From a virus (lineage: Duplodnaviria; Heunggongvirae; Uroviricota; Caudoviricetes): a DNA stretch of 23,444 nt. The translations under genes were made by a program, and so were the position numbers. The stretch is taken from positions 1 through 23,444 of the IMG/VR virus record IMGVR_UViG_3300045988_101337. One strand, written 5' to 3'. Positions within the stretch are counted from its first letter, which is position 1. The number at the start of each line of letters is the position of its first letter. The notes under the pieces are model-generated. The model ran no database searches. It had not been told where the DNA came from and saw only the letters and a list, made by a program, of their open reading frames with translations. This document shows, piece by piece, positions 1-23,444 of the stretch.

Positions 1-484
1 CTTCGCGCAAGGGTAGATTGTCAGTACTTTTGCCATTAAGAATCAGTAAGCTGGCGGGAAATTCTGCCATGATCGTATGTGCCTTTATGATTGGTCTGTA
101 GATAGTGTAGAGCAGAAAACAAAAGGTGGAGTCAGAACAGGATGAAAGTCGGAGGATAAAAAGTCAGTTCAAGTATGGAGGATTCAGTGGTTACCACCAG
201 GAGCTTGCAATGGGGACAGCGAATACTAACGGCTGCCACCGATAAATTTCAAAAAAGAGCATATGCCTAATATTCAACCAAACAGTGGCATCTTAAATAT
301 ACTATTCCAAATATATTAAAGCCCCCATGGAGTTACCCTGAAGGGCCTCAATGTCCGTAATTCCTACTTATGTAGGAAATGTTGTACAGAACATTTATTA
401 TAATCCTATTCAATTATAATAATCATGCCATTATTATATTTAAACACTAGAGAGTGTCGTTGGTATTTAATGGGGGAAGGTGAG

Positions 485-802
485 ATGAAAAAGATAGCTG
501 CTATATCATTAATTAGTATTTTTATTGTGTCTGGTTGTGCTGTGCATAATGATGAGACAAGTATCGGTAAATTTGGTCTTGCATATAAAAGTAATATTCA
601 GCGTAAACTCGATAACCAATACTACACCGAAGCCGAAGCTTCTTTAGCCAGGGGCAGAATATCTGGTGCAGAAAATATAGTAAAAAATGATGCAGCCCAT
701 TTCTGTGTTACTCAGGGCAAAAAAATGCAGATAGTTGACCTGAAGACAGAAGGTGCAGGATTACATGGCGTCGCTCGTCTGACATTCAAATGTGGAGAGT
801 GA
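485..802 (+). CDS. yegR: Small host lipoprotein, YegR-like (105 aa); listed ORF 425..802 trimmed to the internal ATG at 485
   Basis: ATG at 485 follows a purine-rich RBS (GGGGGAAGGTGAG). N-terminus MKKIAAISLISIFIVSGC has a signal peptide and lipobox cysteine. It sits immediately outside the attL core, where yegR lies at the E. coli P2 site locI; gene name is from memory. Confidence 0.55.
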   Translation: MKKIAAISLISIFIVSGCAVHNDETSIGKFGLAYKSNIQRKLDNQYYTEAEASLARGRISGAENIVKNDAAHFCVTQGKKMQIVDLKTEGAGLHGVARLTFKCGE

Positions 803-961
803 GAATATTTTTTGGTAAGCGTCAAACATGCGCGTTCTGGTTGTGCTTAGCCGGAACCTGTGCGAGCACGATGCCGTTACGTGAAAGGCATCGTGCTATG
901 AAGGGAGATTCTATCGATGTGGTCAATGGAAGACGGTTACCAGAGATAGGGCTTATGCATA

Positions 962-988
962 AAAAAATAAGCCCGTGTAAGGGAGATT
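962..988. other. Prophage attachment site attL core (P2-type 27-bp core)
   Basis: The sequence AAAAAATAAGCCCGTGTAAGGGAGATT matches the P2 att core as I recall it. It lies about 80 bp beyond the 3' end of int, where attL is expected in a P2 prophage. Visibly AT-richer host-like sequence lies to its left. Confidence 0.6.
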
Positions 989-1067
989 TAGGGTGTCACC
1001 AGTAGGGGCTTTCAACGGTACAATGCGGGTTTGAGCGGCATAAATTACCACTGAAAGCCCTTAAACG

Positions 1068-2081
1068 TTACTCTACTGTGGACACTGTGTGGACACTCTC
1101 GACCTCAGTACCACCTCTTAGCGGATTAAGAGAAATGGCGTCCTGAAGGTACTCTGGCGCAAAATGAGCGTAAACCATAGTTTGCTCAATCCGCGTGTGA
1201 CCTAGTATCCGTTGTAGCGTGATAATACTTCCTCCATTAATCATGAAATGAGTGGCAAAGCTGTGCCTTAGTGCATGTGTAGCTTGCCCCATTGGCAAAT
1301 CCGGTTTTATTGCTTTCATTGTTCGTCTGAAGCGAGGGTAATCAGCATCAGGGAATAAAAAACCTCGTTTGTTATCCGCGATCATTTTGGCAACAGCCTC
1401 TGAGATCGGGACGGTGCGTGGTTTGTTTGTTTTCGTTTTAACAAACGTGACGCGGTTATGGATGATATTTTCTGCTTTCAAACGAGCTGCTTCTCCCCAA
1501 CGTGCTCCTGTACTCAGGCAAAGAATCGCAATCTTTTTGTTGTCGCCGTCAAGTGCTGCAAGCAGTAAGGCAATTTCTTCCTGTGTGAGATAGCCTGTTT
1601 CTGGTTTTTCCTCCTTAAGCCTCTTTGTCCCTCTGATAGGGTGCTCACCAAAGAATAACTCCGCTTCAATCAGGGCTGTAAACATGCCGCTAATACATGT
1701 TAAATCACGATTGATACTCGAAGGTTTAATACCCTGACTTCTTCGGGTGGCGCAGTACTGGCTGATAAGGGATTTCGTGATTTGAAATGCGCATGGGTCA
1801 TTCGTTATTTTTGTGAAGATTTCAATTTTTCCAAGATTAGATTTCCCATGCTCTTCGTGTTTACCCTTTAAATCCCACCAGATCTGTGTCAGTTCCGACA
1901 GACGTCGTTTGTCTGTTGGTTTTGATAGCCATTCTTTATTGTGGTGGTTGTACAACGTGTATTTTTCGAAAGCGACAGCTTCGCTTTTCTTATCAAACTT
2001 CCTACGGATGCGTTTTCCGTTACGTCCAGTAGGGCGGATGTCCACTTCATATCGACCATCATCGAGTTTTTTGATTGCCAT
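1068..2081 (-). CDS. int: Phage integrase, tyrosine recombinase (337 aa)
   Basis: 337-aa ORF, the same length as P2 Int. The C-terminal region has tyrosine-recombinase residues (HALRHSFATHF ... MVYAHF). It is adjacent to the att core and preceded by a GGAGGG RBS on the minus strand. Confidence 0.93.
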   Translation of the reverse strand: MAIKKLDDGRYEVDIRPTGRNGKRIRRKFDKKSEAVAFEKYTLYNHHNKEWLSKPTDKRRLSELTQIWWDLKGKHEEHGKSNLGKIEIFTKITNDPCAFQITKSLISQYCATRRSQGIKPSSINRDLTCISGMFTALIEAELFFGEHPIRGTKRLKEEKPETGYLTQEEIALLLAALDGDNKKIAILCLSTGARWGEAARLKAENIIHNRVTFVKTKTNKPRTVPISEAVAKMIADNKRGFLFPDADYPRFRRTMKAIKPDLPMGQATHALRHSFATHFMINGGSIITLQRILGHTRIEQTMVYAHFAPEYLQDAISLNPLRGGTEVESVHTVSTVE

Positions 2082-2196
2082 CAGAAAACCCTCCGAGTGG
2101 TACTTTTTTTTGCTACTACTAATCGCTTTTTTCGTGGTGGCTGAAATTTAGCCACCAATAGTAGGCACTTGTGATGAATATATTCGCGATAAATTG

Positions 2197-2496
2197 TTAA
2201 CCAGTCTTTTGACCGGAGTGGGGCGACGTTGTTTCGTTTTGCCCAAAGTGTGCGAGAGCGGGCGCAATTTGCCCGGCTTCTGGAGCTACCTGATCAGTCA
2301 TGAACCACAAAGTATATTTAGTAAATCTGGGATGTTGTAAGACCTTCATTATGGCTTCAACTCCAGCGTTTTTTGACCGGCTCTCATAGCTCGAAAGTGA
2401 GCTGTAGGCTACACCAGTTAATTCACTGAATTCTTTACGGTTTAACCTTTCAGATTCACGGATTAGCTTCAACTTCTCCGAAACGTCTATTGACAT
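2197..2496 (-). CDS. C: Immunity repressor C (99 aa); listed ORF 2197..2568 trimmed to the internal ATG at 2496
   Basis: Starting at MSIDVSEKL gives 99 aa, the length of P2 C. It has an HTH-like segment (LSRKEFSELTGVAYSSL) and a C-terminus (FTKYTLWFMTDQVAPEAGQIAPALAHFGQNETTSPHSGQKTG) that matches my recollection of P2 C. It is divergent from cox. Confidence 0.85.
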   Translation of the reverse strand: MSIDVSEKLKLIRESERLNRKEFSELTGVAYSSLSSYESRSKNAGVEAIMKVLQHPRFTKYTLWFMTDQVAPEAGQIAPALAHFGQNETTSPHSGQKTG

Positions 2497-2560
2497 AATT
2501 ACTCCGATTGCGTAATTTCTTGCTGATAGTGTGAAATGTTGCGCTTCTGGAGTTATCCTT

Positions 2561-2600
2561 TTAGGCAATAATTAGCCATTAGGAGCCATTAGAAGCACTA
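2561..2600. promoter_or_regulatory. Candidate lysis-lysogeny switch operator/promoter region between C and cox (direct repeats)
   Basis: Closely spaced direct repeats TTAGGCAA / TTAGCCATTAGGAGCCATTAGAAG lie about 20-60 bp upstream of the cox start. In P2, the C repressor binds direct repeats flanking the -10 of the early promoter Pe. Exact half-sites are not resolved. Confidence 0.3.
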
Positions 2601-2617
2601 AGGGAGAATCGTAGCAG

Positions 2618-2893
2618 ATGAATAGACAGCTTGTAAGCGTGACTGATGCCGTGCCTTATCAGGAGTTTGCAAAACTCATTGGTAAAACTCCAAGAGCTGT
2701 AAGGGGCATGATTGAGAAAGGGAAATTACCAGTTATTGAGATTACTGACCCTCAGTCAGTATCGGGGCGTGCTGGTGAATATTGGGTATACCTTCCGGCA
2801 TGGAATAACGGACTAAAACTGGCTTATGAAAGCCGTCCTAAAGAGATTCGTGACGGCTGGTTGATGTGGTTAGGTCTCGGTGAACCACGTTAA
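2618..2893 (+). CDS. cox: Cox-like excisionase / early transcriptional regulator (91 aa)
   Basis: 91-aa ORF, the same length as P2 Cox, in the first position of the rightward early operon and divergent from C. It is preceded by an AAGGGAGAA RBS. Confidence 0.85.
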   Translation: MNRQLVSVTDAVPYQEFAKLIGKTPRAVRGMIEKGKLPVIEITDPQSVSGRAGEYWVYLPAWNNGLKLAYESRPKEIRDGWLMWLGLGEPR

Positions 2894-2903
2894 GGAGAAC
2901 CGT

Positions 2904-3074
2904 ATGAATGAGCCTCGTTGTATTGCTCAGTTATTGCGTAACGAAAGCCCCAGGGCGATTGACTTCACCATCACCCACGGTAAGGGGCGTAAGGGAATCA
3001 TTATCCGCACCAAAAAACAGAGTCCGTTAAAAAAGGCTCTGACCTTTCTGAAAAGCCGGAGGGTCTGGAAATGA
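2904..3074 (+). CDS. Small early hypothetical protein (P2 orf78 position, 56 aa)
   Basis: ATG at 2904 follows an AAGGAG RBS at 2892-2897. Its stop overlaps the B start (ATGA at 3071-3074). Syntenic with P2 orf78. Confidence 0.5.
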   Translation: MNEPRCIAQLLRNESPRAIDFTITHGKGRKGIIIRTKKQSPLKKALTFLKSRRVWK

Positions 3075-3571
3075 CAGTGATGACGCTCAATCTCGTTGAA
3101 AAACAGCCAGCAGCTATGCGCCGGATAATTGGTAAGCATCTGGCCGTCCCTCGCTGGCAGGAGACATGCGATTATTATAATCAGATGATGGAACGCGAAC
3201 GGCTAACGGTTTGCTTCCATGCGCAGTTAAAACAGCGTCACGCAACGATGCGTTTTGAAGAAATGAACGACGTCGAACGTGAACGGCTGGTTTGTGCAAT
3301 TGATGAACTGCGTGGGGCATTCTCAAAACGCCGTCAGGTCGGTGCAAGTGAGTATGCATATATTAGCTTTTTAACTGTCAGTCAGCGCCGTACTTTATTT
3401 ATGCATGCCGGATTGACTGAAAAAGAATTCAACCAGCCATACTGGCGAATTAATGAAGAATCATGTTACTGGCGTGATGCCTTATTCCGTGCATTACGTG
3501 AATTATTCAGCCTGTTTGAGTATGCACCGACAATTCTGACGTCGGTAAAACCAGAGCAATATCTGCATTAA
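3071..3571 (+). CDS. B: Replication protein B (166 aa)
   Basis: 166-aa ORF, the same length as P2 B, in the same syntenic position after cox/orf78 and translationally coupled to the upstream ORF. Confidence 0.82.
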   Translation: MTVMTLNLVEKQPAAMRRIIGKHLAVPRWQETCDYYNQMMERERLTVCFHAQLKQRHATMRFEEMNDVERERLVCAIDELRGAFSKRRQVGASEYAYISFLTVSQRRTLFMHAGLTEKEFNQPYWRINEESCYWRDALFRALRELFSLFEYAPTILTSVKPEQYLH

Positions 3572-3601
3572 GTAATTAACCAGAGTTTTTAACGCACTTA
3601 A

Positions 3602-3859
3602 TTGTGCGGGGCTTCTTTTTGCCTGGAGAAAGTCATACATACAGTTTCTGAAAATCAGTGCGGTAAATACGCATTACTGCTGCAACAGGCCAGAACCGAA
3701 GCACAGGCCGACGCAGCGACGCGCTTTTCTTCTCATCTTGACGCCATGATTCGCCACATCACAAAGGCGGAGTTATCCCGCGTAGAGATAGTCGAGCTGC
3801 TCAGTCAGGAGTCGGAAAAATTTCACAATATCGGATTGTCTCGCGGGGAGGTGCTTTGA
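3602..3859 (+). CDS. Small early hypothetical protein (P2 orf80 position)
   Basis: 85-aa ORF in the early operon; its stop overlaps the start of the next ORF (ATGA at 3856). Confidence 0.5.
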
Positions 3860-4161
3860 TGTCCTGTTCTCGTTCAGTTGTATTACTGAATAACGCCTTA
3901 AAAATCACCGTTATGAAAAATGGCGATCTATCTCTTATTCAACTTGGTCTTGATAAAGAAAAACGCGAAATAACTGAGTCTGTTATCGCGATTTATCAGA
4001 ACGAATTAAATCTCCTGTCTGATGTGGTCAATTTACTTGTTAAACGCGCTGTATTTCACAAGCAAATCTCCTCCGTGGATGAACTGACGAAATTAACGAC
4101 AGAAATTGCCAGCTATTGCGCTGATGAATTTAAAAAACTTAACGACAAAAGGAACTGGTAA
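3856..4161 (+). CDS. Small early hypothetical protein (P2 orf81 position)
   Basis: 101-aa ORF, translationally coupled on both sides. Confidence 0.55.
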
Positions 4162-4385
4162 TGCCGGACAACGTAGATTTTATTCAGGAACAACAGGCTG
4201 AATTACTGGAGCGTCAGATTAACGCGGCAAGGGTAAAACATTGCGGAGCTTCTGCGCTGGTTTGCGAAGAGTGTGACGCGCCAATACCTGCTGCCCGTCG
4301 TGCGGCTTATCCGTCAGCCACGCGTTGTGTTTCCTGCCAGTCAGTCTTTGAAGCAAAAAACAAACATTACCGGAGAACGGCATGA
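4161..4385 (+). CDS. TraR/DksA-type C4 zinc-finger protein (P2 orf82 position)
   Basis: 74-aa ORF with a CxxC-N17-CxxC motif (CEECDAPIPAARRAAYPSATRCVSCQ), typical of TraR/DksA-family zinc fingers. Confidence 0.65.
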   Translation: MPDNVDFIQEQQAELLERQINAARVKHCGASALVCEECDAPIPAARRAAYPSATRCVSCQSVFEAKNKHYRRTA

Positions 4386-4657
4386 GTATTCGTATTGAAA
4401 TTGGCGAACGTTATGTCGTTACCAGTGACAGCTTTCAGTTTATTCTCCACGAGAAAAAGAGAGCGGAAAGCGGTAAAAACGCCGGTCAGGAATGGCTGGC
4501 GGTGGTTGGTTATTATCCGAAATTAAGCCAGCTCGTTTCCGGCCTGATGCATCACGATATTCTGACCGGAAGCGCAAAGTCTTTTGCTGATTTAAACGCG
4601 CAGGTTGAGCAACTCAGCAGGCGTTGTTCAGAGGCTTTTGGCTCATATGGCCGTTAA
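4382..4657 (+). CDS. Small early hypothetical protein (P2 orf83 position)
   Basis: 91-aa ORF that overlaps the start of A. Confidence 0.5.
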   Translation: MSIRIEIGERYVVTSDSFQFILHEKKRAESGKNAGQEWLAVVGYYPKLSQLVSGLMHHDILTGSAKSFADLNAQVEQLSRRCSEAFGSYGR

Positions 4658-6926
4658 AGCCTCCGGGCGTTTTGTCCCTCCTTCAGCATTTGCTGCAGGC
4701 ACCGGTAAGGCGTTTACCGGTGCTTATGCATGGAACGCGCCACGCGAGGCCGTCGGGCGCGAAAGACCCCTTACACGTGACGAGATGCGTCAGGTGCAAG
4801 GTGTTTTATCCACGATTAACCGCCTGCCTTACTTTTTGCGCTCGCTGTTTACTTCACGCTATGACTACATCCGGCGCAATAAAAGCCCGGTACACGGGTT
4901 TTATTTCCTCACATCCACTTTTCAGCGTCGTTTATGGCCGCGCATTGAGCGTGTGAATCAGCGCCATGAAATGAACACCGACGCGTCGTTACTGTTTCTG
5001 GCAGAGCGTGACCACTATGCGCGCCTGCCGGGAATGAATGACAAGGAGCTGAAAAAGTTTGCTGCCCGTATCTCATCGCAGCTTTTCATGATGTATGAGG
5101 AACTCAGCGATGCCTGGGTGGATGCGCATGGCGAAAAAGAATCGCTGTTTACGGATGAGGCGCAGGCTCACCTCTATGGTCATGTTGCTGGCGCTGCACG
5201 TGCTTTCAATATTTCCCCTCTCTACTGGAAAAAATACCGTAAAGGACAGATGACCACGAGGCAGGCATATTCTGCCATTGCCCGTCTGTTTAACGATGAG
5301 TGGTGGACTCATCAGCTTAAAGGTCAGCGTATGCGCTGGCATGAGGCGTTACTGATTGCTGTCGGGGAGGTGAATAAAGACCGTTCTCCTTATGCCAGTA
5401 AACATGCCATTCGTGATGTGCGTGCGCGCCGCCAGGCAAATCTGGAATTTCTTAAATCGTGTGACCTTGAAAACAGGGAAACCGGCGAGCGCATCGACCT
5501 TATCAGTAAGGTGATGGGAAGTATTTCTAATCCTGAAATTCGCCGGATGGAGCTGATGAACACCATTGCCGGTATTGAGCGTTACGCCGCTGCAGAGGGT
5601 GATGTGGGGATGTTTATCACGCTGACCGCGCCGTCAAAGTATCACCCGACACGTCAGGTCGGAAAAGGCGAAAGTAAAACCGTTCAGCTTAATCACGGCT
5701 GGAACGATGAGGCATTTAATCCAAAGGATGCGCAGCGTTATCTCTGCCGTATCTGGAGCCTGATGCGCACGGCATTCAAGGATAATGATTTACAGGCCTA
5801 CGGTTTGCGTGTCGTCGAGCCACACCACGACGGAACGCCGCACTGGCATATGATGCTTTTTTGTAATCCACGCCAGCGTAACCAGATTATCGAAATCATG
5901 CGTCGCTATGCGCTCAAAGAGGATGGCGACGAAAGAGGAGCCGCGCGAAACCGTTTTCAGGCAAAACATCTTAACCGGGGCGGTGCTGCGGGGTATATCG
6001 CGAAATACATCTCAAAAAATATCGACGGCTATGCACTGGATGGGCAGCTCGATAACGATACCGGCAGACCGCTGAAAGATACTGCCGCGGCTGTTACCGC
6101 ATGGGCGTCAACGTGGCGCATTCCGCAATTTAAAACGGTTGGCCTGCCGACAATGGGGGCTTACCGTGAACTACGCAAATTGCCTCGCGGCGTCAGCATT
6201 GCTGATGAGTTTGACGAGCGCGTCGAGGCTGCACGCGCCGCCGCAGACAGTGGTGATTTTGCGTTGTATATCAGCGCGCAGGGTGGGGCAAATGTTCCGC
6301 GCGATTGTCAGACTGTCAGAGTCGCCCGTAGCCCGTCGGATGACGTTAACGAGTACGAGGAAGAGGTCGAGAGAGTGGTCGGCATTTACGCGCCGCATCT
6401 CGGCGCGCGTCATATTCATATCACCAGAACCACGGACTGGCGCATTGTGCCGAAAGTGCCGGTCGTTGAGCCTTTGACTTTAAAAAGCGGCATCGCCGCG
6501 CCTCGGAGTCCTGTCAATAACTGTGGAAAGCTCACCGGTGGTGATACTTCGTTACCGGCTCCCACACCTTCTGAGCACGCCGCAGCAGTGCTTAATCTGG
6601 TAGATGACGGTGTTATCGAATGGAATGACCCGGAGGTCGTGAGGGCGCTCAGAGGTGCATTAAAACACGGCCTGAGAAGACCAAACCGTCAGCAAAGAAA
6701 CGGAAGCCCGTTAAAACCGCATGAAATAGCGCCATCGGCCAGACTGACCCGGTCTGAACGATTGCAAATCACCCGTATCCGCGTTGACCTTGCTCAGAAC
6801 GGTATCAGGCCGCAGCGATGGGAGCTTGAGGCGCTGGCGCGTGGCGCGACCGTAAATTATGACGGGAAAAAATTCACGTATCCGGTCGCTGATGAGTGGT
6901 CGGGATTCTGGCATCAATTTGAGTAA
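4647..6926 (+). CDS. A: Replication initiation endonuclease A, rolling-circle initiator (about 759 aa); listed ORF 4605..6926 trimmed to the ATG at 4647
   Basis: Large ORF in the P2 A position. Starting at MAVKASGRFVPP gives a length close to P2 A (about 761 aa). The upstream in-frame ATG at 4605 lies inside orf83 and is less likely. It contains the HxH-like metal motif (PHWHMM) and a paired-tyrosine segment (YIAKYISK) expected of rolling-circle initiators. Confidence 0.9.
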   Translation: MAVKASGRFVPPSAFAAGTGKAFTGAYAWNAPREAVGRERPLTRDEMRQVQGVLSTINRLPYFLRSLFTSRYDYIRRNKSPVHGFYFLTSTFQRRLWPRIERVNQRHEMNTDASLLFLAERDHYARLPGMNDKELKKFAARISSQLFMMYEELSDAWVDAHGEKESLFTDEAQAHLYGHVAGAARAFNISPLYWKKYRKGQMTTRQAYSAIARLFNDEWWTHQLKGQRMRWHEALLIAVGEVNKDRSPYASKHAIRDVRARRQANLEFLKSCDLENRETGERIDLISKVMGSISNPEIRRMELMNTIAGIERYAAAEGDVGMFITLTAPSKYHPTRQVGKGESKTVQLNHGWNDEAFNPKDAQRYLCRIWSLMRTAFKDNDLQAYGLRVVEPHHDGTPHWHMMLFCNPRQRNQIIEIMRRYALKEDGDERGAARNRFQAKHLNRGGAAGYIAKYISKNIDGYALDGQLDNDTGRPLKDTAAAVTAWASTWRIPQFKTVGLPTMGAYRELRKLPRGVSIADEFDERVEAARAAADSGDFALYISAQGGANVPRDCQTVRVARSPSDDVNEYEEEVERVVGIYAPHLGARHIHITRTTDWRIVPKVPVVEPLTLKSGIAAPRSPVNNCGKLTGGDTSLPAPTPSEHAAAVLNLVDDGVIEWNDPEVVRALRGALKHGLRRPNRQQRNGSPLKPHEIAPSARLTRSERLQITRIRVDLAQNGIRPQRWELEALARGATVNYDGKKFTYPVADEWSGFWHQFE

Positions 6927-7015
6927 GGATCTCATCTATACAGTATAAGTAGTTTTGACTGTAATTGATTGTTTTTTATATGGTTGCATGCATTAAATCT
7001 ACGTCAATATCATTA

Positions 7016-7024
7016 TGTTATAAT
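7016..7024 (+). promoter_or_regulatory. Candidate extended -10 promoter (TGnTATAAT) for the cargo operon
   Basis: TGTTATAAT at 7016-7024, about 30 bp upstream of the ATG at 7053, in an AT-rich intergenic region after A. There is no good -35, which is consistent with the extended -10 class. Confidence 0.35.
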
Positions 7025-7052
7025 GCATTACTTAAAAATGTTGGAGATAAAA

Positions 7053-7244
7053 ATGTTAAAGCCTGCAGATGTTGTTTGTTTGAAAAGCGGTGGATTTAAA
7101 ATGACTGTATCTGACTCTACTGAAACTCATGCTAAATGTATTTGGCATGATAAAGAAGGAGTTTTGCACGAGGAGTCATTCTCCATTGATTTACTGGAAA
7201 TAGCAGAGAGTAAAAGTGGTATGCTTTGTCGTCCACGTAAGTGA
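7053..7244 (+). CDS. Small DUF2158/YodC-like protein (63 aa), first gene of the cargo cassette; listed ORF 6969..7244 trimmed
   Basis: ATG at 7053 follows a GGAGATAAAA RBS. The N-terminus MLKPADVVCLKSGGFKMTV resembles the conserved start of YodC/DUF2158 small proteins as I recall it. AT-rich. Confidence 0.5.
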   Translation: MLKPADVVCLKSGGFKMTVSDSTETHAKCIWHDKEGVLHEESFSIDLLEIAESKSGMLCRPRK

Positions 7245-7271
7245 ATCATAATAAAATTCACGGGGGAAAGT

Positions 7272-7952
7272 ATGAAACAATACAGCGAATTAGAAAACAA
7301 TGTTAAGAGATTCATTGTTGAGCATGAAAAAGGGATTTCTATTGATGATATTCATCATAAGTTCCGGATGAAGGATGGTCAGAATCGCAAGATGGCAGAT
7401 TATCTTATTAATAATAAAAAGATAATTTTGGAGATGAAAAGTCTTTTTTCTGACAGGGTCAAGAATGTCAATGATAAACTGAATGAGTTGGTTAAAACTG
7501 ATAGTTGGCTTGCAAAAAACTGGCATGGTGCTATTCATTTAGAAGAGTTGATAAAAAGACACCCAGACTCAAAGCGATTTAGAAATGATATAATGAACTT
7601 TGCTTATGAAAATATTAAAACAAAGATAGTTAAGGAAGCTAATAAGCAAATAAATGCAACAAAGGATGTTTTGGATTTAAATGACTCGATTGGCGGGTTG
7701 ATTTTGTTAAATGATAATGTCTTTTCACATGAGTCTAATTATTTGTCAGATGAAATATTATATTTGCTAGGCACAAAGAGATATTCGAGTGTTGAGTTTG
7801 TGGTTTATATTGCAAAATTGATTGATAAACAGGTTGATGTTTGTGTGCTACTTGACAGTCAATCTAAAAATAAAAATTATATTGAATGGTATATGAATAA
7901 TGTTTTTTTATTGAACTGGGCGTCTTTTAATAAATATGCAATAAAGATGTAG
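7272..7952 (+). CDS. Uncharacterised 226-aa protein in the variable A-cos locus (candidate defence protein)
   Basis: Long clean ORF with a GGGGGAAAG RBS, 27 bp after the small ORF and so probably co-transcribed. AT-rich and Lys/Asn-rich. No P2 counterpart. A possible D ... ExK arrangement (ADYLINNKKIILEMKS) is only a motif-level hint of a PD-(D/E)xK nuclease. Confidence 0.6.
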   Translation: MKQYSELENNVKRFIVEHEKGISIDDIHHKFRMKDGQNRKMADYLINNKKIILEMKSLFSDRVKNVNDKLNELVKTDSWLAKNWHGAIHLEELIKRHPDSKRFRNDIMNFAYENIKTKIVKEANKQINATKDVLDLNDSIGGLILLNDNVFSHESNYLSDEILYLLGTKRYSSVEFVVYIAKLIDKQVDVCVLLDSQSKNKNYIEWYMNNVFLLNWASFNKYAIKM

Positions 7953-8271
7953 TGGTGTGGATGGATATGAAATGAGTCAACCAAGATGCACCTTGGTCAG
8001 TAATCTCATGTGAGATACCACATATAACACCAAAAGTGTCAGGTTGATGGCCATTGTTCACCGTTTACAGCAGATTATGGTCAACGAAAATCTGACGCCT
8101 GACGAGCTGGTCGGGTGTGCCGAAATAGTCTGGGATAATTACGGGCGGTTTAACTATATCGGTCAGTCCAGAGTTGCGCCACCACCACGCAGACGATAGA
8201 GAACGCCGCCAGTCGTGAAACTTGTTTTCAGGCTGGCGGGGTTGAACAACGAGCGAAGTGAGGCGTTAGCA

Positions 8272-9213
8272 TTAAGTTAATTTTAATGAATGGTACTCTA
8301 TCGAGCTGATTGTAGATGCGATATATTTACGATCATTTACAGAGAGTATTGCCGCTAGTAGACGACATACCAGAGCCTGCATTTGTAGCAATATATCGCT
8401 ACCATATTGACAATCATTGATACTAGAGAAACCAAGCGGTTGCCCATTAAAAATGGCTTCATGAAAATTATCATTGCGTATAACTGAAACATTACATTCA
8501 TCTGTTGCCCATGACGGGATTTTTACACCGTAATTTTCGCACATCCAATACACTCTATTTTGATGAGATGGTTTTTTCTCTTTAATGACTTTATCCCTTT
8601 CATCCCATGCTATAGCAAAACAGCAATCAAGAGCCATATAAAGATACTGGAATTTCTCAAAGGAAAGGTATAGTGGGTTATGTGACAGGAATAGGGAGTG
8701 TATCACCGCAGCTATTCTTTTAATGGAGCGATCATCTTTTTGTTTGTCTTTTATATAGTTAAGTGCTAGCTCTATTACTTCTTTTTCAGAGCATCCAACG
8801 AGAATAAAGTCGGTTAACTTAGTGGGCTTGATAGTGGTTGCATCAAGAAAACCAGCGTCAGTGGTTGTCAATCTTATACCCTTGAAAAAAGAGAGGCACC
8901 ACACAACAAAGTTGAGAGTTTCTAACGAGGATGTGTTTTTTAATTTTAGTGTGTGCGTTTTGGGCATGCCGAATACTCGGTAACTATAAGGCATTGTGCA
9001 TGTGTCACCATTAAGGTTATATACCTTTCGATTCCCAGGGTATATCCAACCATTAACAACGTTTTTATCATTGTTAATACGTTCCACGTTCTCAATAAGA
9101 CCGGGTAAAGTACGCAAAGAAAATTGTTCAGTCTCAATGTTAACTTCTACTGGATAGTATCCAAACTCCGAAATAATCTCATTTGGTTGCTGTTCGTCAA
9201 CTTCACCTTGCAT
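8272..9213 (-). CDS. Uncharacterised 313-aa protein with a C-terminal RNxxxH (HEPN-like) motif; candidate abortive-infection or defence effector occupying the P2 old position
   Basis: Clean 313-aa ORF on the minus strand with a GGAGA RBS upstream of the ATG at 9213. AT-rich. It contains RNDNFH (R-x4-H) near the C-terminus and a second R-x5-H (RIAAVIH). It is convergent with the 226-aa gene. No P2 homologue is recognisable. Confidence 0.6.
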   Translation of the reverse strand: MQGEVDEQQPNEIISEFGYYPVEVNIETEQFSLRTLPGLIENVERINNDKNVVNGWIYPGNRKVYNLNGDTCTMPYSYRVFGMPKTHTLKLKNTSSLETLNFVVWCLSFFKGIRLTTTDAGFLDATTIKPTKLTDFILVGCSEKEVIELALNYIKDKQKDDRSIKRIAAVIHSLFLSHNPLYLSFEKFQYLYMALDCCFAIAWDERDKVIKEKKPSHQNRVYWMCENYGVKIPSWATDECNVSVIRNDNFHEAIFNGQPLGFSSINDCQYGSDILLQMQALVCRLLAAILSVNDRKYIASTISSIEYHSLKLT

Positions 9214-9451
9214 AACTTTCTCCGTTCAAAAACAGGCACGATAATTCTCGTAAGCCTATCATGTTCGCAAAGTATCCATACCTGTGGATTTTGTAAATTT
9301 AAGTTGATTTGTCATTAAATAAGCCGTTGCATGCAACAAGTGAATGTTTTTGCATGCGTCGGGGATGTCCGTTCAGGCTGCGTGCGGTCAGGACTGGTGC
9401 GGATCCATAGTATCTATGCAACTGCATTAAAACCGCCCCATGAAGCGGGCG

Positions 9452-9470
9452 GGCGAGGCGGGGAAAGCAC
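9452..9470. other. cos site (P2-type 19-nt cohesive end region)
   Basis: GGCGAGGCGGGGAAAGCAC matches the P2/186 cohesive end as I recall it. It lies about 80 bp beyond the 3' end of portal gene Q, as in P2. Confidence 0.6.
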
Positions 9471-9522
9471 TGCGCGCTGTTTTGTGCGGTGGTGAGTGTG
9501 TGAGGGCGTGATGACGGGGTGT

Positions 9523-9544
9523 AAAAAAGCCGCCCGCAGGCGGC
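9523..9544 (-). terminator. Rho-independent terminator after Q (minus strand)
   Basis: Minus-strand reading gives GCCGCC-TGCG-GGCGGC followed by TTTTTT, immediately after the Q stop codon. Confidence 0.55.
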
Positions 9545-9549
9545 GATGT

Positions 9550-10584
9550 TCAGCCGTTGTCAGTGTCCAGTGAGTAGTTTTTAAAGCTGATGACCTCCTG
9601 ACCGAGCCAGCCGTTTATCTCGCGGATCCTGTCCTGTAACGGGATAAGCTCATTGCGGACAAAGACCTTTGCCACTTTCTCAATATCTCCCAGTGACCCG
9701 ACGTTCTCCGGCTTGCCGCCCATCAACTGAAAGGGGATACGGTGCGCGTCCAGCAGGTCAGCGGCGCTGGCTTTTTTGATATTAAAAAAATCGTCCTTCG
9801 TTGCCACTTCACTGAGCGGGATAATTTTAATGCCGTCAGCTTTCCCCTGCGGGGCATAGAGAAACAGATTTTTAAAGTTGTTGCGACCTTTCGACTTAAC
9901 CATGTTTTCGCGAAGCATTTCGATATCGTTGCGATCCTGCACGGCATCGGTGACGTACATGATGTATCCGGCATGTGCGCCATTTTCGTAATACTTGCGG
10001 CGGAACAGCGTAGCTGATTCATTCAGCCAGGCAGAATTAAGGGCGCTGAGATATTCCGGCAGGCCGTACAGCTCCTGATTAATATCCGGCTCCAGCAGGT
10101 GAAACACGGAGCCGGGCGCGAAAGGTGTCGGCTCGTTGAAGGACGGCACCCACCAGTAAACATCCTCCTCAACACCACGGCGGGTATATTTTGCCGGTGA
10201 GGTTTCCAGTCTGATGACCTTACCGGTGGTGCTGTAGCGCTTTTCCAGAAACGCATTACCGAACACCAGAAAATCCAGCACAAAGCGGCTGAAATCCTGC
10301 TGGGAAAGCCACGGGTGCGGAATAAACGTTGAAGCCAGAATATTACGTTTGACGTAAATCGGTGAGCTGTGATGTACGGCAGCACGCAGGCTTTTTGCCA
10401 GACCGGTAAAGCTGACCGGTGGCTCATACCATCTGCCGTTACTGATGCACTCGACGTAATCCAGAATGTCACGGCGGTCGAGTACCGGCACCGGCTCACC
10501 AAAGGTGAATGCCTCCATTTTCGGGGCGCTGGCGGTGATTGTTTTTGCCGCAGGTTGCGGTGTTTTCCCTTTTTTCTTGCTCAT
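9550..10584 (-). CDS. Q: Portal protein (344 aa)
   Basis: 344-aa ORF, the same length as P2 gpQ. It is translationally coupled to P (start and stop overlap at 10584) and adjacent to cos. Confidence 0.93.
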   Translation of the reverse strand: MSKKKGKTPQPAAKTITASAPKMEAFTFGEPVPVLDRRDILDYVECISNGRWYEPPVSFTGLAKSLRAAVHHSSPIYVKRNILASTFIPHPWLSQQDFSRFVLDFLVFGNAFLEKRYSTTGKVIRLETSPAKYTRRGVEEDVYWWVPSFNEPTPFAPGSVFHLLEPDINQELYGLPEYLSALNSAWLNESATLFRRKYYENGAHAGYIMYVTDAVQDRNDIEMLRENMVKSKGRNNFKNLFLYAPQGKADGIKIIPLSEVATKDDFFNIKKASAADLLDAHRIPFQLMGGKPENVGSLGDIEKVAKVFVRNELIPLQDRIREINGWLGQEVISFKNYSLDTDNG

Positions 10585-12356
10585 CAGTAAAACTCCAGAA
10601 TGGTGGATGTCAGCGGAGTGCTGATACCGGCGGTGAGTGGCTCATTTAACAGGGCGTGCATGGTCGCCCAGGCGAGGTCGGCGTGGCTGGCTTCCTCGCT
10701 GCGGCTGGCCTCATAGGTGGCGCTGCGTCCGCTGCTGGTCATGGTCTTGCGGATAGCCATAAACGAGCTGGTGATGTCGGTGGCGCTGACGTCATATTCC
10801 AGACAGCCACGGCGGATGACGTCTTTTGCCTTGAGCACCATTGCGGTTTTCATTTCCGGCGTGTAGCGGATATCGCGCGCGGCGGGATAGAACGAGCGCA
10901 CGAGCTGGAACACGCCGACACCGAGGCCGGTGGCATCAATCCCGATGTATTCAACGTTATATTTTTCGGTGAGTTTGCGGATGGATTCCGCCTGGGTGGC
11001 AAAGTCCATGCCTTTCCACTGGTGACGCTCAAGTATTCTGAATTTGCCACCGGCCACCACCGGCGGTGCCAGCACCACGCATCCGGCGCTGTCGCCACGG
11101 TGTGACGGGTCGTAACCAATCCATACCGGACGTGAGCCGAACGGATTGACGGCAAACGGCGCATAGTCTTCCCATTCTTCCAGCGTATCGACCATGCAGC
11201 GTTGCAGCTCCTCGAACGGGAACACCGACGCCTTGTCGTCAACAAATTCACACATGAACAGGTTTTTAAAATCGTCGGCGCTGTTTTCACGTTTGAGCTG
11301 CTCAATGTCGAACAGCGTGCAGCCACCTTTCAGGGCATCCTCAATGGTGACAATCTGCCGCCACTGGCCGTCCGCACAGAGAAGCCCACCGGCAAGGGCG
11401 TTATGACTGACGTCGATTTCCACGCGTTCGGCGGCGCTGGCGCGTCCCCGGTTGAACAGTTCACCTGACCAGAACGGGTAGGCGTCGTGCGCCAGCGTGG
11501 ACGGGGTGGAGAAATAGGTCGAGCGCAGGTGACTCTGTGAGGCCATACCTGATGCCACCTTACGCAGTACCTGAAAATTCGGGATCCAGAAAATCTCGTC
11601 GACGTACAGGTCGCCGTTATGGCTCTGCGCGGTGTTGGAGTTGGTGCCGAGAAAAATCAGTTTTGCGCCGTTATTGCCAAGGACAATCGGGTCACCGGTC
11701 AGGTCAACGTCAACCAGACGGGCAAAGGCGATGATGTATTCACGGAACACATACGCCTGCGTTTTACTGGCCGACAGAAAAATCTGGTTATGACCGGTTT
11801 TCAGGGCGCGCAGCAGCGCCTCGCGGGAAAAATAAAACGTCGCGCCAATCTGGCGGGATTTCAGGATATCGCGGATGCGGTGCTCAAGCCCGGCGCGATA
11901 CCAGTGCAACTGATATTCAAAAGACTGCTCAAAGAAAATCTGCTCCAGCTTTTCGATGGCCTCGTCACTGAAAAAATTCTTTTTCGGTTTGCGACGCCCG
12001 CCTTTGTTGCGGTTAGCGACGTTCGGATTAAGGTCTGCCTCGTTGCCGGTCTGACTGTAGCGGTTGACCCGTGCCAGTCGTTCAATCTGACGTCCCAGCA
12101 GGTCAATTTCCTTGAAGTCACCGCCGGTTTTCTGCGGTTTGATGATGAGCTGGGTCAGCCGCGCTTCCAGACTCATTTCGACACGGCTGATGGGGGCAAC
12201 GCTGTCCCAGCCGTCGCGCTGTTTCCAGCTCTGCACCGTCGGGCGTTTCATCTGCAACATGGCGGCAATCTGCGGCACGGAAAACCCCTGCCAGTACAGC
12301 AGCGCCGCCTGACGACGCGGGTCGTGTAAAAGAGTGGTGTCTGTGGTGATGGTCAT
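10584..12356 (-). CDS. P: Terminase large (ATPase) subunit (590 aa); listed ORF 10584..12386 trimmed to the ATG at 12356
   Basis: Starting at MTITTDTT gives 590 aa, the length of P2 gpP. It sits upstream of portal in the leftward Q-P late operon. Confidence 0.93.
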   Translation of the reverse strand: MTITTDTTLLHDPRRQAALLYWQGFSVPQIAAMLQMKRPTVQSWKQRDGWDSVAPISRVEMSLEARLTQLIIKPQKTGGDFKEIDLLGRQIERLARVNRYSQTGNEADLNPNVANRNKGGRRKPKKNFFSDEAIEKLEQIFFEQSFEYQLHWYRAGLEHRIRDILKSRQIGATFYFSREALLRALKTGHNQIFLSASKTQAYVFREYIIAFARLVDVDLTGDPIVLGNNGAKLIFLGTNSNTAQSHNGDLYVDEIFWIPNFQVLRKVASGMASQSHLRSTYFSTPSTLAHDAYPFWSGELFNRGRASAAERVEIDVSHNALAGGLLCADGQWRQIVTIEDALKGGCTLFDIEQLKRENSADDFKNLFMCEFVDDKASVFPFEELQRCMVDTLEEWEDYAPFAVNPFGSRPVWIGYDPSHRGDSAGCVVLAPPVVAGGKFRILERHQWKGMDFATQAESIRKLTEKYNVEYIGIDATGLGVGVFQLVRSFYPAARDIRYTPEMKTAMVLKAKDVIRRGCLEYDVSATDITSSFMAIRKTMTSSGRSATYEASRSEEASHADLAWATMHALLNEPLTAGISTPLTSTILEFY

Positions 12357-12529
12357 GAATACCTCGCCGTGATGAATACACGGCAAGGCTACTGAGTCGC
12401 GCCCCGCGATTCGCTAAGGTGCTGTTGTGTCAGTGATAAGCCATCCGGGACTGATGGCGGAGGATGCGCATCGTCGGGAAACTGATGCCGACATGTGACT
12501 CCTCTACTCACTATTCAGGACTCCTGACA

Positions 12530-13384
12530 ATGGCAAAAAAAGTCTCAAAATTCTTTCGTATCGGCGTTGAGGGTGACACCTGTGACGGGCGTGTCATCAG
12601 TGCGCAGGATATTCAGGAAATGGCCGAAACCTTTGACCCGCGTGTCTATGGTTGCCGCATTAACCTGGAACATCTGCGCGGCATCCTGCCTGACGGTATT
12701 TTTAAACGTTATGGCGATGTGGTCGAACTGAAGGCCGAAAAGATTGACGACGATTCGGCGCTGAAAGGCAAATGGGCGCTGTTTGCGAAAATCACCCCGA
12801 CCGATGACCTTATTGCGATGAACAAGGCCGCGCAGAAGGTCTACACCTCAATGGAAATTCAGCCGAACTTTGCCAATACCGGCAAATGTTATCTGGTGGG
12901 TCTGGCCGTCACCGACGACCCGGCGAGCCTCGGCACGGAATACCTGGAATTCTGCCGCAAGGCAAAACACAACCCCCTGAACCGCTTCAAATTAAGCCCT
13001 GAAAACCTGATTTCAGTGGCAACGCCCGTTGAGCTGGAATTTGAAGACCTGCCTGAAACCGTGTTCACCGCCCTGACCGAAAAGGTGAAATCCATTTTTG
13101 GTCGCAAACAGGCCAGTGATGACGCCCGTCTGAATGATGTGCATGAAGCGGTGACCGCTGTTGCTGAACATGTGCAGGAAAAACTGAGCGCCACTGAGCA
13201 GCGCCTCGCTGAGATGGAAAACGCCTTTTCCGCACTTAAGCAGGAGGTGACTGACAGGGCGGATGAAACCAGCCAGGCATTCACCCGCCTGAAAAACAGT
13301 CTCGACAACACCGAAAGTCTGACCCAGCAGCGCCGCAGCAAGGCCACCGGCGGTGGCGGAGACGCCCTGATGACGAACTGCTGA
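12530..13384 (+). CDS. O: Capsid scaffolding protein (284 aa); listed ORF 12464..13384 trimmed to the ATG at 12530
   Basis: Starting at MAKKVSKFF gives 284 aa, the length of P2 gpO. It is first in the rightward O-N-M-L operon and divergent from P. Confidence 0.9.
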   Translation: MAKKVSKFFRIGVEGDTCDGRVISAQDIQEMAETFDPRVYGCRINLEHLRGILPDGIFKRYGDVVELKAEKIDDDSALKGKWALFAKITPTDDLIAMNKAAQKVYTSMEIQPNFANTGKCYLVGLAVTDDPASLGTEYLEFCRKAKHNPLNRFKLSPENLISVATPVELEFEDLPETVFTALTEKVKSIFGRKQASDDARLNDVHEAVTAVAEHVQEKLSATEQRLAEMENAFSALKQEVTDRADETSQAFTRLKNSLDNTESLTQQRRSKATGGGGDALMTNC

Positions 13385-13442
13385 CCGGCGTCAGTCAGTC
13401 CGGGAAAACCTTCACGATTAACCCTTAATTTCAGGAACAAAT

Positions 13443-14516
13443 ATGCGCCAGGAAACCCGTTTTAAATTTAATGCCTATCTGTCCCGTGTTGCCGAACTGA
13501 ACGGCATCGACGCCGGTGATGTGTCGAAAAAATTCACCGTTGAACCGTCGGTCACCCAGACCCTGATGAACACCATGCAGGAGTCCTCTGACTTTCTGAC
13601 CCGCATCAACATTGTGCCGGTTAGCGAAATGAAAGGGGAAAAAATTGGTATTGGTGTCACCGGCTCCATCGCCAGCACCACCGACACCGCCGGTGGCACC
13701 GAGCGTCAGCCGAAGGACTTCTCGAAGCTGGCGTCAAACAAGTACGAATGCGACCAGATTAACTTCGATTTTTATATCCGCTACAAAACGCTTGACCTGT
13801 GGGCGCGTTATCAGGATTTCCAGCTCCGTATCCGTAACGCCATTATCAAACGCCAGTCCCTTGATTTCATCATGGCCGGTTTTAACGGCGTGAAGCGTGC
13901 AGAAACCTCTGACCGCAGCAGCAATCCGATGCTGCAGGATGTGGCGGTCGGCTGGCTGCAGAAATACCGCAATGAAGCCCCGGCGCGCGTGATGAGCAAG
14001 GTTACTGACGAGGAAGGTCACACGACCTCTGAGGTCATCCGCGTAGGTAAGGGCGGTGATTATGCCAGCCTCGATGCACTGGTGATGGATGCGACCAACA
14101 ACCTGATTGAACCGTGGTATCAGGAAGACCCTGACCTTGTGGTGATTGTGGGACGTCAGCTACTGGCGGACAAGTATTTCCCTATCGTCAACAAGGAGCA
14201 GGATAACAGCGAGATGCTGGCCGCTGACGTCATCATCAGCCAGAAACGCATCGGTAACCTGCCGGCGGTACGCGTCCCGTACTTCCCGGCGGATGCGATG
14301 CTCATCACGAAGCTGGAAAACCTGTCCATCTACTACATGGATGACAGCCATCGCCGCGTGATTGTGGAAAACCCGAAACTCGACCGCGTGGAGAACTACG
14401 AGTCAATGAATATTGATTACGTGGTGGAAGACTACGCCGCCGGTTGCCTGGTGGAAAAAATTAAGGTCGGTGATTTCTCCACACCGGCCAGGGCGACCGC
14501 AGAGCCGGGAGCGTAA
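13443..14516 (+). CDS. N: Major capsid protein (357 aa)
   Basis: 357-aa ORF, the same length as P2 gpN, in the syntenic position after O. Confidence 0.93.
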   Translation: MRQETRFKFNAYLSRVAELNGIDAGDVSKKFTVEPSVTQTLMNTMQESSDFLTRINIVPVSEMKGEKIGIGVTGSIASTTDTAGGTERQPKDFSKLASNKYECDQINFDFYIRYKTLDLWARYQDFQLRIRNAIIKRQSLDFIMAGFNGVKRAETSDRSSNPMLQDVAVGWLQKYRNEAPARVMSKVTDEEGHTTSEVIRVGKGGDYASLDALVMDATNNLIEPWYQEDPDLVVIVGRQLLADKYFPIVNKEQDNSEMLAADVIISQKRIGNLPAVRVPYFPADAMLITKLENLSIYYMDDSHRRVIVENPKLDRVENYESMNIDYVVEDYAAGCLVEKIKVGDFSTPARATAEPGA

Positions 14517-14519
14517 CCG

Positions 14520-15263
14520 ATGACGAGTCCCGCACAGCGCCACATGATGCGGGTCTCGGCAGCGATGACCGCGCAGCGGGAAGCCGCTCCGCTGCGACAT
14601 GCAACTGTCTATGAGCAGATGCTGGTCAAGCTGGCCGCAGACCAGCGCACACTGAAAGCGATTTATTCAAAAGAGCTTAAGGCCGCGAAAAAGCGCGAAC
14701 TGCTGCCGTTCTGGTTGCCGTGGGTGAACGGTGTGCTGGAGCAGGGCAAAGGTGCACAGGATGACATTCTGATGACGGTCATGCTGTGGCGTCTGGATAC
14801 CGGCGATATTGCCGGTGCGCTGGAGATTGCCCGTTATGCCCTGAAATACGGTCTGACCATGCCGGGTAAACACCGCCGCACCCCGCCGTACATGTTCACC
14901 GAGGAGGTGGCACTTGCGGCCATGCGCGCCCACGCTGCCGGTGGGTCTGTGGATACCCGCCTGCTGACGGACACCCTCGAACTGACCGCCACGGCTGACA
15001 TGCCTGATGAAGTGCGCGCAAAGCTGCACAAAATCACCGGTCTGTTTCTGCGTGACGCTGGTGATGCCGCCGGTGCGCTGGCTCACCTGCAACGTGCGAC
15101 ACAGCTCGACTGTCAGGCAGGCGTCAAAAAAGAGATTGAACGACTGGAGCGGGAGCTGAAACCGAAGCCGGAGCCGCAGCCAAAAGCGGTCACCCGCGCC
15201 CCGCGTAAGACCCGGAGCGTGACACCGGCAAAACGTGGACGCCCGAAAAAGAAAGCCAGTTAA
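14520..15263 (+). CDS. M: Terminase small / endonuclease subunit (247 aa)
   Basis: 247-aa ORF, the same length as P2 gpM, with a basic C-terminal tail (RKTRSVTPAKRGRPKKKAS). Confidence 0.9.
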   Translation: MTSPAQRHMMRVSAAMTAQREAAPLRHATVYEQMLVKLAADQRTLKAIYSKELKAAKKRELLPFWLPWVNGVLEQGKGAQDDILMTVMLWRLDTGDIAGALEIARYALKYGLTMPGKHRRTPPYMFTEEVALAAMRAHAAGGSVDTRLLTDTLELTATADMPDEVRAKLHKITGLFLRDAGDAAGALAHLQRATQLDCQAGVKKEIERLERELKPKPEPQPKAVTRAPRKTRSVTPAKRGRPKKKAS

Positions 15264-15362
15264 CAACCGAATGCGCCCCGCGCCAGGGCGGCACGCCGGT
15301 CAGTGAGGGTGAATCACCTGACACTGCACCGGCGTCCACCGCCCGACTTTTCAGAGGTAGTC

Positions 15363-15872
15363 ATGATGACGCTGATTATTCCGCGAAAGGAGGCTCCCGT
15401 GTCCGGTGAGGGTACGGTGGTCATCCCGCAACCGGCAGGCGACGAGCCGGTGATTAAAAACACGTTCTTTTTTCCCGATATCGACCCGAAGCGCGTCCGG
15501 GAACGTATGCGCCTTGAGCAGACCGTCGCCCCCGCCCGTCTGCGTGAGGCCATCAAGTCAGGCATGGCGGAGACGAATGCGGAGCTGTACGAGTACCGCG
15601 AACAGAAAATTGCCGCCGGTTTTACGCGTCTGGCGGACGTCCCGGCGGACGACATCGACGGTGAAAGCATCAAAGTTTTTTACTACGAGCGCGCCGTGTG
15701 TGCGATGGCGACCGCGTCGCTTTATGAGCGTTATCGCGGCGTGGATGCCAGTGCGAAAGGCGACAAGAAGGCCGACAGCATTGACAGCACCATTGATGAG
15801 CTGTGGCGGGATATGCGCTGGGCGGTGGCGCGCATCCAGGACAAACCGCGCTGCATCGTGAGTCAAATCTGA
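15363..15872 (+). CDS. L: Head completion/stabilisation protein (169 aa); listed ORF 15303..15872 trimmed to the ATG at 15363
   Basis: Starting at MMTLIIPRKE gives 169 aa, the length of P2 gpL. Its stop overlaps the X start. Confidence 0.88.
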   Translation: MMTLIIPRKEAPVSGEGTVVIPQPAGDEPVIKNTFFFPDIDPKRVRERMRLEQTVAPARLREAIKSGMAETNAELYEYREQKIAAGFTRLADVPADDIDGESIKVFYYERAVCAMATASLYERYRGVDASAKGDKKADSIDSTIDELWRDMRWAVARIQDKPRCIVSQI

Positions 15873-16075
15873 TGAAGACCTTTGCGCTACAGGGCGACAC
15901 GCTCGACGCCATTTGTGTCCGGTATTACGGGCGCACTGAGGGCGTGGTTGAGACCGTGCTCGCCGCAAATCCGGGACTGGCTGAACTGGGTGCGGTGCTG
16001 CCACACGGCACCGCCGTCGAACTGCCCGACGTTCAGACCGCGCCCGTGGCTGAAACTGTCAATCTGTGGGAGTAA
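15872..16075 (+). CDS. X: Tail protein X (67 aa); listed ORF 15803..16075 trimmed to the ATG at 15872
   Basis: Starting at MKTFALQGDT gives 67 aa, the length of P2 gpX. A LysM-like fold is plausible. Confidence 0.85.
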   Translation: MKTFALQGDTLDAICVRYYGRTEGVVETVLAANPGLAELGAVLPHGTAVELPDVQTAPVAETVNLWE

Positions 16076-16078
16076 CGC

Positions 16079-16360
16079 ATGACAGCAGAAGAAAAAAGCG
16101 TCCTGTCGCTTTTCATGATTGGAGTGCTGATTGTTGTCGGCAAGGTGCTTGCCGGTGGTGAACCCATCACCCCGCGTCTGTTTATCGGGCGCATGTTGCT
16201 CGGTGGTTTTGTCTCGATGGTTGCCGGTGTTGTTCTGGTGCAGTTTCCTGACCTGTCACTGCCTGCGGTGTGCGGCATCGGCTCCATGCTGGGTATCGCC
16301 GGTTATCAGGTGATTGAGATTGCCATTCAGCGCCGCTTTAAGGGCAGGGGGAAACAGTAA
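16079..16360 (+). CDS. Y: Holin (93 aa)
   Basis: 93-aa ORF, the same length as P2 gpY, with hydrophobic transmembrane segments (LSLFMIGVLIVVGKVLAGG ... GGFVSMVAGVVLVQF) and a charged C-terminus. It is immediately upstream of the endolysin. Confidence 0.9.
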   Translation: MTAEEKSVLSLFMIGVLIVVGKVLAGGEPITPRLFIGRMLLGGFVSMVAGVVLVQFPDLSLPAVCGIGSMLGIAGYQVIEIAIQRRFKGRGKQ

Positions 16361-16857
16361 TGCCGGTAATTAACACGCATCAGAATATCGCCGCCTTTCT
16401 CGACATGCTGGCCGTGTCCGAAGGGACGGCGAATCATCCGCTGACGAAAAACCGGGGCTATGACGTGATAGTCACCGGACTGGACGGGAAGCCGGAAATT
16501 TTCACCGACTACAGTGACCACCCGTTCGCGCATGGCCGACCGGCGAAGGTGTTTAACCGTCGCGGTGAAAAATCCACGGCCTCCGGTCGCTATCAGCAGC
16601 TTTACCTGTTCTGGCCGCACTACCGCAAACAGCTTGCCCTGCCTGATTTCAGTCCGTTGTCACAGGACAGACTTGCCATTCAGTTGATCCGCGAACGCGG
16701 TGCACTGGATGACATCCGGGCGGGACGCATTGAGCGCGCCATTTCACGCTGTCGCAATATCTGGGCGTCCCTGCCGGGTGCCGGTTACGGTCAGCGTGAG
16801 CATTCACTGGAAAAACTGGTCACCGTCTGGCGTACCGCCGGCGGCGTACCGGCTTAA
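16360..16857 (+). CDS. K: Endolysin (165 aa)
   Basis: 165-aa ORF, the same length as P2 gpK, between the holin and lysA/lysB. Confidence 0.9.
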   Translation: MPVINTHQNIAAFLDMLAVSEGTANHPLTKNRGYDVIVTGLDGKPEIFTDYSDHPFAHGRPAKVFNRRGEKSTASGRYQQLYLFWPHYRKQLALPDFSPLSQDRLAIQLIRERGALDDIRAGRIERAISRCRNIWASLPGAGYGQREHSLEKLVTVWRTAGGVPA

Positions 16858-16871
16858 ACGGAGTAAACACC

Positions 16872-17297
16872 ATGAAGAAATTATCCCTTTCACTGATGCT
16901 GAACGTGTCGCTGGCGCTGATGCTGGCACTGTCCCTGATTTACCCGCAGAGCGTGGCCGTCAGTTTTGTCGCCGCCTGGGCGATTCTGGCGACGGTTATC
17001 TGTGTGGTTGCCGGTGGTGTCGGCGTGTATGCCACAGAGTATGTACTGGAACGCTACGGGCGGGAGCTGCCACCGGAATCGCTGGCCGTGAAGATTGTCA
17101 CGTCGCTGTTTTTGCAGCCGGTGCCGTGGCGCAGACGGGCGGCGGCTCTGGTAGTGATGGTGGCGACGTTTATCTCGCTGGTCGCTGCCGGGTGGATTTT
17201 TACCGCGCTGATTTATCTCGTGGTATCGGTGTTCTTCCGGCTGATACGTACGGCCTGCCGTCAGCGTTTTGAGGGGCGGGAACCATGTCAAAGCTGA
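16872..17297 (+). CDS. lysA: Lysis timing membrane protein LysA (141 aa)
   Basis: 141-aa ORF, the same length as P2 LysA, strongly hydrophobic with multiple predicted transmembrane segments. It overlaps the lysB start. Confidence 0.82.
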   Translation: MKKLSLSLMLNVSLALMLALSLIYPQSVAVSFVAAWAILATVICVVAGGVGVYATEYVLERYGRELPPESLAVKIVTSLFLQPVPWRRRAAALVVMVATFISLVAAGWIFTALIYLVVSVFFRLIRTACRQRFEGREPCQS

Positions 17298-17710
17298 TGA
17301 CTGTGCTGGTTGTGTTGTTATCGCTGGCGGTGGCGGGTCTGTTTCTGGCGAAGCATAAAAACGCCAGCCTGCGCACCTCACTGGACAGGGCAAACAACGT
17401 CGCCAGCGAGCAGCAGGCGACCATCACCATGCTGAAAAATCAGCTTCATGTTGCGCTCACCAGGGCAGACAAAAACGAGCTGGCGCAGGTGGCACTGCGT
17501 CAGGAGCTGGAGAACGCTGCGAAGCGTGAAGCACAGCGCGAGAAAACCATCACGAGGTTACTTAATGAAAACGAAGATTTTCGCCGCTGGTACGGTGCTG
17601 ACCTGCCTGATGCTGTGCGCCGGTTGCACCAGCGCACGGCCTGCACTGACGCCAGTGATTGTCCACAACGCCTGCCCGAAAGTGAGCCTTTGCCCGATGC
17701 CGGGCAGTGA
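17285..17710 (+). CDS. lysB: Rz-like inner-membrane spanin LysB (141 aa)
   Basis: 141-aa ORF, the same length as P2 LysB, with an N-terminal transmembrane segment (LMTVLVVLLSLAVAGLFLA) followed by a charged coiled-coil-like region. Confidence 0.82.
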   Translation: MSKLMTVLVVLLSLAVAGLFLAKHKNASLRTSLDRANNVASEQQATITMLKNQLHVALTRADKNELAQVALRQELENAAKREAQREKTITRLLNENEDFRRWYGADLPDAVRRLHQRTACTDASDCPQRLPESEPLPDAGQ

Positions 17711-17855
17711 CCCGCAGAAGAACGGCGATTTAAGTGCCGATATCCGGCAGCTTGAGAACGCGCTGGCACGCTGTGCCAGCCAGGTAAAAATGATTAAACA
17801 CTGTCAGGACGAAAATGATGCTCAAACCCGACAGCCTGCGCAGGGCGCTGACTGA
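17565..17855 (+). CDS. lysC: Rz1-like outer-membrane lipoprotein spanin LysC (96 aa), out of frame and overlapping the lysB 3' end; listed ORF 17448..17855 trimmed
   Basis: Starting at MKTKIFAAGTVLTCLMLCAGC gives 96 aa, the length of P2 LysC, with a signal peptide and lipobox (LCAGC). It begins inside lysB in another frame and extends into the start of R. Confidence 0.75.
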   Translation: MKTKIFAAGTVLTCLMLCAGCTSARPALTPVIVHNACPKVSLCPMPGSDPQKNGDLSADIRQLENALARCASQVKMIKHCQDENDAQTRQPAQGAD

Positions 17856-18285
17856 TGCCGTCACGGTGTTGAAAACCAGTCCAGAGATGCTGCGGATATT
17901 CGTGGATAACGGGAGTATTGCCTCCACGCTGGCGGCGTCGTTGTCATTCGAAAAGCGTTACACGCTCAATGTGATTGTGACCGACTTTACCGGTGATTTT
18001 GACCTGCTCATCGTGCCGGTGCTGGCGTGGCTACGGGAAAATCAGCCCGACATCATGACCACCGACGCAGGCCAGAAAAAGGGCTTCACGTTTTATGCAG
18101 ACATCAACAATGACAGCAGCTTTGATATCAGCATCAGCCTGATGCTGACTGAGCGCACGCTGGTCAGTGAGGTTGACGGCGCGCTGCATGTGAAGAATAT
18201 CCCGGAACCCCCGCCGCCGGAGCCGGTCACCCGCCCGATGGAGCTTTATATCAATGGCGAACTGGTGAGTAAGTGGGATGAATGA
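17815..18285 (+). CDS. R: Tail completion protein R (155-156 aa)
   Basis: ORF length matches P2 gpR (about 155 aa; the second Met at 17818 may be the true start). Syntenic, and its stop overlaps the S start. Confidence 0.85.
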   Translation: MMLKPDSLRRALTDAVTVLKTSPEMLRIFVDNGSIASTLAASLSFEKRYTLNVIVTDFTGDFDLLIVPVLAWLRENQPDIMTTDAGQKKGFTFYADINNDSSFDISISLMLTERTLVSEVDGALHVKNIPEPPPPEPVTRPMELYINGELVSKWDE

Positions 18286-18730
18286 GTTTAAGCGTTTTGA
18301 AGACCGGCTGACCGGACTTATTGAATCGCTGTCACCGTCAGGGCGTCGGCGACTGAGCGCCGAACTGGCGAAACGTCTGCGTCAGAATCAGCAGCGTCGG
18401 GTGATGGCACAGAAAGCCCCGGACGGCACACCCTATGCGCCACGCCAGCAGCAGAGCGCCAGAAAAAAGACCGGTCGCGTTAAGCGAAAAATGTTTGCGA
18501 AACTTATCACCAGTCGTTTTTTGCATATCCGCGCCAGCCCTGAACAGGCAGCAATGGAGTTTTACGGCGGGAAGTCGCCGAAAATCGCCAGTGTGCATCA
18601 GTTCGGTCTTTCGGAAGAAAACCGGAAAGACGGTAAGAAAATTGATTATCCGGCGCGTCCTCTGCTCGGCTTTACCGGTGAGGATGTGCAGATGATTGAA
18701 GAGATTATCCTGGCTCACCTCGACCGTTAG
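18278..18730 (+). CDS. S: Tail completion protein S (150 aa)
   Basis: 150-aa ORF, the same length as P2 gpS, in the syntenic position. Confidence 0.85.
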   Translation: MNEFKRFEDRLTGLIESLSPSGRRRLSAELAKRLRQNQQRRVMAQKAPDGTPYAPRQQQSARKKTGRVKRKMFAKLITSRFLHIRASPEQAAMEFYGGKSPKIASVHQFGLSEENRKDGKKIDYPARPLLGFTGEDVQMIEEIILAHLDR

Positions 18731-18796
18731 TTGTGCCATTCCCGACACCTCATCGTCACATTGCCGCCGGTATGACCCGGCGGCATCCTTCCCGTT

Positions 18797-19432
18797 ATGA
18801 ACACTCTCGCAAATATTCAGGAACTCGCGCGCGCACTGCGCAACATGATACGCACCGGCATTGTCGTCGAAACCGACCTTAACGCCGGTCGCTGCCGAGT
18901 GCAGACCGGCGGCATGTGCACCGACTGGCTTCAGTGGCTGACCCATCGCGCCGGACGTTCGCGCACATGGTGGGCACCTTCCGTGGGGGAACAGGTGCTG
19001 ATTCTGGCCGTGGGCGGTGAACTCGACACGGCGTTCGTTCTGCCGGGGATTTATTCCGGCGATAACCCTGCGCCGTCTGCGTCGGCTGATGCCCTGCATA
19101 TCCGTTTCCCTGACGGGGCGGTGATTGAGTATGAACCCGAAACCAGTGCACTCACGGCAAGCGGAATTAAAACGGCCAGCGTGACGGCTTCTGATTCTGT
19201 TACTGCCACGGTACCGGTGGTCACGGTGAAAGCGTCAACCCGTGTCACCCTGGACACACCGGAAGTGGTCTGCACTAACAAACTGACTACCGGCACGCTG
19301 GAAGTGCAGAGGGGCGGGACGATGCGCGGCAACATTGAACACACCGGCGGTGAACTCTCATCAAACGGTAAGGTACTGCATACCCACAAACACCCCGGCG
19401 ACAGCGGCGGCACAACCGGGAGTCCTTTATGA
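18797..19432 (+). CDS. V: Baseplate central spike protein (211 aa)
   Basis: 211-aa ORF, the same length as P2 gpV, first in the V-W-J-I baseplate operon. Confidence 0.9.
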   Translation: MNTLANIQELARALRNMIRTGIVVETDLNAGRCRVQTGGMCTDWLQWLTHRAGRSRTWWAPSVGEQVLILAVGGELDTAFVLPGIYSGDNPAPSASADALHIRFPDGAVIEYEPETSALTASGIKTASVTASDSVTATVPVVTVKASTRVTLDTPEVVCTNKLTTGTLEVQRGGTMRGNIEHTGGELSSNGKVLHTHKHPGDSGGTTGSPL

Positions 19433-19776
19433 CAGCGCGTTATCTCGGAATGAATCGCAGTGATGGCCTGACGGTCACTGACCTTGAGCATATCAGCCAG
19501 AGTATCGGCGATATCCTGCGCACACCGGTCGGCTCACGGGTGATGCGTCGTGATTACGGCTCGTTGCTGGCGTCAATGATTGACCAGCCGCAGACTCCGG
19601 CGCTTGAGTTGCAGATTAAGGTCGCCTGTTACATGGCAGTGCTGAAATGGGAACCCCGCGTCACCCTGTCATCCGTCACCACGGCGCGCAGTTTTGACGG
19701 GCGAATGACTGTCACGTTAACCGGCCAGCACAACGACACCGGCCAGTCACTTTCGTTAACCATCCCTGTGAGTTGA
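19429..19776 (+). CDS. W: Baseplate wedge protein W (gp25-like, 115 aa)
   Basis: 115-aa ORF, the same length as P2 gpW, translationally coupled to V (overlap at 19429-19432). Confidence 0.9.
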   Translation: MTARYLGMNRSDGLTVTDLEHISQSIGDILRTPVGSRVMRRDYGSLLASMIDQPQTPALELQIKVACYMAVLKWEPRVTLSSVTTARSFDGRMTVTLTGQHNDTGQSLSLTIPVS

Positions 19777-19780
19777 AACC

Positions 19781-20689
19781 ATGCCGATTATCGACCTGAA
19801 CCAGCTACCCGCACCGGATGTGGTCGAGGAGCTGGACTTTGAAACCATTCTCGCTGAACGCAAGGCGACACTGATTTCCCTTTACCCGGAAGACCAGCAG
19901 GAGGCGGTCGCCCGTACCCTGACGCTGGAATCCGAGCCTCTCGTCAAACTGCTGGAGGAAAATGCTTATCGTGAGCTTATCTGGCGTCAGCGTGTGAATG
20001 AGGCCGCACGGGCGGTAATGCTGGCCTGTGCCGCCGGTAATGACCTTGATGTGATTGGTGCCAATTACAACACCACGCGCCTGATTATCACCCCGGCAGA
20101 TGATTCGACCATCCCGCCGACACCGGCAGTGATGGAGTCTGACACTGATTATCGTCTGCGTATTCAGCAGGCGTTTGAGGGCTTAAGCGTCGCCGGGTCG
20201 GTGGGAGCCTATCAGTATCATGGTCGCAGTGCTGACGGGCGTGTCGCGGATATCTCTGTCACCAGTCCGTCTCCGGCCTGTGTCACTATCTCTGTGCTGT
20301 CACGTGAAAATAACGGTGTCGCATCCGAAGACCTGCTGGCTGTGGTACGTAACGCCCTTAATGACGAGGACGTCAGGCCGGTGGCCGACCGCGTGACCGT
20401 GCAGTCTGCTGCCATCGTTGAATACCAGATAAACGCCACGCTTTACCTTTACCCTGGTCCCGAAAGCGAACCCATTCGCGCTGCCGCCGTGAAAAAACTG
20501 GAAGCGTATATCACGGCACAGCACCGGCTGGGGCGCGACATCCGTCTGTCTGCCATTTATGCCGCTTTGCATGTGGAAGGCGTGCAGCGTGTCGAACTGG
20601 CTGCACCGCTGGCCGACATCGTGCTCAACAATACGCAGGCGTCTTTCTGTACCGAATACAGCGTCGTGACCGGAGGCTCGGATGAGTGA
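19781..20689 (+). CDS. J: Baseplate wedge protein J (302 aa)
   Basis: 302-aa ORF, the same length as P2 gpJ, in the syntenic position. Confidence 0.9.
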   Translation: MPIIDLNQLPAPDVVEELDFETILAERKATLISLYPEDQQEAVARTLTLESEPLVKLLEENAYRELIWRQRVNEAARAVMLACAAGNDLDVIGANYNTTRLIITPADDSTIPPTPAVMESDTDYRLRIQQAFEGLSVAGSVGAYQYHGRSADGRVADISVTSPSPACVTISVLSRENNGVASEDLLAVVRNALNDEDVRPVADRVTVQSAAIVEYQINATLYLYPGPESEPIRAAAVKKLEAYITAQHRLGRDIRLSAIYAALHVEGVQRVELAAPLADIVLNNTQASFCTEYSVVTGGSDE

Positions 20690-21212
20690 TTCGCGACTGC
20701 TGCCGACCGGCTCATCACCGCTTGAAGTCGCCGCCGCAAAAGCCTGTGCGGAAATTGAAAAAACGCCGGTCAGTATTCGTGAGCTGTGGAACCCGGACAC
20801 CTGCCCGGCAAATCTGCTGCCGTGGCTGGCGTGGGCCTTTTCGGTCGACAGGTGGGATGAAAAGTGGCCGGAAGCGACAAAACGCGCCGTTATCCGCGAT
20901 GCCTATTTCATCCACTGTCATAAAGGCACTATAGGTGCAATCCGGCGTGTGGTGGAGCCGCTGGGCTATCTCATCAACGTGACGGAGTGGTGGGAAAACA
21001 GTGACCCGCCAGGCACCTTCCGGCTTGATATTGGTGTACTGGAAAGCGGCATCACAGAGGCAATGTATCAGGAAATGGAACGGCTTATTGCTGATGCCAA
21101 ACCTGCAAGCCGTCATCTTATTGGCCTGAACATTACCCGGGACATTCCCGGCTACCTGTTCGCCGGTGGTGTGGCTTACGACGGCGATGTAATTACGGTT
21201 TACCCCGGATAA
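20682..21212 (+). CDS. I: Baseplate wedge protein I (176 aa)
   Basis: 176-aa ORF, the same length as P2 gpI, overlapping the J stop. Confidence 0.9.
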   Translation: MSDSRLLPTGSSPLEVAAAKACAEIEKTPVSIRELWNPDTCPANLLPWLAWAFSVDRWDEKWPEATKRAVIRDAYFIHCHKGTIGAIRRVVEPLGYLINVTEWWENSDPPGTFRLDIGVLESGITEAMYQEMERLIADAKPASRHLIGLNITRDIPGYLFAGGVAYDGDVITVYPG

Positions 21213-21222
21213 GTGAGGAATA

Positions 21223-23444
21223 ATGAGCACAAAATTCAAAACCGTTATCACCACTGCCGGTGCAGCAAAGCTGGCAGCGGCAACCGCACCGGGAGGGCGG
21301 AAGGTCAACATTACCACGATGGCCGTCGGGGATGGCGGTGGTAAATTGCCTGTCCCGGATGCCGGACAGACCGGGCTTATCCACGAAGTCTGGCGACATG
21401 CGCTGAACAAAATCAGCCAGGACAAACGAAACAGTAATTATATTATCGCAGAGCTGGTTATTCCGCCGGAGGTGGGCGGTTTCTGGATGCGTGAGCTTGG
21501 CCTGTACGATGATGCGGGAACGTTAATTGCCGTGGCGAACATGGCCGAAAGTTATAAACCCGCACTTGCCGAAGGCTCAGGGCGTTCGCAGACCTGCCGC
21601 ATGGTCATCATCGTCAGCAGTGTGGCCTCAGTGGAGCTGACCATTGACACCACAACGGTGATGGCGACGCAGGATTACGTTGATGACAAAATTGCAGAGC
21701 ACGAACAGTCACGACGTCACACGGACGCCTCGCTGACCGCAAAAGGTTTTACTCAGTTAAGCAGTGCGACCAACAGCACGTCTGAAACACTGGCCGCAAC
21801 GCCGAAAGCGGTAAAGGCCGCGTATGACCTTGCTAACGGGAAATATACCGCACAGGACGCCACCATAGCGCGAAAAGGCCTTGTCCAGCTCAGTAGTGCC
21901 ACCAACAGCACGTCTGAAACGCTCGCCGCAACGCCGAAAGCGGTAAAGGCAGCATATGACCTTGCTAACGGGAAATACACTGCACAGGACGCCACCACAA
22001 CGCGAAAAGGCCTTGTTCAGCTCAGTAGCGCCACCAACAGTGATTCTGAAACGCTTGCGGCAACGCTAAAGGCGGTAAAGGCTGCGTATGACCTTGCTAA
22101 CGGGAAATACACTGCACAGGATGCCACCACCGCGCGAAAAGGTCTTGTCCAGCTAAGTAGCGCCACCAACAGTGATTCTGAAACACTGGCCGCAACACCA
22201 AAAGCGGTGAAGTCTGCCTATGACAATGCTGAAAAACGTCTTCAGAAAGATCAGAATGGTGCGGATATTCCGGGAAAGGATACCTTCACGAAAAATATCG
22301 GTGCCTGTCGTGCTTATAGCGGCGCTTTGAGTACTGAAGCCGGAAACTGGACAACCGCTCAGTTTATTGAATGGCTGGATTCCCGTGGTGCATTTAATCA
22401 TCCGTACTGGATGTGCAAAGGCTCCTGGTCATATGCAAATAACAAAATCATTACGGATACCGGATGTGGTGATATCCACCTGGCTGGTTGTGTCGTCGAG
22501 GTCATGGGAATTAAATCTGCAATCACTATCCGAGTGACCACGCCGACAACATCAAGTGGTGGCGGTACAACCAGCGCGCAATTCACTTACATTAATCATG
22601 GGGACGGCTACTCCCCCGGCTGGCGTCGTGACTGGAATCGTCAGGGCGACGAAATGACCGGAACGATTAATCAGGACGGCGGTAGCCAGAATGCCTATAT
22701 GTCTACGGCCTTATGTTCAGGCACCAGAGGCGGCAAAAAATATCTCAGAAAGTTTCGTGGTGGAGAAGGAGACACTGTCTGGCATGAAACAGTACAGGGC
22801 GGGGTAGTTCGCTGGGCGACTGGTAATACTGATGCTCAGGAAGAATTATCACTCAGCTCCGCTTATGGTCTCCGTTCAAGAGGTGAGATTACATCACTCA
22901 GTGCTAATGGTCTGCGCATTGCTTATGGCAATTATGGATTCTTTATCAGGAATGATGGCGGCAGCACATATTTAATGCTGACGGCCTCTGGCGATAAATT
23001 TGGGACATGGAACGGTTTAAGGCCGCTGACTATCAATAACGCCAATGGCGGAGTGTCAATGGGGCATGGCCTGAGTGTTACAGGTGATATTGTCTCAAGT
23101 ACCAAAGTACGTGCCGGTAGCGGGAAAAAGTTCACGGTCAGCAGCAGCAATACATCCACGAAGGAAGCCGCATTCAATTTGTGGGGAAACTCAAGTCGTC
23201 CGGTGGTGGCTGAATTAGGTGATGATGCAGGCTGGCATTTTTACAGTCAGAGAAATACAGATAACAGCATCACTTTTGCTGTTAACGGGCAGGTATCACC
23301 ATCTAACTATAGTAATTTTGATTCACGCTATGTCCGGGATATCCGGCTTGGTGGTGCTGCCACATACAAACCTGCGAACAATGGCATGACATGGACACAT
23401 CAGGCACCGTCCGGGTGTGTATATTCCGGCATTATTGTTCAGGA
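21223..23444 (+). CDS. H: Tail fibre protein H (partial; continues beyond the 3' end of the window)
   Basis: ATG at 21223 follows a GTGAGGAATA RBS. The open frame runs uninterrupted to the window end (over 740 codons). The N-terminus (MSTKFKTVITTAGAAKLAAATAPG) and the repeat motif are P2 H-like from memory. Minus-strand ORFs in this span are frame shadows. Confidence 0.9.
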   Translation, partial: MSTKFKTVITTAGAAKLAAATAPGGRKVNITTMAVGDGGGKLPVPDAGQTGLIHEVWRHALNKISQDKRNSNYIIAELVIPPEVGGFWMRELGLYDDAGTLIAVANMAESYKPALAEGSGRSQTCRMVIIVSSVASVELTIDTTTVMATQDYVDDKIAEHEQSRRHTDASLTAKGFTQLSSATNSTSETLAATPKAVKAAYDLANGKYTAQDATIARKGLVQLSSATNSTSETLAATPKAVKAAYDLANGKYTAQDATTTRKGLVQLSSATNSDSETLAATLKAVKAAYDLANGKYTAQDATTARKGLVQLSSATNSDSETLAATPKAVKSAYDNAEKRLQKDQNGADIPGKDTFTKNIGACRAYSGALSTEAGNWTTAQFIEWLDSRGAFNHPYWMCKGSWSYANNKIITDTGCGDIHLAGCVVEVMGIKSAITIRVTTPTTSSGGGTTSAQFTYINHGDGYSPGWRRDWNRQGDEMTGTINQDGGSQNAYMSTALCSGTRGGKKYLRKFRGGEGDTVWHETVQGGVVRWATGNTDAQEELSLSSAYGLRSRGEITSLSANGLRIAYGNYGFFIRNDGGSTYLMLTASGDKFGTWNGLRPLTINNANGGVSMGHGLSVTGDIVSSTKVRAGSGKKFTVSSSNTSTKEAAFNLWGNSSRPVVAELGDDAGWHFYSQRNTDNSITFAVNGQVSPSNYSNFDSRYVRDIRLGGAATYKPANNGMTWTHQAPSGCVYSGIIVQ
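21739..22230 (+). repeat. Four in-frame tandem repeats of 132 bp (44 aa) inside tail fibre gene H; the last copy is partial
   Basis: Copies begin at 21739, 21871, 22003 and 22135. The protein unit is RKGLVQLSSATNS(T/D)SETLAATPKAVKAAYDLANGKYTAQDATT. Copies differ at synonymous sites. The internally duplicated minus-strand ORF 21753..21998 is a by-product of this repeat. Confidence 0.85.

What the first reader, a model, noticed from the sequence alone, without database searches (positions are those of the whole stretch)
962..988. attL core and integration next to a yegR-like gene
The 27-bp P2-type core lies between the host lipoprotein gene and int. This defines the left prophage boundary at about 962-988 and is consistent with integration at the E. 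coli locI site; the locI and yegR assignments are from memory.
Basis: partly seen in the sequence, partly recalled or inferred. Interest (0 to 1): 0.45.

Follow-up and report, generated by a model that had tools for sequence, protein, structure and literature searches.

The report
P2-type prophage left junction (attL)
The 27 bases at 962-988 are the left junction of a phage P2-type prophage at P2's well-known E. coli integration site, so the finding is correct but ordinary; the 27 bases are also the last 27 bases of the small-RNA gene cyaR.

Summary
Confirmed and already known. Window 962-988 is an exact copy of the 27-bp phage P2 attP core. Similarity to P2 starts exactly at 962. Similarity to prophage-free E. 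coli ends exactly at 988. To the left lie yegS and yegR. To the right lie the P2 Cox-binding region, the two TGTGGACA integrase arm repeats and an integrase 336/337 identical to P2 Int. The window ends inside the prophage, so the second core copy (attR) cannot be seen. In three related lysogens it sits just after ogr, next to yegQ. A prophage-free strain has the predicted uninterrupted site at 100% identity.

- The core is the last 27 nt of the sRNA gene cyaR (ryeE), and integration leaves cyaR whole at attR. That phages target ryeE is already published.
- The "host" flank is not ancestral. About 65 of 120 enterobacterial species have cyaR directly followed by yegS. E. coli has a roughly 0.8-kb yegR islet exactly at the att point. 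A decayed core copy (158-184) bounds it on one side, and a relic of the P2 P-arm integrase site (914-941) plus the intact core bounds it on the other. It looks like a fossil of an earlier integration.
- Natural core variants place strand exchange to the right of core position 13.

The parts
1..70 (-). 5' end of yegS (lipid kinase); ancestral host flank
   Evidence: Annotated yegS at the same coordinates in the near-identical relative SBF45 (L129 1-70). It aligns with yegS of Escherichia sp. E1V33.
158..184 (+). Decayed copy of the att core (AAAAAGTCAGTTCAAGTATGGAGGATT); proposed fossil attL of an earlier integration and left end of the yegR islet
   Evidence: It matches the P2 core at 18/27 positions, and the E1V33 core at 17/27, in exact register with the junction found independently by aligning E. 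coli with E1V33, which lacks the islet. It is the best non-self match to the core in the whole window on both strands.
185..961 (.). yegR islet: about 0.8 kb found in E. coli but absent from the same place in 65 of 120 enterobacterial species, inserted exactly at the 3' end of cyaR
   Evidence: In those species yegS starts about 90 nt after the cyaR terminator; among these loci yegR was found only in the E. coli one. GC content is 0.30-0.47.
485..802 (+). yegR, a predicted small lipoprotein of 105 aa
   Evidence: RefSeq annotation. The family PF27694 is almost confined to E. coli and Shigella.
865..897 (.). Perfect 11-bp stem hairpin (AGCACGATGCC ... GGCATCGTGCT), 16 nt before the P-arm relic, where P2-like phages have the ogr terminator
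   Evidence: Arm coordinates. Comparison with P2 and other attR sequences. Its function was not tested.
901..910 (+). AAGGGAGATT, a repeat of the last 10 nt of the core; unexplained
   Evidence: It varies between strains: K-12 has AAGGAGGATT.
914..941 (+). Relic of the P2 P-arm integrase binding site inside the bacterial 'B' arm
   Evidence: The window has TCGATGTGGTCAATGGAAGACGGTTACC. The P2 'Int P arm' site is TCGATGTGGTCAATGTGTGGACGTGACC. The first 15 of 15 bases and 21 of 28 overall are identical. The E. coli B arm scores 20 against the P2 P region; 300 shuffles gave a maximum of 14.
962..988 (+). attL core (O): the 27-bp segment shared by phage and host. On the - strand it is an orphan copy of the last 27 nt of cyaR (terminator loop, 3' stem and U-tail)
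1005..1078 (.). Cox (excision directionality factor) binding region of the P' arm
   Evidence: 0 mismatches to the region annotated 'protein_bind Cox' in NC_001895, 24399-24472.
1076..1102 (+). P' arm integrase binding site, with TGTGGACA at 1077-1084 and 1088-1095
   Evidence: One mismatch, at 1102 and outside the repeats, to the P2 'Int P' arm' feature 24470-24496. The arm consensus tgTGGaCa is given in PMC3448106.
1068..2081 (-). int, a tyrosine integrase of 337 aa
   Evidence: 336/337 identical to P2 Int. It also matches tyrosine recombinase models.
2197..2496 (-). Immunity repressor C (99 aa), mosaic: the C-terminal half is P2-like and the N-terminal half is different
   Evidence: 65% identity to P2 C. 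The nucleotide match to P2 ends at window 2326.
2618..2893 (+). cox, excisionase and repressor (91 aa)
   Evidence: 84% identity to P2 Cox.

Best explanation
Window 962-988 is the crossover core of attL (B-O-P'), the left junction of a P2-family (Peduovirus) prophage. The prophage is integrated at P2's standard E. coli site, between yegR and cyaR-yegQ.

How it works. The first two paragraphs below are established knowledge of P2; the third is shown here.

P2 Int is a tyrosine recombinase with two DNA-binding specificities. Its N-terminal domain binds the TGTGGACA arm repeats. Its core-binding and catalytic domains act on the 27-bp core. With host IHF bound on the P arm, Int recombines attP (P-O-P') with the chromosomal site (B-O-B'). 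The products are attL (B-O-P', seen here) and attR (P-O-B', beyond the end of the window, after ogr).

Excision needs Int, IHF and Cox. Cox binds between the core and the P' arm, so its site lies on attL.

Shown here: the core, the Cox region, both P' repeats and int are present and essentially identical to P2. The chromosomal core is the last 27 nt of the sRNA gene cyaR, so integration rebuilds a complete cyaR at attR and leaves an orphan 3' fragment at attL.

Inferred: strand exchange lies to the right of core position 13, probably in the terminator-loop part (about positions 20-26). Lysogens of hosts that carry a T at position 13 keep T in attL and have the phage's C in attR.
For: - The core matches exactly, once, with none expected by chance, and is identical to the annotated P2 attP core.
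- Similarity to P2 starts at 962. Similarity to the host ends at 988.
- The Cox site has 0 mismatches. The P' arm site has 1 mismatch, outside the repeats.
- Int is 336/337 identical to P2 Int.
- 808 of 5,426 complete E. coli genomes have this integrase next to yegR.
- Relatives carry two core copies that bracket a prophage of 30.6-34 kb (core to core), ending ogr-core-cyaR-yegQ: STW0522-31, SBF45 and JJ2434.
- The reconstructed empty site (left flank + core + right flank) is 100% identical over 727 bp to strain D7. 4,562 genomes have the site uninterrupted or nearly so.
- At attR of STW0522-31, Rfam finds a full-length CyaR (100.7 bits against a gathering score of 47) whose 3' end is the core.
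- In NC_000913.3 cyaR is annotated at 2167114-2167200 and the core lies at 2167174-2167200.
- PMC3603311 states that ryeE in E. coli was already known to be targeted by phages.
- Crossover side: 22 genomes have a T-allele attL. JJ2434 has T at attL and C at attR. An empty ST131 site has T.
Against: - The right end of this particular prophage is outside the window, so its completeness and its own attR are inferred from relatives.
- No complete genome in the collection matches the whole window closely. The best matches were 97.0% identity at full coverage and 99.3% at 90% coverage.
- The crossover inference probably rests on one lineage (ST131) and possibly on a single integration event. Two genomes carry T at attR, and one of them has T at both ends. 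The simple model does not explain these.
Confidence: 0.93

Rival explanations
1. The element is a defective or truncated P2 remnant, like K-12's cryptic prophage PR-X, and not a complete excisable prophage. The core would then mark an old junction that is no longer active.
For: The right end is not in the window. P2 remnants at this site are common: K-12 has one, and there are remnant-like loci in Citrobacter sp. Awk 4, a Buttiauxella species and E. albertii.
Against: The window holds a full 27-bp core, whereas K-12's left copy is cut after 18 nt. It also holds an intact int, C and cox, and about 22 kb of P2-order genes with P2-like ORF lengths, from int to the tail-fibre gene. Close relatives are complete from attL to attR.
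Confidence: 0.06
2. The 27-mer is host sequence only, for example a terminator belonging to yegR, that happens to resemble the P2 core. The true prophage boundary would lie elsewhere.
For: The sequence does form half of a terminator, and an 8-bp inverted repeat (949-956 / 967-974) spans the B/O boundary.
Against: P2 similarity starts exactly at 962 and host similarity ends exactly at 988. The terminator belongs to cyaR on the opposite strand, not to yegR. No chance match is expected.
Confidence: 0.005
3. The prophage sits at a secondary P2 site, not at the preferred one.
For: From memory only: P2 can use several secondary sites with partial core matches.
Against: The core is 27/27 identical. 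The flanks are those of the yegR-cyaR-yegQ site given for P2 in PMC3448106.
Confidence: 0.005

Closest known systems
Bacteriophage P2 attL at the preferred E. coli site (called locI, from memory), as annotated for attP in NC_001895 / AF063097
   Same: The 27-bp core and the Cox-binding region are identical. The two TGTGGACA P' repeats are the same. Int is 99.7% identical. The chromosomal flanks (yegR on one side; cyaR-yegQ on the other in relatives) are the same.
   Different: The phage is not P2 itself. The similarity breaks inside gene C: C is 65% and Cox 84% identical, so the phage probably has a different immunity type. The gpA-gpQ accessory region carries different genes from P2's tin and old.
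Cryptic prophage PR-X of E. coli K-12 (yegZ-ogrK remnant)
   Same: It occupies the same site and has the same attR core overlapping the end of cyaR.
   Different: K-12 keeps only the end of gene D, ogr and attR. Its left core is cut after 18 nt and int is gone. Here the left junction and int are intact.
Integrases that target the 3' end of tRNA, tmRNA or sRNA genes and restore the gene (e.g. phage 186 at tRNA-Ile, Fels-2/SopE-phi at ssrA; PMC3448106)
   Same: The identity segment covers the 3' part of a structured RNA gene from the terminator loop onward, so the gene stays whole at attR. The crossover appears to lie in or near the loop.
   Different: The target is an Hfq-type sRNA gene, not a tRNA-like gene. 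P2-type integrases are described as mostly integrating between genes.

Membership tests
P2-type attL (B-O-P') | Core identical to the P2 attP core | tested here: met
   27/27, a unique match in the window.
P2-type attL (B-O-P') | P' arm with two direct TGTGGACA repeats at the P2 distance from the core | tested here: met
   Repeats at 1077-1084 and 1088-1095, in the same register as P2 24470-24496.
P2-type attL (B-O-P') | Cox-binding region between the core and the P' arm | tested here: met
   Window 1005-1078 has 0 mismatches to the annotated P2 Cox site.
P2-type attL (B-O-P') | Adjacent P2-type tyrosine integrase gene reading toward the core | tested here: met
   int at 1068-2081 (-), 336/337 identical to P2 Int.
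P2-type attL (B-O-P') | Phage similarity on one side of the core only and host similarity on the other side only | tested here: met
   Breakpoints at 962 and 988.
P2-type attL (B-O-P') | Matching attR core at the other prophage end, after ogr | not testable with these tools
   The window ends within the prophage. The feature is present in the relatives STW0522-31, SBF45 and JJ2434.
P2-type attL (B-O-P') | Int/IHF/Cox-dependent excision that regenerates attP and attB | not testable with these tools
   This needs an experiment.
Integration at the P2 preferred site (yegR / cyaR-yegQ; 'locI') | Left flank is yegS-yegR | tested here: met
Integration at the P2 preferred site (yegR / cyaR-yegQ; 'locI') | An uninterrupted site made of left flank + one core + cyaR-yegQ exists in prophage-free strains | tested here: met
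   Strain D7 is 100% identical over 727 bp. 4,562 genomes have at least 80% coverage.
Integration at the P2 preferred site (yegR / cyaR-yegQ; 'locI') | Agreement with the published P2 integration coordinate, and the name locI | tested here: inconclusive
   PMC3448106 gives MG1655 position 2165238 in an older coordinate version. The K-12 core is at 2167174-2167200 in NC_000913.3. The two agree if the version offset is about 2 kb, which I know only from memory. The papers held do not contain the name locI.
RNA-gene 3'-end integration that restores the gene | The core coincides with the 3' end of an RNA gene, and the gene is complete at attR | tested here: met
   The annotated end of cyaR coincides with the end of the core. 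A full-length CyaR model match is found at attR of a relative. Only a fragment is present in the window.
Cryptic P2 remnant (PR-X type) | Truncated left core and loss of int and the early genes | tested here: not met
   The full core, int, C, cox and about 22 kb of P2 genes are present.

The most novel reading that the evidence does not exclude
P2's favourite E. coli site may be second-hand. On this reading the roughly 0.8-kb yegR islet is the fossil of an earlier P2-like integration at the 3' end of cyaR, so the present 'attB' is really that fossil's attR. Its B arm still holds half of a P-arm integrase site (914-941). The stronger reading is that this leftover half-site still binds the arm-binding domain of Int and helps make this site the preferred one, or alters attL excision. 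I put the fossil part alone at about 0.6. The probability given below is for the functional claim.
Probability: 0.1. Interest if true: 0.45.

Novelty: already known. Interest (0 to 1): 0.15.

Why it matters
The result fixes the left end of the prophage to the base, which is useful for annotation and for designing junction PCR. It also shows that all the DNA sites needed on attL for excision are intact.

The additions have modest value. They remind annotators that this att core belongs to cyaR. They show that the 3' end of cyaR is an integration point for P2-like phages across many enterobacterial genera. They also suggest that yegR arrived in E. coli through that same point. None of this changes current understanding of P2 integration.

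Tried and rejected
- **attR in the window:** a search for a second core copy, allowing up to 3 mismatches, found none. The window ends in the tail-fibre region.
- **The window's own genome:** a search among 5,426 complete E. coli genomes found no exact match. The best were 97.0% identity at full coverage and 99.3% at 90% coverage, so attR had to be read from relatives.
- **CyaR in the window:** an Rfam scan of 700-1300 found no CyaR, only a meaningless weak match. The attL copy is a fragment.
- **Terminator for int:** I tested whether the orphan core forms a terminator for int on the - strand. The fold pairs the core with the B arm and places no hairpin before the U-run, and the terminator scan found nothing there. 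Rejected.
- **yegR as phage cargo:** the only phage-database matches are records that include host flank (ON470606, AY639599). Distant YegR homologues sit in non-phage contexts. The PHROG match probably comes from such flanks. There is no support for this idea.
- **Literature:** the primary papers on the P2 att sites and on CyaR (PMC1482927, PMC2620814) are not held. Several searches returned nothing relevant.
- **The 901-910 repeat:** I considered that 884-910 is a third decayed core. Outside the 10-mer the match is at chance level (5 of 17), so this stays unexplained.

Full report
**Observation.** The 27-mer AAAAAATAAGCCCGTGTAAGGGAGATT occurs once in the window, at 962-988 on the + strand. 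No other site matches within three mismatches, and none appeared in 100 shuffles. The P2 reference record NC_001895 annotates exactly this sequence as attP and as the Int core-binding site, at 24356-24382.

**Boundaries.**
- A megablast of window 900-2700 against phage genomes aligns to P2 from query base 63, which is window 962, at 97.9% identity.
- The sequence left of 962 is unrelated to the P2 P arm (23% identity over 100 nt). It is 100% identical to the chromosome of related E. coli.
- To the right of 988 the window follows P2 (TAGGGTG...), whereas prophage-free chromosomes continue ACACAGG.
- The shared segment is therefore exactly 27 bp and marks the prophage's left end.

**What surrounds it.**
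- On the left are the start of yegS (1-70, -) and yegR (485-802, +), named as such in RefSeq.
- On the right, window 1005-1078 matches the P2 feature 'protein_bind Cox' with no mismatches.
- Window 1076-1102 matches the P2 'Int P' arm' feature with one mismatch, which lies outside the two TGTGGACA repeats at 1077 and 1088.
- The int gene (1068-2081, -) encodes a protein 336/337 identical to P2 Int.
- The repressor C is only 65% identical and Cox 84% identical to their P2 counterparts, and the nucleotide match to P2 stops at window 2326, inside gene C. The phage is therefore a mosaic P2 relative. It has P2's integration module and probably a different immunity.
- The rest of the window follows the P2 gene order as far as the tail-fibre gene.

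**The other end.** No complete genome in the collection is the source of the window. Three related lysogens were therefore examined.

| Strain | attL core | attR core |
|---|---|---|
| STW0522-31 | L003 4722-4748 | L003 37649-37675 |
| SBF45 (99.3% identical over 90% of the window) | L129 961-987 | L129 31523-31549 |
| JJ2434 | L136 38307-38333 | L136 4324-4350 |

In each strain the second copy follows ogr and is followed by yegQ.

Joining the left flank, one core and the right flank gives a 727-bp sequence that is 100% identical to the prophage-free strain D7. 4,562 of 5,426 genomes cover at least 80% of it. 808 genomes have this integrase next to yegR.

Nilsson et al. 2011 place the P2 site at MG1655 position 2165238, in older coordinates. 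The K-12 attR core lies at 2167174-2167200 in NC_000913.3, between yegQ and ogrK. The two agree given the roughly 2-kb shift between sequence versions, a figure I know only from memory. The label 'locI' could not be verified in the papers held.

**What the core is.** NC_000913.3 annotates the sRNA gene cyaR at 2167114-2167200, and the core occupies its last 27 nt. At attR of STW0522-31, Rfam finds a full-length CyaR (100.7 bits; gathering score 47). The core supplies its terminator loop, 3' stem and U-tail. The window itself contains only the orphan 27-nt fragment. P2 thus integrates into the 3' end of an sRNA gene and restores it, much as many integrases do with tRNA genes. This is known: PMC3603311 says ryeE (the old name of cyaR) in E. 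coli was already known to be targeted by phages.

**Mechanism.** From established knowledge of P2 (annotations; PMC3448106 and PMC3936717):
- Int binds the arm repeats with its N-terminal domain and the core with its catalytic part.
- IHF bends the P arm.
- Cox binds its boxes between the core and the P' arm, forms a filament, blocks integration and is required for excision.
- All the sites that belong on attL are present here and match P2.

An added inference comes from natural variation. ST131-type hosts have T at core position 13 in the empty site. 22 genomes have T in the attL core. In JJ2434 attL has T and attR has the phage's C. The left part of the attL core therefore comes from the host, which puts strand exchange to the right of position 13. 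The cyaR terminator loop (about positions 20-26) is the likely place; that last step is an inference.

Two caveats apply. These genomes probably share one ancestry. Two genomes have T at attR, which is unexplained.

- In 65 loci, yegS starts about 90 nt after the cyaR terminator.
- 30 loci have an insertion between the two genes.
- 12 loci have a clear P2-type P arm directly after cyaR, several of them with ogr and gene D. These span Citrobacter, Buttiauxella, Enterobacter, Trabulsiella and others.
- The 3' end of cyaR is therefore an integration point for P2-like phages across many genera.

Escherichia sp. E1V33 has the direct cyaR-yegS arrangement. Aligned with it, E. coli carries about 0.8 kb extra exactly at the att point. 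The left junction of the extra DNA is a 27-mer at window 158-184. It matches the core at 18/27 positions in exact register, giving a single-test binomial p between 6e-6 and 8e-4.

The right end carries a relic of the P2 P-arm Int site at 914-941: the first 15 of 15 bases and 21 of 28 overall match the annotated site. It begins where the annotated site begins and is followed by the intact core. The alignment score of the E. coli B arm to the P2 P region is 20, against a maximum of 14 in 300 shuffles. The islet has low GC content.

I read this as the fossil of an earlier P2-like integration, with the present prophage sitting in the fossil's attR. Whether yegR was that element's cargo is unknown. 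YegR has no genuine phage homologues, and its distant relatives lie in non-phage contexts.

**Verdict.** The finding and its interpretation are right, and they describe textbook P2 biology. Interest is low. The fossil reading of the yegR islet is the only part I could not find described. It is a modest evolutionary footnote unless the relic arm site proves to be functional.

Noticed in passing
window 158-184 and 185-961: A decayed copy of the att core sits at the left edge of a roughly 0.8-kb yegR islet. The islet is absent from the cyaR-yegS interval of Escherichia sp. E1V33 and of most other Enterobacteriaceae. It looks like the fossil of an earlier integration.
   Followed up: yes
window 914-941: The bacterial arm next to the core contains a relic of the P2 P-arm integrase site (TCGATGTGGTCAATG is exact, then degenerate). 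The IHF region is about 15 nt shorter than in P2.
   Followed up: yes
window 901-910: AAGGGAGATT repeats the last 10 nt of the core, 52 nt upstream of the core and just before the P-arm relic. It varies between strains (K-12 has AAGGAGGATT). No explanation was found.
   Followed up: partly
window 865-897 and 949-974: There is a perfect 11-bp hairpin where P2-like phages have the ogr terminator. An 8-bp inverted repeat, GGGCTTAT / ATAAGCCC, spans the B/O boundary. Their functions are unknown.
   Followed up: no
window ~2326 (inside gene C, 2197-2496): This is a mosaic breakpoint. int-att and the 3' half of C are about 98% identical to P2, while the 5' half of C, the switch region and cox differ (C 65% and Cox 84% protein identity). 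The phage probably has a different immunity from P2 but the same integration module.
   Followed up: partly
window 6930-9550 (ORFs 6969-7244 +, 7272-7952 +, 8272-9213 -): The gpA-gpQ accessory region is described as an anti-phage defence hotspot in P2-like phages (PMC9122126). Here it holds a DUF2158 protein and two proteins of 226 and 313 aa. These two have no Pfam, PADLOC or PDB match and fall in unknown-function PHROGs 20483 and 5937. The same genes occur in the ST131 strain JJ2434.
   Followed up: partly
L002 (ON470606.1, Escherichia phage vB_EcoM-720R8): This 'phage' record includes host chromosome (gat repressor, yegS, yegR) left of attL, so it is a prophage cut-out with flank. Such records make yegR look phage-borne in phage databases, and PHROG 21109 probably reflects this.
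   Followed up: partly
L136 (JJ2434) 38307-38333 vs 4324-4350; H112, H113: ST131 lysogens have chimeric cores, with the host's T at position 13 in attL and the phage's C in attR, so integration changes one base of the cyaR terminator stem. Two genomes (O25b:H4 and MSB1_4E) have T at attR, which is unexplained.
   Followed up: partly
L004 / L007 (E. coli K-12): The left end of K-12's P2 remnant is a core cut after 18 nt and joined directly to the end of gene D. The deletion that made the remnant therefore started inside the attL core.
   Followed up: yes
L022, L050, L075 and other loci: Remnant-like P2 P arms lie directly after cyaR in Citrobacter sp. Awk 4, a Buttiauxella species and E. albertii. 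Unrelated insertions of 0.3-4.4 kb lie between cyaR and yegS in many Enterobacter, Kluyvera, Raoultella and Salmonella genomes. The 3' end of cyaR is a general insertion hotspot.
   Followed up: partly
L005 (ST131) between yegR and the B arm: A 169-bp AT-rich insertion lies just after the yegR stop codon, compared with other E. coli.
   Followed up: no

Follow-up and report, generated by a model that had tools for sequence, protein, structure and literature searches.

A predicted HEPN-domain protein and a DUF2158-linked putative nuclease in the A-to-cos interval of a P2-like phage

Anatomy of the A-to-cos interval

The window analysed here is a 23,444-nucleotide stretch of IMG/VR virus record IMGVR_UViG_3300045988_101337. 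Between its P2 gene A, which ends at position 6926, and its cos site lie three intact ORFs of low GC content (Table 1). The GC fraction is 0.300 for ORF226, 0.380 for the DUF2158 gene and 0.373 for ORF313, compared with 0.531 for the remaining window. An earlier sequence-only reading had described an AT-rich, compositionally foreign island of three ORFs at this location, and both the ORF calls and the base composition bear that description out. Each of the three ORFs is represented in other genera by homologues that share many invariant residues, and we therefore regard them as real genes.

Table 1. Features in and around the A-to-cos interval (window coordinates).
Feature	Position	Strand	Remarks
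A-like replication endonuclease	4605-6926	+	ORF calling
Left cargo module (DUF2158 + ORF226)	6910-8011	+	GC 0.317; boundaries from blastn; in the Orf91 (DUF3850) slot of reference P2
DUF2158 small protein, 63 aa	7053-7244	+	first gene of the left module; Pfam PF09926; phrog_3261
ORF226, predicted PD-(D/E)xK-type nuclease of an unnamed superfamily	7272-7952	+	
GC-normal P2-family backbone remnant, 258 bp	8012-8269	+	splits the two modules
51-aa ORF in backbone remnant	8044-8199		corresponds to a conserved 68-aa P2-like ORF but is N-terminally truncated
ORF313, convergent	8272-9213	-	tin/old slot; oriented as tin and old
ORF313 upstream region	9214-9422	-	Shine-Dalgarno sequence and candidate sigma-70 promoter
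P2-type cos cohesive-end sequence GGCGAGGCGGGGAAAGCAC	9452-9470	+	exact match; right boundary of the variable locus
Portal	9550-10584	-	ORF calling
Terminase	10584-12386	-	ORF calling

As the earlier reading supposed, the interval corresponds to the variable locus of P2, whose role as an anti-phage gene hotspot has been validated (Rousset et al. 2022; Vassallo et al. 2022). It was also right that orf91, tin and old are missing. None of the window ORFs matches tin, old or Orf91 in PADLOC or Pfam, and there is no DUF3850 (Orf91-type) ORF in the interval; Orf91 of P2 is a DUF3850 protein encoded by an early-operon accessory gene. In a blastn comparison with NC_001895 (reference P2), matches are confined to the end of A (6800-6909) and to cosR (9423-9470). 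When P2 and phage VB-YPM-4 are both used as references, homology ends at 6909 and restarts at 8012, where a remnant of backbone DNA with a GC fraction of 0.508 lies between two AT-rich blocks. This remnant shares 91% identity with a P2 isolate and 98.7% with VB-YPM-4, matches Wphi gp92, and is recognized by phrog_11386 of PHROGs. The sequences flanking cos (9416-9479) are kept in P2, Citrobacter and Yersinia loci. The AT-rich stretch placed by the earlier reading at 6927-9300 is real, but non-P2 DNA reaches approximately 9422, and the region upstream of ORF313 has no homology to NC_001895 by blastn.

A consensus scan yields a weak candidate promoter for the left module at 6955-6984, and a candidate promoter for ORF313 (ATGACA-16-CAAAAT, 9315-9288) that by itself is not significant. 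Because the number of matches in the promoter and terminator scan is not above the shuffled expectation, all promoter assignments are tentative. The upstream region of ORF313 occupies a position analogous to that of the mapped old-tin promoter adjoining cosR in P2, where transcripts start about 150 bp from cosR.

Searches of all ORFs with PADLOC, Pfam, NCBIfam and PHROGs return only DUF2158 and PHROGs of unknown function, and profile searches of PDB sequences give chance matches only (RNR R2, E 0.02; asparaginase, E 1). The earlier reading recognized none of the three proteins as a named defence family, and a PADLOC v2 run agrees with it. That picture can be refined: as detailed below, ORF313 is a predicted HEPN-domain protein and ORF226 is likely a PD-(D/E)xK nuclease.

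The left module encodes a DUF2158 protein and a predicted nuclease

The A-proximal module appears to be a two-gene operon. Its first ORF starts with an ATG at 7053 that is preceded by a GGAG Shine-Dalgarno sequence, and the product matches PF09926 with an E-value of 4.5e-8 and a score of 33.2 bits against a gathering cut-off of 22.3, an annotation that is the same in RefSeq. This gene is located directly 5' of ORF226 in every E. coli and Citrobacter P2-like locus seen, and here the gap between the two is 27 bp.

ORF226 matches no nuclease model in Pfam, NCBIfam or PADLOC, and a Foldseek search against the PDB gives no significant match with which to confirm a PD-(D/E)xK core fold. Its residues D43, E54 and K56 do not vary among 14 close homologues or in alignment A3, and are conserved at 99%, 100% and 100%, respectively, among 130 distant representatives; conservation across these representatives is 97-100% when Q126 and N147 are considered together with the triad. 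The homologues form a superfamily of 348 clusters, with members that reside on plasmids and in non-phage islands, either alone or fused to other domains. In long relatives the domain is fused to Mrr_cat and SEC-C, with the Mrr_cat match falling in a different, N-terminal domain from the ORF226-like one. The conserved triad and these fusions make it likely that ORF226 is a PD-(D/E)xK-type nuclease. Compared with BsmI, NucC, CdiA-CT, HamA and Mrr, ORF226 is distinguished by a long helical insertion (residues 62-134) and by its small DUF2158 partner.

The role of this pair is less certain than that of ORF313. DUF2158 might act as a small regulatory or adaptor partner of the nuclease, and the module would most likely degrade or nick the DNA of competitor phages or plasmids, or else serve the early programme of the phage itself. 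The module is co-directional with the early replication operon, and may be expressed during lytic growth rather than in the lysogen. With this orientation, a role that benefits the phage fits at least as well as defence of the lysogen.

We consider it possible, though doubtful, that DUF2158 and ORF226 are an early pair that offers the lysogen no protection and functions instead as an accessory of replication or recombination, as an anti-defence factor or as a homing-type endonuclease. In the last variant, which shares this same modest standing, a free-standing endonuclease would spread by cutting P2 relatives that lack the module. Besides its orientation, the module lies only 126 bp downstream of the stop codon of A and replaces the early accessory gene Orf91, and a nuclease gene that is free-standing, AT-rich and flanked by conserved phage genes has the typical anatomy of a homing endonuclease. 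The rarity of the module (27 of 5426 E. coli genomes, see below) is also consistent with such a function. However, the presence of the superfamily on plasmids and in non-phage islands, whether alone or in Mrr_cat/SEC-C fusions, is atypical for homing endonucleases or replication accessories, and the candidate promoter of the module is weak evidence against this interpretation as well.

ORF313 is a predicted stand-alone HEPN protein

A confident structural model of ORF313 comprises an N-terminal alpha/beta domain (approximately residues 1-140), in which R79, H87, R114, D124 and D135 are conserved, and a C-terminal HEPN domain (approximately 143-300). The latter adopts a four-helix HEPN fold bearing the catalytic-type motif R246-N247-D-N-F-H251-E252 (Rx4-6H), in which R, N, H and E are the same in all of 56 homologues with identities as low as 44%. 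The best structural matches of this domain are HEPN toxins of the HepT/MNT type (PDB 7ae2, 5yep), which share the minimal four-helix RNase domain and the Rx4-6H motif. We therefore assign ORF313 as a HEPN-domain protein on the basis of the model and the invariant R-N-x3-H-E residues. No Pfam HEPN family is matched at E<=0.1 by ORF313 or by 55 homologues, and PADLOC and Pfam scans across the family (56 homologues) give no match. One homologue carries the name 'Apea-like HEPN', in UniRef only.

ORF313 is a stand-alone gene associated with mobile elements and defence genes. None of its neighbours is conserved across seven kinds of context. In an ICE-like island of P. aeruginosa, a homologue adjoins a Gabija-like OLD-TOPRIM and UvrD pair; another in Stenotrophomonas lies in an NCAB2/NLR-like island, and further homologues are found in integrase/resolvase islets.

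Most likely, by analogy, ORF313 is a single-protein abortive-infection RNase. The cos-proximal gene, on the minus strand in the tin/old slot, probably has its own promoter, and thus would be expected to be expressed in the lysogen. We envision a self-contained sensor-effector in which the conserved N-terminal domain senses an infection cue, although this sensing step is purely conjectural because that domain has no informative structural match. The HEPN domain would then dimerize to build an RNase site on R246 and H251, and this site might cut RNAs of the host, with tRNA anticodon loops or mRNA as the most likely substrates, such that growth of the infected cell stops.

This scheme is modelled on ApeA and DARNA/PD-T7-3, single-protein HEPN defences in which tRNA is cleaved after activation by a ligand or by ssDNA. 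ApeA (Gao et al. 2020; bioRxiv 10.64898/2026.01.26.701840) is likewise a single protein with a C-terminal HEPN RNase domain. Its non-catalytic N-terminal parts bind the activating ligand, and cleavage of tRNA anticodon loops results in abortive infection (bioRxiv 10.64898/2026.01.26.701840); activation is by deoxydinucleotides, and HEPN_Apea entries are found in P4/P2-type hotspots (Rousset et al. 2022, Table S1). However, ApeA is an all-alpha protein of about 580 aa composed of N, Mid and split HEPN_ApeA domains, whereas ORF313 has 313 aa and a beta-rich alpha/beta N-terminal domain. Neither the Pfam HEPN_Apea profile nor the PADLOC ApeA model matches ORF313 or its 55 homologues. Architecture and profile negatives together rule out membership of ORF313 in the ApeA family.

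DARNA/PD-T7-3 (Vassallo et al. 2022; bioRxiv 10.64898/2026.02.22.705581) likewise stands alone as a HEPN protein, carries an Rx4H motif and is an infection-activated tRNase triggered by SSB-bound ssDNA (bioRxiv 10.64898/2026.02.22.705581). This 456-aa protein has an N-terminal HEPN domain followed by a Pds5-like helical ssDNA sensor, whereas ORF313 has the reverse order and an unrelated partner domain. The reversed order and the lack of a PADLOC PD-T7-3 match also exclude ORF313 from this family.

P2 tin and old, lysogenic-conversion genes that exclude other phages, share with ORF313 the same slot, the same orientation and a promoter adjoining cosR (a candidate only for ORF313). The resemblance does not extend to sequence or domains, as Old is of the ABC-ATPase/TOPRIM type and Tin is related to neither ORF313 nor ORF226.

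An alternative that applies to both modules is that the genes are addiction or selfish elements, toxin-antitoxin-like stabilizers of prophages or plasmids that play no anti-phage role, with DUF2158 neutralizing ORF226 and ORF313 acting as an auto-inhibited HEPN toxin. A small gene positioned directly 5' of an enzyme gene with a short gap does resemble a toxin-antitoxin operon, and the Pantoea homologues of ORF226 adjoin the IncFII replication region on conjugative plasmids. However, these Pantoea loci have no DUF2158 gene within 6 kb of the ORF226 homologue, and DUF2158 thus is not an obligatory antidote. HepT is a single domain of about 130 aa with a cognate MNT antitoxin, whereas ORF313 carries an extra 140-residue domain and has no conserved partner gene; in no context is there a conserved small neighbour. 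Scans of the island for RNA antitoxins, repeats and Rfam families give chance-level matches only, with no repeats of the RNA-antitoxin type. Moreover, the hotspot turns over its cargo rapidly, to the advantage of defence functions. We therefore consider the addiction interpretation unlikely, noting that toxin-antitoxin and abortive-infection functions are compatible with each other.

The two modules have different distributions

The sequence-only reading treated the three genes as one system and proposed that a comparison of A-cos intervals would reveal whether the cassette travels as a unit. That comparison speaks against both ideas. In a survey of 5426 complete E. coli genomes, ORF313 is present in 93 and the DUF2158-ORF226 pair in 27. 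ORF226 is missing from 66 of the 93 genomes that carry ORF313, and there the A-proximal partners are DUF3850 and 68-aa genes, DinI-like genes or ImmA/IrrE genes. ORF313 also occurs apart from the left module in Yersinia phages (VB-YPM-4), in Klebsiella 186/P2-like prophages and, outside phages, in islands of five further genera (including Pseudomonas, Acinetobacter, Aeromonas and Stenotrophomonas). Conversely, two Citrobacter P2-like prophages, which match the window at 73-75% over positions 6603-7957 by blastn, carry DUF2158 and ORF226 with no ORF313, and their cos-proximal cargo is unrelated.

Given these separate occurrences, the backbone remnant between the AT-rich blocks and the listing of two systems by Rousset et al. 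(2022), we lean, at slightly better than even chances, towards two independent accessory modules that were placed by recombination in adjacent variable slots, with the roles proposed above for ORF313 and for the left module.

The distribution within E. coli is nevertheless striking in one respect: all 27 genomes with the left module also have ORF313, about 310 bp away. In nine of them a divergent ORF313 allele (about 85% nucleotide identity), one of two alleles overall, resides beside an ORF226 that is about 99% identical, and the pairing has therefore outlived at least one allele swap. There is some prospect, given this linkage and the two alleles, that the modules are functionally connected in this species. 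The strongest form of such a connection, a single anti-phage system of three interdependent genes in which, for example, a nuclease-derived signal activates the HEPN RNase, has a precedent in ApeA as a HEPN defence activated by products of DNA degradation, but is improbable because each module occurs separately as described above, ORF226 homologues stand alone on the Pantoea IncFII plasmids, the modules lie on opposite strands with 258 bp of GC-normal backbone DNA between them, they are counted as two systems by Rousset et al., and recombination between homologous copies of ORF313 and of the conserved sequences flanking it can explain the allele swap with no need for functional coupling. An obligate three-gene linkage, which the 27 co-occurrences had suggested, is ruled out by the Citrobacter and Pantoea loci. 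Cooperation in E. coli, with DNA fragments from the nuclease switching on the HEPN RNase, would explain the linkage in all 27 genomes, and we give it only a very slight chance.

Earlier records and candidacy as anti-phage genes

The cassette had been called undescribed, which is only partly correct. It was deposited in 2006 as GenBank AM157369 (P2-EC67), where the genes appear as ORF73, ORF226 and ORF313, and in the catalogue of Rousset et al. (2022, Table S5B) the two modules have separate entries, systems #11 (218 loci) and #63 (67 loci), with ORF313-type genes at 218 of 18,150 E. coli loci. However, literature searches on P2-EC67, the accessions, the ORF names and DUF2158 returned nothing relevant, and we found no experiment on either family. 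Peptide strings of ORF313 and ORF226 are present only in catalogue Table S5 of Rousset et al. and are absent from their table of tested systems (Table S2). The island is thus distinct from the active three-gene P2 system in that study ('no clear predicted domain', active on P1). Nor is ORF313 the 'Putative HEPN' that the same study tested as pFR103 (E. coli S88), whose sequence is that of a different, larger protein.

Both modules are plausible anti-phage candidates. The P2 A-cos locus is among the best-validated places for new bacterial immunity genes. Three of eight further systems from the P2 hotspot were active, in addition to old-tin (Rousset et al. 2022), and four new systems of Vassallo et al. 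(2022) map to the gpA-portal position of P2-like prophages. Further candidates there will not surprise specialists. Of the unknown P2 proteins, only 15-32% are classed as antiviral by machine-learning estimates. That both modules represent new, unnamed anti-phage families is a tentative proposal, which we hold to be possible rather than probable.

If this proposal is true, a widespread family of gammaproteobacterial abortive-infection sensors, each a single HEPN protein, would have ORF313 as its founding member, and the conserved N-terminal alpha/beta domain of ORF313 would recognize a new kind of infection signal. DUF2158 and ORF226 would likewise constitute a new nuclease-based system drawn from the 348-cluster superfamily, whose members also occur as fusions with Mrr_cat and SEC-C. 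Among A-cos cargoes, ORF313-type genes rank with the commoner ones, yet they are unnamed and have no PADLOC model. Were ORF313 active, a compact 313-aa HEPN sensor-effector would join a class for which the mechanisms of activation are just emerging, and defence annotation would improve in thousands of enterobacterial, Pseudomonas, Acinetobacter and Aeromonas genomes. The view of ORF313 as a stand-alone HEPN protein whose partner domain is new, next to a separate nuclease module, leads to two minimal constructs, with R246/H251 and D43/E54/K56 as the respective residue targets.

The interval between A and cos

The window carries a P2-like prophage (see table) in which GC falls to 0.30-0.39 from A to portal, against 0.53 in the remainder of the window. 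Reference P2 has the gene order A, Orf91 (a DUF3850 protein, plus strand), tin and old (both minus strand), old-tin promoter and cosR. In a blastn comparison with that reference, the only matches across this interval are cosR and the last part of A, up to 6909. No tin-like or old-like gene was detected in the interval by PADLOC or Pfam, and no DUF3850 ORF lies between A and cos. Thus, the ORF map, GC content and searches bear out the sequence-only reading that three low-GC ORFs occupy this position in place of Orf91, tin and old, and the anatomy of the interval is real.

That reading overlooked a stretch of ordinary P2-family backbone that splits the AT-rich DNA into left and right blocks. This remnant shares 91% identity with a P2 isolate and 98.7% with Yersinia phage VB-YPM-4, and also matches Wphi gp92. 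Its 51-aa ORF is an N-terminally truncated form of a conserved 68-aa P2-like ORF (Wphi gp92/phrog_11386). The RefSeq name of the 51-aa ORF in E. coli strain LR-24, “meiotically up-regulated 80 protein”, looks like a spurious name transfer.

Features of the prophage and of its A-to-cos interval
Feature	Position	Strand	Remarks
125-aa ORF	425-802	+	no Pfam match
Integrase	1068-2081		left part of window
Repressor-like HTH, Cox and DUF5405 genes	left part of window
A-like replication endonuclease	4605-6926	+
Left AT-rich block	6910-8011		GC 0.317
DUF2158 protein, 63 aa	7053-7244	+	Pfam PF09926, E 4.5e-8, above gathering score
ORF226	7272-7952	+
Backbone remnant	8012-8269		GC 0.508
51-aa ORF	8044-8199		within remnant
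Right AT-rich block	8270 to ~9422
ORF313	8272-9213	-	GC 0.373
cosR match	9423-9470
cos, 19 nt	9452-9470
Portal	9550-10584	-
Terminase	10584-12386	-

LR-24 is the closest genome (99.9% identical). Relative to the window, it carries ~80 additional bases from cos to the portal gene; its alignment to the window stops at 9479 and picks up again with an offset, overlapping by 9 bases. This difference adjoining cos is an indel or duplication. The 125-aa ORF left of the integrase lies in low-GC DNA (first 600 bp, GC 0.37) and is either prophage cargo or host flank; for P2-like prophages, the att-integrase interval is reported to be a minor hotspot of defence.

Two modules with separate distributions

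The compared loci show that the two blocks move independently: ORF313 and the left module (DUF2158 and ORF226) each occur without the other. In VB-YPM-4, A is followed by DUF3850, a 68-aa ORF and ORF313 (99.7% amino acid identity), with DUF2158 and ORF226 absent. The partners at E. coli loci with ORF313 only are DUF3850 and the 68-aa ORF (plus IS2), a DinI-like gene, or ImmA/IrrE and a hypothetical gene, and in Klebsiella 186/P2-like prophages ORF313 occupies the same slot while the A-proximal genes are different again. Conversely, two Citrobacter P2-like prophages carry A, DUF2158 and an ORF226 homologue (73-75% nucleotide identity) followed by unrelated cargo (either DUF2188 or an unknown protein of 250 aa), and ORF313 is absent from both. 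Pantoea IncFII-type conjugative plasmids also carry an ORF226 homologue, at loci with neither DUF2158 nor ORF313. Since the remnant splits the interval and the modules are distributed separately, the proposal of a single three-gene system that travels as a unit among P2-like prophages is not supported.

A functional link between the left module and ORF313 retains some plausibility in E. coli, where 27 of 5426 complete genomes carry the left module and 93 carry ORF313. In all 27, ORF313 lies ~310 bp from the left module, and it does so in two allele combinations. Among genome matches H51-H77 and H78-H111, ORF226 and ORF313 are both at ~99.6-99.9% in one haplotype, and in the other ORF226 is at ~98.8% and ORF313 at ~85%. 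The divergent ORF313 allele (~85% nucleotide identity, beside ~99% identical ORF226) is found in 9 of the 27, and one genome is intermediate at 96%. We attribute this pairing and allele swap to linkage, and to allele exchange via homologous recombination through ORF313 and the conserved flanks, an account that does not fully cover the asymmetric linkage in E. coli. Against a functional link stand the ORF313 genes of VB-YPM-4, Klebsiella and the ORF313-only E. coli loci, and the left pair in Citrobacter.

In E. coli 2013C-4830, an IS2 insertion separates the 68-aa backbone ORF from an intact ORF313. Because gene A there is annotated as a truncated pseudogene, this prophage is probably defective.

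Earlier records of the cargo

At 92.9% identity, the cassette corresponds to GenBank AM157369 (“Bacteriophage P2-EC67 proviral ORF226 and ORF313”), where the genes are named ORF73/ORF226/ORF313, and this exact locus is in Table S5A of Rousset et al. 2022. In their Table S5B, system #11 (218 loci) is a single gene, an ORF313 homologue, and system #63 (67 loci) is ORF226 with DUF2158; neither is among the constructs that they list as tested. The “Putative HEPN” that they did test (pFR103) was rejected as ORF313, its sequence being that of a different protein. A literature search found no paper mentioning these proteins. The island was initially called undescribed, which holds in that its proteins are uncharacterised, but not for the cargo as such, already catalogued.

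At the P2 hotspot, activity was seen for old-tin and for three of eight other cloned systems (Rousset 2022), and four new systems of the Vassallo screen (2022) map to this A-to-cos position. Six of eight unknown P4 loci picked at random were active, but machine learning rates only 15-32% of unknown P2 proteins as antiviral. Such genes at this hotspot will not surprise specialists; the two modules do provide clean, testable constructs and mutants.

ORF313 as a putative HEPN ribonuclease

The ORF313 family comprises at least 260 clusters, from Escherichia, Salmonella, Klebsiella, Citrobacter, Enterobacter, Providencia, Aeromonas, Pseudomonas, Acinetobacter, Stenotrophomonas and Lysobacter. Across 56 members (44-78% identity), 47 positions are invariant, including R246-N247-x3-H251-E252, the HEPN Rx4-6H signature. 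Homologues also reside outside P2-like prophages: in an ICE-like island of P. aeruginosa, next to a PIN_8 protein in an Acinetobacter islet, at a chromosomal site in Aeromonas, in an integrase/resolvase islet of P. viridiflava, and together with an NCAB2 (NLR-type) protein in an island of Stenotrophomonas. No neighbour gene is conserved across these contexts, prophages included.

The best-supported mechanism is that ORF313 would be a self-contained, auto-inhibited HEPN RNase, which an infection cue would switch on through the N-terminal domain and which would then arrest the infected cell. This predicted scheme follows the pattern of ApeA, in which deoxydinucleotides activate a tRNA anticodon nuclease, and of DARNA/PD-T7-3, in which SSB-bound ssDNA activates a tRNase. 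However, both differ from ORF313 in domain order, size and partner domains, and ORF313 matches neither profile; membership in either family was therefore rejected. Within the known single-protein HEPN abortive-infection kind, ORF313 is a good candidate for a new variant.

ORF313 runs in the same direction as tin and old. Upstream of it are a Shine-Dalgarno sequence and, ~170 bp from cos, a weak candidate promoter whose position resembles that of the mapped old-tin promoter of P2. Neither RNA-antitoxin-like repeats nor Rfam elements were found within the island.

The P. aeruginosa island (loci L005-L009, ~9984-12960) also contains DUF932 and ParB_N, and 3 kb from the ORF313 homologue lies a Gabija-like pair, an OLD-like TOPRIM ABC-ATPase with a UvrD helicase after it. 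In Aeromonas veronii (L010-L013, 4684-6963), a 403-aa AlkZ-like gene (DNA glycosylase family) always precedes the homologue, and the two are kept together where upstream genes differ among strains. This could be a two-gene islet or coincidence.

ORF226 and DUF2158

Close relatives of ORF226 form only 26 clusters in a word-index search, all Enterobacterales, and an exhaustive profile search yields 348 representatives at E<=1e-3. Among 130 domain representatives, conservation is 99% for D43, 100% each for E54, K56 and Q126, and 97% for N147. D43 lies ahead of one beta-strand and E54-x-K56 on the next, which is the PD-(D/E)xK arrangement. Distant members occupy accessory or mobile contexts, and no partner gene is conserved at their loci.

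DUF2158 is directly upstream of ORF226 in every P2-like prophage locus compared; from its absence at the Pantoea loci, it does not appear to be an obligatory antidote. The pair starts 126 bp past the A stop codon, on the same strand and in the Orf91 slot, and may be expressed together with the early operon. We tentatively rank first a nuclease-based role in defence or exclusion of competitors. The pair could instead have a phage-benefit or anti-defence function, or be a homing-type endonuclease or an addiction module. As a defence candidate, this DUF2158-nuclease pair comes second and is weaker than ORF313.

Relatives of 600-740 aa (P0162, P0166, P0186, P0203 and P0257) join an N-terminal Mrr_cat restriction-endonuclease domain to a central ORF226-like domain (~residues 350-510), some with a C-terminal SEC-C zinc motif. 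None of the long relatives has a convincing PADLOC family match, and this unnamed multi-domain architecture may itself represent a defence protein.

Follow-up and report, generated by a model that had tools for sequence, protein, structure and literature searches.

The window analysed here, a stretch of 23,444 nucleotides, is a P2-like (Peduovirus) prophage of E. coli. It carries an integrase gene (1068–2081, minus strand), replication gene A (4605–6926, plus strand; Phage_GPA in Pfam, 411 bits), portal gene Q (9550–10584, minus strand) and a terminase gene (10584–12386, minus strand). The interval between genes A and Q is a hotspot of variable cargo, among it the old and tin exclusion genes and several validated defence systems (Rousset et al. 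2022, PMC9122126). In the window it holds an AT-rich insertion that extends from about 6930 to about 8000, with 31–35% GC against approximately 55% in the flanks and gene A. A repeat search of the hotspot returned chance-level pairs only, and no Rfam family was found anywhere in the window.

The first gene after A in this hotspot belongs to the DUF2158/YodC family (7053–7244, plus strand). It encodes 63 amino acids, with the translation MLKPADVVCLKSGGFKMTVSDSTETHAKCIWHDKEGVLHEESFSIDLLEIAESKSGMLCRPRK followed by a stop codon. A Shine–Dalgarno sequence, GGAG (7043–7046), lies 6 nt upstream of the ATG at 7053 and is kept across all aligned homologues. The second cistron, ORF226 (7272–7952, plus strand; 226 amino acids), is a candidate PD-(D/E)xK nuclease gene on the same strand, 27 nt downstream of the DUF2158 stop. 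This gap contains its purine-rich ribosome-binding site, GGGGGAAAG (7262–7270), and each gene thus has a separate site; GenBank AM157369 annotates a ribosome-binding site at the equivalent place.

The small ORF had been predicted to lead a cargo operon. Its position at the head of the hotspot cargo holds, since it directly follows gene A and precedes a co-directional gene. The operon itself, however, consists of DUF2158 and ORF226 only and does not include ORF313 (8272–9213, minus strand; 312 amino acids; phrog_5937). We limit the cassette to two genes because ORF313 runs on the other strand, is separated from them by a segment of P2 backbone and stands alone in Yersinia P2-like phages, where it occurs at 98.7% identity without the DUF2158 cassette. 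ORF313 forms a second AT-rich module and had no match in Pfam, PADLOC or NCBIfam. The backbone segment (8012–8269, about 48% GC) has 85–93% matches in many P2-like phages (P2, Wphi, P22H4 and others). It is outside the cassette and bounds it, so that approximately 260 bp separate two unrelated cargo modules; it is likely a recombination anchor. Within it, RefSeq places a 51-residue "meiotically up-regulated 80 protein" at 8044–8199. This looks like a spurious name transfer.

The original prediction had assigned the small ORF to the DUF2158/YodC family, and this was borne out. A Pfam/HMMER search matched the protein to PF09926 with a score of 33.1 bits (gathering threshold 22.3; E = 4.7e-8), aligning residues 6–46 with positions 4–48 of the 50 in the profile. 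The protein also matched phrog_3261 (E = 1.2e-19). In an alignment of 63 family sequences the invariant or nearly invariant columns correspond to V8, G13, G14, M17, C29, W31 and L48, all of which are present. The family core, xGDVVxLKSGGxxMTV...CxWxD...L, is likewise conformed to. The similarity to YodC of E. coli K-12 (b1957) amounts to 31% identity over 48 residues, with a pairwise BLASTP E value of 2e-7. Relative to five homologues, the dN/dS of the gene is 0.19–0.30, which indicates a coding gene under purifying selection. The ORF at 7053–7244 is confirmed as a genuine gene of the family. RefSeq already has an identical protein of 63 amino acids, WP_001547483.1, under the name "DUF2158 domain-containing protein". 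Two natural variants, P0005 and P0002, would have a disrupted gene; one of them lies at a contig end.

A longer form of 73 amino acids, starting at the ATG at 7023, was considered for the start site. This extension (7023–7052) is used in GenBank AM157369 (2006), where the gene of P2-EC67 is called ORF73, and in some protein clusters (P0001, 73 amino acids). We rejected it; the ATG at 7023 falls inside a conserved −10 box, and in the Citrobacter homologues it is out of frame or is stopped after three codons. The start of the 63-residue form is the conserved one and is that used by RefSeq.

How many relatives are found depends on the search. A tblastn search of 50,697 phage records with the 63-residue protein gave two identical copies only. 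The single-sequence, word-indexed protein search gave 6 clusters only, and the wider family came from the exhaustive HMMER and profile searches. The family is large (3853 matches among the candidates of one profile search). The subfamily of the window protein is tiny, with 7 clusters at an identity of at least 49%, and has a basic C-terminal tail, SGMLxRxRK.

A promoter-like element lies upstream of the gene, at 6996–7024 on the plus strand. It consists of the 11-mer AATCTACGTCA (6996–7006), a spacer of 9 nt and the extended −10 box TGTTATAAT (7016–7024), with a predicted transcript start at approximately 7031. When the upstream regions of homologues from E. coli, Citrobacter and metagenomes were aligned, with protein identities as low as about 50%, AATCTAC(G/A)TCA and TGnTATAAT proved invariant. 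The element is better conserved than the DUF2158 coding sequence. The exact 11-mer occurs once in the window, and every DUF2158-led locus fetched has the 11-mer once, 5′ of the DUF2158 gene. Copies of the element were located at 6996–7024 in the window, at 4939–4967 in L097, at 1264–1292 in L098 and at 5942–5970 in L003; L097 is a locus that lacks ORF226. The best promoter from a consensus scan, TTGACT-18-TATGGT (6955–6984), is weaker and is not conserved. We infer that the 6996–7024 element acts as a promoter, and this extended −10 promoter of its own probably drives transcription of the cassette.

The 11-mer is unlike a σ70 −35 box and may therefore be a regulator site. This raises the possibility that the DUF2158 protein is a transcriptional autoregulator, which binds the AATCTACGTCA element overlapping the −35 region and sets the expression of the cassette. 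The invariance of the element wherever the subfamily occurs, even in L097 without ORF226, fits such a role, as do its departure from the −35 consensus and the conserved RxRK of the basic tail. The barrel predicted for the protein (see below) also has fold relatives that bind nucleic acids: PWWP with single-stranded DNA, OapB and KIN17. However, no recognizable DNA-binding motif is present in the DUF2158 protein, and a related sequence, ACACGTCA...TGATAAT, precedes a solo ORF226 on Pantoea plasmids (L010, 4944–4972), where there is no DUF2158 gene. The motif may therefore be a mere part of the promoter or a site for a host factor. We consider autoregulation quite unlikely.

The gene, the family call and the cassette are already annotated or catalogued. 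The genes ORF73, ORF226 and ORF313 of P2-EC67 (AM157369) form a locus that is 93% identical at the DNA level, with a DUF2158 protein that is 100% identical. The same two proteins are listed in Table S5B of Rousset et al. 2022 (PMC9122126) as P2-hotspot system 63, "DUF2158", with 67 occurrences. The P2-EC67 ORF73/ORF226 pair, system 63 and the present cassette are one and the same, with only the older 73-residue start call setting the first apart. The sequences of system 63 appear in Table S5 only and are absent from Tables S2A and S2B, which hold the cloned systems (PMC9122126). The validated "hp+hp+hp" (3HP) P2 system of that study was considered as a possible identity of the cassette and was rejected; its proteins (approximately 340, 350 and 225 amino acids, from E. 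coli E1114) are different. In the literature searched we found no paper that gives DUF2158 a function or system 63 a phage-protection phenotype. New in the present analysis are the limits of the cassette as two cistrons with ORF313 separate, their co-occurrence, the predicted folds, the conserved promoter motif and the absence of a family-wide partner.

The structure predicted for the DUF2158 protein is a five-stranded small β-barrel of the KOW/SH3-like type over residues 1–50. The pLDDT is 85 overall and above 90 for these residues. The basic C-terminal tail, SGMLCRPRK, is disordered in the model. As modeled, the barrel is a binding-module fold and not an enzyme, with no catalytic features. 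The five-stranded fold is that of the KOW domains of NusG, Spt5 and RfaH and of SH3-like small barrels such as NdhS, HspQ and Tudor/PWWP, but no relationship is seen at the level of sequence profiles. When the family profile was compared with the C-terminal domain of E. coli NusG, hhalign gave a probability of 5.6%, and in Pfam the protein matched DUF2158 alone and not KOW. Some metagenomic proteins contain 7–8 DUF2158 units, and tandem units number up to 8 per protein. Multi-unit or fusion proteins include P0037 (1057 amino acids), P0040 (600 amino acids), P0036 (1515 amino acids) and P0141, one of which is fused to a KTSC domain. These arrays and the fusion show the barrel serving as a module that can be repeated.

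For ORF226, the predicted structure resembles restriction-endonuclease-like nucleases most. Lower scores were obtained with N.BspD6I, the XisI-like structure 2okf, CdiA-CT nuclease toxins, NucC, PspGI, SdaI, Can2 and cap-snatching endonucleases. Across 13 homologues, the most distant at 64% identity, residues E8, D43, E54 and K56 do not vary, and they are also found in the fragment of ORF226 in L098. In the putative catalytic layout, E8 is in the helix of residues 6–18, D43 precedes the strand 44–46, and E54-M-K56 is on the strand 51–57. The D...(D/E)xK motif is thus placed on adjacent strands, together with an acidic residue in helix 1. A Foldseek search of the model against the PDB gave nothing significant. 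ORF226 was not recognized by any of the sequence libraries searched (Pfam, PADLOC, NCBIfam and PDB by sequence), and the DUF2158 protein also has no relative in the PDB by sequence. Because neither the Foldseek nor the library searches returned a match, we describe ORF226 as only a probable PD-(D/E)xK restriction-endonuclease-like nuclease.

Of 5426 complete E. coli genomes, 27 have the DUF2158 gene and the identical 27 have ORF226, always next to each other. An HMM scan of all fetched ORF226 loci places DUF2158 directly 5′ of ORF226 in all those of P2 type. The hotspot of Citrobacter P2-like prophages contains the pair alone or as its main cargo. The two genes have diverged in step, with 74–76% against 75–83% identity in Citrobacter and about 50% each in L098. 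The pair in L098 is the most diverged, with 52% identity for DUF2158, approximately 50% for the N-terminus of ORF226 and a gap of 26 nt. DUF2158 and ORF226 are a co-inherited two-gene unit. No relative of ORF226 was found in a contig scan of species-representative genomes.

Each gene is also found without the other. Homologues of ORF226 (64–65% identity) with no DUF2158 ORF occur on IncFII plasmids of Pantoea ananatis (L010–L014) and on three metagenome contigs (L015, L105 and L106). Those of the plasmids (5001–5723 in L010–L014) have 240 amino acids, with a C-terminal extension of 14 residues, and adjoin the plasmid replication region (repA, a PLD-like nuclease gene and a KTSC gene). In L097, an inovirus-like contig with Zot and secretin genes, a DUF2158 gene (54% identity) is solitary; it has the promoter motif of the window gene and is followed by a hairpin terminator of its own. 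The L097 unit of promoter, DUF2158 gene and terminator (4886–5278) is flanked by copies of the palindrome TTAGGCA(g/a)AATTGCCT at 4886–4905 and 5263–5278. The unit is situated directly 3′ of an Xre/MbcA/ParS-type antitoxin gene and could be a small mobile or recombination-bounded module. The solo ORF226 clade and the solo DUF2158 gene of L097 indicate that neither gene strictly needs the other.

These solo forms bear on two alternatives. The arrangement of a small upstream gene and a larger downstream gene (63 and 226 amino acids) is as in type II toxin–antitoxin operons, and an antitoxin-like or regulatory role had been suggested for the small protein. As a type II antitoxin, DUF2158 would neutralize a toxic ORF226 nuclease and would be degraded upon infection or loss of the element. 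However, the ORF226 homologues that exist without a DUF2158 ORF retain all of the invariant putative catalytic residues, DUF2158 exists without ORF226 and is mostly solitary across the family, and neither protein has a match among the known toxin and antitoxin families. To our knowledge, the KOW/SH3-like barrel does not belong to the known antitoxin folds. An antitoxin role is decidedly unlikely, and an obligate one is disfavored by the solo genes of the Pantoea plasmids and the inovirus-like contig; a looser regulatory or accessory role is plausible.

The second alternative is that DUF2158 is an independent accessory gene (moron) with a stand-alone role, for example in modulating a host process or in countering the defence of another element, and that it is linked to ORF226 by shared acquisition only. 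The monocistronic L097 homologue with its promoter motif and terminator, and the Pantoea plasmid clade in which ORF226 lacks DUF2158, agree with this. So do the unrelated neighbors of the gene, with no recurrent partner across 52 phage loci, and the solitary state of chromosomal members such as yodC. In Salmonella, YodC is a stress protein under RpoS control (PMC5437024), and the KTSC domain to which one family member is fused is also encoded near the Pantoea plasmid replication region. Against this stand the strict adjacency in all 27 E. coli genomes and all P2-type loci and the same short spacing at about 50% identity. The contents of the P2 hotspot are reported to change very fast (PMC13586616), and retention of the pair outlasts what would be expected of an accidental linkage there. 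Independence of the two genes is possible, though we regard it as rather doubtful.

The cassette sits in a validated defence hotspot, between gene A and portal gene Q. PADLOC-DB v2 gave no match for DUF2158, ORF226 or ORF313 at E values up to 1, and neither Pfam nor NCBIfam gave a match with a defence function for the cassette proteins. The original prediction had also raised an enrichment of DUF2158 genes beside defence genes. We surveyed 52 distinct DUF2158 genes on viral contigs, taking the nearest ORFs of at least 90 amino acids within about 0.9 kb (n = 149). Only 3 of the 149 had weak PADLOC matches, and no Pfam family recurred in more than 2 of them; the survey used a crude greedy ORF caller and PADLOC 2023 with no matched background, and can exclude a strong signal but not a modest enrichment. 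The Pfam matches among the neighbors were to ordinary phage functions such as terminase, portal, lysis, replication and antirepressors. Bacterial members lie in housekeeping or miscellaneous settings (3′ of smpB, 3′ of a lipocalin gene, in a Vibrio island), and yodC is solitary. A family-wide association with defence genes is therefore not seen, and the specific association is that with ORF226 and the P2 hotspot. The DUF2158 gene next to smpB, which encodes the tmRNA partner, is 52% identical and lies 17 nt 3′ of it on the same strand (L114, 3498–4171; L115, 3143–3816). In one variant of this arrangement a ParE toxin pair is inserted directly after DUF2158.

There is one exception in the literature. 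Mestre et al. 2022 (PMC9226505) describe variants of the defence reverse transcriptase UG2/DRT2 that are flanked by genes whose products have YodC as their N-terminal domain; one of these products also has a WYL-like domain. As in the present cassette, a YodC domain is found there next to an effector of the defence type, which suggests that the domain has an accessory or regulatory function. Those systems, however, pair the YodC domain with a reverse transcriptase and place it at the N-terminal end of a larger protein. In the window, the domain forms a protein of its own (63 amino acids) beside a nuclease-like protein, and the hotspot contains no reverse transcriptase.

The reading that we favor, tentatively and at somewhat less than an even chance, is that the DUF2158 protein serves an exclusion cassette based on a nuclease, as a subunit that has no enzymatic activity and acts by binding or modulation. 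The small protein is genuine and expressed on this reading, with a predicted barrel of approximately 50 residues and a short basic tail. The two genes form an accessory (moron) cassette, inserted in the gpA–gpQ hotspot and probably with its own promoter, in which ORF226 would be the nuclease effector. DUF2158 would bind a ligand (nucleic acid or protein), or ORF226 itself, and thereby adjust the timing or the target of the nuclease. Acting via its nuclease, the cassette would protect the lysogen against other phages, as an exclusion or defence system. We infer the nuclease activity, the physical or functional coupling and the defence role. The subunit reading is favored because the genes co-occur in all 27 genomes, are strictly adjacent in P2-type loci, diverge in step and were curated as one system by Rousset et al. 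It is also favored because the cassette is AT-rich and shares its hotspot with old, tin and validated systems, and because E8, D43 and E54-x-K56 of ORF226 are invariant. YodC-domain genes beside UG2/DRT2 (PMC9226505), and tandem and fused units as in binding modules, argue in the same direction. The solo ORF226 and solo DUF2158 genes, the lack of a defence match in PADLOC, Pfam or NCBIfam and the lack of a family-wide defence link argue against it.

The same observations allow a broader reading, which we consider unlikely. DUF2158/YodC barrels would be a general class of small subunits that act in trans as sensors or adaptors, linking various immune effectors (a PD-(D/E)xK-like nuclease in this cassette, UG2/DRT2 reverse transcriptases in other systems) to one shared ligand of cellular or phage origin. 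This ligand might be part of the transcription–translation machinery, given the KOW-like fold and the members beside smpB. If the adaptor reading were true, the P2 cassette would be a new two-component exclusion system and would provide the first function for a widespread DUF.

In HMM score, hallmark residues, size and single-domain architecture, the window protein is like E. coli YodC and other members of PF09926 (COG5475). It differs from K-12 YodC, to which it is only 31% identical, in that YodC is chromosomal and the window protein is phage-borne, with a basic tail and a dedicated downstream partner. With P2 old, tin and other gpA–gpQ systems the cassette shares the slot, the AT-rich foreign composition, a probable promoter of its own and a small size. 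In sequence and in domains it resembles neither Old nor Tin, nor any of the validated DUF4238, 3HP, DprA-PRTase and TIR systems.

The P2 gpA–gpQ hotspot repeatedly yields new anti-phage systems. Compact at 0.9 kb, with a KOW-like barrel and a nuclease-like protein, a promoter that is conserved and solo forms of both genes in nature, the cassette is a well-defined test case. If it gives no protection, not all cargo of this hotspot is defensive. If it protects against phages, it would add a system to those of the hotspot and give a first functional handle on the DUF2158 family.

Follow-up and report, generated by a model that had tools for sequence, protein, structure and literature searches.

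A P2-type prophage cassette that pairs a DUF2158 gene with ORF226, a predicted nuclease of the PD-(D/E)xK superfamily

P2-like phages harbour anti-phage systems in a hotspot, the gpA-gpQ interval (Rousset et al. 2022, PMC9122126). A P2-type prophage carries in this interval a gene for a 226-aa protein, ORF226, preceded by a small gene that encodes a DUF2158 protein. What activity ORF226 has, whether the two genes belong together, and whether they serve in the defence of the lysogen are the questions that this locus raises.

The prophage, the low-GC cassette and its earlier records

The window, i.e. the whole stretch of 23,444 nucleotides that was analysed, is a P2-type prophage with 97% identity to phage P2 across 77% of its length, and the isolated phage vB_EcoM-720R8 covers 93% of it. 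An island with a GC content of 0.30-0.39, lower than that of the phage genes on either side (0.51-0.58), lies between gpA and the portal gene and contains four ORFs, namely the DUF2158 gene, ORF226, a 51-codon ORF and ORF313. The first two constitute a low-GC cassette, which occupies the orf91/orf92 position of Wphi according to the Wphi annotation; from window position 8012 onwards the sequence is again similar to that of other P2-like phages. The features of the region are as follows.

4605-6926: replication gene A (gpA; Pfam Phage_GPA, E 3e-123)
6927..8011: low-GC cassette, delimited by composition, from the gpA stop to the segment common to P2 and Wphi
6955..6984, plus strand: candidate sigma-70-like promoter TTGACT-18-TATGGT upstream of the DUF2158 gene (9 of 12 consensus positions)
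7053..7244, plus strand: first cassette gene, DUF2158 small protein of 63 aa (WP_001547483.1; phrog_3261; the corresponding 'ORF73' of P2-EC67 has a longer start)
7245..7271, plus strand: 27-bp spacer between the DUF2158 gene and ORF226, with a purine-rich, Shine-Dalgarno-like run GGGGGAAAG at 7262-7270
7272..7952, plus strand: ORF226, predicted PD-(D/E)xK-fold nuclease of 226 aa (WP_023136039.1; phrog_20483)
8044-8199, plus strand: 51-codon ORF
8272-9213, minus strand: ORF313, 313 aa
9550-10584, minus strand: portal gene
10584-12386, minus strand: terminase gene

ORF226 is a real gene and not a chance ORF, because full-length homologues with 64-99% identity occur in E. coli, Salmonella, Citrobacter and Pantoea, its dN/dS is low (0.09-0.10 in comparisons with the alleles of Citrobacter and Pantoea), and it is annotated in both RefSeq and GenBank. 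A sequence-only reading of this DNA had described it as a clean, AT-rich ORF with a strong ribosome-binding site, located 27 bp after the small gene. All three points agree with the present analysis: the ORF has an ATG start, 226 codons and a GC content of 0.30-0.33, the GGGGGAAAG run lies directly 5' of the ATG, and the stop codon of the small gene is at 7242-7244. This geometry suggests that the DUF2158 gene and ORF226 are co-transcribed. A terminator scan found none between the two genes. In Citrobacter the spacer is 41-43 bp long and has a conserved AAnTTCACnGnGG element. Promoter-like sites across the region numbered 14, compared with 9.5 +/- 3.7 expected from shuffles, i.e. there was no enrichment, and the candidate at 6955..6984 is a weak one. 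An Rfam scan of the island detected no RNA gene at threshold.

Both cassette genes are on record. GenBank entry AM157369 (2006) contains ORF73, ORF226 and ORF313 of prophage P2-EC67 from strain ECOR67. The hotspot survey of Rousset et al. has the same arrangement, with the same RefSeq accessions as found here, in its Table S5A, and the entry 'system 63, DUF2158, 67 occurrences' in its Table S5B is ORF226 together with the 63-aa DUF2158 protein; both proteins are absent from the cloned systems in Tables S2A and S2B (PMC9122126). The possibility that the island is the validated three-gene 'no clear domain' anti-P1 system of the same authors was rejected, as Table S2 contains no peptide from any of the three proteins of the island. 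A literature search found no paper citing the accessions of ORF226 or of the DUF2158 protein, and a search on DUF2158 returned two incidental mentions, neither of them functional. The cassette is thus already catalogued; the assignment of a predicted fold and active site to its large protein is new here, as is the recognition that this protein belongs to a large family of so far unannotated predicted nucleases.

ORF313 was considered as a third component of the cassette and was rejected. It is carried by 93 E. coli genomes, compared with 27 that carry the DUF2158-ORF226 pair, and it also occurs in Yersinia phages that lack the pair, while in Citrobacter the pair occurs without ORF313.

The predicted nuclease family and its putative active site

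ORF226 had no match in Pfam, NCBIfam or PADLOC, and its sole database match was a PHROG of unknown function that was built from ORF226 itself. In PADLOC-DB v2.0.0, ORF226, the DUF2158 protein and ORF313 were all without a match at E <= 1. A word-indexed search yielded 26 close clusters, all from Enterobacterales, and a profile search of species-representative genomes with an alignment of close homologues (A1) returned no relative. A HMMER profile search of 1.84 billion representatives retrieved 348 proteins at E <= 0.001, 75 of them at E <= 1e-10, which puts the family at no fewer than 348 representatives at 50% identity, distributed over many phyla.

Conservation was determined on the best 150 of the 348 proteins, aligned to the profile, each of which represents a different 50%-identity cluster. 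D43 was conserved in 100% of these representatives, E54 and K56 in 99% each, Q126 in 100% and N147 in 98%, and A42, A123 and T130 in 94-96% (96% for both A123 and T130). The 59 single-domain members that were aligned with MAFFT (A2), at a mean column identity of 29%, had D43, E54, K56 and Q126 as their only invariant columns. The signature of the family is AD...ExK...AxxQIxxT...N[DE], and its first part lies in residues 42-57 of ORF226, which read ADYLINNKKIILEMKS. The two conserved blocks are encoded at the following positions.

7398..7439, plus strand: codons of the predicted catalytic hairpin (D43 at 7398-7400, E54 at 7431-7433, K56 at 7437-7439)
7638..7715, plus strand: second conserved block, A123-x-x-Q126-I-x-x-T130 and N147-D148, defined by conservation and by the secondary structure of the model

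In the PD-(D/E)xK superfamily the catalytic residues sit on the beta2/beta3 hairpin, and D-x10-E-x-K spacing is typical. An AlphaFold2 model of ORF226 built from the 59-sequence alignment had a pLDDT of 94.3 and a pTM of 0.88, with all five models at 93 or above; a first model, built from 14 close homologues, had a pLDDT of 82 and the same topology. The predicted structure has the restriction-endonuclease-like alpha/beta core (alpha-beta-beta-beta-alpha-beta). D43 stands immediately before strand 44-46, and E54 and K56 lie within strand 51-58, so that by secondary-structure position the putative catalytic Asp is at the start of core strand 2 and the (D/E)-x-K motif in strand 3, as in the superfamily. 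Between the ExK strand and the core strand that comes after it, the model has a helical insertion of about 75 residues (63-133), the last helix of which bears A123, Q126 and T130 and is followed by strand 140-148, which ends in N147-D148. The residues of this second block are probable active-site or substrate-contact residues.

The best fold match of the model was a restriction endonuclease, and its structural neighbours include CdiA-CT nuclease toxins. Matches to nuclease folds were interleaved with the central domain of acetyl-CoA carboxylase and with dehydrogenase domains at similar Z, and the nuclease-fold signal of the model is real, yet not exclusive. The sequence-only reading had called for a Foldseek comparison of a predicted structure; against the PDB it gave nothing at E <= 0.001, the top match being retron Eco8 with a TM below 0.2. 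HMM searches of PDB sequences with alignments A1 and A2 returned designed helical repeats and cytochrome b5 at E > 0.003, which were judged to be low-complexity helix matches and were discarded. Ten of the 59 relatives weakly matched the Pfam family REase_DpnII-MboI (PF18742) at E 0.001-0.01, below its 27-bit gathering score, and in the three relatives examined the match spans residues 18-66 and covers their D38, E49 and K51. PDDEXK_3 and Tox-REase-9 each gave one weak match among the 59 relatives, also below the gathering score.

The fold of the model, the position of the motif and its extreme conservation together indicate that ORF226 is almost certainly a member of the PD-(D/E)xK superfamily, with predicted nuclease activity, in a family that carries no name; the placement of the active site at D43, E54 and K56 follows from secondary-structure position in the model. 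The proposal that the Asp and the E-x-K motif form a PD-(D/E)xK core, first made from the motif, is thereby supported, as these three residues are the most conserved and stand at the canonical strand positions. A non-nuclease fold without conserved acidic or lysine residues had been named as the outcome that would speak against it, and the structure prediction gave a nuclease-like fold instead, with D, E and K conserved at 99-100%. We regard as very improbable the alternative that ORF226 has an inert PD-(D/E)xK-like fold, or another fold, and acts as a DNA-binding or regulatory factor, since more than 150 highly divergent representatives conserve D, E-x-K, Q and N almost absolutely, as is characteristic of an active site but not of a scaffold.

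Clustering of the representatives by BLAST gave two clades, a proximal one (n=23) with ORF226 and its relatives from Pantoea, Serratia, Vibrio and Stutzerimonas, and a distal one (n=114). The distal clade ranges from members of about 245 aa, through members of about 335 aa in which a helical extension at the C terminus is conserved, to proteins of 440-740 aa. In relatives of about 600-740 aa, the ORF226-like module is located at about residues 346-510, C-terminal to an Mrr_cat-type domain (PF04471 matches in 2 of 10 scanned fused proteins), and some of the fusions end in a SEC-C motif. PADLOC detected nothing of substance in ten fused relatives. All 15 proteins longer than 400 aa retain the D/ExK/Q/N signature, while the Mrr_cat-like domain, in an alignment of seven sequences, has no conserved ExK lysine and looks degenerate. 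This suggests from sequence that nuclease activity in the fusions resides in the ORF226-like module, and the same difference between the two domains argues further against an inert fold. Comparison of the family with the Mrr_cat-like N-terminal domains of the fusions by hhalign gave no signal (probability 0.3%), with an alignment of only 7 sequences on the Mrr_cat-like side.

ORF226 differs from the named PD-(D/E)xK families in having no significant Pfam, NCBIfam or PDB sequence match, and in the predicted helical insertion and a Q126/N147 signature of its own. It most probably represents a new family within PD-(D/E)xK, and not a new kind of system.

The DUF2158 companion and the genomic contexts of the relatives

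The 63-aa protein matches Pfam PF09926 (DUF2158) with an E-value of 4.7e-8 and 33.1 bits, above the gathering cut-off of 22.3, and a comparison with PDB sequences found no solved relative. Within P2-type prophages the gene accompanies ORF226 strictly. The pair is all-or-none in E. coli, where 27 of 5,426 complete genomes have both genes, always on the chromosome, and none has a single one; at 14 of 14 P2-type loci the DUF2158 gene immediately precedes the nuclease gene, and it is likewise present on all seven IMG/VR contigs that carry ORF226. Three different P2-type prophages have kept the pair intact despite changes in the adjoining slot. In two Citrobacter prophages it is kept after gpA, and the neighbouring slot holds a gene for a 250-aa unknown protein or a DUF2188 gene instead of ORF313. 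The two genes have diverged in parallel, and both are under purifying selection (dN/dS of 0.19 for the DUF2158 gene). The pairing that the sequence-only reading had proposed as an operon with a DUF2158-like gene is borne out by the 27 of 27 E. coli genomes, by the three prophages, by the parallel divergence and by the independent decision of Rousset et al. to curate it as a single system of two genes.

Outside the P2 lineage the companion is missing. A six-frame scan of all fetched loci with an HMM made from three DUF2158 partner sequences found a DUF2158-like peptide in none of the 16 non-P2 loci, and the gene tables of the Serratia, Vibrio, Stutzerimonas and P0074 loci show no DUF2158 gene. 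On four IncFII-type conjugative plasmids of Pantoea ananatis, the nuclease gene, whose product is 61-65% identical to ORF226, stands alone after a gap of 500 bp that has no DUF2158 gene and no comparable small ORF. One of the non-P2 loci without DUF2158 (P0024) is near a decayed P2 portal fragment.

These distributions bear on the possibility that the cassette is a type II toxin-antitoxin system, in which ORF226 would be a nuclease toxin and DUF2158 its antitoxin, and the pair would stabilise the prophage or, on decay of the antitoxin, trigger abortive infection. The antitoxin-first order with a small, co-oriented gene 27 bp upstream, the strict co-occurrence in E. coli and at P2-type loci and the parallel divergence would all fit such a system, as would the CdiA-CT nuclease toxins among the structural neighbours, which need immunity proteins, and a relative that directly follows a ParE/Phd pair. 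An antitoxin should accompany its toxin, however, and DUF2158 was found beside none of the scanned non-P2 homologues, nor was there a conserved neighbour of any kind across the wider family; we know of no DNA-binding or antitoxin role of DUF2158. An obligate toxin-antitoxin pair is unlikely because DUF2158 is missing beside the non-P2 homologues, including the closely related plasmid copies, and since none of them has it, neutralisation of a toxin by the small ORF becomes less likely as well. DUF2158 is instead a companion specific to the P2 lineage. Such lineage-limited pairing may be compatible with a regulatory role of DUF2158 in P2.

Members of the proximal clade are consistently found on mobile elements. 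The Pantoea copy on its conjugative plasmid adjoins a PLD-type nuclease and repA. A relative from Serratia fonticola, 40% identical, is located on a serine-recombinase element directly after a CI/S24 repressor and adjoins DUF4238, a BamHI restriction-modification system and DUF3800. The Vibrio relative belongs to an array of unidirectional cassettes resembling a superintegron, that of Stutzerimonas stutzeri lies 8 bp after the ParE/Phd pair on an integrase-bearing island, and the P0074 relative lies 15 bp after an integrase gene in a small element with a gpA-type replication protein. Distal-clade members are mostly found among housekeeping genes. The 59 genes that neighbour nine distal-clade members from six phyla have no recurring Pfam family beyond two ABC-transporter matches, and no methyltransferase was present among the 25 of 64 families listed for these neighbours; a Pfam-blind, all-against-all comparison revealed no neighbour in common. 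With DUF2158 absent outside P2, and with no recurring Pfam family and no common neighbour, the nuclease family is basically solitary.

PD-(D/E)xK homing endonucleases exist, and a solitary nuclease gene at a fixed point between conserved phage sequences could be a selfish, free-standing enzyme of the homing type that cuts cassette-less gpA-orf92 alleles and spreads via repair. The scattering of distal relatives as solitary genes among unrelated housekeeping genes is in line with this. We nevertheless consider it quite improbable: with 27 of 5,426 E. coli genomes it is too rare among P2-like prophages to suggest a driving element, the gene is found in widely different backbones (plasmids, integron-like arrays and integrase islands), a repeat scan of the island found no flanking repeats or target-like duplications, and purifying selection that stays strong across deep divergence would be unusual for homing genes in decay.

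A function in the phage life cycle was also weighed, i.e. that the nuclease degrades host or competitor DNA, processes replication or recombination intermediates near gpA, or acts in counter-defence, and does not serve host immunity. The cassette is immediately downstream of gene A with no terminator detected between, so that read-through from the early operon is possible; it replaces orf91/orf92, which are early-region genes in Wphi; a viable isolated phage, vB_EcoM-720R8, carries it; and the hotspot holds cargo other than defence genes as well. Yet of the 2,156 E. coli genomes with a match to the P2 region only 27 have the cassette, which is therefore dispensable for the P2 life cycle, its moron-like low GC and its own promoter-like site set it apart, and relatives of ORF226 occur on plasmids, in integron-like cassettes and on non-phage islands. 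A life-cycle nuclease is accordingly seen as a minor possibility.

Proposed role of the cassette

The reading preferred here, with a probability of about 0.5, is that ORF226 is a metal-dependent PD-(D/E)xK endonuclease that is co-expressed with DUF2158 and cuts incoming DNA in conflicts between mobile elements. Its catalytic centre would consist of D43 at the start of one strand and of E54 and K56 on the next, and Q126 and N147-D148 would probably assist in binding metal or substrate. The DUF2158 gene and ORF226 would be transcribed together in the lysogen as a moron-type, two-gene cassette, and the nuclease would cut the DNA of superinfecting phages or of competing elements such as plasmids while sparing the lysogen. 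As there is no methyltransferase, and no partner in most lineages, this self-sparing would come from the substrate preference of the enzyme itself or from its regulation, as in type IV-like or gated nucleases, and not from an obligate immunity protein. DUF2158 would then be an accessory specific to the P2 lineage, either a modulator or an adaptor, and not a required antitoxin. That the substrate is DNA, that ORF226 is catalytic, that it serves in defence and that DUF2158 has any role in this is what we infer from the fold, the conservation and the contexts.

Nuclease effectors are the commonest cargo of hotspots of this kind, and it is plausible that ORF226 is a defence gene. Its locus is in the gpA-gpQ hotspot, and the Serratia relative stands beside DUF4238 and a BamHI restriction-modification system; the distal relatives have no such context. 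Hotspot cargo that acts against phages includes old, tin, retrons, DUF4238 and others, with DUF4238 validated against T7, and cargo other than defence genes includes partition systems and the cdt toxin (PMC9122126). The cassette resembles this cargo in its slot type and in being small, low in GC and moron-like. Unlike the classical tin and old genes, it is located further upstream, at the orf91/orf92 position, while the tin/old position is here taken by ORF313, and ORF226 is unrelated in sequence to Old (ABC ATPase and TOPRIM) and to Tin.

Comparison with other nuclease systems delimits the proposal. Restriction-modification systems have a cognate methyltransferase, whereas none was found for ORF226 in the island or among the 25 of 64 neighbour families listed for its distal relatives: the DUF2158 protein, ORF226 and ORF313 had no Pfam match to a methyltransferase, and for the 51-codon ORF the scan against NCBIfam gave none. 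Type IV enzymes such as Mrr are closer, as ORF226 too is a stand-alone predicted nuclease that lacks a methyltransferase and, outside P2, an immunity partner as well, and some of its relatives are fused to an Mrr_cat-like domain; in contrast to these enzymes, no domain that reads modified bases was identified, and dependence on modification is pure conjecture. The CdiA-CT and Tox-REase toxins differ in that ORF226 has no delivery domain, and the putative 'immunity' gene, DUF2158, is missing from the non-P2 homologues.

A more specific and only tentative version is that the cassette is a new anti-phage or anti-plasmid system, in which a methylase-less nuclease would read a mark or structure set by others and DUF2158 would modulate it. 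The cue that distinguishes self from foreign could, in this tentative version, be the housekeeping methylation of the host, a base modification of the phage or a replication intermediate. The weak similarity to DpnII/MboI-type enzymes, together with the occurrence of most close relatives in bacteria with GATC methylation of their own DNA, makes a mechanism of 'borrowed host methylation' conceivable.

In conclusion, a gene that had been 'hypothetical' since 2006 now has a biochemical assignment, consisting of a predicted fold, three predicted catalytic residues and a family signature. Definition of the family, for which Pfam, NCBIfam and PADLOC have no model, and its multidomain forms included, would improve the annotation of many genomes as well as screens of defence islands. 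Should the cassette prove protective against phages, a compact system of 0.9 kb would join the known ones and DUF2158/YodC-type proteins would gain a first function; if not, ORF226 would stand for a further divergent family within the very large PD-(D/E)xK superfamily, which would still be useful.

Relatives of ORF226 with additional domains

Seven relatives of ORF226, the 226-aa predicted PD-(D/E)xK-fold nuclease, are multidomain proteins of 563-739 aa (P0042, P0046, P0047, P0055, P0066, P0111 and P0129), in which an N-terminal Mrr_cat-like domain is followed by a middle region with no match in Pfam, by an ORF226-like module and, in some of them, by a C-terminal SEC-C motif. The Mrr_cat-like domain is without a conserved ExK lysine, and the ORF226-like module has the D/ExK/Q/N signature (D43, E54, K56, Q126 and N147 in ORF226) intact. 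Pfam has no description covering this architecture in full.

Genomic settings of other relatives

The following features were identified in three sequences encoding relatives of ORF226:

L010, 3514-3861: partial P2-type portal gene, 77% identical over 106 aa to the portal of Citrobacter
L030 (Serratia fonticola), 944-9539: relative of ORF226 with a defence-type cluster
L031 (Vibrio sp. ED002 chromosome), 1-16693: cassette array holding a relative of ORF226

L010 encodes P0024 (64% identical to ORF226) and also contains an Hcp gene and a gene with a DUF559/MTES_1575 endonuclease domain. It appears to be a P2 hotspot that has undergone decay and rearrangement, in which the nuclease gene is kept without DUF2158.

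The S. fonticola relative, 40% identical to ORF226, is encoded directly 3' of a CI/Peptidase_S24 repressor gene, and the surrounding cluster comprises DUF4238, a BamHI restriction endonuclease with its controller and an N6_N4 methyltransferase, DUF3800, and a large serine recombinase. DUF4238 is a validated defence gene (PMC9122126), and the locus resembles a defence island, compact in size and borne by an integrative element. The Vibrio relative is located within an extended series of small cassettes, all in one direction and with 'ORFs' of 29-30 codons between them, and the remaining cassettes include GIY-YIG, Mrr_cat-like, SLATT_5, DUF4145 and DUF2971 genes; this array looks like a superintegron.

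In Stutzerimonas stutzeri, a gene encoding a 220-aa unknown protein recurs downstream of the relative in three contigs (L032-L034), and genes encoding 99-aa and 221-aa unknowns recur downstream of the P0074 gene in two (L035-L036). By analogy with DUF2158 in P2, these neighbours could be lineage-specific partners.

ORF313 and the DNA between the cassette and the portal gene

8012-8269: DNA conserved in P2 and Wphi, comprising the end of gp92 and the sequence that follows it
8044-8199 (+): 51-codon ORF
8272-9213 (-): ORF313, phrog_5937
9433-9546 (-): two strong hairpins resembling terminators, each with a GC-rich stem and a T run after it

Past the cassette, similarity to other P2-like phages resumes at 8012-8269. 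The RefSeq name of the 51-codon ORF, 'meiotically up-regulated 80 protein', is a fission-yeast name and surely a spurious transfer. ORF313 and the portal gene flank the hairpins, which are in a GC-rich stretch; cos of P2-type phages is within the corresponding stretch.

ORF313, which had no match in Pfam, PADLOC or NCBIfam, occupies the classical tin/old slot adjoining cos. Its homologues were found in 93 E. coli genomes, compared with 27 carrying the DUF2158-ORF226 pair, and in Yersinia phages they are present without the pair. ORF313 is a module separable from the pair, and represents a further uncharacterised gene of the P2 hotspot that deserves separate study.

Follow-up and report, generated by a model that had tools for sequence, protein, structure and literature searches.

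Several described anti-phage defences consist of a single HEPN protein. ApeA (Gao et al. 2020) is encoded by one gene, combines a non-catalytic N-terminal region with a C-terminal HEPN domain that carries a catalytic arginine, and has no antitoxin. It brings about abortive infection by cleavage of tRNA anticodons, and a ligand that binds away from the active site switches it on, the cue being 5'-phosphorylated deoxydinucleotides; the proteins Ec1ApeA and Ec2ApeA comprise N-terminal, Mid and HEPN domains, with the catalytic Arg at position 502 or 521, and assemble into decamers or dodecamers (bioRxiv 10.64898/2026.01.26.701840). The N-terminal region of ApeA is composed mostly of beta strands and contains conserved aromatic residues (PMC3710099), and Apea-type genes are also found in the P2 and P4 hotspots (PMC9122126). 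DARNA, or PD-T7-3, is a 456-aa protein with its HEPN domain at residues 1-159 and a C-terminal Pds5-like alpha-helical ssDNA-binding domain; it is kept inactive until triggered by ssDNA presented by the phage SSB, whereupon it cuts tRNA anticodon loops and causes abortive infection (bioRxiv 10.64898/2026.02.22.705581). Both ApeA and DARNA are restrained in oligomeric form, and in each the cue is sensed by non-catalytic domains. According to the published definition of the HEPN fold, helix 3 ends in the catalytic motif, whose Arg is followed by a polar residue (N, D or H); helix 2 supplies an acidic residue, and helices 2 and 3 are separated by an insert (PMC3710099). Catalytic HEPN domains are endoribonucleases that need no metal and whose composite site arises on dimerization. 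In phage P2 itself, defence cargo resides in the gpA-gpQ locus, a published P2 defence hotspot (PMC9122126), where the first gene inside cosR, encoded on the minus strand, is the lysogen-expressed exclusion gene old (PMC9122126), with its own annotated transcript starts (AF063097).

The window, that is, the whole stretch of 23,444 nucleotides that was analysed, is a P2-like (Peduovirus) prophage, in which the ORF list gives the replication gene gpA on the plus strand (4605-6926) and, on the minus strand, the portal gene gpQ (9550-10584) and the terminase gene gpP (10584-12386). The gpA-gpQ region shares 99.6% identity with Escherichia phage vB_EcoM-720R8 and 92.9% nucleotide identity with AM157369 ("P2-EC67 proviral ORF226 and ORF313"), and the hotspot has a GC content of 0.28-0.41 against 0.50-0.60 in the flanks. 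The last cargo gene before cos is a minus-strand CDS with an ATG start (8272-9213, stop codon included), encoding a 313-aa protein equivalent to ORF313 of P2-EC67. A Shine-Dalgarno sequence, GGAG, lies 6 nt 5' of the ATG (9220-9223, minus strand) and is given as the RBS of ORF313 in AM157369; this record and E. coli RefSeq genomes, the latter with up to 99.9% nucleotide identity, label the homologous CDS a hypothetical protein. The original prediction had assigned this ORF to the position of old as a stand-alone gene, and the locus bears this out: the minus-strand gene is the first one inside the cos at 9452-9470, as is P2 old in AF063097, and its partner modules differ between loci. We read the ORF313 gene as an accessory (moron) cassette complete in itself, which fills the cos-proximal slot of the gpA-gpQ hotspot.

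The borders of this cassette can be read from comparison with related phages. On the right, the cargo module ends at the P2-type cos cohesive-end sequence GGCGAGGCGGGGAAAGCAC (9452-9470, plus strand); positions 9423-9470 align with the final 48 nt of P2 AF063097, of which the last 19 nt are annotated as cosR. On the left lies a junction segment (8012-8269, plus strand) common to P2-like phages regardless of cargo, with 91-93% identity to Wphi (gp92 region), to Peduovirus P2 OU784549 and to many others in which the flanking cargo differs; inside this segment is a 51-aa ORF (8044-8199, plus strand) that matches phrog_11386. The ORF313 module accordingly extends over ~8270-9451. A consensus scan returned a sigma-70-like promoter candidate on the minus strand, ATGACA-16 nt-CAAAAT (9288-9315, 9/12 matches), a pattern match only, located at the place equivalent to that where the P2 old-tin transcript starts are annotated; it could yield a separate transcript for the ORF313 gene, as for P2 old. 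A terminator scan returned two hairpins on the minus strand that are likewise pattern matches only, one with a T-run between cos and the ORF313 gene (9433-9452) and the other just after gpQ (9529-9544), and both would be expected to stop read-through from the late Q-P operon.

The protein had been described as an orphan, a description that holds only as to annotated function. A sequence search revealed 260 homologues at E<=1e-3, and a profile search revealed 648 clusters at 50% identity, whose named members are from Gammaproteobacteria throughout, with family relatives in Salmonella, Klebsiella, Pseudomonas, Acinetobacter and Aeromonas. The exact 313-aa protein is present on 799 contigs, and the ORF313 gene is carried by 93 of 5,426 complete E. 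coli genomes. All cluster names are "hypothetical" except for a single UniRef label, "Apea-like HEPN domain-containing protein", and the protein matches phrog_5937, a family of unknown function, end to end with 660 bits. In the hotspot survey of Rousset (2022), Table S5B, the family is P2-hotspot system #11, a single gene with 218 loci and blank domain and comment fields (PMC9122126), the representative of which is a clear homologue of the 313-aa protein. ORF313 of P2-EC67, PHROG 5937 and system #11 are therefore one and the same family as the 313-aa protein, entered in each catalogue without domain, fold or function. A literature search by accessions, by the name ORF313 and by PHROG found no paper on the family, which is known so far solely from these entries. 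System #11 is absent from the set tested by Rousset, as is system #63, the separate entry for a 226-aa protein paired with DUF2158 (PMC9122126). The "putative HEPN" of the P2 hotspot that was tested there (pFR103), and that gave no protection in that panel (PMC9122126), was ruled out as ORF313, being a different protein.

The feature that suggested a HEPN ribonuclease is the motif R246-N-D-N-F-H251-E252, the predicted active-site motif, encoded at 8458-8478 on the minus strand; RNDNFH was correctly located near the C-terminus, at residues 246-251. As a sign of HEPN, the mere presence of an Rx4-6H motif does not exceed chance, since among 20,000 shuffles of the 313-aa protein Rx4H occurred in 20%, Rx4-6H in 50% and RNxxxH in 1.7%; what lends the motif weight is its conservation, together with the predicted fold. 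Conservation was assessed in a close alignment of 45 relatives (44-78% identity) and in a broad alignment of 52 sequences reaching down to 23% identity. R246, N247, H251 and E252 are invariant among the 45 close relatives. Only G112, E186, R246, H251, G261 and R284 never vary in the broad alignment, where N247 and E252 are conserved in at least 90% of the sequences, and the check on Rx4H conservation that had been proposed for the motif thus comes out in its favour. The pattern R[N/H]xxxH[E/D/Q] is kept in 210 of 219 full-length members; four of the nine exceptions are variants (RAGAIHE, RNSTVHE, RGDLMHE and RRDLIHE), and the remaining five have no such motif, at least three of these matching the family profile over part of its length only. 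A second motif, RIAAVIH, is indeed present (residues 166-172), but it was discarded as an alternative HEPN site because R166 varies in the broad alignment. E186, at the start of helix 2 (codon at 8656-8658, minus strand), is invariant in the close and broad alignments alike and is a candidate for the second acidic residue of the HEPN site. Helix 2 of HEPN domains has a second conserved acidic residue near the active site, often within the pattern Ex3[KR] (PMC3710099), whereas in the 313-aa protein the residue at +4 from E186 is Tyr rather than K/R.

A model of the full-length protein, computed with AlphaFold2 from the 45-sequence alignment (pLDDT 83.8, pTM 0.84), divides it into two predicted domains. 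The N-terminal alpha+beta domain, a candidate sensor or regulatory domain, comprises residues 1-142 (8788-9213, minus strand), somewhat shorter than the ~200 residues originally assigned to the N-terminal part, and the C-terminal HEPN-like helical domain comprises residues 143-313 (8275-8787, minus strand). In the latter the model contains helix 1 at residues 163-178, helix 2 at 184-204, an insert helix at 217-228, helix 3 at 242-255 and helix 4 at 274-289. E186 opens helix 2, H217 and R220 are located in the insert helix, and RNDNFHE lies on helix 3, followed by a long loop and helix 4; the loop behind the motif (residues ~256-273) is of low confidence (pLDDT 56-57). This order of helices and the Asn after R246 agree with the published definition of HEPN. 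When the fold was compared with a library of 48,164 chains, HEPN proteins dominated the top of the ranking, above the far commoner generic helical bundles, the best structural matches to residues ~143-313 being HepT of HepT-MntA (7ae2/5yep), YutE (1ylm), AF0298 (2hsb), AbiV (9bj5) and HepS (9oik). In the same search the HEPN matches were gone when residues 1-142 were used alone, so the HEPN match stems from residues ~143-313. A Foldseek search against the PDB gave nothing at E<=0.001, and for the N-terminal domain no structural relative was found among solved structures. Its best-conserved residues are FGYYP 17-21, W56, RVFGxPKTH 79-87, G112, R114, D124 and D135. Structure prediction, which had been put forward as one way of checking for a HEPN-like fold, thus supports such a fold for the C-terminal domain.

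Sequence-level searches gave no comparable link. Pfam, NCBIfam and PADLOC returned no significant match for the 313-aa protein or for any of 97 relatives, of which 45 were close and 52 diverse, the best single matches among the relatives being sub-threshold (HEPN_RiboL-PSP, E 0.074; HEPN_Apea, E 0.15), and scans of the neighbouring ORFs with the same three resources gave nothing usable. Searches of PDB sequences with the single sequence and with three profiles found no HEPN protein, only weak and probably spurious matches to the N-terminus of RNR R2 (E 0.013) and to RyR-repeat proteins. Membership of the ApeA family was examined with a 318-aa HEPN_Apea-annotated protein of the P4 hotspot (Rousset Table S1B), expanded to a family of 40 sequences; hhalign gave a probability of 0.05% when the single sequence was used and of 0.26% between the two profiles, and membership was rejected. 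The profile searches (Pfam, NCBIfam, PADLOC and hhalign) therefore provide no link to any described HEPN family. As judged by predicted structure and motif, residues 143-313 are a HEPN domain that is outside every described HEPN family.

Compared with the described systems, the 313-aa protein resembles ApeA in being a single gene product with a C-terminal HEPN domain behind a non-catalytic region and without an antitoxin. However, ApeA has ~500-600 aa and three domains, as opposed to 313 aa and two domains here, and HEPN_Apea (PF18739), the ApeA N-terminal domain and the PADLOC ApeA model all failed to match the 313-aa protein. With DARNA/PD-T7-3 it shares the stand-alone HEPN architecture and an Rx4H site, but the HEPN domain is N-terminal in DARNA and C-terminal here, where the other domain is alpha+beta, and PADLOC, expected to include PD-T7-3, returned no match. 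The four-helix HEPN core and the Rx4H-type site are also those of the minimal HEPN toxins and domains (HepT, YutE, AF0298, AbiV, HepS); HepT-MntA differs in having an adjacent gene for an MNT nucleotidyltransferase antitoxin, none of which was found beside the ORF313 family genes examined. P2 Old is encoded in the same slot and on the same (minus) strand, by the gene that comes first inside cosR, yet it is an OLD-family ABC ATPase with a TOPRIM nuclease, neither of which is found in the 313-aa protein by Pfam or by the fold search, and the likeness to Old is positional, with any functional likeness drawn by analogy. By the criteria for membership the 313-aa protein is outside ApeA, DARNA, HepT-MntA and OLD.

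The genomic surroundings of the family vary widely. Here and in strain H9 the ORF313 gene is accompanied by ORF226 and DUF2158, in an ST131 prophage by an ImmA/IrrE peptidase gene and a hypothetical protein gene, and in Yersinia phage VB-YPM-4 by other small ORFs. In P. aeruginosa the island on which a family gene lies near Gabija (GajA/GajB) also has genes for DUF932 and ParB_N. Providencia encodes one identical protein at three different sites: after a type I R-M system and GmrSD; on an integrase-bearing island adjoining smpB, where DUF3800, AbiH and a TIR protein are also encoded; and in the company of AbiH, PIN_12 and an IS91-family transposase. PIN-domain genes (PIN_8 and PIN_12) are among the neighbours of the family, and in Acinetobacter, Stenotrophomonas and P. 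viridiflava the family gene is in variable or mobile regions. The Aeromonas gene is found between housekeeping genes and adjoins an AlkZ-like gene, a context that is not obviously defensive. Placement in defence hotspots and islands is a qualitative observation, comprising the P2 hotspot and the Gabija, R-M/GmrSD, AbiH/TIR and PIN neighbours. No neighbour is common to P. aeruginosa, Aeromonas, Acinetobacter, Stenotrophomonas, Providencia and P. viridiflava, which indicates that the family is without an antitoxin or partner gene, and no conserved antitoxin, MNT or nucleotidyltransferase partner was found in nine kinds of neighbourhood. A three-gene system with ORF226 and DUF2158, possibly the validated "3 hypothetical proteins" of Rousset, was considered and rejected because system #63 is a separate entry, ORF313 occurs without the pair, and PADLOC has no match in the four ORFs. 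Rfam, applied to the hotspot at 6900-9600, identified no RNA family and only a meaningless snoRNA match, and a cis-encoded ncRNA or RNA antitoxin was rejected on this result.

Taken together, we consider it probable, on the predicted structure and on analogy with described defences, that the 313-aa protein is a stand-alone, autoinhibited HEPN RNase that acts in abortive infection, both the enzymatic activity and the protection being predicted. The single-protein HEPN defences ApeA, DARNA/PD-T7-3 and HepS serve as the template for a mechanism, and it is by analogy with them that we infer the RNase activity and its target, the trigger and oligomeric state of the protein, and its protective phenotype. 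In the proposed mechanism, the protein would be produced constitutively in the lysogen from the gene's own promoter and would dimerize or oligomerize through its HEPN domains, being held inactive without an antitoxin. The invariant R246, H251 and E186, together with the conserved N247 and E252, would constitute a metal-independent endoribonuclease site. A superinfecting phage would supply a cue, which the N-terminal domain would sense, leading to release of the protein from inhibition; the released protein would then cut an essential RNA, with tRNA anticodon loops as the most likely target. The resulting halt of translation would abort the infection and in this way may protect the lysogen population and the resident prophage.

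In this mechanism the N-terminal domain would be the sensor or gate. The conservation of its polar residues T86/H87, R114 and D135 equals or exceeds that of the HEPN core, which, on the alignments, suggests a specific binding site. More tentatively, and with a likelihood that we would place a little short of even, the family may be a new single-protein anti-phage system in which the N-terminal domain, through the cluster of T86/H87, R114 and D135, is a new infection sensor that binds a small molecule, a nucleic acid or a phage protein and allosterically unlocks the HEPN RNase.

Other explanations of the same data differ in whether the protein is an active RNase and in whom it would serve. The C-terminal domain could be a HEPN look-alike or a non-catalytic HEPN whose function is to bind a ligand, a nucleic acid or a protein, with the Arg and His used for binding or structure. 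We regard this as unlikely, since non-catalytic HEPN domains typically lack Rx4-6H (PMC3710099), but here the Arg, His, Asn and Glu are near-universal and occupy the canonical helix-3 position; with respect to a look-alike, the rank of HEPN proteins above commoner helical bundles in the fold comparison speaks against a generic resemblance. If the domain is instead an active HEPN RNase, its role need not be in defence, and it might serve as a prophage addiction or stabilisation toxin, or, in lysogenic conversion, as a factor that remodels the RNA of the stressed host. Such a role appears improbable to us: the neighbourhoods offer no conserved antitoxin or MNT partner and Rfam no RNA family, and the old slot along with the repeated R-M, Gabija, AbiH and TIR surroundings is a better fit to defence.

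A further reading is that the protein is a counter-defence or inter-phage weapon for the phage's own lytic growth, for example one that degrades host defence RNAs or the transcripts of a competitor. In keeping with this, the gene is phage-borne and adjoins cos, and cargo of the P2 hotspot is known to function in virus-virus competition (PMC9122126). However, close relatives are common in non-phage and chromosomal defence islands, which is unexpected for an anti-defence gene of lytic growth, and between the late operon and the gene there are terminator-like hairpins, with a promoter-like site positioned as for the lysogenically expressed old; we judge this reading very unlikely.

To a specialist a HEPN gene in the old slot would be unsurprising; the family stands out as a frequent and compact candidate with an unexplored sensor fold. 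The Pfam, NCBIfam and PADLOC v2 models miss it, and if the proposal of an abortive-infection RNase is correct, counts of defence systems in P2-like prophages are too low. A frequent prophage gene of unassigned role would then become a named defence system, and 648 protein clusters, together with the cargo that ranks 11th in frequency in the E. coli P2 hotspot, would gain an assigned role. This would have a bearing on the prediction of phage host range and on the design of phage therapy for clinical lineages with the gene, ST131 among them. Lastly, the protein would provide a compact (313 aa) model of how a HEPN RNase can be restrained when there is no antitoxin and set off by infection, and the growing group of HEPN anticodon nucleases would gain a new sensor fold and a new trigger.

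The P2 hotspot, the cargo region between gpA and gpQ, holds a second cargo module besides ORF313 (the 313-aa HEPN-like candidate); it lies further upstream in the window and is made up of two genes: one for a small DUF2158 protein (window 6969-7244, + strand; Pfam E 1.2e-7) and one for a 226-aa protein (7272-7952, + strand; phrog_20483, GC ~0.32) that has no match in Pfam or PADLOC. The pair corresponds to P2-hotspot system #63, reported from 67 loci without a function being given (Rousset 2022), and is independent of ORF313, which is also found where the pair is missing. The two modules are parted by a segment of ~260 nt (window 8012-8269) that is 91-93% identical across many P2-like phages despite their differing cargo, its carriers including Wphi (gp92 region), Peduovirus P2 OU784549 and P22H4 ('Orf97'); the classical P2 sequence, AF063097, lacks it in its hotspot. 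The segment has the look of a junction at which modules are exchanged by recombination. Inside it lies a 51-aa ORF (8044-8199, + strand), labeled 'meiotically up-regulated 80 protein' by PGAP in one genome, a name that is surely a mis-annotation.

The profile of the ORF313 family matches residues 1-45 of the E. coli ribonucleotide reductase subunit R2 (NrdB) with an E-value of 0.013, spanning the RNDxxHEAxFFxxPLGF segment (window ~8380-8490, ORF313 residues ~243-284). Neither the R nor the H is present at the matching positions in NrdB, and the match is therefore probably due to chance.

The surroundings of ORF313 homologues were also inspected in other genomes. At the Aeromonas veronii loci (L006-L009), a gene of the AlkZ-like (PF06224) winged-helix DNA glycosylase family (4684-5895, locus-internal) always lies upstream of the homologue on the same strand, with a gap of ~100 nt. 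Housekeeping genes flank the inserted pair, which may constitute a two-gene unit peculiar to the Aeromonas lineage. In the prophage of E. coli H9 (NZ_CP195976), the portal gene is separated from the ORF313 homologue by an insertion (1960-3499, locus-internal) consisting of IS1A and a hypothetical gene for 263 aa. The insertion falls within the cos region or close to it, which suggests that this prophage is no longer packageable yet retains its cargo gene.

Lastly, the protein of hotspot system #126 (annotated 'FdhE'; Rousset 2022, Table S5B) has a helical N-terminal half containing an RNxxxH-type motif ('...NLRNDIEHYQF...'), and its tail is rich in Cys and resembles a zinc ribbon; it may represent a further unrecognized HEPN cargo of the P2 hotspot.

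Follow-up and report, generated by a model that had tools for sequence, protein, structure and literature searches.

The tail-fibre gene H of the prophage described here contains, as judged from its sequence, an array of four tandem, diverged units of the Phage_fiber_2 family (PF03406) with a period of 44 amino acids. The array is an old inherited allele, the units of which have not been homogenised and are each under purifying selection. The window, by which we mean the whole stretch of 23,444 nucleotides that was analysed, is an integrated P2-like (Peduovirus) prophage with around 97% identity to P2 across most of its length. Gene H (21223–23444, plus strand) is still open at the end of the window, and the part present comprises its 5' 2,222 nucleotides, or 740 codons. 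It is preceded by homologues of V, W, J and I, as in P2; the open reading frames at 18797–21212 match these four genes in order and size, and H then follows. The H gene of the E. coli SBF45 prophage (WP_089633333, 772 amino acids, annotated 'tail fiber protein') differs from that of the window by 1 nucleotide over 2,222 and has the same four-unit array, followed by the same type of distal module, similar to that of Mu S'. In SBF45, a tail fibre assembly gene comes after H; in the window, this position, that of gene G, lies beyond the end.

The protein starts with a tail-collar, baseplate-attachment domain (residues 1–151; 21223–21675, plus strand), recognised as Pfam PF12571 with 198 bits (197.7) and homologous to that of P2 H. 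The first 726 nucleotides of the gene, which cover this domain, the first unit and the first 25 codons of the second unit, have 96.6% nucleotide identity to P2. Residues 1–134 are modelled by AlphaFold2 with pLDDT values of 74 to 94. On the basis of the PF12571 domain and the gene order, the protein is a P2-type tail fibre, with a predicted role as a trimeric, receptor-binding side-fibre. Elsewhere in the window, in the interval that separates the gpA-like replication gene from the Q/portal end, two open reading frames were noticed at 7272–7952 (plus strand, 226 amino acids) and 8272–9213 (minus strand, 313 amino acids), neither of which gave a match in Pfam or PADLOC. In P2, this is where the tin/old cargo slot lies. 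Anti-phage genes are known to concentrate there, which makes the two reading frames candidate cargo genes.

Tandem Repeats Finder reports a single array at 21769–22224, with a period of 132 base pairs, 3.5 copies, 88% matches, no indels and a score of 674, far above chance. The period corresponds to 44 amino acids and the spacing is uniform. In the reading frame of H, the units start at 21742, 21874, 22006 and 22138, equivalent to residues 174, 218, 262 and 306, and the first three are full copies of 44 codons. Unit 1 (residues 174–217; 21742–21873, plus strand) reads KGFTQLSSATNSTSETLAATPKAVKAAYDLANGKYTAQDATIAR and is 100% identical to the first unit of several relatives. Unit 2 (residues 218–261; 21874–22005, plus strand) is the unit in which the homology to reference P2 stops, at codon 25. 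Unit 3 (residues 262–305; 22006–22137, plus strand) carries a rare substitution, discussed below. Unit 4 is terminal and consists of the conserved core only (residues 306–334; 22138–22224, plus strand), as delimited by Tandem Repeats Finder, translation, Pfam and comparison of the units. It is conserved for only about 29 codons, up to AVKSAYD (approximately position 22224), where it leaves into KRLQKDQNGADIP; the sequence downstream of this AVKSAYD motif reads NAEKRLQKDQNGADIP.

Pfam finds four separate PF03406 stretches with 253.3 bits, against a gathering score of 22, and each of the four units aligns to the model nearly end to end. Members of this family are repeats of roughly 40 residues found inside phage tail-fibre proteins. 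The 44-residue period, the tail-collar amino-terminus and the distal parts, which resemble Mu S and T4 gp34, agree with this definition, and the units of the window are of the same kind as the tandem units of the family, with no substantial difference. The initial annotation had described a four-unit array of 44 amino acids and 132 base pairs at 21739–22230, which is borne out by Tandem Repeats Finder, the translation and the four PF03406 matches, with coordinates that are right to within a few bases.

The third unit has a CTA codon at 22066–22068 (residue 282), encoding a leucine in place of the AATPKAVK proline, which is near-invariant across units. This substitution is present in only one of 80 related loci; alignment A1 has the corresponding proline without exception in one unit register (P85) and almost without exception in the following one (P129). 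Inside the array there is also an antisense open reading frame (21753–21998, minus strand, 81 amino acids), which is internally repeated and which we interpret as a by-product of the repeat array. An RNA element at the array was considered and rejected; an Rfam search of the whole window found no family.

The number of units was counted in relatives of the window with a hidden Markov model (HMM) made from its four units. A protein-homologue search gave almost only short proteins labelled 'partial', and the census was instead made by locus retrieval and the unit model. Among 80 close IMG/VR loci, in which the amino-terminal domain of H is at least 98% identical to that of the window, one unit is present in 4 loci, two in 24, three in 3, four in 41 and five in 8. 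A wider census of 80 loci, with one genome per species and amino-terminal identities of 55–94%, gave one unit in 37 loci, two in 24, three in 15 and four in 4, so that one unit is the commonest state across species; these counts remained unchanged through two rounds of rebuilding the model. Arrays of three to five units are concentrated in phages of Escherichia, Enterobacter and Citrobacter, while the more distant genera mostly have one unit. The first unit starts at the same point past the amino-terminal domain, around residues 169–170, in all 160 related loci. A stretch that covers 80% or more of the amino-terminus, array and junction is present in 378 of 5,426 complete E. coli genomes, which is an upper estimate for the four-unit version, as this coverage also lets in some two-unit alleles; many of the sampled rows from these genomes are colinear with the window, with no change in length. 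Examples from named phages are vB_YpM_46, with four units, P37, with three, and P2, with two.

Four units is therefore a high number for the family as a whole and a normal one for P2-like phages of Escherichia. The initial annotation gave two units for P2 H and called the array of the window expanded. The figure for P2 is correct, as reference P2 H (AF063097, 669 amino acids) has two units against four in the window; the idea of an unusual expansion is not sustained, four being the modal count in close P2-like relatives. The array itself is real, old and maintained, and its four-unit allele is the commonest in P2-like prophages of E. coli. The difference from P2 comes down to the allele that happens to serve as the reference, which is of another class: its unit 2 is joined to a different exit, leaving into TVMDETNKKAPLNSPALTG, and it has another distal part. 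The H gene of Yersinia phage vB_YpM_46 (encoding 764 amino acids) shares with the window the four-unit array and the Mu-S'-like distal module, with 97.2% identity over 2,129 nucleotides; its product differs in its carboxy-terminal tip, from residue 711 onwards.

Database proteins similar to H are mostly labelled 'partial', several stem from short contigs and some end inside the array. The array looks like a place where short-read assemblies often break, an impression that is biased in so far as the protein search seemed to favour short proteins. These truncated proteins are also the reason to ask if the repeat number could have been miscounted in the source assembly. Such an artefact is extremely improbable and was rejected: the units have diverged enough to be assembled unambiguously, the complete SBF45 genome has the 1-nucleotide difference mentioned above, and many independent complete genomes are colinear with the window.

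Analysis of the divergence between the units points to their age. Units 1 to 3 differ pairwise at 16 to 25 of 132 nucleotides and unit 4 differs from the others at 12 to 18 of 87, so that 12–19% of nucleotides differ between units of the window; no two units are identical at the nucleotide level. Over the comparable parts, the Nei-Gojobori method gives dS values of 0.44–1.2 and dN/dS ratios of 0.04–0.14, with a synonymous excess that is significant for all six pairs of units (Fisher p between 2e-4 and 1e-6). The amino-terminal domain, compared between the window and the 80 close relatives, has a median dS of only 0.07. When the conserved cores of four-unit arrays (n = 42) are compared, identity between loci is 0.91–0.95 for units at the same position and 0.75–0.87 for units at different positions, and the values within a locus are the same as those between loci. 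The units are therefore positional orthologues, which have not undergone concerted evolution, and the duplications are older than the divergence of these prophages. Orthologous dN/dS ratios are 0.04–0.09 at every unit position. The views, put forward from the window sequence in the initial annotation, that the copies differ mostly at synonymous sites, do not derive from recent slippage and are kept by purifying selection are thus in agreement with these values.

The four units could in principle have arisen recently and in this lineage alone, by replication slippage or unequal crossing-over from the two units of P2; in favour of this, reference P2 has two units and recent duplications do occur elsewhere. 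Two loci of the close census, L002 and L023, have identical cores in units 2 and 3, unlike all other loci, which points to a recent duplication or conversion there. For the window, we give this explanation next to no credence. Its units are far too different from each other at synonymous sites, dozens of other prophages carry a near-identical orthologue of each at the same position, and four is the modal count; recent slippage was rejected on the basis of the positional-orthology matrices.

Where the array ends, the protein continues with a junction, EKRLQKDQNGADIPG (residues 335–349; 22225–22269, plus strand), which is shared with Mu S and is followed by three distinct distal modules in relatives of the window. 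Two types of exit from the array can be distinguished. The first, AVKTVMDETNKKAPLNSPALTG, is P2-like and occurs after one or two units, while the second, AVKSAYDNAEKRLQKDQNGADIP, is like that of Mu S and occurs after three to five units. After the Mu-S-type exit, at least three unrelated distal modules have been found, and four-unit arrays are located ahead of two of them. In the window, residues 334–488 (22222–22686, plus strand) form a module like that of the Mu S' tail fibre (PDB entry 8ju3, with a domain i-Evalue of 4e-69). Further on, residues 540–737 (22840–23433, plus strand; Pfam PF21446; PDB entries 5yvq, 4uxe and 5nxf) form a module like Mu S and T4 gp34, of which residues 540–604 correspond to a T4 gp34-type Pfam domain and residues 544–737 resemble the Mu S and T4 gp34 entries of the PDB. 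The distal part of H (22222–23433) is a mosaic, with residues 334–488 resembling Mu S' and residues 544–737 resembling Mu S and T4 gp34. In Mu itself (S and S'; PDB entries 5yvq, 8ju3 and 9ki1), an exit like that of the window (…AVKIAMDNANARLAKDRNGADIP) comes after the only unit of the S protein, which differs from the protein of the window in this unit number and in its amino-terminal attachment domain.

Across relatives, the total length of H increases by only 7 to 21 residues per unit rather than by 44, and the distal module therefore dominates the total length. Any effect of the units on length is minor relative to that of the distal modules. This bears on the proposal that the number of units is adaptively tuned for fibre reach, for example to the depth of O-antigen or capsule or to the distal module attached. 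It is a strong form of the suggestion in the initial annotation that repeat number may set the length of the fibre shaft. The unit count does correlate with the type of exit and distal part (one or two units for the P2 type, three to five for the Mu S type), at least two kinds of distal module follow arrays in which four units are kept, purifying selection acts at each unit position, and the larger arrays are concentrated in the three genera named above. However, the number of units explains little of the total length of H, and the link between count and exit could be simple linkage by descent. We consider adaptive tuning unlikely.

Several observations suggest recombination within the array. 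Counts from one to five units coexist on amino-terminal domains that are at least 98% identical. Most pairs of units of the window share exact runs of 20 to 35 nucleotides, with units 2 and 4 sharing only 11. In the four-unit loci (n = 42), the units have pS values of 0.18–0.27, three to four times the 0.065 of the amino-terminal domain. Sites that are diagnostic for a paralogue are polymorphic in 67% of cases, compared to 13% for the remaining sites. Of the 82 minor alleles, 66 are equal to the state of a paralogue, where 35 would be expected. Taken together, this suggests patchy conversion between units or unequal crossing-over, with a signal that is confounded because third codon positions, where mutation is biased, make up most of the diagnostic sites. 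Matches of the window to other phages also break off in the array or at its edge. Those to P2 and Wphi stop at nucleotide 726 of H, which is codon 25 of unit 2. Others stop at nucleotide 990, which is the equivalent codon of unit 4, close to where its conserved core ends, and at nucleotide 1049, slightly beyond the nominal limit of that unit. From these end points, we infer that the unit cores may serve as recombination joints.

Taken further, the units might persist mainly as patches of DNA homology, acting as recombination linkers for the exchange of distal modules among unrelated phages, with any role in the protein being secondary. Such a function fits with the stopping of homology inside or at the edge of units, with the elevated pS of the units and with their wide distribution. 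Mu S contains this unit too, as do many other fibre fragments from E. coli, where arrays reach seven units or more; lambda Stf is the protein in which the Pf2 repeat was originally recognised (PMC3368898). In the E. coli fragments (P0122–P0131), which have at least seven PF03406 units, spacings of 44 and 56 amino acids are mixed, whereas those of the window are uniformly 44; the longer linker in the fragments, of 56-residue spacing, reads AGKAPSSHTHPWNQITGVP. Low dN/dS ratios (0.04–0.14) combined with free synonymous drift are, however, the opposite of what selection for DNA identity would produce, and we regard it as quite improbable that the units are kept chiefly as DNA linkers.

Prediction of the structure of the repeats gave low confidence throughout. 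An AlphaFold2 monomer model of residues 150–363, made with an alignment of 40 sequences, has a mean pLDDT of 38, too low to be of use. A model of residues 1–305, made with a more diverse alignment of 51 sequences, has a confident amino-terminal domain, with pLDDT values below 50 for the repeats. In both models, a helix of about 11 residues is present at PKAVKAAYDLA, recurring every 44 residues (pLDDT below 50), and neither of these low-confidence monomer models (pLDDT below 50 in the repeats) contains a continuous coiled coil or beta-helix. Sequence searches of the PDB find the unit only in the Mu S and S' entries, with one unit in each, as a match at the level of sequence. In the in-situ study of Mu, the model of gp49 is limited to 'the N-terminus', with no residue range given. 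Rotary-shadowing electron microscopy of an E. coli prophage fibre protein led its authors to read the Pf2 region as globular and located between stalks, and they state that little is known about the repeat (PMC3368898). One published contact-based model of the PF03406 repeat was reported as poor, and our search of the literature on PF03406, or Phage_fiber_2, turned up no work on the structure or function of the unit.

The explanation that we favour combines these elements. Four PF03406 units are placed between the baseplate-attachment domain and the exchangeable, receptor-binding distal modules of a P2-type fibre, and the array is inherited as an old allele in which selection on the protein keeps the units while synonymous sites drift apart. 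Each 44-residue unit, contributed by three chains, most likely forms one short segment of the proximal shaft, consisting of an extended stretch and then a short helix at PKAVKAAYDLA, so that each additional unit would add a fixed increment to a spacer. The exact runs of 20 to 35 nucleotides in the conserved cores would allow occasional unequal crossing-over or gene conversion, which would account for the polymorphism of one to five units in close relatives, and the cores may also be the joints where distal modules are swapped. As a whole, the explanation, i.e. an old and selected PF03406 array acting as a modular proximal shaft or spacer, with cores that permit unequal recombination, is probably correct. 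A more specific form of it is rather unlikely, though worth stating: the number of units, from one to five, could be a selectable length dial, which unequal recombination between units would adjust to suit the distal module or the depth of the host's surface polysaccharide, with patchy conversion explaining the three- to four-fold higher synonymous diversity of the units relative to the neighbouring domain.

As a discovery, the array is modest. It consists of a curated Pfam repeat in the commonest allele of a well-sampled gene, and named phages carry the four-unit allele, as do some 380 complete E. coli genomes at most. The comparison does call for caution in the use of reference P2, which is a poor guide to its own clade as regards the number of units. 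The census provides a natural series of one to five units on a near-constant amino-terminus, which is usable to test the role of tail-fibre repeats as length spacers, and it could steer the choice of fusion points in engineered delivery particles based on P2 and P4.

Follow-up and report, generated by a model that had tools for sequence, protein, structure and literature searches.

Positions 22230–23444 of the DNA analysed here (a stretch of 23,444 nucleotides, hereafter the window) probably encode the distal two-thirds of a gpH-type tail fibre that is intact, predicted to be functional and built from separately exchangeable modules, in a P2-like (Peduovirus) prophage of E. coli; we put the probability of this reading at about 0.8. 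Fibres of the P2 gpH type are trimers that bind the host surface (the LPS core in the case of P2). Alignment to P2 H shows H to be a mosaic whose breakpoints are clear, and full-length collinear identity between the two is not seen. Everything distal to the shaft repeats differs from P2, which does not fit the proposal, made in an earlier sequence-only reading, that an internal module had been swapped into a P2 gene.

Overall structure and context of the H gene

The H open reading frame begins with an ATG at 21223 and continues for 740 codons without a stop to the end of the window. It follows homologues of V, W, J and I, and this gene order matches the P2-like late operon V-W-J-I-H-G; positions 962–21948 show 97% identity to P2. 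The last 32 H codons and the chaperone gene G, which lie beyond the window, were read from a near-identical prophage of E. coli SBF45 (locus L005) that shows four mismatches to the window in 7,215 nt, none of them in 22230–23444. In this prophage H has 772 codons, 740 of which are within the window, ends with the conserved RPVQKYINGTWYNVAQV and is followed directly by an intact G. The completed protein contains the conserved distal domain ending in ...RP(V/I)QKYINGTWYNVAQV, and its distal end aligns with those of P2, P88, vB_YpM_46 and Mu S. The 100%-identical stretch is named 'tail fiber protein' in RefSeq (WP_089633333.1). The modules of H are as follows.

21223..23444, + strand: H-type tail-fibre gene of a P2-like prophage; open frame downstream of the V-W-J-I homologues, cut by the window end
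21223..21675, + strand: N-terminal baseplate-attachment domain, aa 1–151, P2 backbone (Pfam PF12571 Phage_tail_fib, E 1.3e-58)
21730..22230, + strand: four 44-aa (132-bp) Phage_fiber_2 shaft repeats (Pfam PF03406, four stretches, E 6.8e-77)
22204..22305, + strand: conserved junction block AVKSAYDNAEKRLQKDQNGADIPGKDTFTKNIGA, homologous to the Mu Sc/Sv joint
22240..22680, + strand: Mu S'/P1 S'-like domain, H aa ~340–486 (PDB 8ju3, Mu S', residues 177–332; domain E 1.1e-69)
22634..23124, + strand: segment shared with vB_YpM_46 (~97% nt), with high identity only to vB_YpM_46-type fibres
about 22840–23103, + strand: T4 gp34-type/Mu S-type trimerisation domain, aa 540–627 (PF21446, 5yvq, 4uxe)
23125..23352, + strand: block homologous to P2 H, Mu S and T4 gp34 (KKFTVSSSNTSTK...NFDSRYVRDIRLG), aa 635–710, from alignments
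23322..23328, + strand: crossover from vB_YpM_46-type body to fiAA91-ss-type tip, from informative sites, inside the DSRYV codons
23353..23444, + strand: start of the fibre tip (GAATYKPANNGMTWTHQAPSGCVYSGIIVQ...), fiAA91-ss type (98% nt to the H genes of fiAA91-ss and NC_070905)

The GC content of 22230–23444 is 48.6%, whereas the H N-terminus has 56.2% and the late genes Q to I have 56.7%; GC3 is 45% compared with 57%, in agreement with the AT-richer composition claimed earlier. This stretch is AT-richer than its late-gene surroundings; the early and cargo regions of the window are lower in GC still. An Rfam scan of the whole window produced no matches. Promoter and terminator sites in 21000–23444 were no commoner than in shuffled sequence and the antisense ORFs (62–82 aa) inside H are therefore taken as chance.

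Proximal modules and the junction block

The PF12571 match to the H N-terminus spans the full-length profile, and blastn against canonical P2 H (NC_001895, 669 aa) gives 96.7% nucleotide identity over 21223–21948. The shaft repeats are detected by TRF as a tandem period of 132 in 3.5 copies at 21769–22224. Residues 134–174 of PDB entries 8ju3 and 5yvq align to the junction block, which holds, within 22285–22305, a degenerate Gin/Cin-type crossover half-site (TTCACGAAAAATATCGGT) recognised by aligning it with the gix region of Mu S and with the 'Mu-like inversion crossover site' annotated in 186 K.

The homology of this post-repeat junction to the Mu Sc/Sv joint, with half of a crossover-like sequence kept, and the presence in the related phage P88 of an invertase, together with alternative fibre and chaperone genes in inverted orientation, would fit a host-range switch like that of the Mu G segment, in which a DNA invertase exchanges the fibre ends. 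This explanation is highly improbable, as the near-identical SBF45 locus lacks an invertase gene, and the interval from G to FI contains only an HNH-domain gene, with neither a second fibre end nor a chaperone in inverted orientation. Inverted repeats between H and FI are limited to short, imperfect ones (20–36 nt, 72–80% complementary) and include no paired crossover sites. No gix match within three mismatches was found in the whole window and the half-site is therefore regarded as a relic only. As a candidate, the invertible system of the Mu G segment or P1 C segment was rejected: the Sv' homology is present, but paired sites, an invertase and an inverted fibre end are not.

The stretch without similarity to P2 H

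No blastn match to P2 H was obtained from ~22230 to 23124, with repeat cross-matches only up to 22224, and at the protein level H aa 330–620 produced no significant match to P2 H (E > 1). The P2-dissimilar part of H comprises aa ~340–620 (about 22240–23085), and the claim that the sequence after the repeats is unlike P2 H is borne out. From these blastn and protein-level alignments, the boundaries proposed earlier (22230 and ~23120) are therefore right to within a few bases.

Domains were assigned by direct sequence matches to solved structures. H aa 340–486 shows 76.9% amino-acid identity to P1 Sv' 215–361 and 66.9% to Mu Sv' 12–171, which is the proximal half only of the variable Sv' part of the Mu/P1 fibres; the S' tip is not common to H and Mu/P1 S' (33% identity over the last 84 aa). 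The domain contains four cysteines (aa 362, 398, 415 and 423). At the nucleotide level it is 72% identical to Mu Sv', 88–93% to the H genes of fiAA91-ss and NC_070905 and ~98% to vB_YpM_46. From ~22633 the identity to fiAA91-ss and NC_070905 falls to the background of a forced alignment (7–52% in 60-nt windows), whereas that to vB_YpM_46 stays mostly at 95–100%, with a dip to 87–90% at 22783–22872.

The second half of the stretch contains a match to Pfam PF21446 (Gp34_trimer) over aa 540–604 (E 1.3e-24, 87.3 bits compared with a cut-off of 27). Structure matches to this trimerisation domain include PDB 5yvq residues 260–343 (E 6.5e-28) and 4uxe, and residues of 4uxe and 5nxf align. An AlphaFold2 monomer of the 418-aa distal part, predicted without an alignment, has a mean pLDDT of 30.6 and a pTM of 0.19, and because of this low confidence the agreement between breakpoints and domain boundaries is drawn from the matches to solved structures. 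Judged by these matches, 22230–23100 appears to consist of shaft-type modules, corresponding to the proximal part of Mu/P1 Sv' and to the T4 gp34 trimerisation domain.

The P2-like block, the crossover and the tip

The observation that the sequence becomes P2 H-like again from ~23120 stands at the amino-acid level, where KKFTVSSSNTSTK...RYVRDIRLG (aa 635–710) is identical to P2 H at 60 of 76 positions (79%); H aa 621–772 is 56% identical to P2 H 526–669, and T4 gp34 matches H aa ~655–697. It does not extend to a return of the P2 backbone. By blastn 23125–23333 is 72.7% identical to P2 H in nucleotides, compared with 96.7% in the N-terminal part, and 23125 to ~23322 is 97–100% identical to vB_YpM_46. 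Because of these values, the block at 23125..23352 is best read as old homology to P2.

The crossover at 23322–23328 falls within the conserved NFDSRYVRD block. Informative sites upstream of it are vB_YpM_46-type by 76 to 1 and NC_070905-type downstream by 97 to 1; the breakpoint that fits best is placed after 23322, and the next informative site is at 23328. This second, sharper crossover was overlooked in the earlier reading. The tip beyond it (23353..23444) is 35–43% identical in nucleotides to P2 and vB_YpM_46. The last 30 codons of the window (23353–23442, GAATYKPANNGMTWTHQAPSGCVYSGIIVQ), likewise unmentioned before, are unlike P2 H, and in the SBF45 locus the tip runs for 32 more codons past the window. 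Region HR2 of the P88 fibre (aa 716–746) aligns with H aa ~709–752, that is, with the very end of the window and beyond. Swapping HR2 alone altered the host range of P88 (PMC5285337). A second and larger hypervariable region of P88, HR1 (aa 517–695), overlaps the P2-dissimilar stretch of H, and the same study left room for it to have a binding role (PMC5285337).

Chaperone G and its covariation with the tip

A matching chaperone gene had been expected downstream of the window, and a PF02413 (Caudo_TAP) gene of the P2 G/Mu U type is found directly 3' of H in the SBF45 locus (7316–7843 of that locus, E 9.2e-34). Its product is 74% identical to P2 G. The tip and G of SBF45 both differ from those of P2, which argues against an internal module swapped into an otherwise P2-like gene.

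The N-terminal domain of G co-varies with the fibre tip across eight loci of common ancestry, including that of SBF45. The window-type tip is shared (98–100%) by four fibres of 692–919 aa, the G N-terminal domains of which are 96–100% identical, whereas those of the four fibres with a P2-type tip are only 66–70% identical to them; the C-terminal halves of G are more conserved (75–87%). This covariation is consistent with the model of North et al. (2019), in which the chaperone is modular, as PMC9608196 represents it.

Distribution in E. coli genomes

Among 5,426 complete E. coli genomes surveyed, the window-type H N-terminus is present in 636 and the distal region (at least 80% of 22634–23444), annotated there as tail fibre, in 187. 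The canonical P2 central region is present in 103 complete E. coli genomes and, because the window-type distal region is found in 187, P2 H is not the reference state. Many of the 187 genomes, from unrelated sources, contain the full body-plus-tip join at 94–100% identity. Among the matches sampled, those to the body only stop at 23333–23351, and the remaining ~175 partial matches are mostly to the tip alone, from 23312. The modules of H thus appear to assort independently in nature.

Abrupt shifts in composition and identity and a window that stops inside the gene might also be produced by decay, as in a pseudogene of a defective prophage, or by a chimeric artefact such as an assembly join, in which case this would not be a working fibre gene. 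The chance of this is very small, given the 740 uninterrupted codons, the completion of H to 772 aa in SBF45 with an intact G behind it, the recurrence of the body-plus-tip join in many of the 187 complete genomes and the close intact homologues of each module in plaque-forming phages. The intact frame, the SBF45 completion and the genome distribution contradict it already.

Proposed explanation and meaning

The sequence-only reading took the non-P2 stretch at 22230–23100 for a receptor-binding module that confers a host range different from that of P2. No other block that lacks similarity to P2 is as large, the part of Mu/P1 S' to which its first half is homologous is variable and associated with host range, and some fibres have lateral binding sites, which would favour such a role. 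The overlap of this stretch with HR1 of P88 (PMC5285337) points the same way. However, the Mu/P1 S' homology is limited to the proximal half of Sv' and does not include the tip, the second half is a trimerisation domain of the type found in gp34, a proximal, non-binding T4 fibre subunit, and in P88 the exchange of HR2 was sufficient to alter host range (PMC5285337). The stretch also occurs in nature with two different tips, as part of two tip/chaperone pairings, in E. coli and in a phage that plates on Y. pestis. A receptor-binding role for this stretch is therefore unlikely.

The preferred reading remains that of a fibre of separately exchangeable modules, for which the homologies, breakpoints, population distribution and tip/G covariation are observed directly; from them we infer the mode of recombination, the binding role of each module and any difference in host range. 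The order would be a P2-backbone baseplate-attachment domain and four shaft repeats, then a Mu/P1 S'-like domain and a gp34/Mu S-type trimerisation domain, and finally a P2/Mu-type distal beta domain and a short tip. The joints would be short blocks that many fibre genes have in conserved form, namely the repeats, QNGADIPGKDTF, PGWRRD and NFDSRYVRD, and homologous recombination there between co-resident or co-infecting phages could shuffle the modules. In the latest exchange, at 23322–23328, a fiAA91-ss-type tip may have been gained together with its cognate chaperone G, the variable N-terminal domain of which would bind and fold the trimer tip. The tip, equivalent to HR2 of P88, would be the main determinant of the surface structure bound, probably the LPS core, and the P2-dissimilar segment would mostly set shaft length and trimer registration. 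It is doubtful that the Mu/P1 S'-like domain (aa 340–486) serves as a second, lateral receptor-binding site besides the tip; if it did, independent shuffling of body and tip would give combinatorial host ranges among P2-like prophages.

Modular, recombining tail-fibre genes are reportedly common to P2, Mu, P1, lambda and the T-even phages. The same modular pattern is described in PMC7460101 and PMC5285337, and distal fibre exchange changes host range in P2-like phages, both in P88 (PMC5285337) and in engineered P2 chimeras (PMC9942202, PMC9594776). Modular fibre mosaicism is thus already known as a means by which phages diversify host recognition, and this allele is common in E. coli and correctly annotated in RefSeq, leaving little significance beyond bookkeeping. 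The practical value lies in a clean natural junction map (22204–22305, ~22633 and 23322–23328) and in a natural 'experiment' on body versus tip, with one body carrying two tips and one tip on four bodies, which could guide engineers of P2/P4 delivery particles to fusion points and matching chaperones.

Comparison with known fibres

P2 gpH (NP_046775) shares with the window H its gene position, the N-terminal domain (96.7% nt) and the conserved C-terminal end, the last ~150 aa being homologous (56% aa), but has two repeats instead of four, an unrelated central ~280 aa and another type of tip and G. A similar pattern is reported for gpH of the plague-diagnostic phage L-413C, which, according to Garcia et al. 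(2008) as cited in PMC7460101, has a P2-like N-terminus (207 aa, at least 91%), a foreign mosaic middle and a weakly P2-like C-terminus (137 aa, 59%), read there as recombination affecting host specificity; its middle modules may differ from those of the window H.

Mu S' (PDB 8ju3; Mori et al., 2024, Virology 593:110017) and P1 S' are 67–77% identical to H aa 340–486, and the joint upstream of this domain is homologous to the Sc/Sv joint of Mu S, but the window H has no invertible segment or invertase and does not share the distal S' tip (33% aa). The P88 fibre (KP063541; PMC5285337) has a homologous distal domain, but its central part is Mu S-like, its tip is of the P2 type and shares 37% identity with that of the window type, and an invertase cassette lies downstream of it.

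The H genes of fiAA91-ss (NC_022750) and of the 'Peduovirus P2' isolate NC_070905 have the same type of tip and G (95–98% nt from 23281 to the end of G; tip 98% aa, G 95–97% aa) and the same Mu S'-like domain (88–93% nt), whereas the sequence from ~22633 to ~23280 is unrelated and fiAA91-ss has three repeats compared with four. The closest relative of the body is the fibre of Yersinia phage vB_YpM_46 (NC_055845, YP_010107789; Peduovirus YPM46; recorded host Y. pestis EV76), which is 98.3% identical in amino acids over H aa 1–710 and 97.2% in nucleotides over 21223–23350 and matches the window H in its four repeats, its Mu S'-like and gp34-type domains and its P2-like block. It differs after RLG, where its tip is of the P2 type (TRVVQTMQKGVMYEKAGH...) and only 37% identical to the window-type tip, and in the N-terminal domain of its G, which shares 69% identity with its window-type counterpart.

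Module structure of the tail fibre

A frame opened by ATG at 21223 and stop-free for 740 codons to the end of the window lies directly 3' of homologues of the P2 baseplate genes V, W, J and I. Positions 962–21948 are 97% identical to P2 at the nucleotide level, indicating that the window derives from a P2-like prophage. Given this position and similarity, 22230–23444 is assigned to the distal part of a gpH-type tail-fibre gene (H), and every testable feature of such fibres was found in the region. Short antisense ORFs inside H lacked support and were rejected as genes; no Rfam family matched across the whole window, and promoter- or terminator-like sites in 21000–23444 were not in excess of shuffled sequence.

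The rest of the gene is supplied by a prophage of Escherichia coli SBF45 (NZ_CP067232), which overlaps the window by 7,215 bases with four mismatches, all outside 22230–23444. In SBF45, H encodes 772 residues and is followed after three bases by the chaperone gene G, encoding a 175-residue Caudo_TAP protein (PF02413, E = 9.2e-34).

Modules of the H tail fibre (residues of H)
1–151, + strand: Phage_tail_fib domain (Pfam)
170–340, + strand: four Phage_fiber_2 repeats (Pfam), 132-bp repeats at window 21730–22230
328–361 (22204–22305), + strand: joint homologous to the constant/variable joint of Mu S (alignment)
340–486, + strand: Mu S'/P1 S'-like domain, 66.9% to Mu Sv' and 76.9% to P1 Sv' (Sv', the variable part of the S' fibre)
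540–627, + strand: T4 gp34-type trimerisation domain (PF21446, 87 bits)
635–710, + strand: block common to P2 H, Mu S and T4 gp34 (sequence match)
711–772, + strand: tip, with only its first 30 codons inside the window

Residues 134–174 of PDB entries 8ju3 and 5yvq align to the joint, and the 'Mu-like inversion crossover site' annotated in 186 K aligns there too. The following domain matches the solved Mu S' structure (8ju3) with a domain E-value of 1.1e-69, the homology being confined to the proximal half of Sv' and the S' tip not being shared. The trimerisation domain also matches Mu S residues 260–343 in 5yvq. The Mu S'-like domain of this extracellular fibre carries a cluster of four cysteines (residues 362, 398, 415 and 423; window 22306–22491), the first three matched by Mu S' cysteines in the 8ju3 alignment, and a fifth lies at residue 498. 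The Phage_fiber_2 repeats number four in the window, two in P2 and three in fiAA91-ss, in fibres with otherwise near-identical N-terminal parts; shaft length presumably varies accordingly.

Comparison with P2 H

Against canonical P2 H (NC_001895), 21223–21948 is 96.7% identical at the nucleotide level, matches between 21948 and 22224 are repeat cross-matches only, and no nucleotide alignment was found from ∼22230 to 23124. Residues 330–620 likewise have no significant protein match in P2 H, and residues 621–772 align at 56%. The GC content of 22230–23444 is 48.6% (GC3 45%) versus 56–57% (GC3 57%) in the H N-terminus and late genes. The block quoted in the sequence-only reading, from KKFTVSSSNTSTK to RYVRDIRLG (23125–23352), is 79% identical to P2 H at the protein level. 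The sequence-only reading, which had described an AT-richer stretch unlike P2 H after the repeats and a return to P2-like sequence from about 23120, is thus confirmed as an observation, with coordinates correct to within a few bases and a mosaic alignment rather than full-length collinear identity.

Its interpretation as a swapped module is partly supported: the gene is mosaic with respect to P2 H, but not as a cassette between P2 flanks. The seemingly P2-like block is only 72.7% identical to P2 at the nucleotide level (23125–23333) but 97–100% identical to the Yersinia phage vB_YpM_46; it is not P2 backbone. Since all sequence distal to the repeats, including the chaperone gene, differs from P2, the P2-flanked picture is inaccurate.

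Breakpoints and the chaperone

The H of vB_YpM_46 is 98.3% identical to that of the window over residues 1–710 (97.2% at the nucleotide level over 21223–23350). The H genes of fiAA91-ss and of the 'Peduovirus P2' isolate NC_070905 share 21223–22633 with the window, with identity falling from 98% to ∼78% near 22330; between ∼22633 and ∼23280 they are unrelated to it, and identity stands at 95–98% from 23281 to the end of G. Three-way informative-site analysis places a switch from vB_YpM_46 type to fiAA91 type between 23322 and 23328, a second crossover that the sequence-only reading had missed. The informative sites divide 76 versus 1 upstream and 1 versus 97 downstream, although many upstream sites fall where NC_070905 is not truly alignable and the Fisher P value therefore overstates the evidence; the switch itself is unambiguous. 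It lies inside the codons for NFDSRYVRD, a motif that scarcely varies among P2, P88, Mu S and the other aligned fibres.

The G found downstream in SBF45 is of the matching type, being 97% identical to that of NC_070905 and 95% to that of fiAA91-ss, but only 74–76% to those of P2 and vB_YpM_46. Across eight loci, the window-type tip is shared at 98–100% by four fibres of 692, 736, 772 and 919 residues, whose G N-terminal domains are 96–100% identical among themselves; those accompanying four P2-type tips are only 66–70% identical to this group. The C-terminal halves of G are better conserved (75–87%). This pattern agrees with the modular chaperone model of North et al. (2019), as relayed in PMC9608196, which assigns tip binding to a variable N-domain and trimerisation to a conserved C-domain.

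The H N-terminus of the window occurs in 636 of 5,426 complete E. coli genomes, and 187 carry at least 80% of 22634–23444 at 94–100% identity, chromosomal in every case; the window allele is therefore a frequent variant in nature. Most of the 187 have the full body-plus-tip combination in the rows sampled, and body-only matches among them end at 23333–23351. The remaining ∼175 partial matches are mostly of the tip alone, from 23312. Across the population, the junction coincides with the one derived from three sequences. For the canonical P2 central region, 103 of the genomes reach a coverage of 80% or more.

Host range

Adsorption is set by the fibres of the P2 family, and exchange of the distal part with its cognate chaperone retargets P2 particles (PMC9594776, PMC9942202). 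In the P2-like phage P88, host range shifted when hypervariable region HR2 (residues 716–746) alone was replaced, an effect seen down to the level of single residues (PMC5285337). This region aligns with residues ∼709–752 of the window H, corresponding to the tip starting at 23353; the tip and G are therefore considered the most likely specificity determinant, and 22230–23100 would be mainly shaft. The larger variable region of P88, HR1, overlaps this latter stretch and may also have a role (PMC5285337). Y. pestis EV76 is the host on record for vB_YpM_46, whose body is the same but whose tip is of the P2 type.

The tip (window 23326–23444 with 7097–7309 of the SBF45 locus) shares ∼60% identity with the short tail fibre of phiTE, a flagellotropic Pectobacterium phage, over the last 72 residues of that protein (PDB 9cuy chain c sequence, E = 3.6e-20), in a part of that fibre not resolved experimentally (PMC11972413).

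Accessory loci

Positions 6900–9250, at the P2 tin/old accessory position between the A-gene region and the portal gene Q, are strongly AT-rich (GC 33–40%) and, judged by position, could be accessory or anti-phage cargo. ORF 6969–7244 encodes a DUF2158 protein; ORFs 7272–7952 (+, 226 residues) and 8272–9213 (−, 313 residues) gave no Pfam or PADLOC match. The S and V homologues are only 67 bp apart (18730–18797), and the window therefore lacks the nonessential P2 orf30 (786 bp, opposite strand), which is likewise missing in fiAA91-ss and present in P2 and vB_YpM_46. Between G and FI in the SBF45 locus, at the accessory site that corresponds to P2 fun(Z), the opposite strand of 8042–9838 (∼600 bp 3' of the window end) encodes a 598-residue protein. 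Its C-terminal HNH_2 domain is borderline and its PADLOC matches to HNH/type II restriction enzymes are weak; a 34-nt imperfect inverted repeat flanks its gene (7896–7929 and 10008–10041). Window 1–961 (GC ∼42%) has no P2 match, matches phage vB_EcoM-720R8 and may be an accessory gene beside the integrase or an attachment-site flank; its ORF 425–802 had no Pfam hit.

Relation to known fibres

An invertible switch of the Mu/P1 type was rejected, as no gix site was found in the region and no invertase or inverted alternative genes at the locus. TTCACGAAAAATATCGGT at 22285–22305 is similar, over the left half and core, to both Mu gix and the annotated 186 K crossover site, and lies at the homologous codons; its right half is unrelated and the invertase absent. 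It is probably a relic of invertible-segment ancestry of this fibre module. The original P2 H/G sequence of Haggard-Ljungquist and colleagues from 1992 reportedly revealed fibre segments common to P2, Mu, P1, lambda and T-even phages.

The fibre is of a known kind, and public genomes already contain it under a correct annotation. The present analysis adds the precise junctions, the crossover at 23322–23328 and the shift of the probable host-range cassette from 22230–23100 to the tip and chaperone. A close precedent is gpH of L-413C, which, as PMC7460101 cites Garcia et al. (2008), has a foreign, mosaic middle between an N-terminus that resembles P2 and a C-terminus that does so only weakly, a pattern ascribed there to recombination affecting specificity.
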